NCBI GenBank assembly: GCA_045837725.1
Contig: JBEWZL010000221.1
Location: 62,001 to 126,000 of the forward strand
Reading direction: 5' to 3'
DNA length: 64,000 nt
DNA from: Vermamoeba vermiformis
Lineage: Eukaryota
This document shows, piece by piece, positions 1 through 64,000 of this stretch; the stretch's first letter is position 1; each line of letters begins with the position of its first letter. Made by a program: the position numbers and the translations under genes. The notes under the pieces were generated by a model. That model did not search any database. It saw only the letters and a list, made by a program, of their open reading frames with translations, and was not told the DNA's origin.

Positions 1-3000
1 TTGGGAAGTTCACCATACATGTCGATGATTGCATTCAACAAATGAATCATTTGCGCTGACTTCTCTTCGTCCTCAATCTGCATGAATCGTTCACGAATCT
101 TATTTTCGTTTCGTATAATGTGTTCGTGTAAGTACGCGAGTGAGTTGAGTCGAACTTCGCTTGGCAGTTCAAGATCCATTTTCACTTTCGCTTGTGCTCG
201 CTCTTGTGGGTTCTAAGAATAAACTTATAAGTCACATTTGTTATCGAGAGAAGTTCTATTGTAAAACGATGTGTTTGGACGCGTCAAAATAAAATGAAAA
301 AAAATAAAAAATAAAAAATAAAAACACTGTTTCTCCTTACCAAAATGCTACGATAGAAGTCAGCAATCTTTGGTCTGTTTCGATTGAGGAAGTCGCTCAA
401 GTTCTCCATGTACGCTTCTTTGTTGTTCGTGGCCATGTTCGCAAGTGTTTGAAGCACTTTAGCAATCAGAACGAGTTGTCGTTGAGCCACTGGATTCGGT
501 GCTTCATGGAGAAGGCCGTAGTAGTGAGGAGCTGTCAGCGCAGGACCGATGTAACTACGAGGAGGCATGAAACATTAGACATTTCCTAATTTGGTAATAG
601 CACGCAGCCACTCACCGCAAGAACAAAAGACCGCCAATCGCTTTGAATACCGCGTCTTCATTACCAAATTTGTCCATGATAGTGTATGACATGCGAGCAA
701 AGATTTGACGGAATTCACTGAACGAAGAAGTCAGTCACGAGATTGGACCAATTAGCGTGAGGCAATTAACTTACTTTGGTACTTTGTCATCACCGTTCTT
801 GATCACTGTGAAAATCTTTTGACAAGCGAGAGCGAGTTGATAAACATTCTGATCAGTGTCAACACTCGCATCTTTGATCTTGTTCGGATCAACTTCCATT
901 TCAATCTGCAGCAACGATGCTCCTTTGTCATCGCTGTTCATTTTGTCTGCTTCTTTCATTGCCTTTGCTGCCACCGTGTTGAGTTCATTCACGACTGTTG
1001 AACATTAGTCAGTTATTACATTGACACTTTGACATTTGACATTTTGACACGTGTCAGTGGTATTAAAGTGTCACTCACCTCTTGCCAATGTGGACCACAA
1101 GTACTTTGTACCAACAAGTTTCGAGTAGTACTTGAACATCTTGCTGCCAATGCTGTTCAAACGGAAGATGGTGTTCTCGCTCGATGCTTTTCGTGCTTCT
1201 TCCGACACAAAGTACTGAAGCATTTCTGCACCTTGTTGCTTGTTTTGAGCCAAGAAGATCAAGTATTTTGCAACCTGAGTGAAACGGAGTCATTAGCGCA
1301 CGGTAGCTTAAATGAATCGATGTCGAACTTACAGCGTCTTGTTCAGTTGGTGCAGTGACTTCTGCGACAGCATCAACAAATGTTCGGTCACGACTCATCA
1401 AAACGTCTTCAAGTTGTCTACGCAAAGATGTATAATCAGTAAATGAACGATAATAAAATCAATTTGAGGTACTCACTGATAGTCATCCTTGGCGTTGATC
1501 TTGTATTTGAGTGTCAAATCAGTTTGATAAGCCACGGTCAAATAATCAGGCTCCACAACTTCGACGATCAATCCACCACGACGTTTTCGCCAGCGCATGA
1601 ACAGAATCAGCAGTACTGTGCCTGCAATCAGTGCCGATCCTCCAACTACAACTCCCGCAACCAGTCCTGCAACATCAATGGCTGCACTACAGTTTTCAGC
1701 CCATAGCTCGGGACTGCCGCATGTTGCTTGCGTTGTGCACGTGTTTGATTCTGAGCACCAGCCACAAAGATTCTTTGCGATACATTGAGAGCACGAGGTC
1801 AGTTGAGAGCAGTCTGTTTGGTGTTGTTTGTTAGCATTGTTGAGTGATGATAATGAGCCAAAGTGACTTACCAACGAAAGTGAACGGCACTGGTCCAGCA
1901 ATCGAAGTACTTTCGAACAACAATCTGAAGTTCAAACTGCTCTCGAAGATTACTTTTGGAGGTGTGCACATCAGTGACGATGAGTTGACAATCGTTGCGG
2001 ATACTTTTGGAACTCCTTCAAACTCGCAAAAGAACGAGTCTGAAACTGATCTCTTCTTTGTTGTGGTCGTTTCGTTTGACACCACTGAAGCAAGAGCAAC
2101 AAATGGATCGATGGAAGGGTTGACATCGATTGTCAGAGTGTCGTTGCCGAATAATGTTGCGTAGTTTGGAGAAACTGTCAGATCTGACAAAAAATATATT
2201 TGATTTAGCAAGTCATAACTTCAAATTAATAACAACAATAACACTCACCAATGCATTGTCGCAAAAAGAACTCTTCAGAGCCAGTGCATCGAGTTCGAGG
2301 ACCACACGACTTGGTTGTCAAGCACCAACCACAGTACGGTGAGTCTGACATGCATTGTGACTGACATCCTGATCCTGTCGAGAACGAGTTGCAGCCTAAA
2401 AGTAATTGCGTAAGATAATGCCATATGATAAGATCTCTATGCTCGCTTACTGAAGAAAGTGAAGTTGAGAGGAGTGTTTGGTGCAATGTCATCACCGTTC
2501 AATAACACACGCAACTGAACGTCACCAATCAAACGACGGCGAGAAGGCGTGACACAAGTCAAGATGTTTGCATTGACAGCATTAATGGTCGTGCTATCAG
2601 CAGGCTGATCATCGAACAAGCACGTGTACGAAAAGTCAGCACGGTTGAAGAACGGTCCGCCAGAAACAACGACTGTTTCACCTCCCTCAAAGTATCCGTA
2701 GTTTGGAGTGACGCTGTCGAGGGCTAGTTATGTGGTTAGTAATGCGTGATAGTGAAAACGAAATTTCAAGACGTACTTGGGCATTGAGTTTGAGTGATAT
2801 CACCAGCGTTACATTCGAATGCACAATACTGAGTGCACCAATTGCACCGAGTATTCGTTGGCGCCAAACACTCGTTACAGCCACTCGTGATTACGTTACA
2901 ATCTGTACGTGGAAAAGATTAGTACATCGATCATTTCGGAGGGGTCAATTTTCATCGTACCGTAAAAAGTGAAAGAGACTTGGTTTGTGTATACAAGTCC

Positions 3001-6000
3001 GTTGACTGAAATGTAGGCAGGAACGACGCCAACAGCAGCAGGAACAGTCATACAAGTGACACTGTTATCAGTGTAGTTCGCTGCAGGAACGGAGAGGTTG
3101 CCAAAGAAGCACTTGACACTGGTCAAACTGCTGACTTGCGAGAACGCGAACGAGCCACTTAACACTACCACTTCATCACCGAGTGTTGATGCACTCGATG
3201 GAGTTGCACTTATGATCGTTGGACACGTCGATGAGTTGCTCGATGTAGCTTGTGCTGCACACGTTGCACTGCCTTCGTGGAAGCACTGAAGGTTTGTGCC
3301 ACACCACGAGCATGTTGGTCTTAAATCAGAAGCACAGTCTGAACACGAAGTTGCAGAGCAGTCTTGAGACAAGCAATTAGCCAAGTGAAATTGAGAGGCA
3401 AAAAAGCACGTGCTTACCGTAGACGAGAATTGGTGCGTCAGGAGTCAATCGCTGGTAGCTTCCTCCGCCAATGTCAGCCCAAACACTCACTCTAGTCGTT
3501 CCAACGCTCAAGCTAGACTTAATAGGGCACGAAATGTACGTGCTGTTGGTGGGAGTTGCATCGGTCAAGTCTGAGAGTGCGACCGCTGTTCCAACGTTCC
3601 AAGCACACTTCAAGGTTGGCAGTGTCTGTCCATCGAACACAAACAAGCCACTAATGCGACTACATGAGAAATAGACATCAGTCTTGTGCTTTAGGCATAA
3701 GATTAACATAACTTACACAATGGTCGTGGCAAGATCGCCATAATAAACCGAGCTTGGGACCACGTTATTAATTGCTAATACAACATCATTAAAGCCTGCA
3801 TGATTACCGTTTAGTATTCATTATTACTTACCAGGACAAGTTCCAGTTGTTGAGCACGAAGCTGTTGCGTCAGCTTTGTAAATGCAAGAACGAATGCTGC
3901 CGAAGCAGAACGTGCAATCGTCACGAATAGTCACAGTGCCAAGTACATCAGTACATGTTGAGCAGTCTTGAGCGTACAATGTGCAATCTAGTGACGCAGG
4001 TTAGAACGTAAGAAAAAAGTGAATCACCAACAATTAAACATACCGTAGAAAATGAATCCAGATGTCGAGGTGTAAAGCTTGCCATTGGCATGAACGTCAA
4101 TAGTCGTTTTGATCTCTGCTTGACCACCCCGAAGTGTGTCCCATTGAGATCGAATGTCAGGCGTGCGACAACTGATCGATGTGCTGCTCACTCTTGTGGC
4201 TTGTGTCTCGAACTGACCATCGAACACACATGTGTAATTCGCATTTGGAACGACTGTAGGTGAGATCGTCAAAGTGATCAGCTTGTCTACACAAAGAGAT
4301 TAGTCATTGATGTTGAGCGATGATGCGTCGAACTTACTTCCTCGAATGGATGCACCAAGTGAAGAAAGTGATGTCACAGCTGAACAAGAGTGATTAGACA
4401 ATAGTATAATACGACACTGTGCGACTTACCAGGACAAGATCTCGTCCATGCATTGGCATCACATCGCTGAATCGATCCACAAGTCGAGTTTGTCAAACAC
4501 AAACCACATTCTGTTTCGGTGAAGCATGAAGCACAATCTGAACTTGCTGAGCATTCTGCGCTCGCATATAAATGTTAATTCAAACCACTAAATAACGAAG
4601 ATGTATATACGTACGATAGTAAGTGAATGAAGCAGAGTTTGTCGTCCACCAAGTGTTCTTCCAACGAATACGGAGATTCTTTGAGCCAGGTCCACTGCTC
4701 TTGGGACTAACACACTGCAAGCTTTGGAACTGAAGGTTGTTGACTAGAGTCACTGTTGATTCGTCCCACACGCAGCGGAAGTCAGCGGCATTGAGCAAAT
4801 CACCGGAGCTGTTTCCGAATGTACTTGTTACGTTGACTAATGTGTTGCCATCAATGGAGCCTCTAGCGGGGTCAAGTTTTTGAATTACTAATAAATAGCG
4901 TCAGACTGACAAGCCTATTAACATGACAGTAGGAGTGACTTACCAGGGCAAACGTAGAAGCGAGTATCTTGATACCATTGGTCAGGTTGAGAGCACTCTT
5001 GCGAAAGGGTGCAATTTCGCTCTTGGTTACAAAAACCGCAATAAATAGAGTCCTCAGAGCACGTCAAACAATCATAAATGGAACAACCTGAGTGAAATTT
5101 CGTTAGAAATCTACGCGGATAAAACTCGACTGTGCACAACAAAACTTACTCGTGATTTGCAATTTGTACACTGCATCGCCAGATCCACTCTTGGTTGACC
5201 AATACATCCAATTATTTGCCACGTCGAAGTAAGTAAAACCGAAAGGCTTAGCAACAATATCAGCTAAATAGACATTATTAATACGTTAGATTCTTCTTAG
5301 TATTTCGTGAATTGCATACCTGTTTGGCCAAAGTACTGCCAAGTTTGAGTCAGTCTTGTGATCGCTGATTGTGAGGTAGTTTTGTCTTGAGCGCCCATAA
5401 AAACGACGTCATTAATAGCATCTGATTGGATGACATTAGCATTAACTCGCGAATGTTCTTTTTCGTTGCTTACCATAACCAATCGCTGACACGCTGACAC
5501 CAGTCTCGAAGTACAACTGTCTGCTGAGCAAATTGGCATCGACCTATATCGTTATGAGCGCTATTGTTCAGATAGATGTTGCTTGTAACTAACTTACCTC
5601 GACAGCAGATCCAACACTGTCACCGACCAAAAAGGAATTTCGACGAGGGTTATTCACGACAACGGTGATCTATTGCTTTAATTAGTCGCTTTCCATACTA
5701 TATTGTAATTCACCGCAGTACTTACAGGATAGTTTCTTTCTGTAACGATAGCTGCATTTGATCCAACTTTGATTCCAACAGCCCCGACAGTTCCACGAGT
5801 CGGTGTATCGCGGGAACCACCGAAAAAGATCTATAATAACATATATTAACATCGTTCTGGTCATTAACAATGGATTTTAAGCTACATAAGGTAAAGAAAA
5901 TGAGTTACAATGAGCACCAAAAAAAAAAGTGTCACAAATGTCATAAGTGCTATAATTAGCCTAATTTCATCGATTCAATTGGGAACAAAGTAATGTTGAG

Positions 6001-6949
6001 CTTAATAGTTTACGTAGTTTACTTACGGTGTTCGTCGCGATGTCGATATCAATCGAAATAAATCTATTGGTGAGGAAAATTGTTGCAGGGGAAACGATTC
6101 CTTTGCCGATAGAATTTACGGCTCCAGAAACACCTGAATAGGCGACGATATCACCTGAAGAAGCGATATAAATCGTATCCGATTGTGGTGAATAAGCGCA
6201 ATCCTAAAAAAATGGGATTAAGTTTAGGCGAATTATACGGTAATATCATAGTAATTTACTTACAGCATAAGTGCCAACGTACTGATTGAAACAAAAGCCG
6301 CAGCTAAAGCTTCCCAAATCAGTTGTTCCACCGCTTGGGTTAGATAACGAGAATCGATACACATTTTGGTTCATGCAAAAGAAACCTAATGTAGATTGAT
6401 GAGTACAAACGTATTAAAAATAATTGGGAAATAATTGTTTCAATTTGCACGAGATTTCCTTTTCGATCCCAATTTTCCTACCGTAGTTTTTCGCTGGGGC
6501 TACCATAATTGCTCTTACTGCTGAAGATGCTGTGTATATTTTCTGTGCCGAAGCTACGTTATCGGGAGCATCAGTTAGCTGTTAAAATAACAATTAGTTC
6601 ACTTTTCGAACGGACCGTTTCTAGATGTGGACAAAATCTCGTGTCCACTTTCGCAAAGTTTTATCTTATATGTCATTCGTACTCGATAAATAGCGTTGTT
6701 GCCTCCCCAAAAAAAGATATTTTGTCCACTTGTCGGATCTGTGTAGTTTACGAAAGCCGTTAATCCAGCCATTCCTCCAATTGTTATAGGCGAGCCGATT
6801 TGCTACAATAACATAAGTTTAAAGGCCAAAATCATATAGCTCTTGTTTGAACGTACCACCATGCCTCGATCTAAAATTGTTTGACACGAAACGAAAGCGA
6901 GCCAATAGGCCAAGCAAAGCACCGATACTAACGCGTACTTTGCCCCCAT
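1..6949 (-). CDS. Plexin-like single-pass receptor: signal peptide, putative beta-propeller region, 7 PSI and 6 IPT/TIG repeats, TM helix, cytoplasmic RasGAP domain (multi-exon; 3' end runs off window)
   Basis: ATG at 6949 gives signal peptide MGAKYALVSVLCLAYWLAFVSCQ. Repeated CxxC...CxWC...C PSI motifs alternate with IPT-like segments ending in F[TI][YF]Y. TM segment VAGLVAGVVVGGSALIAGTVLLILFM followed by RWRKRR (~1673-1580). RasGAP motifs TIFRLNS (Arg finger), GGLLFLR|YIGPALTAP and LVLIAKVLQTLAN. Confidence 0.85.
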
Positions 6950-8255
6950 TAATAATCGCTTAATATTCCGAGCTCTGTTTTACAATGCAAAATCTAATCG
7001 TTAATTGTTTGCAACGATTTTTCCACGCTTTTACTGAACACATGTCACCAATGTGCACGTGCGATTCGTTTTAAAATTGAAGGGATTGAACCTCGATAAG
7101 ATTACTGTAAATATATTTGCCAATATGCCGCACTGATGTCGTTCTAGCTGGTCATAATTACGGCTATTAGATCTACTCGAAAGATCGTTCGAAAAGGAAT
7201 ACCATGTTAATCAGTCGCACTTGAATAGTATTCTAATGATATACGTACACTAGCGAGACGTTAAGAATCATAACGAGCCGTAACCGTTCCAGTTCGAGTG
7301 GCTCGGAAGTTTGTTGTTACGTGTGGTTGTGCACAGAATTGATTCAGATTCTTTCTTTTCGTCTCGAGAGCGATTGCACAAGCTCGACGTCATTTTAATT
7401 GGCCAGTATTATGCTGCGTGCCTCTGCTTCGTGCTGCAGCACGCTCTTTTTTGCAGCGGTAAGCGAACAAACTAGTAAAATCAACAAAATTAGTTTGGTT
7501 ATAATTTATAATAGAGTTTTCCTAAATAATAAAGGGTCGTAGAACCCTTAGAATACCCAAATTTCTGTTAGTGTGAATAATAATAATTTCTAAAAAAAAA
7601 TTAAATTACCTTCTCCACCCTTTACGTTAAAGATCAAGCGACGCGCATTATATTAATATTAATGTTAATATGCTTGGCCAATATCTTTATTTTGGAAATT
7701 TTATAATGTTAATCTGGCGGTTTCGTTCCTTTTGTATTTAATCCCTTTCCTTAAGTCCTTAAAGTGTTTTGCTATAATACTGCTTTACTTTGCAGCTGTT
7801 TATTGGTTTGTATTGCCTTCAAAGCAAAATATAATGACAATAATTTGTCTTACTGCTGCATAACGTTTGTATTGTTCGCAGCATTGTTATTATTCGTGTT
7901 ATTAGCATTACTATTGGTATTTTGATTTAATTCTGTGACGTGGTTCACATCCCAGTCCATCAACGCGATTGCCAGGCAATAACCGTGGCCGAAGTTGTGT
8001 TTAGAGTCGTTAATCATCGTCTTCATGCTATCTTTAGTGACTAAGATACTATTTTGATCGATCCAATTGTCGGCGACTGAATATTTTTCTTTGTAATAGG
8101 GCATTGACTCCTGATGCGGCCCATCCACTTCTACAATCAACAAGTTTTCGCCTTTTTTCAGTCGGTCTTGCAATTTTTTAAATCTTGGTGCTTTCTTGAC
8201 TAATTCTACGAATACTGGTAAGTAGATCTGCTTTCTAGACGAGATGTAGTCCAGA

Positions 8256-10824
8256 CACTGTGGTTAAAACACAATGTTTTTTAAAAAAAACAATGTTCGT
8301 AATAAAAAACCAGTGTTTATTTTAGTACATGATGTGTTATTCAAATCCGTACAAAGTAAAAAAATTTTGCCGTAGTTCAGCACCGCCATATTGATTTTCA
8401 GAAAATGAGCGCAGACGAGGAGACGACATGGAAACGCACGGAAGGGACAAAGGCATGTCAATTGCAATAACGGCAATGCGTTAGGATTTGTGCCCCAAGT
8501 TTTTGTATGAATAATTATCGATTAGTATTTTTTTCGTAAAAAAATAACAACACCGCATAGTCAATACGAAGATAAATGAAAAGGGAAAGATCGTCTAAGT
8601 AAATTCCAAACAACCTTCATAGCTCAAGATAAATGAGAAGCAACTATAAAGAAAATAATAACGAAAAATAAAACGTCGTGAATATTTTTAATCTGCGATT
8701 TCTCGCTCAGGTTGAGTGAAGCCAACCAGGCTCCTGGAACATACATGCCAAAAATATCGTACCTTCCAAAAGCAAAAGCGTTAAGCAACAGCAGCCGGCG
8801 AGTAAAACTACTCTCATCTGAGAAGACCCACGAGTGTGCGCTATCCCTATCAAAAACCCCATCGCATTCCACGCCCACCACGCACCCCCAGCAAACGGCC
8901 ACCCACCAGTCCAACCAACCCCAGCGGGGATCGGTGGCCCGCGGGACCAGGCCGGTATGGGGGTAAAGCCAGATAATTAGAATACGCACCTAGTTTTGCT
9001 CCGTACACAGACATGATCGGCAGACGCGCGTCATACGACCGCATTGGGAGTTCCTGTGAGCGAAATTCACTTTTTTACTTTGGCTAATGACGGCCATTTG
9101 ACTCGACGACCGTGAGAAGAATGGACGATGAGCCAATGCTGAAAACGACGATGTCGATGTGTTTTATTGATAACACTTTAAGCGAGTCGCCACAGTTTCG
9201 CCCAAGCCTGGTACAGAGTGACCAAGTCATGGTTCTCCTCAACCACCCAGCCCTCCTCACCGTACACGTGCGACAACGCTAAAGGCCACTCAATCGTCAT
9301 CTCCCAGCACTGGAAATCGCAATGGTGTTGCCAACACTGTGCAACCTGCTGCCTCGAACACTAATCAACGGTTCACATCAAAATCCAAGTCTCCTCGTGG
9401 TCCAAACAACAACACGCCTCCCGATTCACCACGAACGAATGAGAAGCCATCGACGGAGCCAAAAAGAAAGCAACAGGGTAAAGCCAAGTCACTTCCATCT
9501 GAAGAGCCAACCACAGTAAGTGAAAAGATAATGACGAATAAAATATCAGGAATGCGTCGAGAAATTGATTTTTGCGCGACAGCGCTAGAAATCGTTTGAT
9601 ATTACAAACACCAAGAGTTCGAGGTGTAGCGATAAATATTTACACCTCCTTCAACTGGCTCCACTTAATTTAATTGGTCCTACACCTTGCGGTGCGTGGT
9701 ATTATCTTTAACGCATTTATGACTTAGGGCCTGTCTTTCTGGCTGCGCTTTCAAGGTAAAACTTCGTCAAAATATTTAATCATTTAAGAGCATTCTTATG
9801 CTGACAACAGACACATTATGATTTTTCGAGGAGGAGATGAGTTTTTTCCGTTGCTGCACCATACGTTGATCGAAACACCCGCTTTTATGCTGTAAGTTAG
9901 CCTGCTTAATGATATGAAATAGTAATCTCTGCTAGACGGCGATCGATCTATCATTCGCTTCAGAAACCGTTTTGACGCCTGAAAGGCTTCAGCGACGCTT
10001 TCACGTATGTATTACGCTGCTATTCAAACTAAGACTCACCAAGAATCAGATGTTCCTGTGCATGCTCTCCGCTTACGCGTTCAAAAACGCTCCGAAGAAA
10101 TTTATACCTCTATTGAAGAGCACTTTCGCAATTGATTACCTGTGAGTTACCATCAATTTCACTGCCACTTTCTAACGATAACAGGATTTGACTCGCGATG
10201 CCTTAATTGCTGCCATATCAGAACTGCCCTTTGCGACAATCCGAGAGAGTTGCTACAAGTTCGTTCACAATGCAGCATCGATGTTCGATCTTCAAGTGAT
10301 GCCTTCATTCACCTTGATGAACGCACGCTCGGGAGCGATTGAAGAAGTTCAACCGTCGCAGAACGATTATGAAAAAACATTGATGCATATTGGTGTCAAT
10401 CTGCTTGCTCCTGAAGACGCGCACAACGCTGCATATCCGATGACAGAAGCGTTATTTCAAGTAATGCACAATTATTAGAACTGATTAACTAATTAGTTCG
10501 TAGAGAGTTGTCCTGTTAAAAGAGAGTGCTGTTTCTTCGACAAAACAGTTCCGTGAGCTCTTCAACGATGTTTCCGCTCTTTTTAACTAACGACCAGCTG
10601 CTGGCATGTTTCTAACTCTTCTTTAATTATAATTTTTAAATATCATTGAGAACTATTAATAATTATTAATATAAGAAAAATAATAACAAACGCTTGTAAT
10701 AATATCTATTGTATTTTTAAACACTGTTTATTAAAACGTTGTTTCCAATAAACACAAGTTTTTTAAACACAGTTTTCCTGGCAGGATTTTTCATTCGAAA
10801 AACAGCGTGTTTTACACCACAGTG
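8256..10824. mobile_element. CACTA/EnSpm (CMC)-like TIR DNA transposon, apparently non-autonomous, 2569 bp
   Basis: Left end CACTGTGGTTAAAACACAATGTTTTT; right end reverse-complemented CACTGTGGTGTAAAACACGCTGTTTTT. GA direct repeat at 8254-8255 and 10825-10826. Several subterminal AAAC-N3-5-GTTT motifs at both ends. It interrupts a coding sequence exactly. Confidence 0.9.
9121..10590 (+). pseudogene. Intron-containing internal (cargo or accessory) gene of the CACTG element, probably decayed; function unknown
   Basis: Protein-like segments (QPAASNTNQ...PSEEPTT; HIMIFRGGDEFFPLLHHTLIETPAFM; DLTRDALIAAISELPF...EALFQ) are separated by GT...AG introns. Frames are inconsistent at the 5' end and near 10135. 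No DDE transposase motif recognised. Confidence 0.5.
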
Positions 10825-11537
10825 GATGCGCTCCGCCTTTCTCTTTCAAAGCGAACTTGCATTTGTGGCGGTGGTGCATTCCAACAGGGTAACGAACAGG
10901 CTCTGCGTTCTTCATTCCTGCTTCTCGCCACTTCCAATAAGCGTCGTTTGGCTCGCCATCCGCGTTCAAATGTTTTTCGGCGGGCCATTCCCAAACAATA
11001 ACTCGATGGCGGAACGAAAATGGAATAGAGACCTTTGGCACTTCTTCGTAGACCTTGCTAAATTGCCAAATATTCTCCATCAGCCTTCCTTCTTCGTCTT
11101 TCAAGACATACGGACCGAGATCGCCCCACGCACTGGATTTCGTCAAACATATTATTCTGGTGAACCCTGGGTACTCAGGATACTCCATTTTTTTCTCTTT
11201 ATTATACCAACATCTTCCGACTCTTATTTGGCCTCTTGTGGTCATCTTGTTCGTTTTGTAAACTCGACTGGAGACCCAAGAATTCTGTGATTTTATGTGG
11301 AACTGTCGGCAACTTTTCCCGACAAGTTTTTTAAAATAAAATCATGTTAATGAAGAGTATTTTTAGCTGAATTAGCTAGTTCAGTCGGCTTTCCAGAGAT
11401 TGAAGTTGAACAGGCAAACAAAGACCTGCATCCGCTCGCACGTAACTTCGGCGAATAAAACGAAATAATTCAAAATTAATAATATTACTATAATATATTA
11501 CTATAATATAAGCCATTCTGGATTCTTTAATTTACAT

Positions 11538-12892
11538 CTAATTAACAGCATTTGTTATTTTAAATTTAAATTTGTTCTCAGTCCATTCTTTTCCTCCAGG
11601 CAGCATCGCGTGCTCACAAAACGTTAAATTATCTTCCTCGTCTATTAACAATATCGTTTGGGCTCGAGTACCAAACCTATTTGAAGATCTCGTAAGTTGA
11701 ACTGACTTGTTACATGGGAAAAAACGAGTATGCAGGTAAATTTTTAATTCCAAATATGGAAATATTAGCTCATTTTGCTTACACTGAATGCAACATCGGG
11801 AATGGCTCGATGAAAATCGGCTGCATATGTTTTTCAATTTCAAAACCGACACCTAAACAACGACCATAAGAATCGAGTCGTAATACCAACGTTATATAAG
11901 ACCCAACAACGTACCAGTATCAGGCACCATATCATCGCGAGGGACGTTTCTTCTGTCATTCAAAATCGTGTACAGATCTTTAATCAATTTGTCTTCATCA
12001 CCGTTATAGCTCTTAAGATCGATTTCGGATAACAGTTGTTTGCCCAATACGACTTTTTGCCACGGTGTCTCGAGAATACGGTTTGATAATCCATAAAACT
12101 GAAGAAAAAAATTAAATTAGATCAACCTTGGATCGTCAACAACCAAATTGTCTTTGCAAATATGTTGTGCTCGATATGCGAACATTATCCTTATTAATAA
12201 GTTATTATAATTATAATTTGCTTACTTTGCCCTTCTCTAAAAGTACTGGCTTATCACCTTCGTCTTTGTTTCCAAAATACCAAAGTTCGTCAACTGTGCC
12301 TAAAATTACGTTGAATCCGTCGTAATCATGCTTTTCTGCGTGTAATTTATGGATAAATTCGCGAGCTGAAACTGTGCTCCTATAATGAACATCAAATCAG
12401 CTTTTTGATTCACGAAATTTCAAATTGAACAGATCCACCTCTTTCATGAAGAGATCAATCGGTATAATATTGATTCCCATTTTATATAAGCATTTTTTGA
12501 GTATTATTCTACTTACTTGAGATAATCTAATAAAATTTGGCCACGACTCTTAGCATCTGTTCGTAGTTGGTCGAATGCAACGCGATAATTTGTGACCATA
12601 GCTATTCTGCCCGTCTTAGTTACGCCAAACCAAGTGCCTTGACGTGCAAGATCTCGACCTACATTAAAATTTATAAATTAACTTATTATTTTCAAATAAT
12701 TTCTCTAGAGCTAGTTATGCCTAGAATGTATCGGTACTATTTCATAAAATTATTACCTCCTAAGATCAAAAATCCTGAGTCTTCCCAAAATTTAGCAGCT
12801 TCTGTTGGACGATCTAGAAGCTCGTCTCTATTTGCAAGCACTATCAGCTTGTATCCTTGCGTCGCTCCTACACTTAAAAATATTACACACAT
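11538..12892 (-). CDS. TANGO2: TANGO2/NRDE-family protein (multi-exon)
   Basis: N-terminus MCVIF...LIVLANRDELLDRPTEAAKFW, then YDGFNVILG, LSNRILETPWQK and C-terminal FGTRAQTILLID. Confidence 0.9.
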
Positions 12893-12996
12893 ATTCTGTC
12901 GTACTTGTGCTTCTAATATCGTTTGAAAGAAAAATAACTGGTCTTTGATACAACAGAGAAAAGGTAGCCAAAAATTCCTGAGGTAAATTTCGTTAT

Positions 12997-14955
12997 TTAT
13001 ATACAAGATAAAGTGAAGAATGTTCTAGGGATGGGATTAGAGCTGCTCATAGCACCAATCGTGATTGAATTAGTTTGCAAAGCTCGTTTGTTATGTCTTG
13101 TCGAGGATCCCATTTTGACCATTATTTGAGCTGTTTCACCAATAGAAAGGACTCGTGTTTGCGTCGGAGATACAGCTTAATAAATATTAGCATTAATGTT
13201 CGAAATACCAAACTATTTGGTACTTACTAGCATGTTCTGAACCAGATGCGACGTACACATTAAACGCGGTTGGTTGGAGCTCGATATTTGTTAAATTCAG
13301 ATAGAATGTGTTAGACTAGAACACCATTAGTGCTTATTCCTAGAAACTAAGCATATAAGGATGGCTACATACCACTGAGCAGTTAGGACGTTGTGGATTT
13401 ACTTCATTGAGGGTGAATCCAGCATCGATCGTAGAAACAACCTAAGGAACGGTTAGTATTGCCTTTAATAATTACACATCGCCTGGTATTCACTGACAAC
13501 TTACATTTGACAAGATAGAACCAGCTTGATAAATAACGTTCGCGGCGTCGTTGTCTTGTTTCAGATGCGCCAAAAAGAACGAATTTGTCAAGCAATGCGT
13601 CAATTCCATTTGAACATCACGGTCAATCCATCCCGTCAGCGATCGACAGAGGAAATCAGGCAGTTCGATGGATTCGTCCCTGTTTGCCAAAAGTCTTGTT
13701 AGACAACAAGGTAAAGCTTTAAAATTTCGAAAATAACCGCATTACATGAATCCACAATGCCATCCACCTTGAATAACATTCAACAACTTCGGAGGCGAGT
13801 TGAGTAAGCTGTAGATCCGTACGTTTTCGCTAGGCGATGAAAGGAAGTCATCAGTTCCGCCAATAATAAGAGCAGGACCTAACATGATGTCAGATGTGTG
13901 TACCAATCGGCACCTACTGTCTACTTACAATTGACACCACCCATTAACTTAGCATCAAGCGCCATACCAGCGATCGGGGCAACAGCTTTTACACGCAGAT
14001 CCGGTTGTGGCCACGCAACTGAATAAAGTGACCTACGCGTAATGGTATTATATACGTGGTCCTAGTCACGGTCATTATAGTCTCTAAAGAGCTTACATGA
14101 ATCCGCCTTCAGAATGGCCAGTAACACCCATGTTAGCAACGTCTACCTAAAAATCGAAAATACGCAAATTAATGAATGCTGATTCGAATCTGTACTAATT
14201 AGGCATTGCATAGTGCGTAATAAATACCTTGCCATTTAGCCACGATGTTGTATCGGCATTAGCTGCTTCAAGGTAATCCAAGCACAATCGCATGTCCGTT
14301 GCGTAACGGTCCAAATAATATTGTATTCCAGGAGTATAATCGCTATTTGGGCCAATAACCTATAAATCGTTCATACATTAACCACTATTAAATGGAAAAT
14401 ACTCGCATTGAGATCGTACGATGAAGCCCCAAGACGATAGATGTTCAAAGTAGGAAGTGTACTCAAAGAGAGGTTGTAACAAGCCGTGGGCGAATGAAAC
14501 CTGCGCCAATAGCGAGCTTAACATGAATGCACGAGGAAATATATCAAAAGTAAGATAAATACCACAGGGAAAGGACCGCCAGAGATCATCGGTGCATCTT
14601 GGCCATCACTTGTTGCAGGATAATACAAATAAATATCAAAATTCCTAAAATAGACAATTAAGTGATAGGCATCGACAACCAAAGTATTTGCTATTATACG
14701 GAACTCCGCGGCAGATTTGAAAAATAAAAAAATATCTTCTTTCAAATAATTAAACACGAACCTATCTTTCATATCAATTGATAATCCACCCTTGTAGCCC
14801 GACTTATATGGTCCTGATAGCAAGGTTAATCGTGCAATACAGCTCGATCAGCTACCTTTGTGTCCATATCCAGCGCAGTCTATCGCAACCGCGCATTGCC
14901 ACGTGAGGACGATGGCCACAACGAGCAAGACAATATTTCTCGGTTCTGTGGTCAT
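12997..14955 (-). CDS. Secreted alpha/beta-hydrolase (chlorophyllase/PET-hydrolase-like fold) with C-terminal extension
   Basis: Signal-like N-terminus MTTEPRNIVLLVVAIVLTW, then IYLYYPAT...GPFPVV, HGLLQP...EHLSSWGFIV, nucleophile elbow MGVTGHSEGG and ALIIGGTDDFL. Confidence 0.75.
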
Positions 14956-15889
14956 GAGAGGACTAGGAGAAACAGTTTTTTCGAAGGTTCTGACGGCGCT
15001 AGAATTACTCCTTTGTGGAGATTTCAGTTATTGAAAATTAATTTTGAAAGCAATTCCGATTTATATAACAAATTAATACAGTATTTACAAGGTGAGATAT
15101 TTACATTTCCATAGGAGAATTGGCTGCACGTTAAATCATAAAAATTACTGTCAAGGATAATACTAAGCCGGTTATTAGCGACTGCACAAAGTGCTGCAAA
15201 TCTGAAGAGAATTTCGGGCCAATATTTACAATGCTATGAAAATAAGCAAGAATTAATAACTCCGTATTTTTTAAAAGTAGTGAGCTCGCACCAAAAGACT
15301 TACACATTAGATGTTTCATATTCGTCAGGCTCGTTGCTCCTAGTGGTTAAGTGCATGGCAACCAATAAAGCGATGAGAGCAACGTTGAGTTTCATCGTGA
15401 GAATAGTCCTGGTCGACGGGTACGCTTTGATCAAGCTCGATGTGTAGCTGCTTCCGTCTTGAAACAACGAATGGTAATAACTAACTGATTGAATTTTGTT
15501 GCGTTATGGTTGCGGTGTTCTTGTGTAACGAATGGAATGATTTTCTTTCGTTTTTATTCGTTTTCTGCGGTATTTGCTCGTTTCCGCACGCGCCGTCAAA
15601 TCACAATAAAATAGTCTTCCTGATTTGGACAGCTTGCTGCGGATTGGTCCATTGGTTTTACGGTAGGTCTACCGTCATGTAAATGCCTGCGCGTTACCTC
15701 AGAAACTCGTAACATCGAAAGTACTATCTACGGAGTTATTGTTACCATTTTGTGTGTTCAGCGAAAAAACGGTCATGTGGGTTTGTCGTCGTGTTTGAGT
15801 ACGTGCTTGATGTTTGTTCACCACAAATAAGTTGAGTGTAAATGAAAAGCAAATAACGGCTAGCCGATAATTAAGAACGCACGAGCAAG

Positions 15890-18800
15890 ATGCGGATTGG
15901 ATCAGCTTTCCACCCAACAACAATTATAATTTTGATTTCTTTCTTTTCCATACATTCAGGTAAATAATTGCCCGAGAAGAGCAACAAAAATGTTGCTTTC
16001 CATTGGTGGAGGCCTGAAAATAGATCGCGTAGAAGAAATTAATTAAATATATTATCTTCTAGTCTCCGCATCATGTCCATATAATTGTACAAACAACGGT
16101 GCTTGTCAAGATGGTAATATTATTTAAATTGATTTATTAATATTTTTCTTACGCTTTTTCGTAAATCATAGGGACGTGTATTTGCAATTCAGGTTGGACT
16201 GGAAATTATTGTCAATATGGTAAGGCCTTATTACGAGCGAAATAGTGTATCAAGTGCTCAACAAACTGGATCTGAATATTCGCTTTATTGTAGGAATATA
16301 TCCTCTGCCCACTGGAACTCCTGTTAGCGTCAATACGACGGCGAATAGCACGTGGGCATACTTTCAAACCTCATTTCACGGTTCATCCGTCAGCGAACTG
16401 ATAGTATGTTGATTCGATCTCTTGAGAGCTCTTGCTTAGACTAGAATTAATAATATATTATTATAGGTCACTGTAACATCTAAATCGCAGTTACCCGATC
16501 AAGCTGGTCTTTTTGCCGCTTACAACTACGTGCCAAGTTACGTTCAATACGATTTTAGTGGTCACATCGCAAACACTTCAATACAACTCGTAGTCGAAAT
16601 TGCACGAACCGGAGATTGGTTCTTTGCAGTGCGCGGGGCCAATATGTCATTCACTATAACGGCAAATGTTCAAAGTACGTTGGTACCTGTAAAAAATTGG
16701 CTAAACTAACGCTCCAACCACAGCTCTTTGTCCGAACAATTGCAGCATGCATGGCATTTGCCAATCAAACGGACAATGTGATTGCATTGCAGATTGGGGC
16801 ATCTATAACGATTGCTCTCGGGGTAAGCTTAAAGATAATATGGGACTACGAGACACGTGTGCGGATCTGATCTCTCACTTGTAGAATCATCTGAATTGCA
16901 ACTGGGTGGATCTGTTAGCGATCAAACAGTGTATCATGCTTTCAACTATTACCAATTGGCAGTCAATTCTGACGCTGTGCTTACGATCCAACTAACGGCC
17001 AATCGCGGAAAGTTTGAAAGAGATGGTACGAGATCCATTTGGTTTCATCAGAAGTATTTATTTACGAAAATATTATAGGCACTTCGAGTTATTCGTTATT
17101 TGTGGCAATAAGCAATACACCAACTTTGAACTCGTATGATTATGTTAGCCGCACAGTTGGATCCGACACTCACGTGGTTAAGATTGAAAAGCCACCATCT
17201 GCTACTTTAGTAATTGGAGTATGGGGCCATGACATATATAACTACACTTTGACGGCCTATAATAACGTCACGTGCCCTAATCATTGTAACGGCAACGGTG
17301 TTTGTCTTCAGTCTGGAATTTGCAAGTGCAATGAATATTGGAGCCAAGAAGACTGTTCGTTATGTAAGTTGGATACTATTATTACTATCAAATAGGATAT
17401 TAATTATCGTATTAAATCAGATCGACGATCGATCAGTCCTGGATCTGCAGTTCAAGACAGTATCCTCAGCAAAGGCACAAAGTACTATTCAGTCGTCGTT
17501 ACGGACTATCCAAAGACCGTTGAATTCGATTTCAACGTCACTTCTAACGGTGTTAATCCGAACATTGCCATCGTTTATCAATACGACCAGTTGCCGCACC
17601 TTTTGCGTTATGCAAAGCGAGTTATATGCAACAGTAAGTAGTGATTATATTAATAGGTGCCTAGTACTAATATTATTTAGCTAATTGTTCGCTCGTGCTT
17701 GAAAACGCACCAATGGGCAATCACGTCATTGGGGTGATCAACCAGGGTTCGGGATCTGCACCACTGAACTACACATTAACAGCTGGTGTGAGCGGTATGT
17801 TTAATAGTTACTACTTGTCAGTCTTATTAACCCATGTAATACAGTCGATTGTCCTAATAACTGCTCGTCGAATGGCCAGTGCGTGCAGTCAGCTTGTCAG
17901 TGCAATAAATGGTATCAAACGGACGACTGCTCGTTATGTAAGTGAATGTCATATCAAATTGGTCGCATAAAAACTATAGTTTCTAATGGTTTGTATTAGA
18001 TATCGAAGGATTGGATTGGAGTGGCAGTCCTTCAGCCCCAAACACTGTCTCGCAAGGGCAATGGCGATTTTACGAGTTCAATGTCACCACGAGTACTTTC
18101 TTAGTATTCTATATTCAGCCTTCACAACGTCCTTCAGGCAGTAAGTTTACTCGACTAACTTGTGCTTTGTGGCTAATTTTTTGTGTCAGATCTCACCCTA
18201 CCGAATTATCGAGTCTTTGCGCAATTTGGCAGACTTCCTTCAGTAAATAACTACATCAAGTCCACGGCAACAGGACTTGACTATTACCAAGAGCTATTGA
18301 TTGAAGGCAGTGCGAACATCATCCCGGGCACGTGGTATTTTGGTGTCTATGGCCTCGGTCCTGCTATTAGCTACACTGTGTCTGCAAATTTTGAAAGTTA
18401 TTGTCCTCGTAACTGTTCTGGCCATGGTGTCTGCGGTGATAATTTCCAATGCATTTGTGACCCTCCATACTTCTCCGATGATTGCAGCAGTCGTAAGTTT
18501 CACTAACAAAAATTTCATCAGGGATATGTCTAATGATGTTTTATTATAGAGGATTTGCCTATTAGTACCGGTGTGTTCACAGCGGGCACAATTTCATTTG
18601 ACCGTTGGAATTACTATCACATAAGCATCCTCGGTGATGACGCGTTGGAAATCACTGTGGCTGAAACACGTGAAGATCATCAGTTAGGTCTCATATGGCT
18701 CTTTGCTAAGAAGAACGGAAGACCAACAATAGACGACAATGATTATAGAAATCAATCTGATACGTCGTTGCTCACGATTTGGATCCCGTCAACTTCAGCA

Positions 18801-19720
18801 CGAGGTAACTGGACTATTGGTATTACTGGCTCGCCTAGAAACCACGGAATTTACGTTGAAAGAGCTACTTACACGCTAATTGGTACGTTAATAGCATTTT
18901 TGAGGAAAATTTACTGATCTTGAACGAATCTAGCGCTGACCGGATGTGAGACCTACACGGCGTGCAGTTCTTGCGTAGCTGATCCAAACTGTGGCTGGTG
19001 CTGGAATGATTTGAACGATCCTGATGCGGGCTTGTGCACTGCAGGTGATCAGCACCATTCGTTCACTGAAAACTGCGTCGTGTACCAGTTTGACACGTGT
19101 GACGTTTCAGTACCACAAGCCGCAGCGACGTTTAGAGGCATTATTCTTGGTATAGCTGTCGGTCTCGGTGGATTATTACTATTGGGAGGCATTGCCTTAT
19201 TTATTTGGCGAAGACACAGGTGTGTTTTAGACCGGATCTTACGCGATCTCTGTTTACCTTTTTTTTTTTCCTTTACTAACGCTCTTTTGCTTTATAGATT
19301 AAGATTGAAGCAGAAGATGAGACCTACGCAACTGCTTCAAACTCATAGGCAATATCAAGATGGTGGCTTGTTGGTCGATCCGAAAGACACGGATCCGTTT
19401 TTACCTTCCGGCGGTCAACAGCAAACTACCGACGGCACCAATAACACTAATATCAATGCCGCGTATGACAGTTCAACGCGCAAATATAAAAAGAAGAAAG
19501 TTAAGCCAACGACGAGAATAGCTAAATATGGAACAATGCTGGATGCTGAGGGTACGTTTTTAACGTGATCTGTTTGTAAATTTAGCGATTATTAATATGA
19601 TATGTTATAGGATATTCATCCCTTAGTAATACCATTGGTGTTGATGTGCATACAGATGATGAAGACGAAGAATCAAGCAGCGAGGGCGAGCCGATTATTT
19701 CTTCAACACCAAAGAATTGA
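15890..19720 (+). CDS. Single-pass cell-surface protein with alternating tenascin-type EGF repeats and PPC-like beta domains, juxtamembrane PSI, TM and cytoplasmic tail
   Basis: Five CP[NRY]NC..[NH]G.C...C.C...W...DC EGF units. PPC-like units W.[YF]Y...G.W[YFT]IGV. PSI CETYTACSSCVADPNCGWC. TM GIILGIAVGLGGLLLLGGIALFIW-RRHR. Stop TGA at 19720. Confidence 0.8.
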
Positions 19721-19892
19721 AGTCACTGTTGAATAGTAAAATTGAATTATAAATATAAGAGTACTTTGAGTACAAATAATTTTGGGGCTGCATTTGCTCG
19801 TTTCGAGATCTTTCTCAAATTTTCTTGCCTGATTTATTTTGTTCCAGCTCTTGATTTTATTTCAGAATCAGCGCTAAACTTACAACACGCAC

Positions 19893-21655
19893 ATGGAACA
19901 TAATATTATCGAGGAGCCTGCTCCCGTGGCTCCTCAGCCAAGTAAGTTAAATGGAACTCGCGATCTAAATCCCGCTTACTCATCGATCAATTTTAGAGTT
20001 ACTAACAGAAGACTCAATAATTCATTGCTATCCTATTTATGGCGGCGGAAATCCTCCTCCCGCTATTCACGGATATTTCAGAGCAGGTAAGTACATCCAA
20101 GAACTCGCCCCAAATAATCCTAAAAATACCCAAAAAATATACCCAGGCACTAATATCACTCAATGTGTTCAAGCATATCCTCATTTGATGTTATCTATTT
20201 GTAGGTCATTCAGTCGATTACATTCCTGAAATAGATGCGCTCTTTGTTTATGGTGGTTACTTAGAACCTCAAAAATTACATGTATTATACAACGTCAAGA
20301 GTACTATTACCCCTGATGCCAGTAAGGAGCCTTATTGGGAAGAAAGTAAGTCTTTTTCGCTTGACGGTTGAACTACATCCAATTCTTTAGACGCTTATTA
20401 ATTCATTACACCTAAATAGTGATCACTTGATCATGGTGCTAATTATAGATATATTTTTTAGTCAAACTGGATAAAATCAAAGGCCGCGCAGGTCACATTA
20501 GTTTTATTCGCGATGGAAAATTCAATATTTACGGCGGTTATAACGACGATGGGCTATTATTAGACTTCGCTCAAGTTGATTATAGTAAGTATTACTATTA
20601 ACTTAAGCATAGAAGCCTTATTAAGACATTTTACTTTACTCAGATACTTTCGAAACCAAGTCTATTCCTTATAAGGAAATGTTTTTGAACACTGAACGAA
20701 GATGGGCGTGCGGAATTAATATTGAAAACAAATTGTTCGTGCACGGTGGATGGAACTCACGCGGACCTCTGGATGACATGTTGATGCTCAACTTAGGTAG
20801 GCAGTTAACTGATGCGAATCATCGTATTATAATAGCTACAATAGTGATATTAGTGACTAAGTATTATTTTCATCGTGCTAGCTTTTTCTGAAAATTTGAA
20901 CGAGATCCAAATGCATACAAAATTTTTCAGACCTTTAATGATTTTAGTCGTAGTGTTAGGACTATGAAAAATGCGTTAGTATGCGTATCATTCGTGTTGT
21001 TAATTGTTTTTTTGCTTTGCAGATGAAATGAAGTGGGAGACACAAGTTCAACTGGGTGAAGTTCCGTCAGCTCGTCGTTGGCACAATTTGTCACAAATGC
21101 ACTCGCAGCAGCATAGATATCTATTATACGGCGGCTACGATGGAAATTATTACAAGTTATTATCAGACACTCACATATTAAATCTACGTAAGTGCTAAAA
21201 GTATCAGATCCAGTTCCGCTTTGTGACACGTACACTTACGATGAAATTTTATAGCGACTATGACTTGGGAGCAAGTAGATGTTAAGGGGAATGTTCCACC
21301 CCCGTCAACTAGACATCAAATTATGAATGTGAATGATAAACAAATGATTATGATTGGTGGCCAAGACGAGGCAAGACGAACCCACAAAGAGATCTACTTT
21401 TTAAATACAGGTAAAAATTTTGTTACAAAAGTACTATTAATACATTATACATATATTCTTTATTATATTTATACTAATGGTATCATTGTAGATGAAATGC
21501 GATGGACTCAATTGAAAAATACGAAGAGTTTATTTGACATCAAAAGACACGCGCACAGAGCGGTCAAAATAGATGAACATATCATTTTAATAGGCGGTGG
21601 TTATGTAGGAGGCTATGTCGAGCCGTTTTATTGGATTGATATGCGCATGTTGTAA
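19893..21655 (+). CDS. Kelch-repeat beta-propeller protein
   Basis: Repeated R.[GA]H...(F/Y)VYGG units: GRAGHISF...IYGG, LFVHGGWN, PSARRWH...LLYGG, PPPSTRH...MIGG, RHAHRA...LIGGG. Confidence 0.85.
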
Positions 21656-21760
21656 ATTACTTTGTACATAAACGCGAATCCGAAAACAAAACTGAAAGAA
21701 AACAATTATTTATTTACAATTTAGTTTGATAAATACGTCGCTTTTGTATACAAAGCGTAC

Positions 21761-22164
21761 TTAGCTTTGGTGTTGGGAAAGGGTATCATCAAGCACTTGC
21801 TTTTCTTTTGCGAGCAAATCCATCGTGTCAATGATTGGTGGCTGATGACCTCTGCTAAATTTATGCGGAATTACTGTATAATAGTGGTTAGTTAATTCTA
21901 GGAGCTTATCTCTTGAGTGTCGGTGCTTCAAAGTTGTCTCGATCTCGGCTAAGATCTTCGCACCTTAAAAAAAAATCTGGTAAGTATTAATTGCGATAGT
22001 AAAATCTGACGTATATATGACATACCCTTCTCTAGTTGATCTGCTGATAAGTGCTCAATCGGCCACCCTTCGTCAGGAAATTCGCCTACCGAACGTCGTA
22101 AGCTTGCGTTTTAATTACAAACTGGGATGATTGCCTTACCAGGATAGGATTGTCGTGAATTCAT
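21761..22164 (-). CDS. Small (~95 aa) protein consisting only of a PARP regulatory (helical) domain-like region
   Basis: Exons 22164-22140, 22085-22026 and 21963-21761 splice in frame to MNSRQSYPGEFPDEGWPIEHLSADQLEKGAKILAEIETTLKHRHSRDKLLELTNHYYTVIPHKFSRGHQPPIIDTMDLLAKEKQVLDDTLSQHQS*. This matches the PARP_reg consensus LS..QI..G..IL...L.ELSN.FYT.IPH.FG...PP.I. The frame is open a little further upstream (to ~22230). Confidence 0.7.
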
Positions 22165-22599
22165 GGTTTGTGGTGTATTTAACAGGGGTTGTAAGGAGAA
22201 AAGAACTTTTTTAAGTCCAAAGGACAACCACTAAAATTTTTCATGAAATTTCATAAAAATCGGACCAAAATGATCGATCGTCTCACAAGTTACATTTAAT
22301 CCATTAGTAAATAGATCATTATATAATTAATTCTTCTTGTTGTGGCAATTGTCCTAGATTCGTAACACGGAATTTGTACCACAGTAAGTATCATTTTTGT
22401 CGTGACGGTTTAGAAAAATAATATGCGTCTAAGTAAGAAGTAATTTCGTGTAAGTAATGGTTCCAGCCGCACTGACTCCCAACCAAACACTAACAAAATT
22501 ATTTACTAAGGAAATTTCTTTCAAACATCTGTGTTGATCGCACAAACCACGCGTAAATACACGTTAAGTAGCAATTAAGATTAATAATCAGGAGATCAT

Positions 22600-23114
22600 C
22601 TAGATTGTCGAAGGAGCGTCTGGCTTAGCTCTTGGGTTCAGATCTGAATTCAGAAGCCAGTTTGGTAGTCCCTAAAACAGCATCAGACAATCGAATATTT
22701 TATTATAAACCTCGGAATTTAACCGATTTTAATACCTGATGAGGCTCGTAAGTAGCTTTTAAGCGATCTATTTCGTCGTATAGGGCTTGATTCTCTTTTC
22801 TCATGTCTGTTAGCTCCTATTAAGGGTAAATTTAGTATTTATACATTTAATACTCATTTTATTTATTTAATTTACCGTAATTAATGAATAATAAATACCT
22901 GGGCAATGATCGCGTTGCGATCTGACAATGCACCGTTTTCGTTGGTCAAGACGCGGTTTTCCTCCTTCATAGAACCATTATTCTTCTTGAGAGCATTCAT
23001 TTCATCAGCAATACCGCTGAGATTATGTCGCACATTCCGCAGTAAAGCTTCGTTTTGAGATGTGGACGGATGTTCTTGCGGTACGTTGTTGTATTGGCTC
23101 GAATTTTTGTACAT
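22600..23114 (-). CDS. Small coiled-coil protein of unknown function (3 exons)
   Basis: Heptad-rich ORF 23114-22899 is continued by exons 22818-22736 and ~22671-22600 with GT-AG junctions. Confidence 0.55.
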
Positions 23115-23448
23115 CGTATAATCATCCGTAACAAATATGGTGTACTCTTCGTGAGAAAAGAAATAATCAATAATCAGGTATTGCAGTCTATTTTAAAAAG
23201 ATCTGATCTTGGCACGTGACAACGCATCTTTCTATTAAATTGCAACGAGAAGTGCTGTATGATGGTATATGAGCGTTAAGTGGTATGAAACTTTCCTTGT
23301 CCCAGCTGGCAAGCGCACTTCCCTTTTTAGATTTTGCGATACGCTCGAACTTCAAGAGTATTGCCCCAAAAACCCAAAAAACCGATCCTTTTAAGACATT
23401 TTCGTCGTTTCGAACATTTTATTATCAAGTACATATTTGACGTCACAA

Positions 23449-23859
23449 ATGAAGACCGTTTTAGTATTTTTTGTTTGCCTAGCAGTTGCGAGCTTGGTAG
23501 ATGCGCAAACTTGCTCAGCAACTGACTTGAACAACTGCGTCCAAGCACATTATAATTGTCCTATGAATACTCAAGAGCAGACGTGCCAATGTTACATCAA
23601 TTTCTACGCTTGTTTGGCACCGGTTGGATGTTTGACCAAATCCAACACCGACTACGAGCGACAGACCTGCATCAATAAATTTTGCGATACCGAGACAGTA
23701 TGTAATCCAGATTTATCGCAAAATGGCCAAGTAATGCCAGCCAGTCCAATGAGTCCGATGCCTGCTCCAACAACTCCGTCCGCTGTTCCTTCAACTGCTT
23801 TCATGACGACCGTTAGCTTTCTGTTGTTATTAATTACAATGACTGTACTGCTACACTAA
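23449..23859 (+). CDS. Small secreted Cys-rich, probably GPI-anchored surface protein (intronless)
   Basis: Signal peptide MKTVLVFFVCLAVASLVDA, 10-Cys domain, Pro/Ser/Thr stalk and hydrophobic C-terminus. Confidence 0.8.
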   Translation: MKTVLVFFVCLAVASLVDAQTCSATDLNNCVQAHYNCPMNTQEQTCQCYINFYACLAPVGCLTKSNTDYERQTCINKFCDTETVCNPDLSQNGQVMPASPMSPMPAPTTPSAVPSTAFMTTVSFLLLLITMTVLLH

Positions 23860-24224
23860 CATACGTACCAATATTTACGTGTAAATAAAAACAATTTCTT
23901 GTAGATCTGTATTTGGATCTAATTTCCAAGATCGTACTGCACTACGGACCTACAGGAAATCCAGATAATACCTAGTATATTAACTAGGCGGATAGCGTCT
24001 CCGCAGCCTTTTCACCGTTCCCAATCGTTCGTTCGAAAGCTACAGTTCCTGCATCTAATTCCAAACTTCGGTCTGTCTTCACATGAGATAATGGGCTTGG
24101 TATTACTGTCGTATTCACTTATTTATCCATAATAGGAAGGACTATTCGAAGAAATGAGCTTCGGGAAGTCGATGTAACAGCTCTTATTATAATAAAACTA
24201 ACCGAGTTTTTTTTGAGCTTGCAA

Positions 24225-25153
24225 TTACATTAACTATTTAAGCGTTAATATAATATACTATCTTATTAGTATTATACTTACTGCACAACGCTCTTGTTTT
24301 CGACGCGAAGGGTTACTTAGAGTTGGATTCAGGTTCTTTTGTCGATCAGCTTTAATCTCACGAATATCCCGTTCTATTGCTGTTACTACCATAGTTACAG
24401 CTTCTTCAACGTTCTTATTTTCTTTGGCGCTAGTTTCTATATAAGGAAATCCTTCCTTCTCTGCGAATTGTTTGATCTCCTCGTAAGTAATTTTTCTATG
24501 CTCGATATCATCGCATTTGGAGCCAACTAATAATAATTTTGCTGTTTCTAATGCATAGCGCTTAATAGCATTAACTTGATCGATTAAATGTTCGAAGCAA
24601 GATCTGTCGGTCAAATCCACAAACAGAATCAACCCATGTGCGCCACGATAATACGATGCTGGTATAGTCGGGAACCTGTTATAACATGGAGTGCGTTAAT
24701 ACGTTATTTTGACACTTGTATTTGAACCCTACCTTTCACCGCTGAACCGATCCCACATCTGAATGGCAATTTTTTTGCTTGTCTCAACCGAAGTAATTTT
24801 CTTAATTTTCTAAAATAGCATATTATTATTTTGATGTATAGTGCCGTATTGGATCGATAACGATAATTAATTTCGCGCCTAATTTAAATTAATTTAACAG
24901 ACGTTACTTACGAAGTCAACACCAATAGTCGTTATAGAATTATCCGGAAAATAATTTTCTGTATATCGCAAAATAAAGCAGCTTTTTCCTACTCCAGTAT
25001 CGCCTACCAGCACGATCTTGACCATAAACAAAACATGTCAGCGCATGATTATGGCATCCAATTAATATTAATAGTGTACCTTGAATAGACAATCATAATC
25101 TTTTTTTTTTCTTGTTTTTTCTTTTTTTTGCACGCGCTACATGGATTATTCAT
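24225..25153 (-). CDS. Divergent Rab1/Rab8-like small GTPase with C-terminal CaaX
   Basis: [53 protein letters not shown], ETSAK. The last intron gives ERCA|LM*. The first exon is out of frame by 1 nt within A-runs at 25101-25129 (probable homopolymer error). Confidence 0.85.
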
Positions 25154-25434
25154 TATTGTCTATTATTCGAAGCTAAGAACACTTGAGAGATAATTTACGA
25201 TGCATTAATTAAACCTATAAAGCTTCAATAAGCTTATAAATGGTAAGTGACTGCTTTAAAGTCGTTAATCTCGCTATTTATTTATTATTTTATTACAAGT
25301 AGTGAATAATTATGATTATGAAGCATTTTTTAATTAAATTGGTGGACGACGTGAGAGAAAAACAACGTTCAAATTTTTGGATTTATTTGTAAACCCGACA
25401 AGAGGACATGGTTGCATAAATACGCAATAGCTAC

Positions 25435-26260
25435 CTATTTTTTCTTGCGATTTTTGGACGAGGTTTGCTGACTAGATCCAGTAGGTTTGTCAATCTGCAT
25501 TGCATCCACTTGCTTTTCTACATGCGCGACTGCTTTTGCATTCAAATTGGTGGACATAGGAGGAGGCACATGTTTACTAGTAACAATTCGTAAGTAATAG
25601 TCCACAAAGATTTTCGGATCAAGTAGCACGATTTTTCGTATCGCAAATCTCAATCGTTTTCTTAGAATTTCTGATACGGATGAATAATACTTACGCATCA
25701 GGGACATCCTCGCGGGGCGAAGTAGCCGCTCGAGTCTTTTTCAACTCGGATTCTAATTGCTCGATCCGCTTTTGCATTTCTTTGTTTTGATTCAAGACCA
25801 TTTGAAGAGTATCCGAGAACTTAGTAAGTTGTTCTTCAAGGTGTTTAGTATTTCCTTGCTGTTCTTCGTTCAGACGTCGTTTTTTCTCGCGGCTTTCTTG
25901 ATGCACATCCGGATTGGATTCTGATTGTCGCTGAACAGCCTGGAGGATGGTGGTCTTGATATCTGGTATTACACGCGTCACACGAGAGTCGACTTCATCG
26001 CGAACTCGGCTTTCAATTTTGTTTTCAATTCCGGAATAGTAGAGCTGATCCAAATCTTTTTGAATAGCCAAGTGGATTTTGTGCGTCAAATCGTGCATGC
26101 GCTTGTCCATTTCGATAAGAATAAGTTTGCCGATGACGTCCATGCCCTGCTCTTCAAGCAAATTTCTTAAGGTTGATTCTGGATTCGGATTTGACGCAGG
26201 GATAACCTTAGGCGCTACTTGTGGGGCAGTAGTAGTCGGGGTTTTGTTTTTTGATGACAT
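25435..26260 (-). CDS. Coiled-coil protein of unknown function with basic C-terminus (2 exons)
   Basis: 189-aa ORF ending at a GTAAGT donor (~25694). The second exon ends KNRKKK*. Confidence 0.6.
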
Positions 26261-26687
26261 TATTTAAATTAATATGGAGTTGTGGTGTCAGTTTGAAGCA
26301 GATTGATCGAAAAGGAACGACACGAAAGATCGAAGAAAAGTCTGCGTCGTGAGATTTCCTTTGATTTTGAACCAAAATGCATCTTTTTAATCTTAATATC
26401 CACAAAGACCAATCTTAATTTATTCTCAAATCTAGCTCAAGCAGTATGAGGGCAGGATTGTTGTCAGCCAAGATCCTCTTCAGATTTGGCGACTTCTTTT
26501 CCTCGCTATCCAACGACATTCAGAAAATAAACAATATCTCCACTGATGCATAGTTAGAAACTAGTCCTTTAATCGCTTCGCGGTTTGCCGAATTCGACGG
26601 AAAGGGAACCGACCAGATTTCGTTGTTTTTTTGTCAGATCTTTGAACGGTGCACCACAAGAAGAATCTGCACCAATATTTAGTTACT

Positions 26688-29600
26688 ATGGGCGATAAAC
26701 GTAAGTCGGAGCACTTCCAATTTGATTGGGAGAGCTTTGACGACCAGTATGACAAAGTAAGATTCGATCGTGGAAATGAATTCGCATTATTCAGCTCAAT
26801 CATTATCGTCATATTTTTTAAAATAAATATAATAGCGAGTAACGATATTTTCATTGATTAGGCACTCGATGAAGACAAGATCTTTTATCAGTTTTCAAAA
26901 TTTTCGGTTGATTCAGCAAAGAAACATTCGAGAACAGTAGAGCCATTAGTACCAGTAAGTATCATACCTAATATTAGCATTATTTCAAAATTTCAATCAT
27001 ATTTTGTTAATGGATTTTTAATTCCCAATTAAATTGTGAATTAAATATGTTGAGCGTAAAAACCAATAATCTTAACGAGTAAAGCTTTAAATATTAATAA
27101 TTGAATTTTTAGAATGAAGTTTGGGAAGATCCGAATCTGACATACTCGTTGCGAAAATATCTCCAATTTTGTGAGCAAGACTCCAAAATAATTATAGTCG
27201 AGAAGCCTCAAAAAATTCAATCATTAGCGAGCTCTAAAAAATCAAATGATAAAGCCAAGCAAGCTGATAGCGACCCAAATAGCAATTCAAACAAAAGAAA
27301 ATCAAATTCGAGTATCGCTTTGGATCAAGAGCATCCAAACGACGTTTTGCCCCTTATTAAGCTTATCCAAGTATGTTTGATGATATTTATATTCATTATC
27401 GCTAATTTTCTGATTAGGGTTCGATTCGACCGGATGTACATCTGTTACACTACGAATCTGCAGTAGATCCGAACTTAGAAGCCGATGTAGTCGATCAATC
27501 ATATGAAAATGATACTATATACAATGGAGACAACGATTCTAAGCGAAACCAAATATCGTTAAAACATTTCCGCGAAGTTTCGTTATCAGCGATGGCCTTG
27601 CCTTTGCCCATCAGCCCAGCAACCAATAATAATACTATAAGAAAAGCTGATCCATTAATATCACCGACTACACTCGAACGAGCTAAAAATTCATCGACTT
27701 CACCAGAACTTTCCAGATCCGGTAATACCAGCAAAATCGTGATCCAGCGAAGTGTCTCGGTTTCAACGATTGCAAAACCAATGTTGACCTTGCCGAATAT
27801 ATTGCCTAGTCCTAGTACCTCTACAAATAAGGCGAGTACTAATCCTAGTCCGGTCAATTCTACGACTTCAAGTGCGCAGCATGAGAAAACAATGTCGTCC
27901 AGCGGAAAATTAGGCTTCAGAAAAGTGCCTGAATTGCCTTATAAGGTAAATTTGATCGACTACACTGTCTAAATAATATTTTAATTTATTTTATAGAAGC
28001 CAAAAAATCGCCGAAGAGCCAGTACATTAGCGGATGCGCCACCAGGTAATTATTAATATAATTAAATATAGCGTATACTATAATATTAATTCGTATTGTA
28101 GTGTCAGTGGTGATGTCGGATTCATTTGAACAAATCGTCAACACTTCTCAAAGCAGTTCATTTTTTCCGCACTACACGAGCGACAGACAGTTCTTATTGT
28201 TCCGTTGCAAAGGCCTGTCATTTGATTTCGGGCTGGAGCCATTTTATTGCACCGTTGCACTTTATGATAGTACGTTAATATATATCCTTATTATGTATTT
28301 ATTTTAATGTTAATTTTTTTATTAGGAGCGAAACAAGTTAAAATCAGCGAAGATTTCAAGTTTATTTTGAACGGTCAAAAATTCGATTTTTTGCACGAGT
28401 TAACGAGACGATGCAAATGGCTGTCATCAACTCAAAAGAAAAAAGTACGACCGGGGTCAGATCCAAATTTTTCATATTATTAACTTTTCTATTTATAGAA
28501 TCCACATAAGGATCAAGATCGTACATTTAAAGCATTATTTACGCAATCAACTGCAGCATTTGATACCGCCCTCATTGTCCGCATTCATAAGTTGAAAGTG
28601 CACTGCGAGGAGGACTCTTTGGCGTACTATAAACAAGAAGTACGTAATCAATATTAATTAATATCACGTATATTGTATTAACGGTGCCGTTAGCTATCGA
28701 ATTCACGTACTGCCACATTGGTCGAAGAATATGCAAAACATTTTCAGAGCCTCAAACACATCACTTGGCAACCATTCGCTTTTTGCATTATTCCTGTCGC
28801 ACCGTTCATTCATCACAAAGGAGTGTCAGTGCCTATATTTGCAGAGTCTAAATACATGGACGATGAAACGTTATTCAATATCAGCGCGAATGAAGACGCT
28901 TTTCCGAATGTACGTTCGAATTTTTTTTTCCAAATTAGGAAATTATTTTTGATTAATTAATTACTTTATTATAGAAAGCGAAGTTGATTCCCGGCGAGCT
29001 TATATTCTCGTTGAAACCGATTGATTCAAGTGATTTGCCTCATTATCGCGTGGACACTAGCTCACAAATTGTTGACACTCATAGCTCGGCTATCGGCGAG
29101 GTAAATTAATTCTAATAATTAATTACACTAAATTATATTGAATATTTAATAATAATATTCTATATTTAGATTACCCGAGAAATTGAAGATTTTTCGATGT
29201 TGCGACCGCCGCGGTTAGATTACTTCTGCAACTTTTACATTTATCCTGTGGCTACTTTATTCGGCAAAGCAACGAATATTCGCGTGCAAATTGAGATTAA
29301 AGACGATGATTCGTCTCTTGATTCGCCTGGACTTAATGTAAGTGATCCATCACTTATTTGCGAATATTCATTCCATCCGATTTTTTGCTCCGTAATGTCG
29401 ACTCTCCGCGACGCCACGGACTTTCCTTATTAGGAATATACGATGTGGTGGGAAGTCGCGAGATTGTCCGACATTATCATTGTTAATGCAAAAAATATAG
29501 GACCTGTTTGATTACAATTAACTCTCGCTAACATCAATATTTTTCAAAGGTGATTTATTCCGATGAAAACAGCGGATTTTTAGACAGTTACACGACGTTC

Positions 29601-32600
29601 TCATTGCCGAGCAAACTGCCGAAACATTACGACGAGATTAAGTGCAAATTACCTCCGTTGACTGAGAAGCATCATATTCTATTCACATTCAAACAGACTG
29701 ATAAAGAGGCCAAGAAACAAGTAAGGAGCTATTTGCAAAAAGAAAAAATCGAAGGATTATTTCAAATTTATGATATTCTAAGCTTTAAGGGACCGCCGCA
29801 AATTGCTGCAAATATTTAATTATTGTTAAAGCGGGAACTTCCAAATAAGGAAATGTCTTCAATTTTTCCATAATTCTGCAACGCTCTTCTCGAGAACGTC
29901 TGCAACGAAAGTCCTCAAATTTTCTAAAAATAGTTTCAAAATAATGAAATTTCACTTCGTTCAACTCATAGGAATCGCGTTCCTTAATAATATTAGAACG
30001 TATAAAGTATTAATATTTAATTCACAGAATGCGTTGGGCTACGTTGTTGTGCCGTTATTAAGCTTTGGCAAAGTACTTCGAGATCGAGAACACATTTATC
30101 CGATCTTGAAAGAACTGCCGAGCGATTACTTGTCACTGTACGACCCTGATTCAGTGCGCAAGACCAAGTTTGACATTTACAGTCAATTGCAGCTCAAAGA
30201 AAACAAAAAGATGATGTTTTCGTTCAGAACGAAGCTGCTCTCGTCAATTATTCCGCAAGAAGAAAATTTGTGCGACTTTTTCCTCAGCTCAAGTTTTGTA
30301 ACTGATACTTTGCGCGAGGTACGTTGTCACTTCGAATGACTTTTTTTGACCGGTTTTGATCGAGCACGAGGATTATGACACCTGTCAAGATGTCATTTTC
30401 AACCTGCTTCATTCTATTATACATATTGGGACGAATAACCATTTACGACGATCTTCGACTATATATGTGAATAATTATTTGGCTATTTAACCGTTATTTT
30501 GGCTATGACACTTTGACATTTTGAATTAACGTAGTTTTGTGGCAGATCTTGCAAGAAAACAAGTCGTTCAGGATTTCGCTAGGCAAAGTGTCCAGTCTCA
30601 AAGCAGCTGTCGAAGCGTTACCAACGTCACTAACGAAAGAGACTTGCGTCACGTGGTTTCCTCGAATTTTCAACGAACTGTTCCAAATCATGGTCTCGTT
30701 TGAGTCGAACAAAGAAGTCACTGGCCTTCAAAACGATGCTTTTGTTGCGTTGATTGAAATCATCAAAAAGTACGTACAAACTTGAACGGATAATTTATCT
30801 ATTTATATTTGATAATTTGAGGGACGACCGCGATTTAATATTTATCGCTAACATTCAATGCGGAAAATTGGTCGGAATAATCGGCCGGGTCGTCCCTTAA
30901 TTAATATTCCCAAATATAGTAATTTGGATTAAGTGGCCAAAAATGTTTTTCTCAGATATTAATATGTTTTTTTGATATTTGCAGATTAAAAGAACAAACA
31001 GTGGTGAATTCAGAAACGTTGCTGATGAACTACATCAACTTCTTATTCGACACGGACATTATCGATGAAATGACGCAACATCGCGTGCCATTACACGTGT
31101 GCATTGTTGAAGGCTGGCTCTACGCACTCAAGTTCAAAGAGGGCGTGTTTGTGACGTTTACTTCGCACTGGTTCTTGTTCGATTTGTTGGCACGATCGAT
31201 GATACTTTACGCGCACAAACATAATGGCTTAATCAATGGTACGAATAACTATTTTATTCATGACATAAGTCTTAAGATTATGAATTCGGATATCCGTCGT
31301 GAAATTTTGAAAAATATTTGCAAAGTTATTTTTTTTAGTAATAAAATTTCTGACTAACATTTTTTGGGCAGATAAAAAGAAGCAATATTTCACGCGAGAA
31401 TTTTTGCAGCAAGTCAAAGAAGTGTTGCTGATGTACTGTCGCGAGAAATGGTTCCACACGCCACAGTTCCCTGGCATTATTTCGGCTATTGGCTCGTTCT
31501 TCCCGAAACTTTTTAGATTAATTCACCGCGGTACTGCCTTGAAGATGGTAAGAATGCAAAGATTTTTCCTAATTAGGAAATATCACTTAAATTTATCCGT
31601 TCGATTACAGCTCTTCACGTGCGTCAAGAAGATCACGCAGTTCGGCAAAGAATTCGAGAAAAAGAGTCCAGCAGACTTTACAAGAGTTTTAGACTATAAA
31701 TGGCAACTGCTCAAAGGCGCAATTTACAAAAACGAAGATTTTGTGCCGCTCAACATGCCTTCACTTCACGCGGCCTCTGCTAACTTGGATCAATACATTT
31801 CACTGAAAGGGTACGTCGTTCACTGAACGCTAATCACCGCATCAACTAACAAATTTCGAAATTTAGCCCTAAGCATCTTTTGTCGGGTCTTTTGATCAAC
31901 GAACTTTTTGCGACGTTGCCGCTACGGCGCGAAAACAGTGACGTGCAAAATCAAGCGATCAAATTGTTCAAAGCGACAGTACTGTTCGCTGAAAACACGC
32001 GATTGCGAAAGAAGACTAAAGAGGCACTCGCTAACACGTACTTTATGTACATTGTGAAGGTACGAGTTTGACACTTTTGACACTTTGACACTTTGCAGAT
32101 TACTTCGCTGTCTGAAGCTTCAATTGCATTATTTTTGACACTTTGGCACTTGCGTACGCAAATTATTTCGCTTTCTGAAGCTTCAGTCGCATTCCTTGTG
32201 ACACTTTGACACCTGTCATTAACTTTACTGTTACAGTTGAGCGAGTACGTCGAGTACATCAGCAGCAGACAAGCAGAAATGAACGAGTGGCTCTTGTGCT
32301 TCTTCCACATCTTGAAAATGAGCAGCAAACATTTGTTACGCACGTGGTTACGAAGAGAAATTCCTGCAAAGATCTTCTTGTTCTTGCGCTTGATTTCATT
32401 GGCCCTGTTCATTCTTCAAGTAAGCTCTAATGGTACGAAATTTCATTGGAATTAACACTTGCCTAATTAGGAACAACAATGTGCTGAGATCTTAGAAGAA
32501 GTGCGACACGTGTCAGCGTACATCAGTAAGCGTGAAATTTCGTTTCTTAATAACGGCTGGTATTGACGCAAGATAAATTTTAGCAATGACTGTGATGGAG

Positions 32601-35600
32601 GAGCGAAAAGCTGATTTGAGCGACACTTCTAATCCGATGTTATCCGAGTGCATTCGCATCATATTCTTGCTCTTGAATGTGCACCAGACCAAATCTGACA
32701 TTCAATCTTCAACGCTGCTGTCACCACGTGGCGGATTGAGGCGTGAGAACACGGCGAGTTCTTCGCACAAATCACCGCGACTCAACATTAGTCCGCAAGA
32801 AATTGATCTATTGACTTGTTTGTTCAAAACTATACAGTAAGTAGAACAGAGCATTCGTGACACACATTTTGACATTTTGACACTTTGACACCTGCCAACA
32901 ATTTTTTCACGGCAAATACTATCTTATTGCAATACTAGAGTTTTGATATTTATCCTACTTAAAACTTTATAGCGTTGATTGTTATTTACTTTGTGTTTTA
33001 GGTACATTGCAGTGACGTACAAGAGCGCTATTTTCGAGAACTTGGAAGACGATGCCAATTCGTTCTTGCAACTATTCTGTTACGGCTTGTTCTTCTACAT
33101 GAGTGTCGATGATATTGCGATCAATACTAAAGCCACTAATTGTTACGCCGATCTTATTAAGGTACGTACTGCCCTTTGCACTTTGCGACCTTTTTCTGTG
33201 ACCGGGTATTCCGTACTAACTTTGTTCAGATTAATTGCGATGTCAGTTCAGACCACAGCAAGATTAAATTGCACTCAATTATTGCAATGACTAAGCTCGT
33301 CGGTGACCGCAGAATTATGGTACGTATAAGGAATATTAAAACTTTTCGAGTCCTCCCATCCACCGAATTTTTTATTATCGACCAATATTTTCTTCGAATT
33401 TTAAAATAATTATTACGAATATTACAAGCACGTTAAAGTTATGTTATTGCATGTCTGAAAGTACATATTTAACTTTAATTTTTTCGATTTTTGCGGTAAT
33501 TTTTCACGTTCTAACACCAATGGTTAATTTTTCAGTCCACAAAATCGCTGCAAAAAAGTTTGAATTCAACGCTGGAAGTCGTAAACACGAGTGACGAGCA
33601 CTTGAAAGTACTCGAAGAATTGATTCAAAGTCTGACTACTATCGCGCTATACCATAATAAGATTAATAGAGAAGACATTGAATATGATCATAGCAGCTTA
33701 GTCGACTTTTATTATAACATTGCGAATGGTAGTTCTGATTCGCTGGATCTGCGCGTCAGTTGGCTGTTTAGTATTTCAAAACTTCATTTAAACGTAAGTC
33801 TAACACTTCAATAATATTATAAACCATATATATAGATGGAATATAGTTTAAATTTAAATCTACCGTTCTCAGAGTTTTAATGAATTGTTCGGAAATTTTT
33901 TGTAACGGATTTGTAACTTGTTTTTTTTAGAACGGAGATTTCGCCGAAAGCGGCTTATGTAAGGTTCATATGGCGTGCATATTAGGCCGATACCTCGTTG
34001 AACAAGAAGAATTGCATTTGAGCCAATATCAAGCGATCATGTCTTATTTCCCTGCCGCCGTCAAGGAAGAAGATGGATTTTTATCCAAGGGTGCAAATAG
34101 AGTACGTTTAATATAATATTTCCATATTTGGATATTATTTCATTCGGATATAACTAATTTTATTATCAGTTTACCACATCCGATTTTTGGACGCTCGGAA
34201 AATTTTTGCAATTAATGCAAGACGCTGCGGAGAATTTTCAACAGGTATGAAACCATAGTATAATAATATTAGTAGTATTGGCTAATATATCAAATTAGGG
34301 TCAAATGTACGAGTTGTCGGTTAACATTTACAATTCTTTGATTGGCGTGCTTGTTACGCAAAAGAATTACAAGCTCGTCTCGTCATTGGCGCATTTACTC
34401 GAAAAATCATCGGAAAAATTGAGCGCGGGAGAGAATGGAGCTTCAAGACGAATGTTCTTCCAATATTATCGCGTTCAATTTTTCGGCTTGAAATTCGGAG
34501 AATTTAATGGCAATGCTTACATTTACAAAGTCCCTGAATCAGTTAAGCTATTAGAGTTCCAAGAATATCTTAAGGTAATTACCGTAACGGAATTTCCATA
34601 AAAGGAAAAAAGACAAAAAAATTAATTATTTTATTTTTCTTAGAAACAATTCAGTACGTACTCGCTAGAATTCTTATCAAATAATATCTCCGAAGAAGAT
34701 GCAGTCAAATTCAAAGAAACAAGAGCCCAATCAAGAATTAGAATTATTTCTGTCTCGCCTTACGTACCGCCAGAAGAATTGGACAACAAATCTTCCATAT
34801 TCGATCAGCACTATAATATCAGTACGTACTATACTCGTATTTAAGATGATTCTAGTATTAATTTTTACTCTTCAGACAAATTTACGGTGGATCTGCCGTT
34901 CACGAAAAACGGTCCGAGCAACAAATTGTCCGACCAGTACTTGCGTCGTATTATTTACACGACTGAAAAATCATTCCCATTTATTAAGAGCCGCCTCCTA
35001 GTAGTTGATCGTGAAGAGGTAAGTCAATTTGATAATTTCGAAGCGAGATCTAATGCGTCAAACAGACCATCTTGAACCCGATCCAAAACGCCAAACATTT
35101 GATCTTCAAACAAACGCAATGGTTGGAGAACGTCACGCGTGCAGATTCAGTGAACAGAAATTTACTTGAACAGCTCATTCAAGGCTCGATCGCACCGAGT
35201 AAGCCGGATCCAGAAAATTTCCTTTTTTGGCAAAATCTAATTTTCGTTTTTTAGTGGTGCATAGTGGTCCATCGGAAGTGCTTGCGATGTTTTTATCGGA
35301 CTCTAATTTGGCTAATTATGACGTGGAAGATTTGTTCTATTTGAAGCAAGCCATGAAAGAATTCGTCATTGTTTGCGAATATGCAATCAAACTGCACAAA
35401 TCGATGATCTCAAATTCCGAGCAAGAATTAGCTTTGCACAACTTTTTCGAAGAATCTTTGCAAGGATTGAAGCAGAAATTGAATTCAGTGAAAGAATTCT
35501 CGCTGACACGCAAACGAACCAAGTCACGTGTCTTAGATATTCCGCTGGTCACCAACTTATTCAAGACATTAGACACGCCACTTTATTCCGCAGAGCCATC

Positions 35601-35997
35601 TCCGCAAACGACGCACGTGACCGGCGGAAAATTAGCTGACTCATCAGCGAGTGACTATGACATGCCGGAGCTTTCTCCGAGATCACAGTTCTCGATATCG
35701 GGCGAAGGTATAAATAGCCTCAACAACTCGACAACGACTATCAATAGCCCTAATGTCAGCTCAAACAACAATAACAATACGAATGTGGATCTGGCGCAAG
35801 AGGCGACTACACCGCGCTCAGTCGTGTTCGAAGAATTTGACGAAGACGAAAATTCTATTGAGCCCAAGTTAGTCCGTAGAATTAACAAGCGCAAAACACA
35901 GTTGAATAGACGCATCAAAGTGTTTTATAAGACTTATGGCACAGAGAAAGGAAAACTCAATTCGCTGAATTCGAACGATTTTACTAAACGCAACTAA
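26688..35997 (+). CDS. DOCK-family (zizimin/DOCK-C/D-like) Rho-family GEF with DHR1-C2 and DHR2 domains (~25 exons)
   Basis: EPFYCTVALYD...KISEDF, NFYIYPV...NIRVQIE, HYDEIKCKLP...HHILFTF, DLRVSWL, FAESGLC, YYRVQFFG, NPIQNA and LIQGSIAP|MVHSGP (DHR2 nucleotide-sensor region). Confidence 0.9.
30821..30896. repeat. Short intronic inverted-repeat element (possible mini-MITE)
   Basis: GGGACGACC...GGTCGTCCC perfect 9-bp inverted ends, flanked by TTGA (left) and TTAA (right), in an enlarged DOCK intron. Confidence 0.4.
32067..32218 (+). repeat. Intronic tandem duplication (~65 bp unit) with TTTGACAC microrepeats
   Basis: Two copies of ttgacacttt...att(a/t)(c/t)ttcgct(g/t)tctgaagcttca..(t/c)gcatt plus multiple TTTGACAC units. 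Confidence 0.7.
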
Positions 35998-36288
35998 ACT
36001 CTACTTTATTTATTTGTAAATAAATCTCTTGTTACCTTTTAAACGGCGTATTCTTCGGTATCGGTTAATTAGAAACGATGTGAAGGATTTGTTTTTATAA
36101 TCTTTGGATCGTATTTGCTGTCAACAAAATCTTACGTTACTAATACATAATATAACGCCTAAATTAAAAAAAAAAAGACCTCCAGGCTCACCTTTAAATC
36201 AATTTTTGTTATTGTTTAAATGACGCTAGATTTGCCCGAGATCGCGAACTCTTCTTGACAGGTAAACTTTGAATTAAGGAAGGAAGAG

Positions 36289-36524
36289 TGTAACGATCTC
36301 GCTAAGATCGTTAATATCAATAATATCAATAATGAAATTAAATAACGCTATCCAAACTAACGGAGATCAATTCCCGTCGTGTTTTGTGGAATTTTCGTTA
36401 TAAGGAAAATTCCACGCGTAAATATAACATTGTACCAAGTAAATAAACGAAGTTCTCCCACGTCCAGTACAACACCACTCTTTACATATTGTTACTGTGT
36501 TTATTTGTTAGTAGCATCGTTACA
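36289..36524 (+). mobile_element. LTR copy 1 (236 bp) preceded by a polypurine tract; remnant 3' end of an LTR retrotransposon
   Basis: TGTAACGAT...ATCGTTACA termini. Purine run AAGGAAGGAAGAG at 36276-36288 immediately upstream. Highly similar to the reverse complement of 57820-58056. No TSD (flanks AAGAG / GTTTA). Confidence 0.75.
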
Positions 36525-38103
36525 GTTTAAAGCTGAGTAAATAAGGCATAGTCTGCAATATATCGCTTCTTTTGTGCACCAATCCTGAGCCATCGCCGCG
36601 GTACCTAATTGACTGCAGCGAAGTCAAAGTCGTAATATGAACGCCAGTAAAATCTTCAGGCGATTTATAGATACTCAACAGTGTCAAATTCTTGAATGCT
36701 GTCAATAATAATAATCTATTGTCATCGTCCACGTGAGATATATCCAAAATTTGAATATTCGTTAATGGCAAAACATTGATCCAAAAAGATTCGTCATGAA
36801 ATTTCGGATCTAGTCTTAAACTCGTTAAATTCGTCAATCCTGATAAGAACTCGCATTCATAAGTATCATATATGGACAAATCATCGCTATTAAAGAGATC
36901 TATCGTAAGTTCTTGCAGTTTCGTCAGTTTAGCGATAGATCCCAAATGAATGGCTTCGTTATGCTGAGTGACATATAACGATGTCAAGTTTGAAAATAAA
37001 TGAAGGTGTTGCGAATTAATCGTTTGGCTTTGATAATTGACGCAGAGTTCTTCCAAATCTGTCAGTTGAGTCAATTGAGCCAAATCCAAGTCGGTGTCTA
37101 TTGACGTCAATGCCTTCAAATTATGTGGCAGATAGTCATATAATCCATTGATTATCTCAGTAGCACCGGCAGTGCATCCGTCAAAGACAAATCTGGTGAG
37201 TTGACGCAGATGTAGCAAAAAATTGAACTGAATCGGTTCTTCTAATTGATCCATTGACTCAAATTCCAAGACTTGTAATTTTGTTAATTTTTCTATGTCT
37301 TCTGCGTTCGTTGCGTGCCATCGTTTGGATCCAATCTTAAGGTAAGTCAGATTCGTGTTCGTCGCTAAAGACGGAAGAACGTCGCAATAGAAATATGCTG
37401 ACTCTAATGAAGTTGCATATGTCATGTCTATAATGCTAGAATTGCCGTTGTCGTCGACGCTGTAACCAAGATCTTTCAGATTCGTCAATCTGCTGCACAT
37501 CTCCTTGCCGTGCTCTATGTCGGTTCGGATTGCCATACGAAGACATGTTAATTTTTCAGGATATGGAACAAGCGCAAATGGCCAAGTCTTTGATGAATCA
37601 TAGAAGTGCAGAGTATTCAGGTTGGTCATCTGCTTTAAAAAGGGCGCTAGTTCTTCTTCGGGGGCGGTTACGGTCCATTCAGTTAATTTCGGGAAATTAA
37701 TCCATAAATCTCTCGGTAAATAGTCGGCTAAAAATCCACAGACCTCTAGATTCGTCAGAGTCGAAAGTTGCATCCATTGATCTCGGTTAATGTCGTCAAT
37801 ATCAACGTTCATACTATCAGTACGGATTTCGACGAGGTTAGTGAGCCTTGGTAAGTATTCTAATAGGTCCAGGACTGGGCTGTCATCTTTGGATTTCAAA
37901 AGTGTGAGCTTGATCGGCCAGGAATATTTTGATAATCGCTCTGTTATTGCTGGTATATTTTCTTTTCGTGTGAAATAGAGTGTAAAATTATCATATCTAA
38001 TAATATTAAACCATTTTGTGCTGGCAAGTCGCATCTGTCGTTTTGTCTTGTCATCCATGAACTGCGCAATCACAGGCCAGACATCTTGCGGTATTGCGTC
38101 CAT
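36520..38103 (-). CDS. F-box-like/leucine-rich-repeat protein, intronless (~527 aa)
   Basis: MDAIPQDVWPVIAQFMDDKTKRQMRLASTKW (F-box-like) followed by many L..LT.L..L repeats. Its stop codon lies inside the LTR terminus. Confidence 0.85.
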   Translation of the reverse strand: MDAIPQDVWPVIAQFMDDKTKRQMRLASTKWFNIIRYDNFTLYFTRKENIPAITERLSKYSWPIKLTLLKSKDDSPVLDLLEYLPRLTNLVEIRTDSMNVDIDDINRDQWMQLSTLTNLEVCGFLADYLPRDLWINFPKLTEWTVTAPEEELAPFLKQMTNLNTLHFYDSSKTWPFALVPYPEKLTCLRMAIRTDIEHGKEMCSRLTNLKDLGYSVDDNGNSSIIDMTYATSLESAYFYCDVLPSLATNTNLTYLKIGSKRWHATNAEDIEKLTKLQVLEFESMDQLEEPIQFNFLLHLRQLTRFVFDGCTAGATEIINGLYDYLPHNLKALTSIDTDLDLAQLTQLTDLEELCVNYQSQTINSQHLHLFSNLTSLYVTQHNEAIHLGSIAKLTKLQELTIDLFNSDDLSIYDTYECEFLSGLTNLTSLRLDPKFHDESFWINVLPLTNIQILDISHVDDDNRLLLLTAFKNLTLLSIYKSPEDFTGVHITTLTSLQSIRYRGDGSGLVHKRSDILQTMPYLLSFKL

Positions 38104-38548
38104 AATAAATAAAAGCAAGATAAAATCAGACGTAATTTTGCTTTTTACTGCTTCGTGTGCTGAGCGAATGAAAAATATCTTGCCAGCCCACAAAAAAGTT
38201 TAATTAATAACCGATGAAATCTCGTTGTGGCTAATTGTGATACATTATAAGTCGTATTATCGTTAGCAGAACAAACTCAACCGCATGCTTGATCTTGATC
38301 CGTAACTCATTCAAAATTTGATTTGAGTTAGAAACGGTTTACTTGAACAAAACAACCTTTATTTAAGCATTATCCATGTACCAGAAACAGCGCGTATATA
38401 ATTATTCGAAAAGATAAATCAAGCATTTACAGACTAATCAAAAAATTTTGAGCGGCGAGTTTTCAATCCAAAAGTATCTGATTCAATACGAACGAATGGA
38501 CTAATAATAAGCGCAATAAACTAGCATTTATATCAAACATCGATATTC

Positions 38549-40139
38549 CTAATTATCAAAGGCGGACTCAGCTTTCTTCTTAACAACTTTGTCGATCAGC
38601 GCATCCGGTACAAACAGCCTTGCAAAAGTCATGAGATTGCCTATAGGCGACATAATCTAATATACGATACATATATTAATATAGTGCGCTTAATATGCAA
38701 TATCCATCGTATTTTCAAATACTTACCAGCTCACGAGTGCCTAAGAATTCAGCTTCAATAATTTCTCGAGCACAATCATCAGCCATTTGAAATTCAGCAT
38801 AGTTTCTCTTAAGCTTCTTATTAGTATATGCTACATCGTGAATCTCGGTCAAAACGAAGCCAGGGCAAACGAGCGAGATCTGAACGCGATCGCCGATCTC
38901 GAATCTCAAAGAGTCGTAGAAGCCTTATAACCATTCCATCATTAATATATTATATATAATATGTGTATTATTATAACTTACCATGCAAAGCGAATTTAGT
39001 CGGTGAATAGCCAGTTCTATAAGGAACGCCAGATTTACCTTAAAAAATTTTCAGATCCAGCGTACCAGCACTAATAATAAATTAATATTAACGTACCAGC
39101 CAATGAGCTCACGACTACAATTTTAGGGTGTCTTTGCTCTTCGGAACTCTTGAGCAAGTGCGGCAACGCTAAGTAAGTCAAATTGACATTGGCCCAGTAA
39201 TTCAATTCCATCAAATTCTTGAACTCTAATTATAGCAATAAATTAATATGATACATATCAATATCTTGCTATTTAGGGAGCGATAATCTTCAACCGAAAA
39301 AAAATTTGATCTCGATCGGATCGGATCTTGTACCTGTTAATTCTTGAACTTCTTCGAATTTAATAAGCGATGAGCGACCAGCATTAAGGACCTATTAATT
39401 ATTACGAGATCAATATGATGCTATAAATAGAGAATTGGTCAGACGTGACGTACCAAGATGTCAATTCCGCCGAACTTTTCTACGGTCTCTTGAATAGCTT
39501 TTCTAAAATAAAAATATTAATATTATGCCTAGAATATATTTAAATTTTATATAATGCGATCATAAAATGTATTTTCAAAAAGAAAAAAAGATCGGATCAC
39601 GAAAAACACTTACTTGCAATCGTCTTGGTTGCTAATATCAGCGGCGATAACATGCACATCATCGCAACCTTTTTCTTTGCATTTAGCTGCAATATCAAGT
39701 AATTGAGCCTCGCGACGAGCAACAAGAGCAATCCTAATTTTTTTTAGCGGATCAGCCACGGAGCGGAAGGAAAATTGAGAATTGGACGCAAGATATGTAT
39801 ATATATGCTTACTTAGCTCCCTTTTGAGCGTATTGAAGAGCTAATTCTTTGCCAATACCGCTGCTAGCACCTGTAATGAAAATTCTCTTGCCTACAAACA
39901 AAATAATTAATTTTTAATTAATTACACGTTAAAAATATATTAGGGCATATTTAAGATGACTCATATTATTTAAGGGAATAATAAGCGAGTAAAATTGCAA
40001 AATAAATTTGTTAGCAATATTTAGAACATTTACCAGCATAGCTACGAGGGAGATCCAATTGCTCCAGCTTCTTTTTGCGCAGAATGCGCTTGACGTATAT
40101 AAATACGCCTAGTATAATCAAATAAAATAACCAGCTCAT
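38549..40139 (-). CDS. Short-chain dehydrogenase/reductase (11beta-HSD1/DHRS7-like) with N-terminal membrane anchor
   Basis: IFITGASSGIGKELA, LNAG, VVVSSLAG, GYSPTKFALHG (YxxxK), CPGFVLTEI. Confidence 0.9.
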
Positions 40140-40357
40140 ATTGTGCTTCGTTGCTTGCAAAAAAAAAATAATTTTATCCCTTTTTGTAACTAAACCCGTA
40201 AAGGCCCGGACAACGATGCTTAGGACTATAAATATATATATATATACGCATCATTTGCATATACATGATGAATGAACGCGAATAGGCAAAATTGTTTTGA
40301 AAGATCCTTAATTAACTACAAGAGAGTTGGTTCTATAATTATACAACGCTATTATAT

Positions 40358-41642
40358 TTAATCAGTCATCGCAGGGCCTAAAGTAATAACGCTGAATCCC
40401 ATGTCTCCATCAGTCTTCTCGATGAAATTGGTCTTAATGACACGCGCCGCATCCTGTCAGATCGATCATTAGTACACTTGCAACTATTATCTCTAATGAC
40501 TATAGATAGTATCTGTGCTTACGGCTAACAAGTTTTCAGTCTTGCCGTGATTGACGGGGAATTGTTTCGCACCGTCAAGTTCGTAGAGATGACCATCAAC
40601 AGCCACAAAGCAAATGAAATGGTGCTCGACATCAGCGTCGGCATCCGGAGCCTAACAATACTATGAGCATATGTATATATGATATAATACTAGTTCGAGA
40701 AAACGAAAAGATTGTCCATGTGCGGATCTTCCAAGAAAAATTTTCGTTGTGAGGTACGTACTTCGGTTTGACCTTTTGAGGCTACAACGTTATGAGCCTT
40801 GTGAATATTGGTGTCTCGTCCGAGTGCTTGACCCCTCTCAACAATTGACTTGCCTAATGTAGCAAGATAGAAGTTTTTGACGGCAGAGCTGTCGCCTAAA
40901 GTAAGCGGATCAGTTAAATTGCAGATCGAGCGGAAAAAATCTTTTAAATGTTTGCAACGTACTAATAGCCATATTATCAATATTGTTAGTCAATGCGTGC
41001 ATAACTGCAACGGTGCCGCAAGCATTGCCGACGAGCTGTTTCATGTAGTAAACCTTTGGGCTAATGTTTTGACCTTCTTTCTCGATTTTTTCGCGCTCCT
41101 TTGCCTTTTCAGATTTTAACTATAATATAATTAGTATAAGCTGCTAATATCGCATTACGCTTTGATTGAAGAATAGTAAGTAGTTTGGGTTGCGAGATGA
41201 CGCTTACCTTGTCGTAAGGGAAGAGCAAAAGAACAGCCAGGCAAGGTTGAGGAACCATAGCTAAAATTTAAAGCAATTAAACAATGCACAGAGCACGATC
41301 AGCAAGAAAAATTTATTCGAATTTGATAAAATTTGAGAAACAAATTTAGATAATTACCAAAAAATGCAAATATTATTCCTTACCTAATAATTCTTCATCC
41401 AAGCCAAAGCAATCGTGAAATTGCCAACTTTCAGCGACACCCAATTGGTGCATAAACTAAAAAAGACTTTCAGGACCATTGCTCGCAATTAATACCATAA
41501 AGATATTTATTGCGTATGTTAATTAGTAACTAACTATTAATAATAAAACTTTGCATATTAGTTAAAGACTTACGTCAGTCATAACTTCAGGATTGGATTC
41601 GAGAGGAACCCAGTACTCTTTTTCCGACTCTTGAATGCTCAT
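40358..41642 (-). CDS. Ubiquitin C-terminal hydrolase (peptidase C12, UCHL3-like)
   Basis: [27 protein letters not shown] (catalytic Cys), EHHFICFV (His), LYELDG (Asp). Confidence 0.92.
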
Positions 41643-41846
41643 GGTTACGTATTGCAGTCACTTAAATTGAATAAAATAAAACGTTCAAATTTTACAGCGA
41701 GGAATTTGAGATCTTGTCACGTGCTATTTTTGGGCTCAATTGTAGGCCCACAACCGCTTAAAATAAGAATGATTTATGTATGTACTTTACGCCCTATACA
41801 AAGAGCTACAGATTTTGAGGTATTATTAACAATTTTGAGTGTTGCT

Positions 41847-43386
41847 TTAGTTAATGTTGAACGCATCCAAGAAGCCAATGCCCAAGTTCTTACGAGCACG
41901 CACGACTACAGCGATGCAAATAACGGCAATGATGTTGACGTAAATGAAGAAGCCGCTGATGGTGCCCGAGCAGAAGTCAGAGCGGCACATAGGAGTACCT
42001 AGAATAGGAGATTAGTTGCTTGAAAAAGCGCGTGCCACATCCACAAAAAAAAACACCGTCATTAACGTAGCTTTACGTTTTGAAAACAAAAAATATTATT
42101 AATTCTAATATACGCGGTTTGTTATGTTATTTCATCGTATTGTAAGAAATTTAAGTTCGAGCAGCGTTTTTGTTTTTTTGGCTTGATAAGTGCCAGATAA
42201 ATTTGCTCCGTAGTCTAGATTAATGGAGGTAAGGATCGCAAATGATAATTATGAGTGAACTACACCCATGTACTAATGTTATATGGAAATTAATACTAAG
42301 GCTCGTAAGCTAAGCTATTCGCAACTAAAAAGTAGTGCGTGCCAAGATCTCGATCCCGACATTCCTAAATGACTTACCAGCAATGCTAAGAGCGAAGTAC
42401 AAGAACCAGAACAACACGCACATGATGCCAAACTCGAAGAACAAGAGCGTGAAGACGAAGAGTCCGACAGAGTTCTTGGTGCTGACCATTTTAGGCAAGT
42501 TGTCGCGCACACTCAAGAACAAAGCCACGGTGAAATAAATCATGCCGACCCAGCTCACAATCTCCCTATAAAATAGTAGTATTAATGATATGTCCGGAAA
42601 TCAAAAGTCAAACTGGAAATCGGAGTTTAATTATTTTGTGAACGAGTAACGGTCAAAAAAATTAATTGATTTTGTGACACGGTCAATAAGATATTTTCGG
42701 GTACTGCCGATAGCGTTGTTAAATGCACGTAATTTTTAAAATAAATCTAAAATAACGATTAATTATTAAAATTTAAAGGACTTCGTATAACATGACTGCC
42801 AGCCATAGATCTTATCGTTTTATCAGGTAATTTAATATGATAGGTTGTCGCGATAAATGGATCTGTATCATTTCATATAGTACTTCAACGTAAATAGCAT
42901 AACGTGATCAGATGGAAACGAAAAATTTTGAATCTTTATCGCGCTAATATCCAATAAATGGTAATTATGCAATACGCTACTTACCATATTAAATTGATTA
43001 AGAAGAAAAAGCCAGTAGTATTCAGCATCCATCGGTAGAGCAACGCAAACAGCGTAAAAATTAAAAGACCTCCTCCTTGCACGCCCATGCTGCAAAAAAT
43101 ATATTAATTAACTCAATTATTATTACGTAAATAAAATGCACGAAGAAGTTGCTTTAGCTGATAATTAATAATTTTAAAAATTTTAAATTGCGCATCTCGA
43201 TAACCTGTGCCATTTATTGTGGCTTAAAGTCATATTTTGACTGTTTGCTCGATAAATAAATACATACCTAACATTTCTTACGAAAGGAGTGTTATGAAGT
43301 CTTCCACTATCTAATTTTACATATTTCTTGATCTCAGCGAGGCCAAACTTCCGTCTGCCCGCATTAATATTCATAGCAGGGTCCAT
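41847..43386 (-). CDS. Multi-pass membrane protein of unknown function; 5' exon structure uncertain
   Basis: Spliced hydrophobic exons 42565-42378 and 41999-41847 encode 3-4 TM segments. Upstream exons at ~43090-42985 and ~43386-43268 are plausible but not firmly joined. Confidence 0.5.
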
Positions 43387-44074
43387 TTTTTAATATACTA
43401 TATATAACAGTGTTGGTGGTAATATAAATGTCGACGTAAAATGAAGTTGAAAATCTTGAAAACGTCGACAAACTTTATTAAGATTATTTCTGCCTTTGGA
43501 TCCGACGTCAGGAAGATACCTGCGGTCTATGCCATGTACTATATTTATATCTCGCGATGCAACTTATGCAATTCCAAGATCACGCGCACGGTTACAAGCA
43601 AATCGGAATCTGCGCTGGTTTTGCGAGAACAGATCGGTCGTCGGAACGAACGACAGCAATTTTTGAAGAGCTTAAACGCACTGCTTATATTGAAAAGCTA
43701 ATTTTAGGATTTGGCTCGGAGTCCTGGAAAGAAGTCACGAGACAAAAATTAATTTCTCGTTTCATTTTTCTTCTGCTTATTCACACATTTCAGAGCACAA
43801 GTCACGAGGCTAAACCGACGAGTGCCTTAGATTGAATGAATAGCTCAGCATTGTGTACTGCATAAAGTGTCAGAGGTACATCTCATCCCAAAATTCACCA
43901 CAGCAAGGTTTTCTTTGCAAGAAAATTTTCATTTTGATACCACGACTTATTTATAATAACAGTTAATATTCGTAAGTGCTTCTGCGATGTGCTTTGATTA
44001 ATTTTATTTTGCATCCCGTTACCGGATGAAATTGTTACGATTTACTAAATATAATATTTATAGTACCTTCTATC

Positions 44075-46901
44075 ATGGAGCCCAATATATGCAATGAAGC
44101 TGATCCATTTCTTCTGTTACCTGACGAGTTACTGGTGTCAACATGCTCCTACTTAACGAACGGAGCAGATCTTGCAAGGTATGTCACGCTTGAGCAATTC
44201 ATTTGCATCAAGTATGGTCAAAAAAGTATTAGGCAAAAGGATTGAGCTCTAAAAGATTTTCTTTCCATTTCGGATGCTTTTCAAAATGTAATAGATCCTC
44301 CAACTTAAACTTTGCAATAATTCTGAATAATATATACTACCATATTGACTCATATTCACCCGGCTCTAGTTTATGCAGTTTTGTGTTTCGTGTCGTATTA
44401 GAGCGGAAAAGAGCCGTTTTTCCATTCTTTCCGAAATTTCAGGCTTAGAATTCGTGTACGAATCGGATACGATCCGTGTCGCTCTATTCACTTTAATTAA
44501 CGCGAAGAATAGGCTGGAGGCATTTATTTCGATTTTTTATTATTTTTTTAACCATTTTTCCTTTTTAAGGCTGTCTTCTGCTTGCCGTCGGTTCCACCAC
44601 TTAACAAATGAAAAGATGATCTGGAGAAGGCTTTGTTTACGAAGAAATTTCTATTCTCGTGCCATTAACGGTGATTGGAAAGAATTTTATATCAAGAAGT
44701 TACACAAAGCCCCGTTATCAGTGAACAAATTGGCAATTCTAACAGCAGTATGTACAGGTCCATCTATATGTATTTGTAGCGTTACTAATAGTGGTATTTG
44801 CAGACAGGAAATGTTTTAACGTGCGATCCTGACGGATCAAATGTTTTGCACCTCACTACTGACGCGACCGCCGATAAGAAAGTTATGTACCAACAGGTAA
44901 GCTAATACTATAGTATTATAGTACTCGACAAGACTAATATAGTCATAGCCAACTTGGTCCCCGTTGAGCGATATAATCGCCGTGTCAAAGGTCAAAAGAA
45001 GCACGATGGAATATTTTGTGGTTTTATACAATCTCAAAGGCGAGATTGTTTACGAGACTAAAACGCGATACCCTGCATTTTATTTCTATTGGCATCCGGA
45101 TAACGAAAAATTGACCTTTTTGGCGAATTCCATCCCGAACACTTTATCGTTGTCCCTCATTGATTACGACGTGCCCTCGGGAAAAGAGACTGTTGATTTA
45201 TTAGAAACTGGACGGTAAGTTATATCCTTCTTGCCATATATGATATTATTATCCGGTATTAATAGTATTTAATCAGCCCGACGTTTTACACGTGGTCACC
45301 AAAAATCAACATCAACACGGATCTGGATGGTTACTTGTGTCATCTTTCGAGCCAAGTGCTCATATATAGACCTTGCAATAGTGATAGAAAGTTTTTGCCA
45401 AGCGCCGCGTTTAGAGCAAATATTAATGTTGAGGGCTTGGGCGAGCAAGGTATGGAAATTTTTAATAGTTTGACAACACAATCTGATTGTTTATCTCGAT
45501 GTCATTTAATTAATTGTAACACTATAGATCTATTTTTAATATTTACTTCGATAAATAGGCATTTATTCGGCACCCGTATGGTTACCCCAAAATTTCATGG
45601 CTACAATTGTTTCGGATCAAGCCAGAGAACAGCAACATTTGGTGTTACTTGATCCTGCTTCATTAGTGGACGTAATTCAAGGTCATAGAAATCCGAAAGG
45701 ACATTCACTGAATCATGTTGATGGATTCGTCCCTGGATCTGATCATCAAGCCTTCTCCGGAGTTGAATCAATGGAAATAGATAATAATATCTCAAATAGC
45801 AGCTCGAATTCGAAGAAAAGACCTGTTCCGTCAGATGACGAAAGCGACGAAGATGAACAAGAAAAAATAATCGAAATGTTGTCTTCATCCCTCGGAGTAG
45901 ACTTATCCGCGTTGCTTACCGCAAAAAAGAAGAGTAAGTATGATATATACTAAATATGCGCGAGTGTGGGCCAAACTCCGATCCACTTTTTTAAATTTTC
46001 GATCCTTTTTTAGGAAAGTGAATCTTTTTGTACTAGATTGAGTTATCGCCCAAAACAATACTAACCGTTACATGAAGAAGCGAAACGATCCAAAACTACG
46101 GGCGGCTTTGAAGAAGACGAGGAAGAAGAGATCCGGATCGACCATACTTTGCCCGTTGTATCTTTGCTTTCGAGTTGGACTTTTGCCGAGACGGAGTATA
46201 ATTATAGAGTATTTGATGCCATAGCGAGTCCTAATGGCCAATTCTTGGCATTTTTCCGAAACGAGCGGCTGGTGATCTGCAATATCAACCCGAAAGTGGA
46301 TTACGCGACCGTAGTCAAGCAATTGGAAGAAGAAATATTGCAGGAACAAATCAAGTTAATATCGAGCAACGAGAATATTACTAATCGGCAGCTGCTTACC
46401 ACATCCAACACCAATTTACAAAAGAAGAATCGAGAAATCCCGCCACCAAATCCAGCCATTGCGGAGATCTCGCCCGACGACTCGTATAAGCTAGATCGCA
46501 TCATGTCGTTCTGTTTCAGCCCTAATTCGAAGTACTTATTATCGTTGCACAAAATCGGAGGAATTTATCGTTGGCAGATCTACAACACGGAAACGGCGAA
46601 AATCTCAATTTATAGCTCGTTTAGATCCTGCGGCTACTTTGAGAGCATTTATTTACCTTTTAGTGCTCAATACTTCCAGGTAAGTCCGTTTTGAAAATTT
46701 ACCTAATTTGTCAAAACCGACAGATCGCATCAAAATTTAAGCTTTACTAATGCCTAATTGCAGTCCATGACTATATTCTCTCCGGATAGTCAGTTCTTTG
46801 TTTACCCAGCCGACAACAACATCTTCGTTCAGGAAGTTGAATCCGCAGCTTTACCTCACCTGGTTGGCCCTGGTGTTTTTGCTGCTTGGTCGAACAAATA
46901 A
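44075..46901 (+). CDS. F-box protein with TolB/WD40-like beta-propeller
   Basis: DPFLLLPDELLVSTCSYL...LAR|LSSACRRFHHLTNEKMIWRRLC. Repeats QPTWSP, FYWHPD, ASPNG, FSPNS, FSPDS, AAWS. Confidence 0.8.
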
Positions 46902-47028
46902 TGTTACATAGTAAATAAATAAGATATCGATTATCATTCATCATCTACGGAATTCATGAATTTTCGAGCTACATCTGCGATCGAACTTAGATCAAGTTTG
47001 AATATGAAGGATCTAGATAGTTTATTAT

Positions 47029-48211
47029 TTACATGTTTCGCGGTAGATCATATTTAGTCGTCATTAGCTCGTTTTTGACTCTGTACAATGCTGCAAGCCT
47101 GTTTTTTGTCGGTACATGGAACATCATTGCGCGCAAATGATTGGCCAGTAACTGAGCTTTAACTTTTGCATCGCTAAGCATAGTAATACGTTAATAACAT
47201 AATAATAGCGATAAATAAATTTGATAAAAAAGATCAATAATAAAACCAGTTTCAAGCGATGACATAAAAAAATTGTAAGTGTCATACCCCATGTCCCATA
47301 ATATTTCTTCATAATCCAATCTCGCTTTGTTCATCTCTATCATCGAGTTAAGGACTTTAGAACCTAATGTCTTGGCTGCAATCGCATCCGCTTTCGTTTC
47401 AATGTTGTGATGGTAAATTCCACTAGCCATGCAAAAACCAATTAGCGCCGGGAACCCTAATCCAGGTTTCTGCAAATAATGTTATTACCAAATAAGGAAA
47501 TGAAGGTTCGGACGTACTCTAACCATAATGACACCTGTACCGGCGATCAAAAGTAACAAGTTTACATTTAAGAACGAGTGATTCTCTTTGTAATGTGCTA
47601 ATTCGTGTCCTATAATTGCTTCGCGTTGTAATGCAAAAGGGCATATATCAGACTGAGCTAAAATCTCCGTTCGAAGCGGGATGGGGCTGTTTCTAAACAC
47701 AAATCCGACTATAAATTTACTGAACTCTTAATAATTAAGATATTTGAGTTACGTACGGAAAGGGCAATGTGGAGTCATCGTAGTTCATATCATCTGGCTT
47801 GCCCATGAAGTGAATCAATCCTCGTTTCAAGATCAATGCTGCACCAGTAATACTATCGGCCAAAAATTAATAAAATTATTTTAAAATATTCCAAACTATG
47901 CCATAATATTGTAATTTTATTATACGATGCTTAGTAATCGTAATTGAAAATTTTGTAAATTTTTTCAATTACCTAATTGCGGAGCCCAGGCATGAATTCA
48001 CGTTTCCCTCATATATTTTTATTCTCTTAATTTCTTCCTCGGGAATATTCATTTTTTGCATGATATTGGTGACTTCTGCGAGTTTTTCGGGATCTTTAAC
48101 TTCTGGCAGATTGCGACACTTCCATTGCGGAATGAATGCAGAAGTACTGAGTTCGTACGTGCTATAGGCAGTAATGCCTAGCAAAGATAGCGCACGAAAG
48201 AGTTGTGCCAT
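47029..48211 (-). CDS. M48-family zinc metallopeptidase-like membrane protein
   Basis: REAIIGHELAHYKENH (HExxH), two TM segments, IETKADAIA (third-ligand Glu) and C-terminal HVPTKNRL. Confidence 0.75.
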
Positions 48212-48274
48212 GAGCTAACAGAGAAAATTCGTTCTAATCAAAATTTATCAAAAGGTTATTTACAAACGAGATAG

Positions 48275-49767
48275 TTAGGCTTGCTGAGCTTCATTTTTCT
48301 TTTGGCCACCAGGAAACAATAGAGCTAGCTCTCTATTAGCTGTTTCTTCGTCATAACCAACGGATTTGAGAATTTCGTTCAACGGTGCGTGATCGCCAGC
48401 GAACTGTTCTTTGTGCTTATAGAGCACCTTGTCTCCGTGAGCGATCAATACACCGCCTAATTGACCGGCTTCTCCTTGAGTTTGTGCTGCAAATAAGAAC
48501 GATAAGAATTCGGAGCATGCTACATCCAAAACAAATCCGACAACGTACTTTGTCTGAAACCCTTTCTGTACGCAGTCCAAGCCTTTTTCCACATGCTTAG
48601 CGAGAACAAGGCACCGAACATGGTTTCTTTCTATATTAGAGATCGTTAGGCCGTCGTTCAAGATAGGATCAAGAAGACGATCGGTGTTTCGAAATTTACC
48701 TTCCAATCGAGAGCCTTATAAGAATTAAGATCAGGGTCCGTATATAATTTGCCTTGGAATTTCGTGTCGTTGACGAAGCCCTGCGCGTAGCGAACTGGAC
48801 CATTGCCAATGCAAACTAATTCGACTCCTTTCTGCGAAGAATTGAATTAAAATCCGTATAATAGGATAAATTAGTATATATATCTTACTTTATCCAATAA
48901 AGGCTTAATTTTGTTGACTTCAGCTGCTTCCTCGCGGCAAAAAACTGGATCCCGTTTCAGAAAAAATTGTATAATCACTTCATTAATATAAACTTACTGC
49001 ATCCGTAATGTCTTAACCAAATGGCTACCTATATTAACATATCCCTCTTCGGCCGGCCAATGCTTTTAGATAAAAATTATACAAAAATTCAGGACCTTTG
49101 ATTTCCGTTAATCGCCAGAAGAGACTGTAGTAAAAAAATTTTGTTGGCGATGTCCATGACAGTGCGCCACACCCCTGCGTGGACCAGATCAGCCCCGGAT
49201 CCGATCCACTTCCCCAAGCTTATTTCTTTTTTATCATTAAAAGGAAGCAATACAAGACTTGGTGAGCAGCCTAAGATTATAGGGGGTGGCCGGGCCCTAA
49301 CCCAGGGGCCCAAAGAGGTGCCCCCGAGCCGGGGACGGCCCCGGAGAACGGGCAGGATTTGGCAGCGAACGCCCGCAACTACAGGGCAGCAAGGAGTAGT
49401 GTTTATCAAAGATAAAAGACAGAGCGACGCGTTAAAGACCAGATCGTTTTTTTTTTTACTCGAAGAAATTCAGCAAAAACCTCCCTATAGCTAGGTGTAA
49501 ATAGCTTATAAATGCGCAAAAAAATGCCCAATTTAATTGAAATACCAATATCTTCGCCCGAAATTAATTTTTTTTCGTGCGCAGGGATCAAAGGGATATA
49601 AGAATTAATTTCTTTCTGGATTCCAGAAAGAAAAAATATTGTAGCCACTCTTGATAAAGACGATGACTACTTACAGTGGGCTTGTCCTTCCAAATAGAAT
49701 TGAGTTCGATTTTGGAACCGTCTAATGCTTGAACAAGGACGCCTGAGAGTTGTTTGTTGAGCGACAT
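48275..49767 (-). CDS. Peroxiredoxin-like 2 (AhpC/TSA_2, FAM213-like) redox protein
   Basis: SIWKDKPTV|VAIWLRHYGC|IFCREEA (CxxC) and QGEAGQLGGVLI...H...FAGDHAP. Confidence 0.85.
49043..49595. mobile_element. piggyBac-like non-autonomous element (553 bp) in intron 1 of the redoxin gene
   Basis: Ends CCCT...AGGG flanked by ATAT at 49039-49042 and 49596-49599. GC-rich core with hairpins. Removing it shrinks a ~645-nt intron to a typical ~90 nt. Confidence 0.6.
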
Positions 49768-50629
49768 CTGCCAAGTTGTTTTAGTTTGAGTGTTGCTGTT
49801 ATTTTAACAAATTAAATAAATAAATGCCTCGGCTTCTTTCGCTATTTTATGCTCCGTCTGTTCCGTTCTTCAAGAATAATCTCCGTGGATCACAATCGTC
49901 ATTCCAATTCTGGCGAACGAATCCAGTTACATCGCGTGATGTCTTCTAGGTCCAAATATTCAATCCTACTACCATATATGTACAATTGGTTGCACGAGAG
50001 CAACTCGTTTGAAGCTCGTCAAACACAACTGAAGTGAAATTAATCTTATTCTTTTGCGCATCTGACATGTTCGTTGCAAGTCACGTCAGAAACATATTAT
50101 ACTATACTATTATGCGTCGTTGATAAGGTAAATTATGAACAACATCCTACGTAGCTTTTTAGTTGAACGATCTGGTTCATCCAGAAATGTACGTATTTTT
50201 TAACGCATGTAAATACTTGAAAATGCTGTTAAACTATGATTATAATTTTGTCGCGTATAAAATTAATATTTGACTTGTTGCAAATTTTTAGAAATTAAAA
50301 TTGCATCCAAAAGATTCTGAAACAAATACTAGCCAAAATGAATATATTATACGGTTTTAATTATTTTGGATACGATATTTGGAACGTAATTAAGTAAACA
50401 ACTCACTGACCCGAAAGATCTGGAGATTTGTCGTTGGAAATTGTATGATCTTCGCCGTGTCCTCTGATGATCTTGCTTTGGTAAGTGATACTATCCATAT
50501 AACTATAATTATACTAACGGTCACAATAAGCGCTATTTTAAAGTGCCTCCCAAAAAAGGGAGGAAAATTGTACCGACAACTAGCCGAACAATTTTTTCTG
50601 GCTAGTAGCTTGATAGAGAACAATCAACG

Positions 50630-52941
50630 ATGAGAGTAGTTATATTAGCAATTATTCTCGCGTTAGCTATGGTCGAGGCCAGGGTTACGAACATTAGAAG
50701 CGAGATCCCGCCTAAATTCGAGTTACTCGATCGTGCACCGGCAGATCAAGTTCTTGAATTTAGACTAGCGTTAAAACAGAATAATATGGATATTTTAGAA
50801 GCAAGTACCACCGATGAAGCCTTAATCTCCTTTAGCCTTAGTCAGATCCATTTCTGAATTTTATTTTTAGGCTACTTTGCTCGATGTCTCTGATCCCGAC
50901 TCAAAGAACTATGGTAAATATATGTATTGATTATTATAACCGAAGTATTGGTTGCGAAAAAGCAACTTACTCTTCCATATTTTCTGCACTGATGTCCTTA
51001 TTTGTTTATTAGGCAAATGGTGGACAACTGAACAAATTCTCGATTTAATTGCACCATCAATCGACGAGATCAAGCCAGTTGTTGCATGGCTCAAGTCTTA
51101 CGGAGTGGACGAGATCGACGTCTCTGGTCGTGATTTCATCAAGGCAAAGGCTCCTATTGGAATAATCGAACAATTATTCCAAACCGAAATGCATAATTTC
51201 CAATCAAAAGAAACAGGTTTGTTTTCGGCAAACTGGATGCGCACCATGAAAATTATTTTAATAAATTCTTTCCAAATTAGGCAAAGTCGTGCCACGTGCG
51301 TTCGGAGAAGTTCACGTGCCTGATCATCTTCACGTAATTCAGTTTGTAATGGGTATCACGGAACTCGTTCCAAACTCGTATGTGAAGAGCAATGGTGTTT
51401 CGGATCTGAAGCGCCATGTTGAGCAAGATCCGCTGGGGTACATTTATCCCGGTATCATTCGAAAGATGTACCAAATCCCTACAGCCTTCAAAGTCAATCC
51501 AAAAAGCTCATTTGCTGTCGTTGAATATCAAAACGATACGTCCTACAATCAAGCGGATCTGACTATTTTCAACCAACAAATGAACGAGAACGCACGAGTG
51601 CAGAAGATCGTTGGACCTTTTTACCCTGATGATCCTGATGTTGAATCCACTCTTGACGTCCAGGTAATATTAACTTCTTCAACACTTCAACAGATTTGAT
51701 CTGTTGGATCGGATCAGAAATTAACGTCGTCGAAGAATTTTTCGTCGGTAACTATCATAGTAATGATTTTTTTAAATAGTACGGTTCTGCGATCGCTTTG
51801 AACACTTCGTTCTGGTTCTGGACAGTTGACCAATGGCTGTACGAGTTCGCTACTGATTTGTTCAATGCCAAGTCGCAGCCACTCGTCGTGTCAATGTCTT
51901 GGGGCTGGCCTGAAATTATGCAATGCGGTATGACTGCTTGCGTTAATTCATCGATGGGATCGTCATTGCAATACGTTCATAGAGTGAACAACGAGTACAT
52001 TAAGATCGGTTTAAAGGGCATCACTTTGCTCGCTGCTTCAGGTGATTTTGGTGCCGGTGGCGATGGTGATATTGGCTGCGCTAATATTTTGACAACAATT
52101 TTCCCTGGTGCTTCTCCTTGGGTCACTTCTGTTGGTGGAACTATGTTAATACCACCTTCGCAAGCCGTTCATGAACGACGCCAATCCAAACAGCAACAAC
52201 CGCCTATCTGCAGTCAGTAAGTATCACGTGATATTTATTTTATCAATTTTATTTCTTACGTTCAAACTTTAGAAAACAATGTGCAACTACAACGGTCGAA
52301 GGTGTTTCTTCTTTTCCTGGTAAGATTTTTATCCTTAATATTTTGTTCTTCTAGTATTAAGTATTACTATGTTTACAGCTGCACGTATTACATCCGGCGG
52401 AGGATTTTCAAATGTGAGTGATTTGCCCGGCTGGCAAAAAGACTATGTCAACGAATACTTGAAGATCGCGACGAATCTTCCGTACGGCCAATTCAAGCCT
52501 ACTAAACGAGGCTTCCCTGACGTAGCTGCAAATGCGCACAATTACTTGATCAATATCGCCGGCCAAGGGTTTATGTCTGTTGACGGGTACGTTTTGCGAT
52601 GAAGTTTATCAGATCTCAATTTTTATTAATTTTATTATGAAACCAACAGAACTTCTGCGGCGACTCCCGTGTTCGGAGCTATCATCTCGCTGCTCAATAG
52701 CTACTTGCTCAACAACGGCAAGAGCTCGATTGGCTTTGCCAACCCCTTGTTGTACAAGATGTACGCTGCTGACAAGACGACCTTCACTGACATCACCACT
52801 GGCAATAATTATTGCGCTGAAGCGTGTTGTGGCAATACTGGATATGTTGCCACGAAAGGCTGGGATGCAGTGACTGGTCTCGGTACTCCTATCTTCCCCA
52901 AAATGCAGGAGTACCTCCAAAAGAACGTTGTAAACAAATAA
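50630..52941 (+). CDS. Sedolisin/tripeptidyl-peptidase I (S53) protease, copy A, catalytically intact
   Basis: Signal peptide, pro-domain (LLDVSDPDSKNYGKW), ESTLDVQ, ASGDFG, FPDVAA, DG|TSAATP, GWDAVTGLGTP. Confidence 0.92.
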
Positions 52942-53040
52942 TAGAAAAATATATATTTGGTAATAAAATAAAAGTAGGTCAGGAAATTCTGGTTGTTTTG
53001 TTGTCTCGAGCAGATCGCCACAAACCTACGCGCAAATTCA

Positions 53041-55356
53041 ATGGCACAATTAAACAGCGCTATATTTATTGTTTTAGTGGCGCTGCTATGCGTCGAGGCG
53101 AAGCTAATGTTACAGAGGAATCACGTTCCTGATAACTTTATCAAACTTTCGTTGGCCCAACCAGATCAGCCTCACGAATTTAGAATTGCATTAAAGCAAC
53201 GCAATCTAAATATTTTGGAGGTAATTCATTATATTCAAATTATACTAATATATTTCATAGTCGATCCAAGATTTTTCGATTTTACGTGACCTAAAAAATT
53301 ATAAAACCTATCAATAACGCTATAATAATTATAGGAAAAATTATTGGAGTTATCTGATCCTGATTCGCCCAAGTACGGTATGAACGGAAATATCTAAAGA
53401 GGATTCAGATCGAGAAGTTTGATACCTGACCTATTATTCAGGCAAATGGCTAACCAATGACCAAATTCTCGATTTGATCGCCCCTACGGAAGAAGAGATT
53501 AAACCTGTTGTTTCATGGCTCAAAGAACACGGTGCAGATCGGATCGACGACGTTTCAGGACGAGACTATATCAAAGTTTCTGCTTCTATTGGAGTCATTG
53601 AAAAATTGTTCCAAACGAGAATGCATCATTTCAAGTCTGAAGAAACTGGTAAGCGAGAAAAAACGCCGTTGTCGATCGTGATCTTGCTGACCACCCACAT
53701 CAATTAGGCAAGATTATAACACGTGCTTTCGGTGAAATTCACGTTCCAGACCACCTTCACGTAATTGATATGGTACTTGGCCTCACTGAACTCGTTCCTA
53801 AGTCTGAGATCGAGCCCGTGAAACACAAGCGAGACGTTACTCAAGATCCAATGGGCTACATTTATCCTGGCATTTTAAGACTCAATTACTATATTCCTAG
53901 TGCCTATCAGGTCCATCCTAAGAGCTCTATTAGCATTGTCAACTTCCAGGATCTGCCGGGTTTCAGTCAATCTGACCTCCCAGTTTTCAACTACAATTTC
54001 AACGAGAGCACGCATGTGGATAAGATTGTTGGTCGATTTAGCGGTAATAGTCCGGACTTCCAATCGAATTTACAAGCTCAAGTAAGTATCAAATAATTAC
54101 ATATTGCCAGCATGACGTGCGAAGTAGCGGATCCAAAATTTTTCACGATAATTTTTACGTGGCATTTAGTTTCTTTATTGACACAATGTTCAATATAGTA
54201 CGGCAGTGCTCTTGCATTAAACACTACTTTCTGGTTCTGGACGGTCGATAAGTGGCTGTACGAGTTCGCCACGGATCTGTTCAATTCTGATCCGTACCCT
54301 CTCGTCGTTGTCATGGGCTGGGGCTGGCCTGAAGACTTACAATGTCAAATTGTCGGTTGCGGAGGTGTCTCTGGCTCGTACGCTTATGTCGAACGACTCA
54401 ACGCAGAATTCATGAAACTGGGTGTCAAGGGCATTACGCTCTTAGCCTCTGCAGGCGACAAAGGAGCACCGGGAGATAAAGACAGACACTGCAAAAAAGG
54501 AATTATGTCGACCATGTTCCCTGCCTCGTCTCCTTGGGTCACATCTGTTGGTTCGACGATGCTCGGTGTTCAAGAAAACAGACTCTTTAAATCGAAGCGT
54601 CAAGCTCCAATTCCTTATGAATGCACACAGTACGTCTAATAATTAATGTATTATATTATTGTTACTAATGCTTGCAAATAGAGTCCAATGCGCAAGTTCT
54701 AGCTACGAAATTGCCTGCGCATATCCTAGTAAGTCGCAAAATGAATACAATATTAATGGTATTGATATTAATATTATTCTTGGAAATTAGCTGCATTTAT
54801 GACTACTGGTGGAGGATTTTCGCAAATTAGTCCCAGACCTGCGTATCAACACGATGCCGTGAAACAATACTTCAACAATACTTTCACGCTATTGCCTCCC
54901 GCCAATTTGTTCAATGCCTCTAATAGAGCATATCCTGATATCAGTGCCACCGGCCATAATTACTTGGTCCAAGTTGGAATGAACGGATTCGTGCAGGTTG
55001 ATAGGTACGTGGTCTGAAAGTCCCCAATCCACGTCAATTTTTTTTCTAACTAGATCTGCCAATTTAGCTCGGCTGCTTCAGCAACAGTAGTTGGCAGTGT
55101 TTTATCATTATGGAACAGCTTCTTATTTAACAACAATAAGAACTCTCTCGGATTCGTGAATCCGCTCCTTTACAAAATTTTCAAAGAGAATCCGAACGCC
55201 TACACGGACATTACTATTGGCACTAATTACTGCACGAAGAGTTGTTGCGGTACCATTGGTTATAATGCAGTTCCTGGTTACGATGTGATTTCAGGTCTAG
55301 GCACGCCTTTGTTCTCGCCATCCATCCCTACACTCAAGAAAATTCTCAAGATCTGA
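53041..55356 (+). CDS. Sedolisin (S53) paralog, copy B: intact frame but catalytic triad substituted (pseudoprotease)
   Basis: Same exon structure as copy A. FQSNLQAQ replaces xESTLDVQ and DSSAASAT replaces DGTSAATP. Confidence 0.85.
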
Positions 55357-55502
55357 AAGCAGCACTAGTCACTGTATATACCCACGTAAGCTATTATAGC
55401 AAATACTGCAATTTTGGTTTGATATAAAATCATAACTTGAAGATCCAGATTCTCTGTGCAAATTTTTTTTCGTTTCATTTTTTACAAATAGAATTTTATT
55501 TC

Positions 55503-56293
55503 TTATACTTGGACGCTATAAACATCCTTAAGAAAAATTTTTAAGTGAAAATCAGTAATTCGTTTCACCATTTCTCGGTAATGCAATTGAAGCCCGTGAT
55601 TGTCGCCTTTGAAAATTTCCAGTTCTTTTGGATCACGTGCAAGTGCGTAAAGTTGTTTTGAACAACGCGGTGTCAAACACGTGTCAGCATCGCCGTGCAG
55701 AAATAATGAAGCACAACGAGGTCCTAGTATTGAAACTTCTTCCGTGCCTGATGTTTGAGATGCGACAGTTGAAATTGCCACGACTGAATTGCGACGAGAA
55801 GCGGCTTTAATAACAACAGCACCGCCAAAAGACCATCCAGCAAGACATATTTTTTCAACTCCGTATTGAGTTTGCAGCGTGTCAATAGCTGTCAAAGTGT
55901 CAAGAAGACATTCGGCCAGATGTGCTGGTTTTCGGTAATCAATTCTAAGAACAGTAACGCCTTGTTTTTGTAGTTCAACTCCGATGTCTTCCCATGCATC
56001 ACATGGACCTGCGGTACCTCCTCCTGCTCCAGACACAAGAACGGATCCAAATTTTGATCCTTCTGATAAGTGCAATAATCCTGGATAATAACGAAATATT
56101 AATATTATAGCCCCAATACACTCAATATAATCCATTTATGATTCTATGAGAGTTAATGCTTACCAGAAACGGTACCTTTCAAGATCTGTCCTTTCGATCC
56201 GGATTCAAAAACCTTCAAACTGATGTTCGTGGGCTTAACTCTAGTGGTGCTTCTTGACATTGTAGAAAGTGCTCTGCTGATGCTCTTGATCAT
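55503..56293 (-). CDS. Small alpha/beta-hydrolase (2 exons), possible mitochondrial presequence
   Basis: GWSFGG nucleophile elbow, FLHGDAD, GDNHGL. N-terminus MIKSISRALSTMSRSTTR. Confidence 0.85.
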
Positions 56294-56594
56294 AACATTC
56301 TTGATGAAATGAGCAACCGTTCATTCCTGATCTTAAATATTCACCGAGCACGTGCCTTGAACTAAGCTCGTGATTGATGTCACGTGCCACTACAGCAACG
56401 CTTCTGATTATCACAAATTAATTAAATTATTATTATTTGACGCAGCGTCAAAAACAGTCTTTGGTTCAAAAAGTAAAAAAAAAAGGCCAAGTGGCCTGTT
56501 CTTTGGATCTTTTAAGTGAAAACGCTTGAACGAACACGTAAAACAATTTATAAAAGGAATTGCTACTTACATAATATTTGGAGCCGAGGAAACA

Positions 56595-57510
56595 ATGAAC
56601 AGTTGGCAAGATCTTCCGAAAGAATTGATCTCATTAATACTTTCATTATGCGACGATAAAACACTTGCTGTTAATATTCCACAAGTTGACAAATTATTTT
56701 ACAATATTTCAAACGATAGTGGCGACATTTGGAAAGCCAGGTGCACGAACGATCGAATTGATCTCGGTTTGAGAGACCCAAACGAGACTTGGAAGCAATT
56801 TTATTACGCATGTAAGTATATCACAGCTATTTAATACCGATAATAGACCTAAGCAGTCAACTGCAAAAATTTAATTATTTTTTTTATTTTTTTTACATTT
56901 TGTAGGTAACATCAAGTTATTTCCGCTGTATGGCTTTACAATTGGAAAATCTACTCGTGAAGACTTTCATTCAGTACCTGGCGTATCAGTGAGCCAACAA
57001 CGAGGCACACGTGGTGAGTTAGTATTGAATAAGACCACCTTCAGTTTCGATAGTTCTGGGGTTTTCACGCGTTTAAATTTCATGCGCACAATGAAGACTA
57101 AGACTATTCCTCCGTAAGTAGTAATTCCTCCTGTTAGCTGAAAATCATGTTTTAAATTTTTATTGTACCGAATCCAGATCTTGGTCAAAGTACGGATTCA
57201 CTTGGGAGACTTCATTAGAAGAGTACAAAAAAATATTCCATCGATGGAACGGAAATTATTCCATTCCAAACAAACGGCATTCAAATATGGTTAGTTTAAA
57301 TACTGTCGCTTTTGAAGGAAATTTCTATTACTTGATCCAGCTAACGTTCGAAGGTAGTAATCAAATGTGCATATATATCATTTATATACACTCATAATAC
57401 CTATTTTAGCCGATCGAGATGGAAAATTAACGTTGCTGAGGATGGATCTAACGCACGTAACGAATCCGCATTTCATCGAATTGTACACGAAGAAAGTCAT
57501 CAATGCTTAA
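56595..57510 (+). CDS. F-box protein (multi-exon)
   Basis: MNSWQDLPKELISLILSLCD...IWKARC...TWKQFY, continued by GT-AG spliced exons to TAA at 57510. Confidence 0.75.
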
Positions 57511-57669
57511 ATTACATATGTAGCATATCACCACGATTATATTTAGTCATATCGCCTTTCACCAAGAACTTGAGGACAAATTTAAGTGTTCCTAAATTAA
57601 AATTTAAACGGATCCGTTCGATTTGCTTTTTTTTTCGTTTTTGATGCTACTTTTATCGTATTTAAAACA

Positions 57670-59331
57670 TTATTTCTTTTCAACAATTTTCTTGAGGAGA
57701 TATTCTTGCATCTTAGGGAACATAGGAGTACCGAGACCAGTCACGGCGTCCCAGCCCTGAGTAGCGACGAAGGGTCAGTGAACAGTTTCGTGGCGAACTC
57801 GTATATCCATCCTGTTGCATGTAACGATGCTACTAACAAATAAAAGGCGTAACAATATATAAAGAGTTGTGTTGTACTGGACGTGGGAGAACTTCATTTA
57901 TTAGCGTGGTACAAGTTTATATTTATCGCGTGGAATTTTCCTTATAAGGAAAATTCCACAAAACACGATGGGAATTGATCTCCGTTAGTTTGGATCGCGT
58001 TATTTAATTTTATTATCGATATTATTGATATTAACGATCTTAGCGAGATCGTTACATTGCAGTCCAGAACCAAAAACTAGTGTTCAAAGCCAAGGACGCG
58101 CCATACTTTACTTTAATAACAAGTTAATATATCGTATATAACAGGAGATCGCCCAATAAAATTAAAGTTGGTACAAAAAACGAAACGGATCGGATCCGAA
58201 ACGGAATTTGAATCAGCCATAGAGTTTTTTGATAGTTCAAATTGATCATATGACTTACTTGCACATCGAGCGTTGATTCAGCAATAGGTTTGTCGCCATT
58301 GTAAGGACCAATTATATTGGTCACGGCAGCGTTCTCGCTCATTTCGGAATTGAACGTTGCAAGGTCGTTAGTACTGTACGAAGGGACGTCAAAGAACTCA
58401 ATAACGGCCAATGAGCTCATTGCGTTGACATTGTACGTCGCAGGTATTTTGTACATGTTTCTCAATTGACCGGGATAAATGATCCCAAGCGGATCCGTTC
58501 GCTCTCCGACGTACTTTTGGTTGATATTAGTACGACCGATTAAGGACATAGGCACCAGTTCAGTGAGACCCATGATCATATCAACAATTTCAAGGTGATC
58601 GGGAATATGAATGGATCCGTACACTCGTGAGACGATTATGCCTAATAAGGAAATATTAGAAAAATAACATTAAAGTTTATTAATTTAATGCGTACGAGTT
58701 TCGGGTGACTTATAGTCGTGCATTTCAGTTTGGAACATTTGTTCGATGACACTAATTCGCGCTTCAACTTTGATGAAATCACGACCAGAAACGTCGATCT
58801 CTTCCACCCCGTAAGACTTGAGCCATTCAACGACTGGTTTGATCTCGTCAAAGGATGGTGCAATTAAATCGAGAATTTGTTCAGAAGTCCACCATTTGCC
58901 TAATAAAGAAATAAGAACATTAGTGCCGAAAATAATAATAGTAAGTTGCTTTTTCGCGAGTAGCTATTCGTAACCAATGCTTCGTCGTTCAGTTGAGCTG
59001 GCAAAAAACTAGGATGATAGAACACTATTATGTACTGTAATTAGGAGATTCAGGGTCAGAACGTCGAGAAGAGTGGCCTGTTTTCAATAAAACAATTAAG
59101 AAATAAATTAGAATAAAGGACAACTGCCTTCAACTGCTAGTAATAATCTACCTCTAATTTGTCGATGTTCTTTTGCTTCAATGCGATTCTGAACTCGTGT
59201 ATTTGATGAGGATCTGTCCTAGCAACGATTTCGAACTGATCTGGGATGCGTTCTCGTTCGTTCATTAACCTTGCATCGGCGGTGATTAAAGCAAGAGCGA
59301 TAATAAATACCGTTACTAATTCGCGAACCAT
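57670..59331 (-). pseudogene. Sedolisin (S53) pseudogene, copy C
   Basis: 1-nt deletion near 59060. Solo LTR inserted in the FWFWT|ATGWIYEFAT exon. A large internal deletion joins ...KLFTD (~57775) directly to the terminal ...ATQGWDAVTGLGTP, removing the oxyanion Asp and catalytic Ser regions. Confidence 0.9.
57820..58056 (-). mobile_element. Solo LTR copy 2 (237 bp) with 5-bp TSD
   Basis: TGTAACGAT...ATCGTTACA termini. TTGCA direct repeat at 57815-57819 and 58057-58061. Contains a 30-bp perfect palindrome GTGGAATTTTCCTTATAAGGAAAATTCCAC. Confidence 0.88.
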
Positions 59332-59451
59332 ATCAAAGGTGCTGTTGTCGCGTACTCGGTAGAAGATCCCGCTTTACGAAAGTAGAAACTTCGGCTAAAA
59401 ATTCAGGATTAGAAAAAACTTCATTGCGAACTGATTAGAAATATAAAACTA

Positions 59452-59590
59452 CCAATACATTGATGGACTTCAACTCATCACTTTTGAAATTTTCGGATCT
59501 GGCTTCGGGTTCTCTTTTGTTCATCAATAGAGCATTGAGTACTATTTAAGCGATTGTCATTGCAAGAGAAACCACGAGTATGCGAGCCTT
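59452..59590 (-). pseudogene. Degenerate first-exon remnant of a further sedolisin paralog
   Basis: AAGGCTCGCATACTCGTGGTTTT resembles copy D start ATGGCTCGCATTACAGTCGTTTT. Translation fragments ARILVVF...NALLMNKR...KSINVL resemble ARITVVL...NAKLMNVR...KNLDVL. Confidence 0.5.
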
Positions 59591-59749
59591 TGAGCACTTG
59601 AGCTGTTGTTGGTGTTATAGAGACCGCGAAATGAAGGCGTCGCCCGAGTACAATTTCATCGGAATTTAATAATGAATGGCGCTATTTATTGATTAGTATT
59701 GTCTAGAACAGAACGACGAATCAATTTAAGCGCCTTGTAGTCTTTGACC

Positions 59750-61917
59750 TTAGTTCTTAATAACGTTGTTCTTAAGGTAAGCTTGCATTCTGGGGAACAT
59801 AGGAGTACCGAGACCAGTCACGGCGTCCCAGCCCTGAGTAGCGACGTAACCAGCAGTACCGCAGCAAGACTCAGTGCAGTAGTTGTTGCCAGTGGTGATG
59901 TCGGTGAAAGTGCTCTGGTCAGCAGCGTACATCTTGTACAACAAGGGGTTGGCAAAGCCAATAGGGTTCTTGCCGTGGTCCAACAAGTAGCTGTTCAAGA
60001 GAGCAATGACAGCACCGAAGACGGGAGAGGAGGCAGAAGTACCGTCGACTTGAACAAAACCGCCGTCAGAACCCAAGTAGATGAGGTAGTTGTGACCGTT
60101 GGCAGCGACGTCAGGGAAGGCGCGGTTGGAAGCATTGTATTGCCCAGTAGGAAGATTCGTGGCAATATTCAAGTAGCCATTGACGTTGGCCTTTTGCCAG
60201 CCAGGCATGCTGCTAATCAAAGAAAAGCCACCGCCAGAAGTGATCAAGGCAGCTAAACAACAAATAAGGTTAACGAAATCACAGAGACGAACTTCGAACG
60301 TACTAGGATAAGAGCAAGATGTTTCAGTGGTGATGGTGGCGCAAGTGAAACTGTAAGGCATTAATCAATGTTCGCTGCGAATAAAATGAGCTCAGACTTA
60401 CCCCTGTTGTTTGCAAATAGGAGGTTGGTTCGCTTGACGCTTGTTGTTGGAACTGGATGCATACAACATGGTGGCACCAACGGAAGTGACCCAAGGAGAT
60501 GCACCAGGGAAGATGGAGGAGATAGTACCAGCGCAGGAAGTGTCTTCGTCACCAGGAGCACCTTGATCACCAGAAGCGGCCAACAAAGTGATGCCCTTCA
60601 AACCGATCTTCATGAACTCGACGTTGACCTTGTTCACGTAGTCGAAGGATTGTTGAGTGGTCGAGCAACCAGTGATCTGGCATTGCAAGTCTTCAGGCCA
60701 GCCCCAAGACATCGAAACAGCAAGAGGGAAGCTCTTGGCGTTGAAGAGACCAGTGGCAAACTCGTACATCCAGTTGTTGACGGTCCAGTACCAGAAAGTA
60801 GTGTTCAAGGCAAGTGAGGCACCATACTGCGTCACGAATTAGCGATCTGCTACATACTTAAGGTTGAATTAGACTTACTTGAACATCGAGAGTGGACTCG
60901 GCAGACGGGTTGTTGGGCAAGAAAGGACCGACAATCTTGCTGACAACAACTTTCTCGTTCATTCCTTGGTTGAAGGCGGTCATGTCGGCGGCTGCGTAAG
61001 CACCGTTTTGGCTGGTAATGAACTCAGCGACACCATAAGAGCTCTGCTTGTTGACCCAGTAGTTGGCAGGAATCTTGTACATGTTTCTCAATTGACCGGG
61101 ATAGATGTAACCAAGGGGATCGGTTTGCTCAACATCACGCTTGCTGAGGATCTTGGATTTGCCACCGACAATAGGTTTGGGAACGAGCTCGGTAAGACCC
61201 ATAACCATTTCAACAACGTTAAGGTTATCAGGAATGTGAACCTCACCGAAGGCACGGACGACGGTGGTGCCTAAACAACGGTGATCAGATCGGATTTAAG
61301 GATCAAAAACTTTTTTGCGACTTACCGTGCTCAGTAGACTTGAAGTTGTACATTTGAGTGTGGAACATACGTTCAATGACGCCGATAGGAGCAGCAACCT
61401 TAATGAAGTCACGACCGGATACGTCGATCTGAGTGACTTCGAAAGATTGGAGCCAAGCAACAACGGGCTTGATCTCTTCGCTGGAAGGAGCGATCAAATC
61501 AAGAATTTGTTCAGAAGTCCACCATTTGCCTAGAAAACGTAAAGGAGATCAGATACCTACATTTACGAAATTCTTTCTTTTGAGGCAACTCACCGTAGTT
61601 AGGAGACTCAGGATCAGAGACATCGAGGAGGGTAGCCTGATTTTATACAGAATCGGTTAGTTTGGAGCAAAAGAACTATCGATCGACTCTTCAGTACAAT
61701 ATTTTAACTTTATGAAAAAAAATCAAAATAAATCGCCTACCTCGAGAACATCGAGATTCTTTTGAACCAAAGCCAAACTGAAAGTATGGACTTGAGTAGG
61801 GTTGGCACGAGAGAGCTTGACGAATTTGTCGGGCACTTGGTAGCGAACGTTCATGAGTTTAGCATTGATCATCGCAACAGCGAAGACCAAAGCCAAAACG
61901 ACTGTAATGCGAGCCAT
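59750..61917 (-). CDS. Sedolisin/TPP1 (S53) protease, copy D, catalytically intact
   Basis: MARITVVLAL signal, AESTLDVQ, ASGDQG, FPDVAA, DGTSASSP, GWDAVTGLGTP. Strong C-ending codon bias. Confidence 0.93.
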
Positions 61918-62138
61918 CTTGTCTTACGTTAATAAAACTAAAAACAAACAAGCAAAGATTTTTCGTACGAAAGTGTAGCGCTATTTCCTCCCTGTTTTTT
62001 TGGGAGGCAATTTGTGGCGCCAACTTACATTTTCTTCGGAACGTTCGAATTTTACGCAATCACCTTTCAACTTACGCAGTACCTTAATAATACTCACCAA
62101 AAGCGAAGCTCAAAGCTTAATTTATTTGAGTAATTGGA

Positions 62139-64000
62139 CTAATGGCCGTGGCTGTGGCTATGTCCACCGTGACCACCGCACGATCCACCGTCGCCATGGC
62201 TGTGGCTATGGCTGTGACCGCCGTGACCACCGCCACCTTGCTGAGCCAACTGCTGCAATTGCATGAAAAGATTGTTGTAATCAGCTTGAGTCAGTGTCTA
62301 ACAACAGTTAGAAGATCAGATCAGATTGCCTGAAAAATAATGTATTGTGCTTACTCTGTTGTTGACAACCATAGTAGCGACCGAGTCAACAGGCATATGC
62401 TCTTCGACGACCATATCAACAAGCTGCATGAGCATCTGTTGGAACAAGAACTGGTTCTTGCGTGGATCTTCTTCGTTATGCTCCGATCCGTCGGCGAAAG
62501 TGTAGGTCAAAATGCCAGTAGGCTTGAACTCCACCTTGGTGATGACCTTAGTATGGGCATCAGCGGGGTTGCCCTTCAACACCCAATGATCGCCCTGTCG
62601 TTCCTTAACCTCGTATCTGCGACCCTTCTCAACACGCTCCGCAGCGATCTTCTCCATTGCCTCTGCAGGGACGTATTAGAATATGATGTTACTACAACAA
62701 ACAAATTACCCATAGTGGTGGTAGAGGACGATGGCAAAGCCTTCAACGAGGTGCAGATCCAAGGCTCGGACTTGTCGTAGTCGAACTCGAAAACAGCGGT
62801 CCAGTCTCCAGGGAAATCTGTCTCAAACATGTCCCAGTCAGGCCAGAGTTTGACAGTGGCGACAAACTTGACAGGAGATACGACCTCGCTGATGATACCG
62901 TAGAACTTGATCCTATAGCACTTGTCAGTCAATTACGTTCGTTAGTTAGTTTGAGCTTTGCGTTGCTTACCAATTCTTTCCGTGCTTGGGAGTTTTTAAG
63001 TTGAAGTTGCAGCAGAAGCCAAGACCTATTATAATAGAACATTAGTAGGGCCGCGGAGTGTGCGCTCGGGATCCGACATACCAACACGAGGCTTCTTGCC
63101 AAAGAAGAACATTTCGTAGTTAGAAGGATGATACATCGCTCCACCGAAGTCTTTTTCATAGAGCTGCCATTGACGTCAGTATTACAAACAAAAGAACGAA
63201 CAATTTGACCGAACAAGTACCTGCGTTGTCTTCGTGTTCACGAAACCTTCGCTGCACATTTGAGGCAAGTCAAAAGTAAACTTTTGGCCAGGACCCTCAG
63301 AGTAGACCTCTAATTAAATGACGGTATTAGTCTAACGATAAACAATCGAGAGCAAGCGGGCACGAACCTCCTCCGTGAGCTTGCAAGAACTTGGCAACCT
63401 CAGTGTGTCCGCCTTCTTTAGCCATGGCCAAAGGTGTTGTGTTGCGCGAGGTCTTAACGTTGACGTTAGCACCGTGCTTAATTAAGACCTTGGCGCACTC
63501 AAGGTTGCCGTGGCATCCGCAGTAGTGCAACGGGGTCTCCAACAAGAAATTGGCCTTGTTCAAGTCAATAGGAACATTCTGTGCCTTGCACGTGTCGATG
63601 AGGAGCTAAATGAAGTCATTAGAGAATGCATTGCGTTATGAGGAAAAGCTTACCTCGAGACAGGCGCCAGATTCGTCTCTCAAAGCGGCGTGAACGGAAG
63701 TACTAAATAAAGTTATTGTTATTTAGTGAACATTAACAACATTTATACAAAAGATACGCAAACTAAGTTTACTAAGTTTACTACCGGATGTCAAATAATA
63801 AATAAATTTAAATTGTGGTTATGGTCTTTGATTCCAATAAAAATAAATATATTTTACTCATATTAGATTACCAAAAAATATTATTGAATTTTAAAAGGCT
63901 CCTTCCACGAATTTCGAAGGACAGATCGAAAATTAAATAAAATTTGGTAAAGTCATTTGATCGTCTGCGCGTATGTAGCACTTACAATCCTTGAACAACG
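62139..64000 (-). CDS. Ankyrin-repeat protein with uncharacterised central domains and Gly/His-rich C-terminal tail (5' end uncertain or outside window)
   Basis: TSVHAA..., ETPLHYCGCHGNLECAKVLIKHGANVN and TPLAMA ankyrin units. Spliced exons lead to terminal QQGGGGHGGHSHSHSHGDGGSCGGHGGHSHSHGH* (TAG at 62139-62141). Confidence 0.75.

Follow-up and report, generated by a model that had tools for sequence, protein, structure and literature searches.

Within the 64-kb window, by which we mean the whole stretch of DNA analysed, the locus is one intronless minus-strand gene of 274 codons, interrupted between codons 140 and 141 by an inserted DNA transposon (Table 1). The two halves contribute 140 codons and 133 codons, with one further codon split across the break (140 + 1 + 133 = 274) and zero stops, and excision of 8256-10824 together with one copy of a dinucleotide (GA on the plus strand) restores the residues GGAHLDY. 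On the minus strand the junction reads GGC GGA GCG CA[TC] / CACTGTGG ... CCACAGTG / [TC]TG GAC TAC. The N-terminal half alone matched 141 of 143 candidate proteins at E <= 1e-3, most of them 230-270 aa long. The closest of these, P0001 (E 9e-77 in that search), is identical to the joined reading at 232 of 256 aligned columns (91%) and runs uninterrupted through the join (...KEKSGAHLDYISSRKQ...). The C-terminal half aligns colinearly with P0001 and with viral homologues; colinearity with the latter holds for the gene as a whole, which is therefore without an intron. An Asn-rich low-complexity tail, missing from those homologues, extends past the family C-terminus, and the equivalent tail of P0001 was modelled with a pLDDT of about 53. 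The original prediction had described a single split intronless gene of 274 residues with exactly this join and an appended Asn-rich tail. The gene and its join are confirmed by the sequence, by P0001 and by a contig from sequencing run X5, and the tail is borne out as lying beyond the family C-terminus. Its inner coordinate of 8173 for the C-terminal half was wrong, as that half extends to the insert at 8255.

Table 1. Features of the interrupted gene and of the element inserted in it (positions in the window).
Feature	Position	Strand	Basis
N-terminal half, codons 1-140 (MTTRGQIRVGR...KEKGGAH)	10826..11245	-	open frame 10763..11341, coding part from ATG
C-terminal half, last two bases of codon 141 (Leu), codons 142-274 (DYISSRKQ...NVMQQ) and stop	7850..8253	-	open frame 7850..8263
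Candidate catalytic helix motif E57-N-I-W-Q-F-S-K64 (E38/K45 in P0001)	11054..11077	-	conserved in alignment
Acidic residues E182-V-D184 (E163/D165 in P0001)	8123..8131	-	end of last beta-strand, both models
Asn-rich low-complexity tail, 35 codons	7853..7957	-	past family C-terminus; missing from viral homologues
Inserted TIR DNA transposon (2,569 bp), non-autonomous as far as tested	8256..10824		terminal inverted repeats and TSD
Target-site duplication, copy 1 (GA on +, TC on -)	10825..10826		sequence
Target-site duplication, copy 2 (GA on +)	8254..8255		sequence
Left terminal inverted repeat (CACTGTGGT TAAAACAC..TGTTTTT)	8256..8281	+	compared with right arm
Right terminal inverted repeat	10798..10824	-	inverted-repeat pairs with left arm
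3' exons of transposon-carried gene	9936-10004, 10050-10142, 10185-10478 including stop	+	GT..AG introns of 45 and 42 nt

The insert is a cut-and-paste DNA transposon with terminal inverted repeats (TIRs) and a 2-bp target-site duplication (TSD). The TIRs are about 26 nt long and start with CACTGTGG; they are perfect over 9 nt, then 24 of 26 shared positions are identical, with one 1-nt gap. Contigs of run X2 stop exactly at 8255, 8256 and 10824, with different flanks at 8256 and 10824 (loose ends). The element carries the 3' exons of a gene in which one frame is open through all three exons, and splicing of this gene is seen in an X5 contig with the joints 10004->10050 and 10136->10185, 6 letters between. 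A search of 1.84 billion representatives gave only 11 relatives of this gene's last exon at E <= 1e-3, all weak, and 0 of the 7 relatives scanned had a family over the matched part or a transposase domain. The six internal ORFs of the insert gave no meaningful Pfam family, nor did a DDE transposase bearing C(2)C and H(3-4)H motifs turn up. Either the element is non-autonomous, then, or its product is an unrecognised one. No further copies of the transposon or of its TIR were found within the window, and blastn of the transposon against the phage collection gave no match. Between 7000 and 12000, Rfam and tRNA scans found no RNA gene, and a tandem-repeat scan found one short 19-nt repeat in the left subterminal region of the transposon. 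Short subterminal repeats are present within the transposon. The insertion implies that a TIR element with 2-bp TSDs has recently been active in this genome.

Empty-site sequences, which the original prediction had suggested looking for, were found in the form of an X5 contig and an X21 RNA read, and P0001 is uninterrupted as well. The X5 contig, from a closely related, near-identical organism, is 202 nt long, has 4 differences and connects 8253 with 10825, extending 46 and 156 letters to the two sides. This joint skips 2571 positions (2569 + 2), and 2 letters fit either side. The X21 read has the same joint with a side of 61, as does one X2 contig at a depth of 333, whose shorter side of 28 letters is below the 31-letter rule. 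No contig across the filled junction was shown in any run. Transcription and purifying selection are seen for a copy about 90% alike: both gene halves are matched by X21 RNA reads at 85-95% likeness (54 reads, distributed 0/0/30/24 across the likeness bands), and 21 of the 22 listed codon differences of this copy are synonymous, as are 5 of 6 differences in X2. The 54 X21 reads all derive from a copy below 95% likeness, so RNA of the interrupted allele is not among them. The disruption is recent, because both halves are intact and the uninterrupted form is present in a near-identical relative. Thus the original description of the gene as recently inactivated holds for the age of the break, but the gene has not simply been lost; only this allele is broken, and the copy about 90% alike is transcribed.

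On sequence comparison, the encoded protein is shown to be a member of an unannotated family common in giant viruses and a sub-threshold relative of DUF6939 (PF22075). The family has 54 viral loci on IMG/VR contigs, with contigs of up to 1.47 Mb, and full-length colinear tblastn matches on GVMAG and IMG/VR contigs reach E 6e-81 over residues 3-223. The 10 BFVD hits at E <= 1e-3 (1e-28 to 8e-5) all fall within Nucleocytoviricota, in two giant-virus orders, and named giant viruses with the family are Megavirus, Bodo saltans virus, Marseillevirus and Pithovirus. Phylogenetic trees support the long-form family as a clade. A shorter form is found on phage-like contigs and in a few prokaryotic MAGs; prokaryotes account for only 8 loci among 185,579 species genomes, all of them MAGs. 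What sets the long form apart from the short one is two additional segments, of which one, a beta-hairpin, follows the motif helix and the other, helical, follows the acidic strand. A metagenome scan for P0001 DNA returned only a 44% relative (L064). DUF6939 was matched at E <= 10 by 42 of 53 family members with scores of 13-27 bits (13.5 bits for P0001), and its gathering cut-off of 27 bits was reached by one of the 53 (P0065, 27.3 bits). All four short-form MAG proteins matched it, two of them over profile positions 12-150 of 167. The two halves in the window, taken alone, matched 0 Pfam families, and NCBIfam, PHROGs and PADLOC gave 0 families for P0001, P0015 and the short forms. A full-text literature search found no paper on DUF6939, and none of the titles listed by a search on NADAR and giant viruses concerned this family; supplementary tables of NADAR papers may list members, and a canonical NADAR annotation is given for clandestinovirus in PMC8383183. 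The relatives that had been anticipated among Nucleocytoviricota were recovered (54 loci, 10 BFVD hits) and DUF6939 was approached below threshold, but the anticipated NADAR profiles went unmatched.

The NADAR signature claimed at the outset, E-x-x-aromatic-Q-x-x-K, is kept as a motif in which E and K are invariant. A link between the family and NADAR was obtained by none of the sequence and profile methods, and it is thus to fold rank and motifs that the term "NADAR-like" owes its basis. Two independent models, of the long form (P0001) and of the short form, have pLDDT values of 92.7 and 97.6. A fold comparison of the kind that had been advised gave the following ranking: the representatives include just three NADAR entries, and these took ranks 1-3 of 48,161 for both models, each well above rank 4. 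In Foldseek against the PDB the best two rows for both models were the NADAR entries 2b3w and 8bat, with NADAR E-values of 0.1-1, none <= 1e-3, and TM-scores of 0.28-0.48. At the profile level, PF08719 (NADAR) or PF22397 (NADAR-DarT1) was matched at E <= 10 by 0 of 53 members, and the YbiA control scored as expected in the profile search. Alignment by hhalign of the family profiles A1 and A3 with a 30-sequence YbiA-type alignment gave probabilities of 0.3% and 0.2%, at a sensitivity that is low because both alignments are shallow (Neff about 2.6-3.5), and hmmsearch of A1 and A3 against PDB sequences returned no NADAR. The PDB matches of these profiles were de novo designed TIM barrels alone, which arose via a repeated helix-strand motif and were judged spurious.

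The candidate catalytic motif lies in helix H37-42 of the model, and in 32 long and short members its E, N and K are invariant and its W, Q and F nearly so. The spacing of E57 and K64 is that of E88/K95, reported as the catalytic pair of the E. coli C7 NADAR (PMC11543638), and YbiA has EHYFQAQK. The acidic residues lie at the end of the last strand (E158-161 in the long model, E144-148 in the short); NADARs are described as carrying a catalytic E, D or H in their last strand (PMC11125620). D184 is invariant, and before it comes an acidic residue that long forms have as E and most short forms as D; in all, an E, a K, a D and an H are invariant across long and short forms.

Longer proteins of the family offer an indication of function. 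Among 16 such proteins, six are fused to a PIF1 helicase and two to AP_endonuc_2 (endonuclease IV), one of the latter also to RNase H; single fusions are to an AlkB-like 2OG-Fe(II) oxygenase, a family-B DNA polymerase, a dNMP kinase, DUF4326 and a canonical NADAR. The other three are without a named partner, one of them showing no more than a weak DUF6939 hit in the region of the family's own domain, and an ENxWQxxK-type motif is present in 15 of the 16. These fusions are a more direct pointer to DNA replication and repair than to the putative ADP-ribose conflict. The 74 neighbouring ORFs at 13 loci include one PARP, one ADP_ribosyl_GH and one NUDIX, and no recurrent neighbour family; at the short-form locus L049, an ORF with a PARP catalytic domain follows directly (35.3 bits vs a cut-off of 26.7).

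It could be argued that the 2.6-kb insert is an intron, a transposon of the "introner" type, and that the interrupted allele still yields a working protein. Near the ends of the element, one of the 8 GT x 1 AG combinations is in frame and stop-free (10769->8257) and would add 20 codons, for a protein of 294 aa. In the model, these 20 residues would be placed in the stretch that connects a core strand to a core helix. GT..AG is not found at the precise boundaries needed for GGAHLDY, use of the closest cryptic sites would retain 8 or 11 surplus bases, and such a splice occurs in no read, all 54 X21 reads being from the less than 95%-alike copy. We reject the intron because its boundaries are not canonical, and its probability is very small. 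Regarding the source of the gene, viral origin is favoured by the phylogeny. The eukaryotic clade is nested in viral diversity in 200 of 200 bootstrap trees, and in none of these 200 do the viral long-form rows group as one clade. Of the 176 rows in the large tree, 118 are without a taxon label. That the gene is instead an old eukaryotic one, or that viruses acquired it from eukaryotes, gains from the AU test on the careful tree, in which holding all 38 viral long-form rows together, with the eukaryotic clade outside them, was only 17.5 lnL worse at p 0.285. (A first AU test, against a "quick" tree, gave the constrained topology the better likelihood, p 0.86, owing to a poor free search, and was redone on the careful tree.) The long stem of the eukaryotic clade (0.46-0.52 substitutions per site), a best viral identity of only about 55-58%, and purifying selection and expression, which imply long residence, also fit a eukaryotic source. 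Yet no named eukaryotic protein occurs among the matches listed (120 of 141) or in a cluster look-up of 10 proteins, the family spans two giant-virus orders and 54 viral contigs, and around this intronless gene the frames of its neighbours are fragmented into numerous short ORFs on one strand. We give a eukaryotic source little credence; the horizontal acquisition from a giant virus that was originally proposed has the nesting in every bootstrap tree in its favour, but the AU test does not make it significant.

The NADAR resemblance itself might reflect a common alpha/beta arrangement, with the protein being another enzyme of DNA repair or nucleotide metabolism (for instance DNA glycosylase-like or nucleotide-binding) and the E...K motif a coincidence. 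This explanation has to contend with first to third rank for all three NADAR entries in two models and with a motif whose spacing and helix position fit the published catalytic pair. Further observations go the same way: five weak BFVD rows carry a NADAR annotation, an Atlas cluster of bacterial DUF6939 proteins has Pfam NADAR-DarT1 on 17% of its members, such that the two annotations overlap in one cluster, and one short-form MAG protein touches PF22397 over the motif region (E 0.19, 11.6 bits vs a cut-off of 27). We consider the non-NADAR explanation unlikely, though the weightiest of the three. Our main reading, to which we assign a probability of about 0.6, is that the locus holds a divergent NADAR-like, probably virus-derived gene, this allele of which was broken by a recent transposon insertion.

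On this main reading, a eukaryote would have taken the gene from a giant virus and kept it in use, and the insertion would be a recent knock-out of this one allele. The protein would have a YbiA/NADAR fold with two lineage-specific inserts, in which the invariant Glu57...Lys64, the acidic Glu182/Asp184 strand and His230 form a putative catalytic set. Its putative reaction is hydrolysis of an N-glycosidic bond on a nucleic-acid substrate, most likely removal of ADP-ribose from a DNA base, and its role may be DNA repair or protection of DNA against ADP-ribosylating enzymes. More tentatively, and as a possibility that we would not yet call probable, the giant-virus long form may be an unrecognised DNA-acting NADAR branch that strips ADP-ribose or another bulky N-linked adduct in repair or counter-defence, is in some cases coupled to PIF1, endonuclease IV, AlkB or a replicative polymerase, and was domesticated as one copy by a protist, which maintains it under purifying selection.

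Neither horizontal acquisition of a gene nor insertion of a transposon is out of the ordinary by itself. Guanine ADP-ribosylation in DNA was shown recently to be reversed by NADAR enzymes, whose roles beyond bacterial toxin-antitoxin systems are described as open (PMC11125620). The family is a tractable lead, being NADAR-like in structure, invisible to sequence profiles, widespread in giant viruses and repeatedly fused to replication and repair enzymes, and it therefore offers a route to asking if ADP-ribosylation of DNA bases, or some related lesion, is important in systems of eukaryotic viruses and their hosts. If a DNA-acting NADAR branch were true, base ADP-ribosylation would be a live weapon or a live lesion in the biology of eukaryotes and giant viruses. 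The locus is also a natural experiment, in which an expressed, selected and apparently virus-derived gene has a transposon knock-out allele beside an intact one, and which would allow a direct comparison between carriers of one allele and of the other, for instance in virus susceptibility or DNA-damage tolerance.

Among known systems, the transposon resembles those of the CACTA/Mirage/Chapaev/Transib (CMCT) clade, which are described as having 5'-CA..TG-3' termini and TSDs of 2-5 bp (PMC12730594); the element here has 5'-CA...TG-3' termini (CACTGTGG...CCACAGTG) flanked by a GA/GA 2-bp TSD. The same source also allows 2-bp TSDs for Harbinger/ISL2EU relatives. Unlike CMCT elements with a DDE transposase, this element has a spliced gene and no transposase was found in it, and its superfamily is for that reason not assignable. 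Its host gene has as homologues in BFVD the uncharacterised giant-virus proteins of Edafosvirus (A0A3G4ZV69), Bodo saltans virus (A0A2H4UVW7), Solivirus (A0A3G5AFG8), Megavirus courdo7 (H2ECJ1) and Marseillevirus (D2XAB9), which are single-domain and intronless and match at Foldseek E 1e-28 to 1e-6, TM up to 0.9 and 22-48% identity. In contrast to these, the window gene is situated in a eukaryotic chromosome between intron-bearing genes, has the Asn-rich tail and is interrupted by the transposon. Compared with DUF6939, the giant-virus form is 60-80 residues longer.

The NADAR structures that matched both models best are E. coli YbiA (PDB 2B3W), the DarT1-associated NADAR of Geobacter lovleyi (8BAT) and a Phytophthora NADAR with ADP-ribose (8BAU). 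Candidate counterparts of the NADAR catalytic residues outlined in PMC11543638 and PMC11125620 are a Glu-x6-Lys on the helix after the N-terminal strand and an acidic residue in the last strand. The window family differs in being without detectable sequence or profile similarity to NADAR and in the two extra segments of its long form and, by our own reading, has a GHGY motif where YbiA has a Gly-rich C-terminal segment. The closest parallel in concept is with the orphan NADAR-type, antitoxin-like enzymes of phages that neutralise DarTG1, as presented in PMC11825919. Those enzymes are canonical NADAR relatives from T4-like phages with a tested function, whereas the window family is divergent, is associated with eukaryotic hosts and has a predicted function; what the two would share is a virus-borne, stand-alone hydrolase that reverses ADP-ribosylation of DNA.

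The two minus-strand open frames that lie 2.6 kb apart belong to a single gene, as the original prediction had it. On the minus strand the junctions read ...GCG CA[TC]/CACTGTGGTGTAAAACAC... and ...GTGTTTTAACCACAGTG/[TC]TG GAC TAC, and once the intervening stretch is removed, along with one of the two dinucleotide copies, GGAHLDY reappears within a joined gene of 140 + 1 + 133 = 274 codons. When the N half served as sole query, 141 of 143 candidate proteins, nearly all of 230-270 aa, were recovered at E <= 1e-3. The best match, P0001 (251 aa, JGI), has the same residue in 232 of 256 aligned columns and is unbroken at the join (KEKSGAHLDYISSRKQ). The gene is colinear with its viral homologues in alignment and is therefore without an intron, and its Asn-rich tail is an addition relative to them, both as previously proposed. 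What had been observed is exact and most of its interpretation holds; no boundary exists at 8173, which had been given as an inner coordinate.

Features of the window, with positions counted along the whole stretch
Feature	Position	Strand	Description
Open frame 1	10763..11341	-	contains MTTRGQIRVGR...KEKGGAH
Open frame 2	7850..8263	-	contains LDYISSRKQ...NVMQQ(stop)
Inserted element	8256-10824		
Gene of the element	9936-10690	+	GT..AG introns of 42-45 nt, spliced in X5 contig
Neighbouring short ORFs (examples)	2896-4900, 11538-13024	-	same-strand frames
Long frame	36520-38199	-	559 codons, unbroken, leucine-rich-repeat-like
Adjacent inverted-repeat pair	36289-36524		96% complementary (130 nt)
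Adjacent inverted-repeat pair	57820-58056		89% complementary (106 nt)
Repeat cluster	50870-61640		direct and inverted repeats of 47-296 nt, diverged (70-83% alike)

The original prediction did not identify the insert, which proves to be a DNA transposon with terminal inverted repeats (TIRs), a 2-bp TSD and a spliced gene of its own. Its termini are inverted repeats, perfect over 9 nt and then identical at 24 of 26 shared positions with one 1-nt gap; it begins 5'-CA, finishes TG-3' and lies between two identical copies of a dinucleotide (GA on the plus strand). These ends and this duplication fit the features stated for the CACTA/Mirage/Chapaev/Transib clade in PMC12730594, namely 5'-CA..TG-3' termini in common and duplications of 2-5 bp; the same paper allows 2-bp duplications for Harbinger relatives as well. 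The insert has no recognisable transposase and is probably non-autonomous. Its gene has a single frame open across three exons, with a stop at 10476-10478, and a contig from X5, a run of a closely related organism, is spliced 10004->10050 (GT..AG, 45 nt) and around 10143-10184. No Pfam family was found for the last exon, and a search of 1.84 billion representatives gave just 11 weak relatives of it. Fourteen reads of the RNA run X21 terminate in poly(A) past 10690. Treatment of the insert as a spliceosomal intron was rejected, the frame-restoring boundaries not being GT..AG; when 8 x 1 nearby GT/AG pairs were tested, one alone was in frame (+20 codons), and reads gave no support to such a cryptic splice.

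A single placement of four runs on the window at 85% likeness revealed a joint 8253->10825, which skips 2571 nt (2569 + 2), in three of them. X5, which carries a different organism label, has one 202-nt contig across the joint (46 + 156 letters per side, 4 differences), and X21, raw RNA reads with the species label of the best-matching DNA run, has one read across it (side 61). X2 ("DNA?", sample that of the best-matching run) has one joint contig at depth 333, whose shorter side of 28 letters lies under the 31-letter rule and would fit a 31-mer unitig with branches at both ends. The insertion is thereby shown to be recent and unfixed among close relatives, where the uninterrupted form is present, in keeping with the recent inactivation that had been proposed. 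X2 contig ends fall exactly at 8255, 8256 and 10824, in agreement with the TIR positions, and since these contigs run into other flanks beyond 8256 and 10824, the insert is also present at other loci. X2 depth is 808-956 on the insert versus 340-520 on the flanks of the interrupted gene, and no contig among the matches listed spans the filled junction. Copies of the insert vary in structure, as follows from internal skips in X2 (8314->8483, 8381->8487, 9666->9735) and from the absence of X2 depth in bins 8568-9063, a stretch of about 500 nt inside the insert without any X2 contig. At 10825, three X21 RNA reads follow the N half to the join and, for 15 nt more, the expected C half; beyond this they diverge, and the new sequence has within it, in reverse complement, the 8 nt that should have come next. 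A variant copy, a chimeric read or RNA left unspliced could account for them.

All 54 X21 reads on the interrupted gene are 85-95% alike to it, and therefore derive from a diverged copy rather than from the window allele. Among the 22 listed differences between the N half and this copy, beyond which 44 further differences exist, 20 are at third positions and 21 are synonymous, as are 5 of the 6 differences in X2. The reads and the mostly synonymous differences together show that the protein has been kept by selection and is transcribed in the lineage; both the uninterrupted form and the expressed copy under selection are new relative to the original prediction.

A horizontally acquired gene that a transposon has struck is in itself nothing unusual; the interest lies in the family, which is common in giant viruses, has a NADAR-like fold and lacks annotation. 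The giant-virus-type relatives that had been anticipated do exist: when IMG/VR was searched with an alignment of 53 sequences, 55 of 104 candidate stretches were confirmed, which gave 54 loci, and many of these are carried by MAG contigs of giant viruses that reach 1.47 Mb. A BFVD search with the P0001 model returned 10 matches at E <= 1e-3, all from Nucleocytoviricota and all 'uncharacterized' (Edafosvirus, Bodo saltans virus, Solivirus, Megavirus courdo7, two from Marseillevirus, a Megaviridae sample, two Pithovirus MAGs and Orpheovirus). Only 8 loci, all in MAGs, were present among 185,579 prokaryotic species genomes; four of these MAGs, together with phage-like IMG/VR contigs, carry a short form of 190-220 aa without two segments of the long form. 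Invariant residues common to both forms are P, E, N, K, W, P, Y, Y, L, D, G and H. The expected DUF6939 was the only Pfam family matched, by 42 of 53 members at E <= 10, but below the cut-off in all members except one (best 27.3 bits versus 27). NCBIfam, PHROGs and PADLOC gave no family match, and a full-text search found no literature on DUF6939.

Horizontal acquisition from viruses is favoured but not proven. The neighbours of the gene are cellular-looking, with frames in several short same-strand ORFs, and the lack of a surrounding viral gene block argues for acquisition of a single gene. In FastTree (176 rows) the gene groups with the P0001 cluster as a clade (100, stem 0.46) inside a 15-row group (support 97) with 3 viral and 8 unlabelled rows. 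In the IQ-TREE analysis of 54 labelled rows, whose bootstrap is incompletely settled, none of the 200 bootstrap trees unites the 38 viral long-form rows in one clade. The maximum-likelihood tree, the distribution of the family and the lack of introns thus speak for a viral source, whereas the AU test does not reject the alternative in which viral long-form rows are held together (17.5 lnL worse, p 0.285), so that the phylogenetic nesting is statistically insecure, a qualification new to this analysis.

Elsewhere in the window, the unusually long leucine-rich-repeat-like frame is a second candidate intronless gene, the other genes of the genome seeming to be divided into short exons. Its start is abutted by one arm of the two inverted-repeat pairs, which lie 21 kb apart and may reflect either a recent duplication or a further mobile element. 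Several paralogous genes of multiple exons, on either strand, fall together with the repeat cluster; their ORFs, judged by eye, appear to hold a GTSASSP-type serine-peptidase motif.

The partners of the family have DNA replication and repair as their common thread, and the fusions, which are new relative to the original prediction, point to DNA repair. Among 16 longer proteins containing the whole family domain (P0257-P0272), it lies behind a PIF1 helicase in six, behind an endonuclease-IV-type AP endonuclease in two (one also with RNase H), in front of an AlkB-like 2OG-Fe(II) oxygenase in one and at the end of a family-B DNA polymerase in one; a dNMP kinase, DUF4326 and a canonical NADAR domain each occur once. 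For the other three no partner domain could be named, one showing just a weak match to DUF6939 across the family domain. The ENxWQxxK-type motif is preserved in 15 of the 16. In P0272, the NADAR fusion, the motif-helix region is absent from the family domain. No neighbour family recurs beside the short form, each being seen once among 74 ORFs at 13 loci; they include an ADP-ribosylglycohydrolase, a NUDIX and a PARP-catalytic-domain ORF. This PARP-type ORF (L049:5681-6532, plus strand, 35.3 bits), on a phage-like IMG/VR contig, sits immediately downstream from a short-form homologue, with an ORF for a polynucleotide kinase-phosphatase after it; the locus may encode an ADP-ribosyltransferase/hydrolase pair. 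Given the replication and repair thread and the N-glycosidase-type fold, the most economical mechanism would be putative hydrolysis of an N-linked adduct on DNA, with ADP-ribose on a base as the leading candidate.

We estimate at about three in four the probability that the family is homologous to NADAR, the identity originally assigned to it. AlphaFold models of P0001 (pLDDT 92.7) and of the short form (97.6) each placed the three NADAR entries at ranks 1-3 among 48,161 PDB representatives, and NADAR entries are the two top PDB rows in Foldseek for both models, but at E-values of 0.1-1. Five weak BFVD rows bear NADAR annotation, and Pfam NADAR-DarT1 is assigned to 17% of members of an Atlas cluster of bacterial DUF6939 proteins. 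Comparison by HMM or profile-profile methods found no link; that sequence profiles do not support membership in NADAR is new here. E88/K95 is the catalytic pair of E. coli C7 NADAR (PMC11543638), and the third catalytic residue is E, D or H, located in the last strand (PMC11125620); the motif of YbiA, the E. coli NADAR protein, is EHYFQAQK. In the alignment and models of the family, an invariant E-N-x-W-Q-F-S-K lies on a helix and the last strand closes with an acidic E/D-x-D; the candidate catalytic E...K helix and last-strand acidic residues may parallel those of NADAR.
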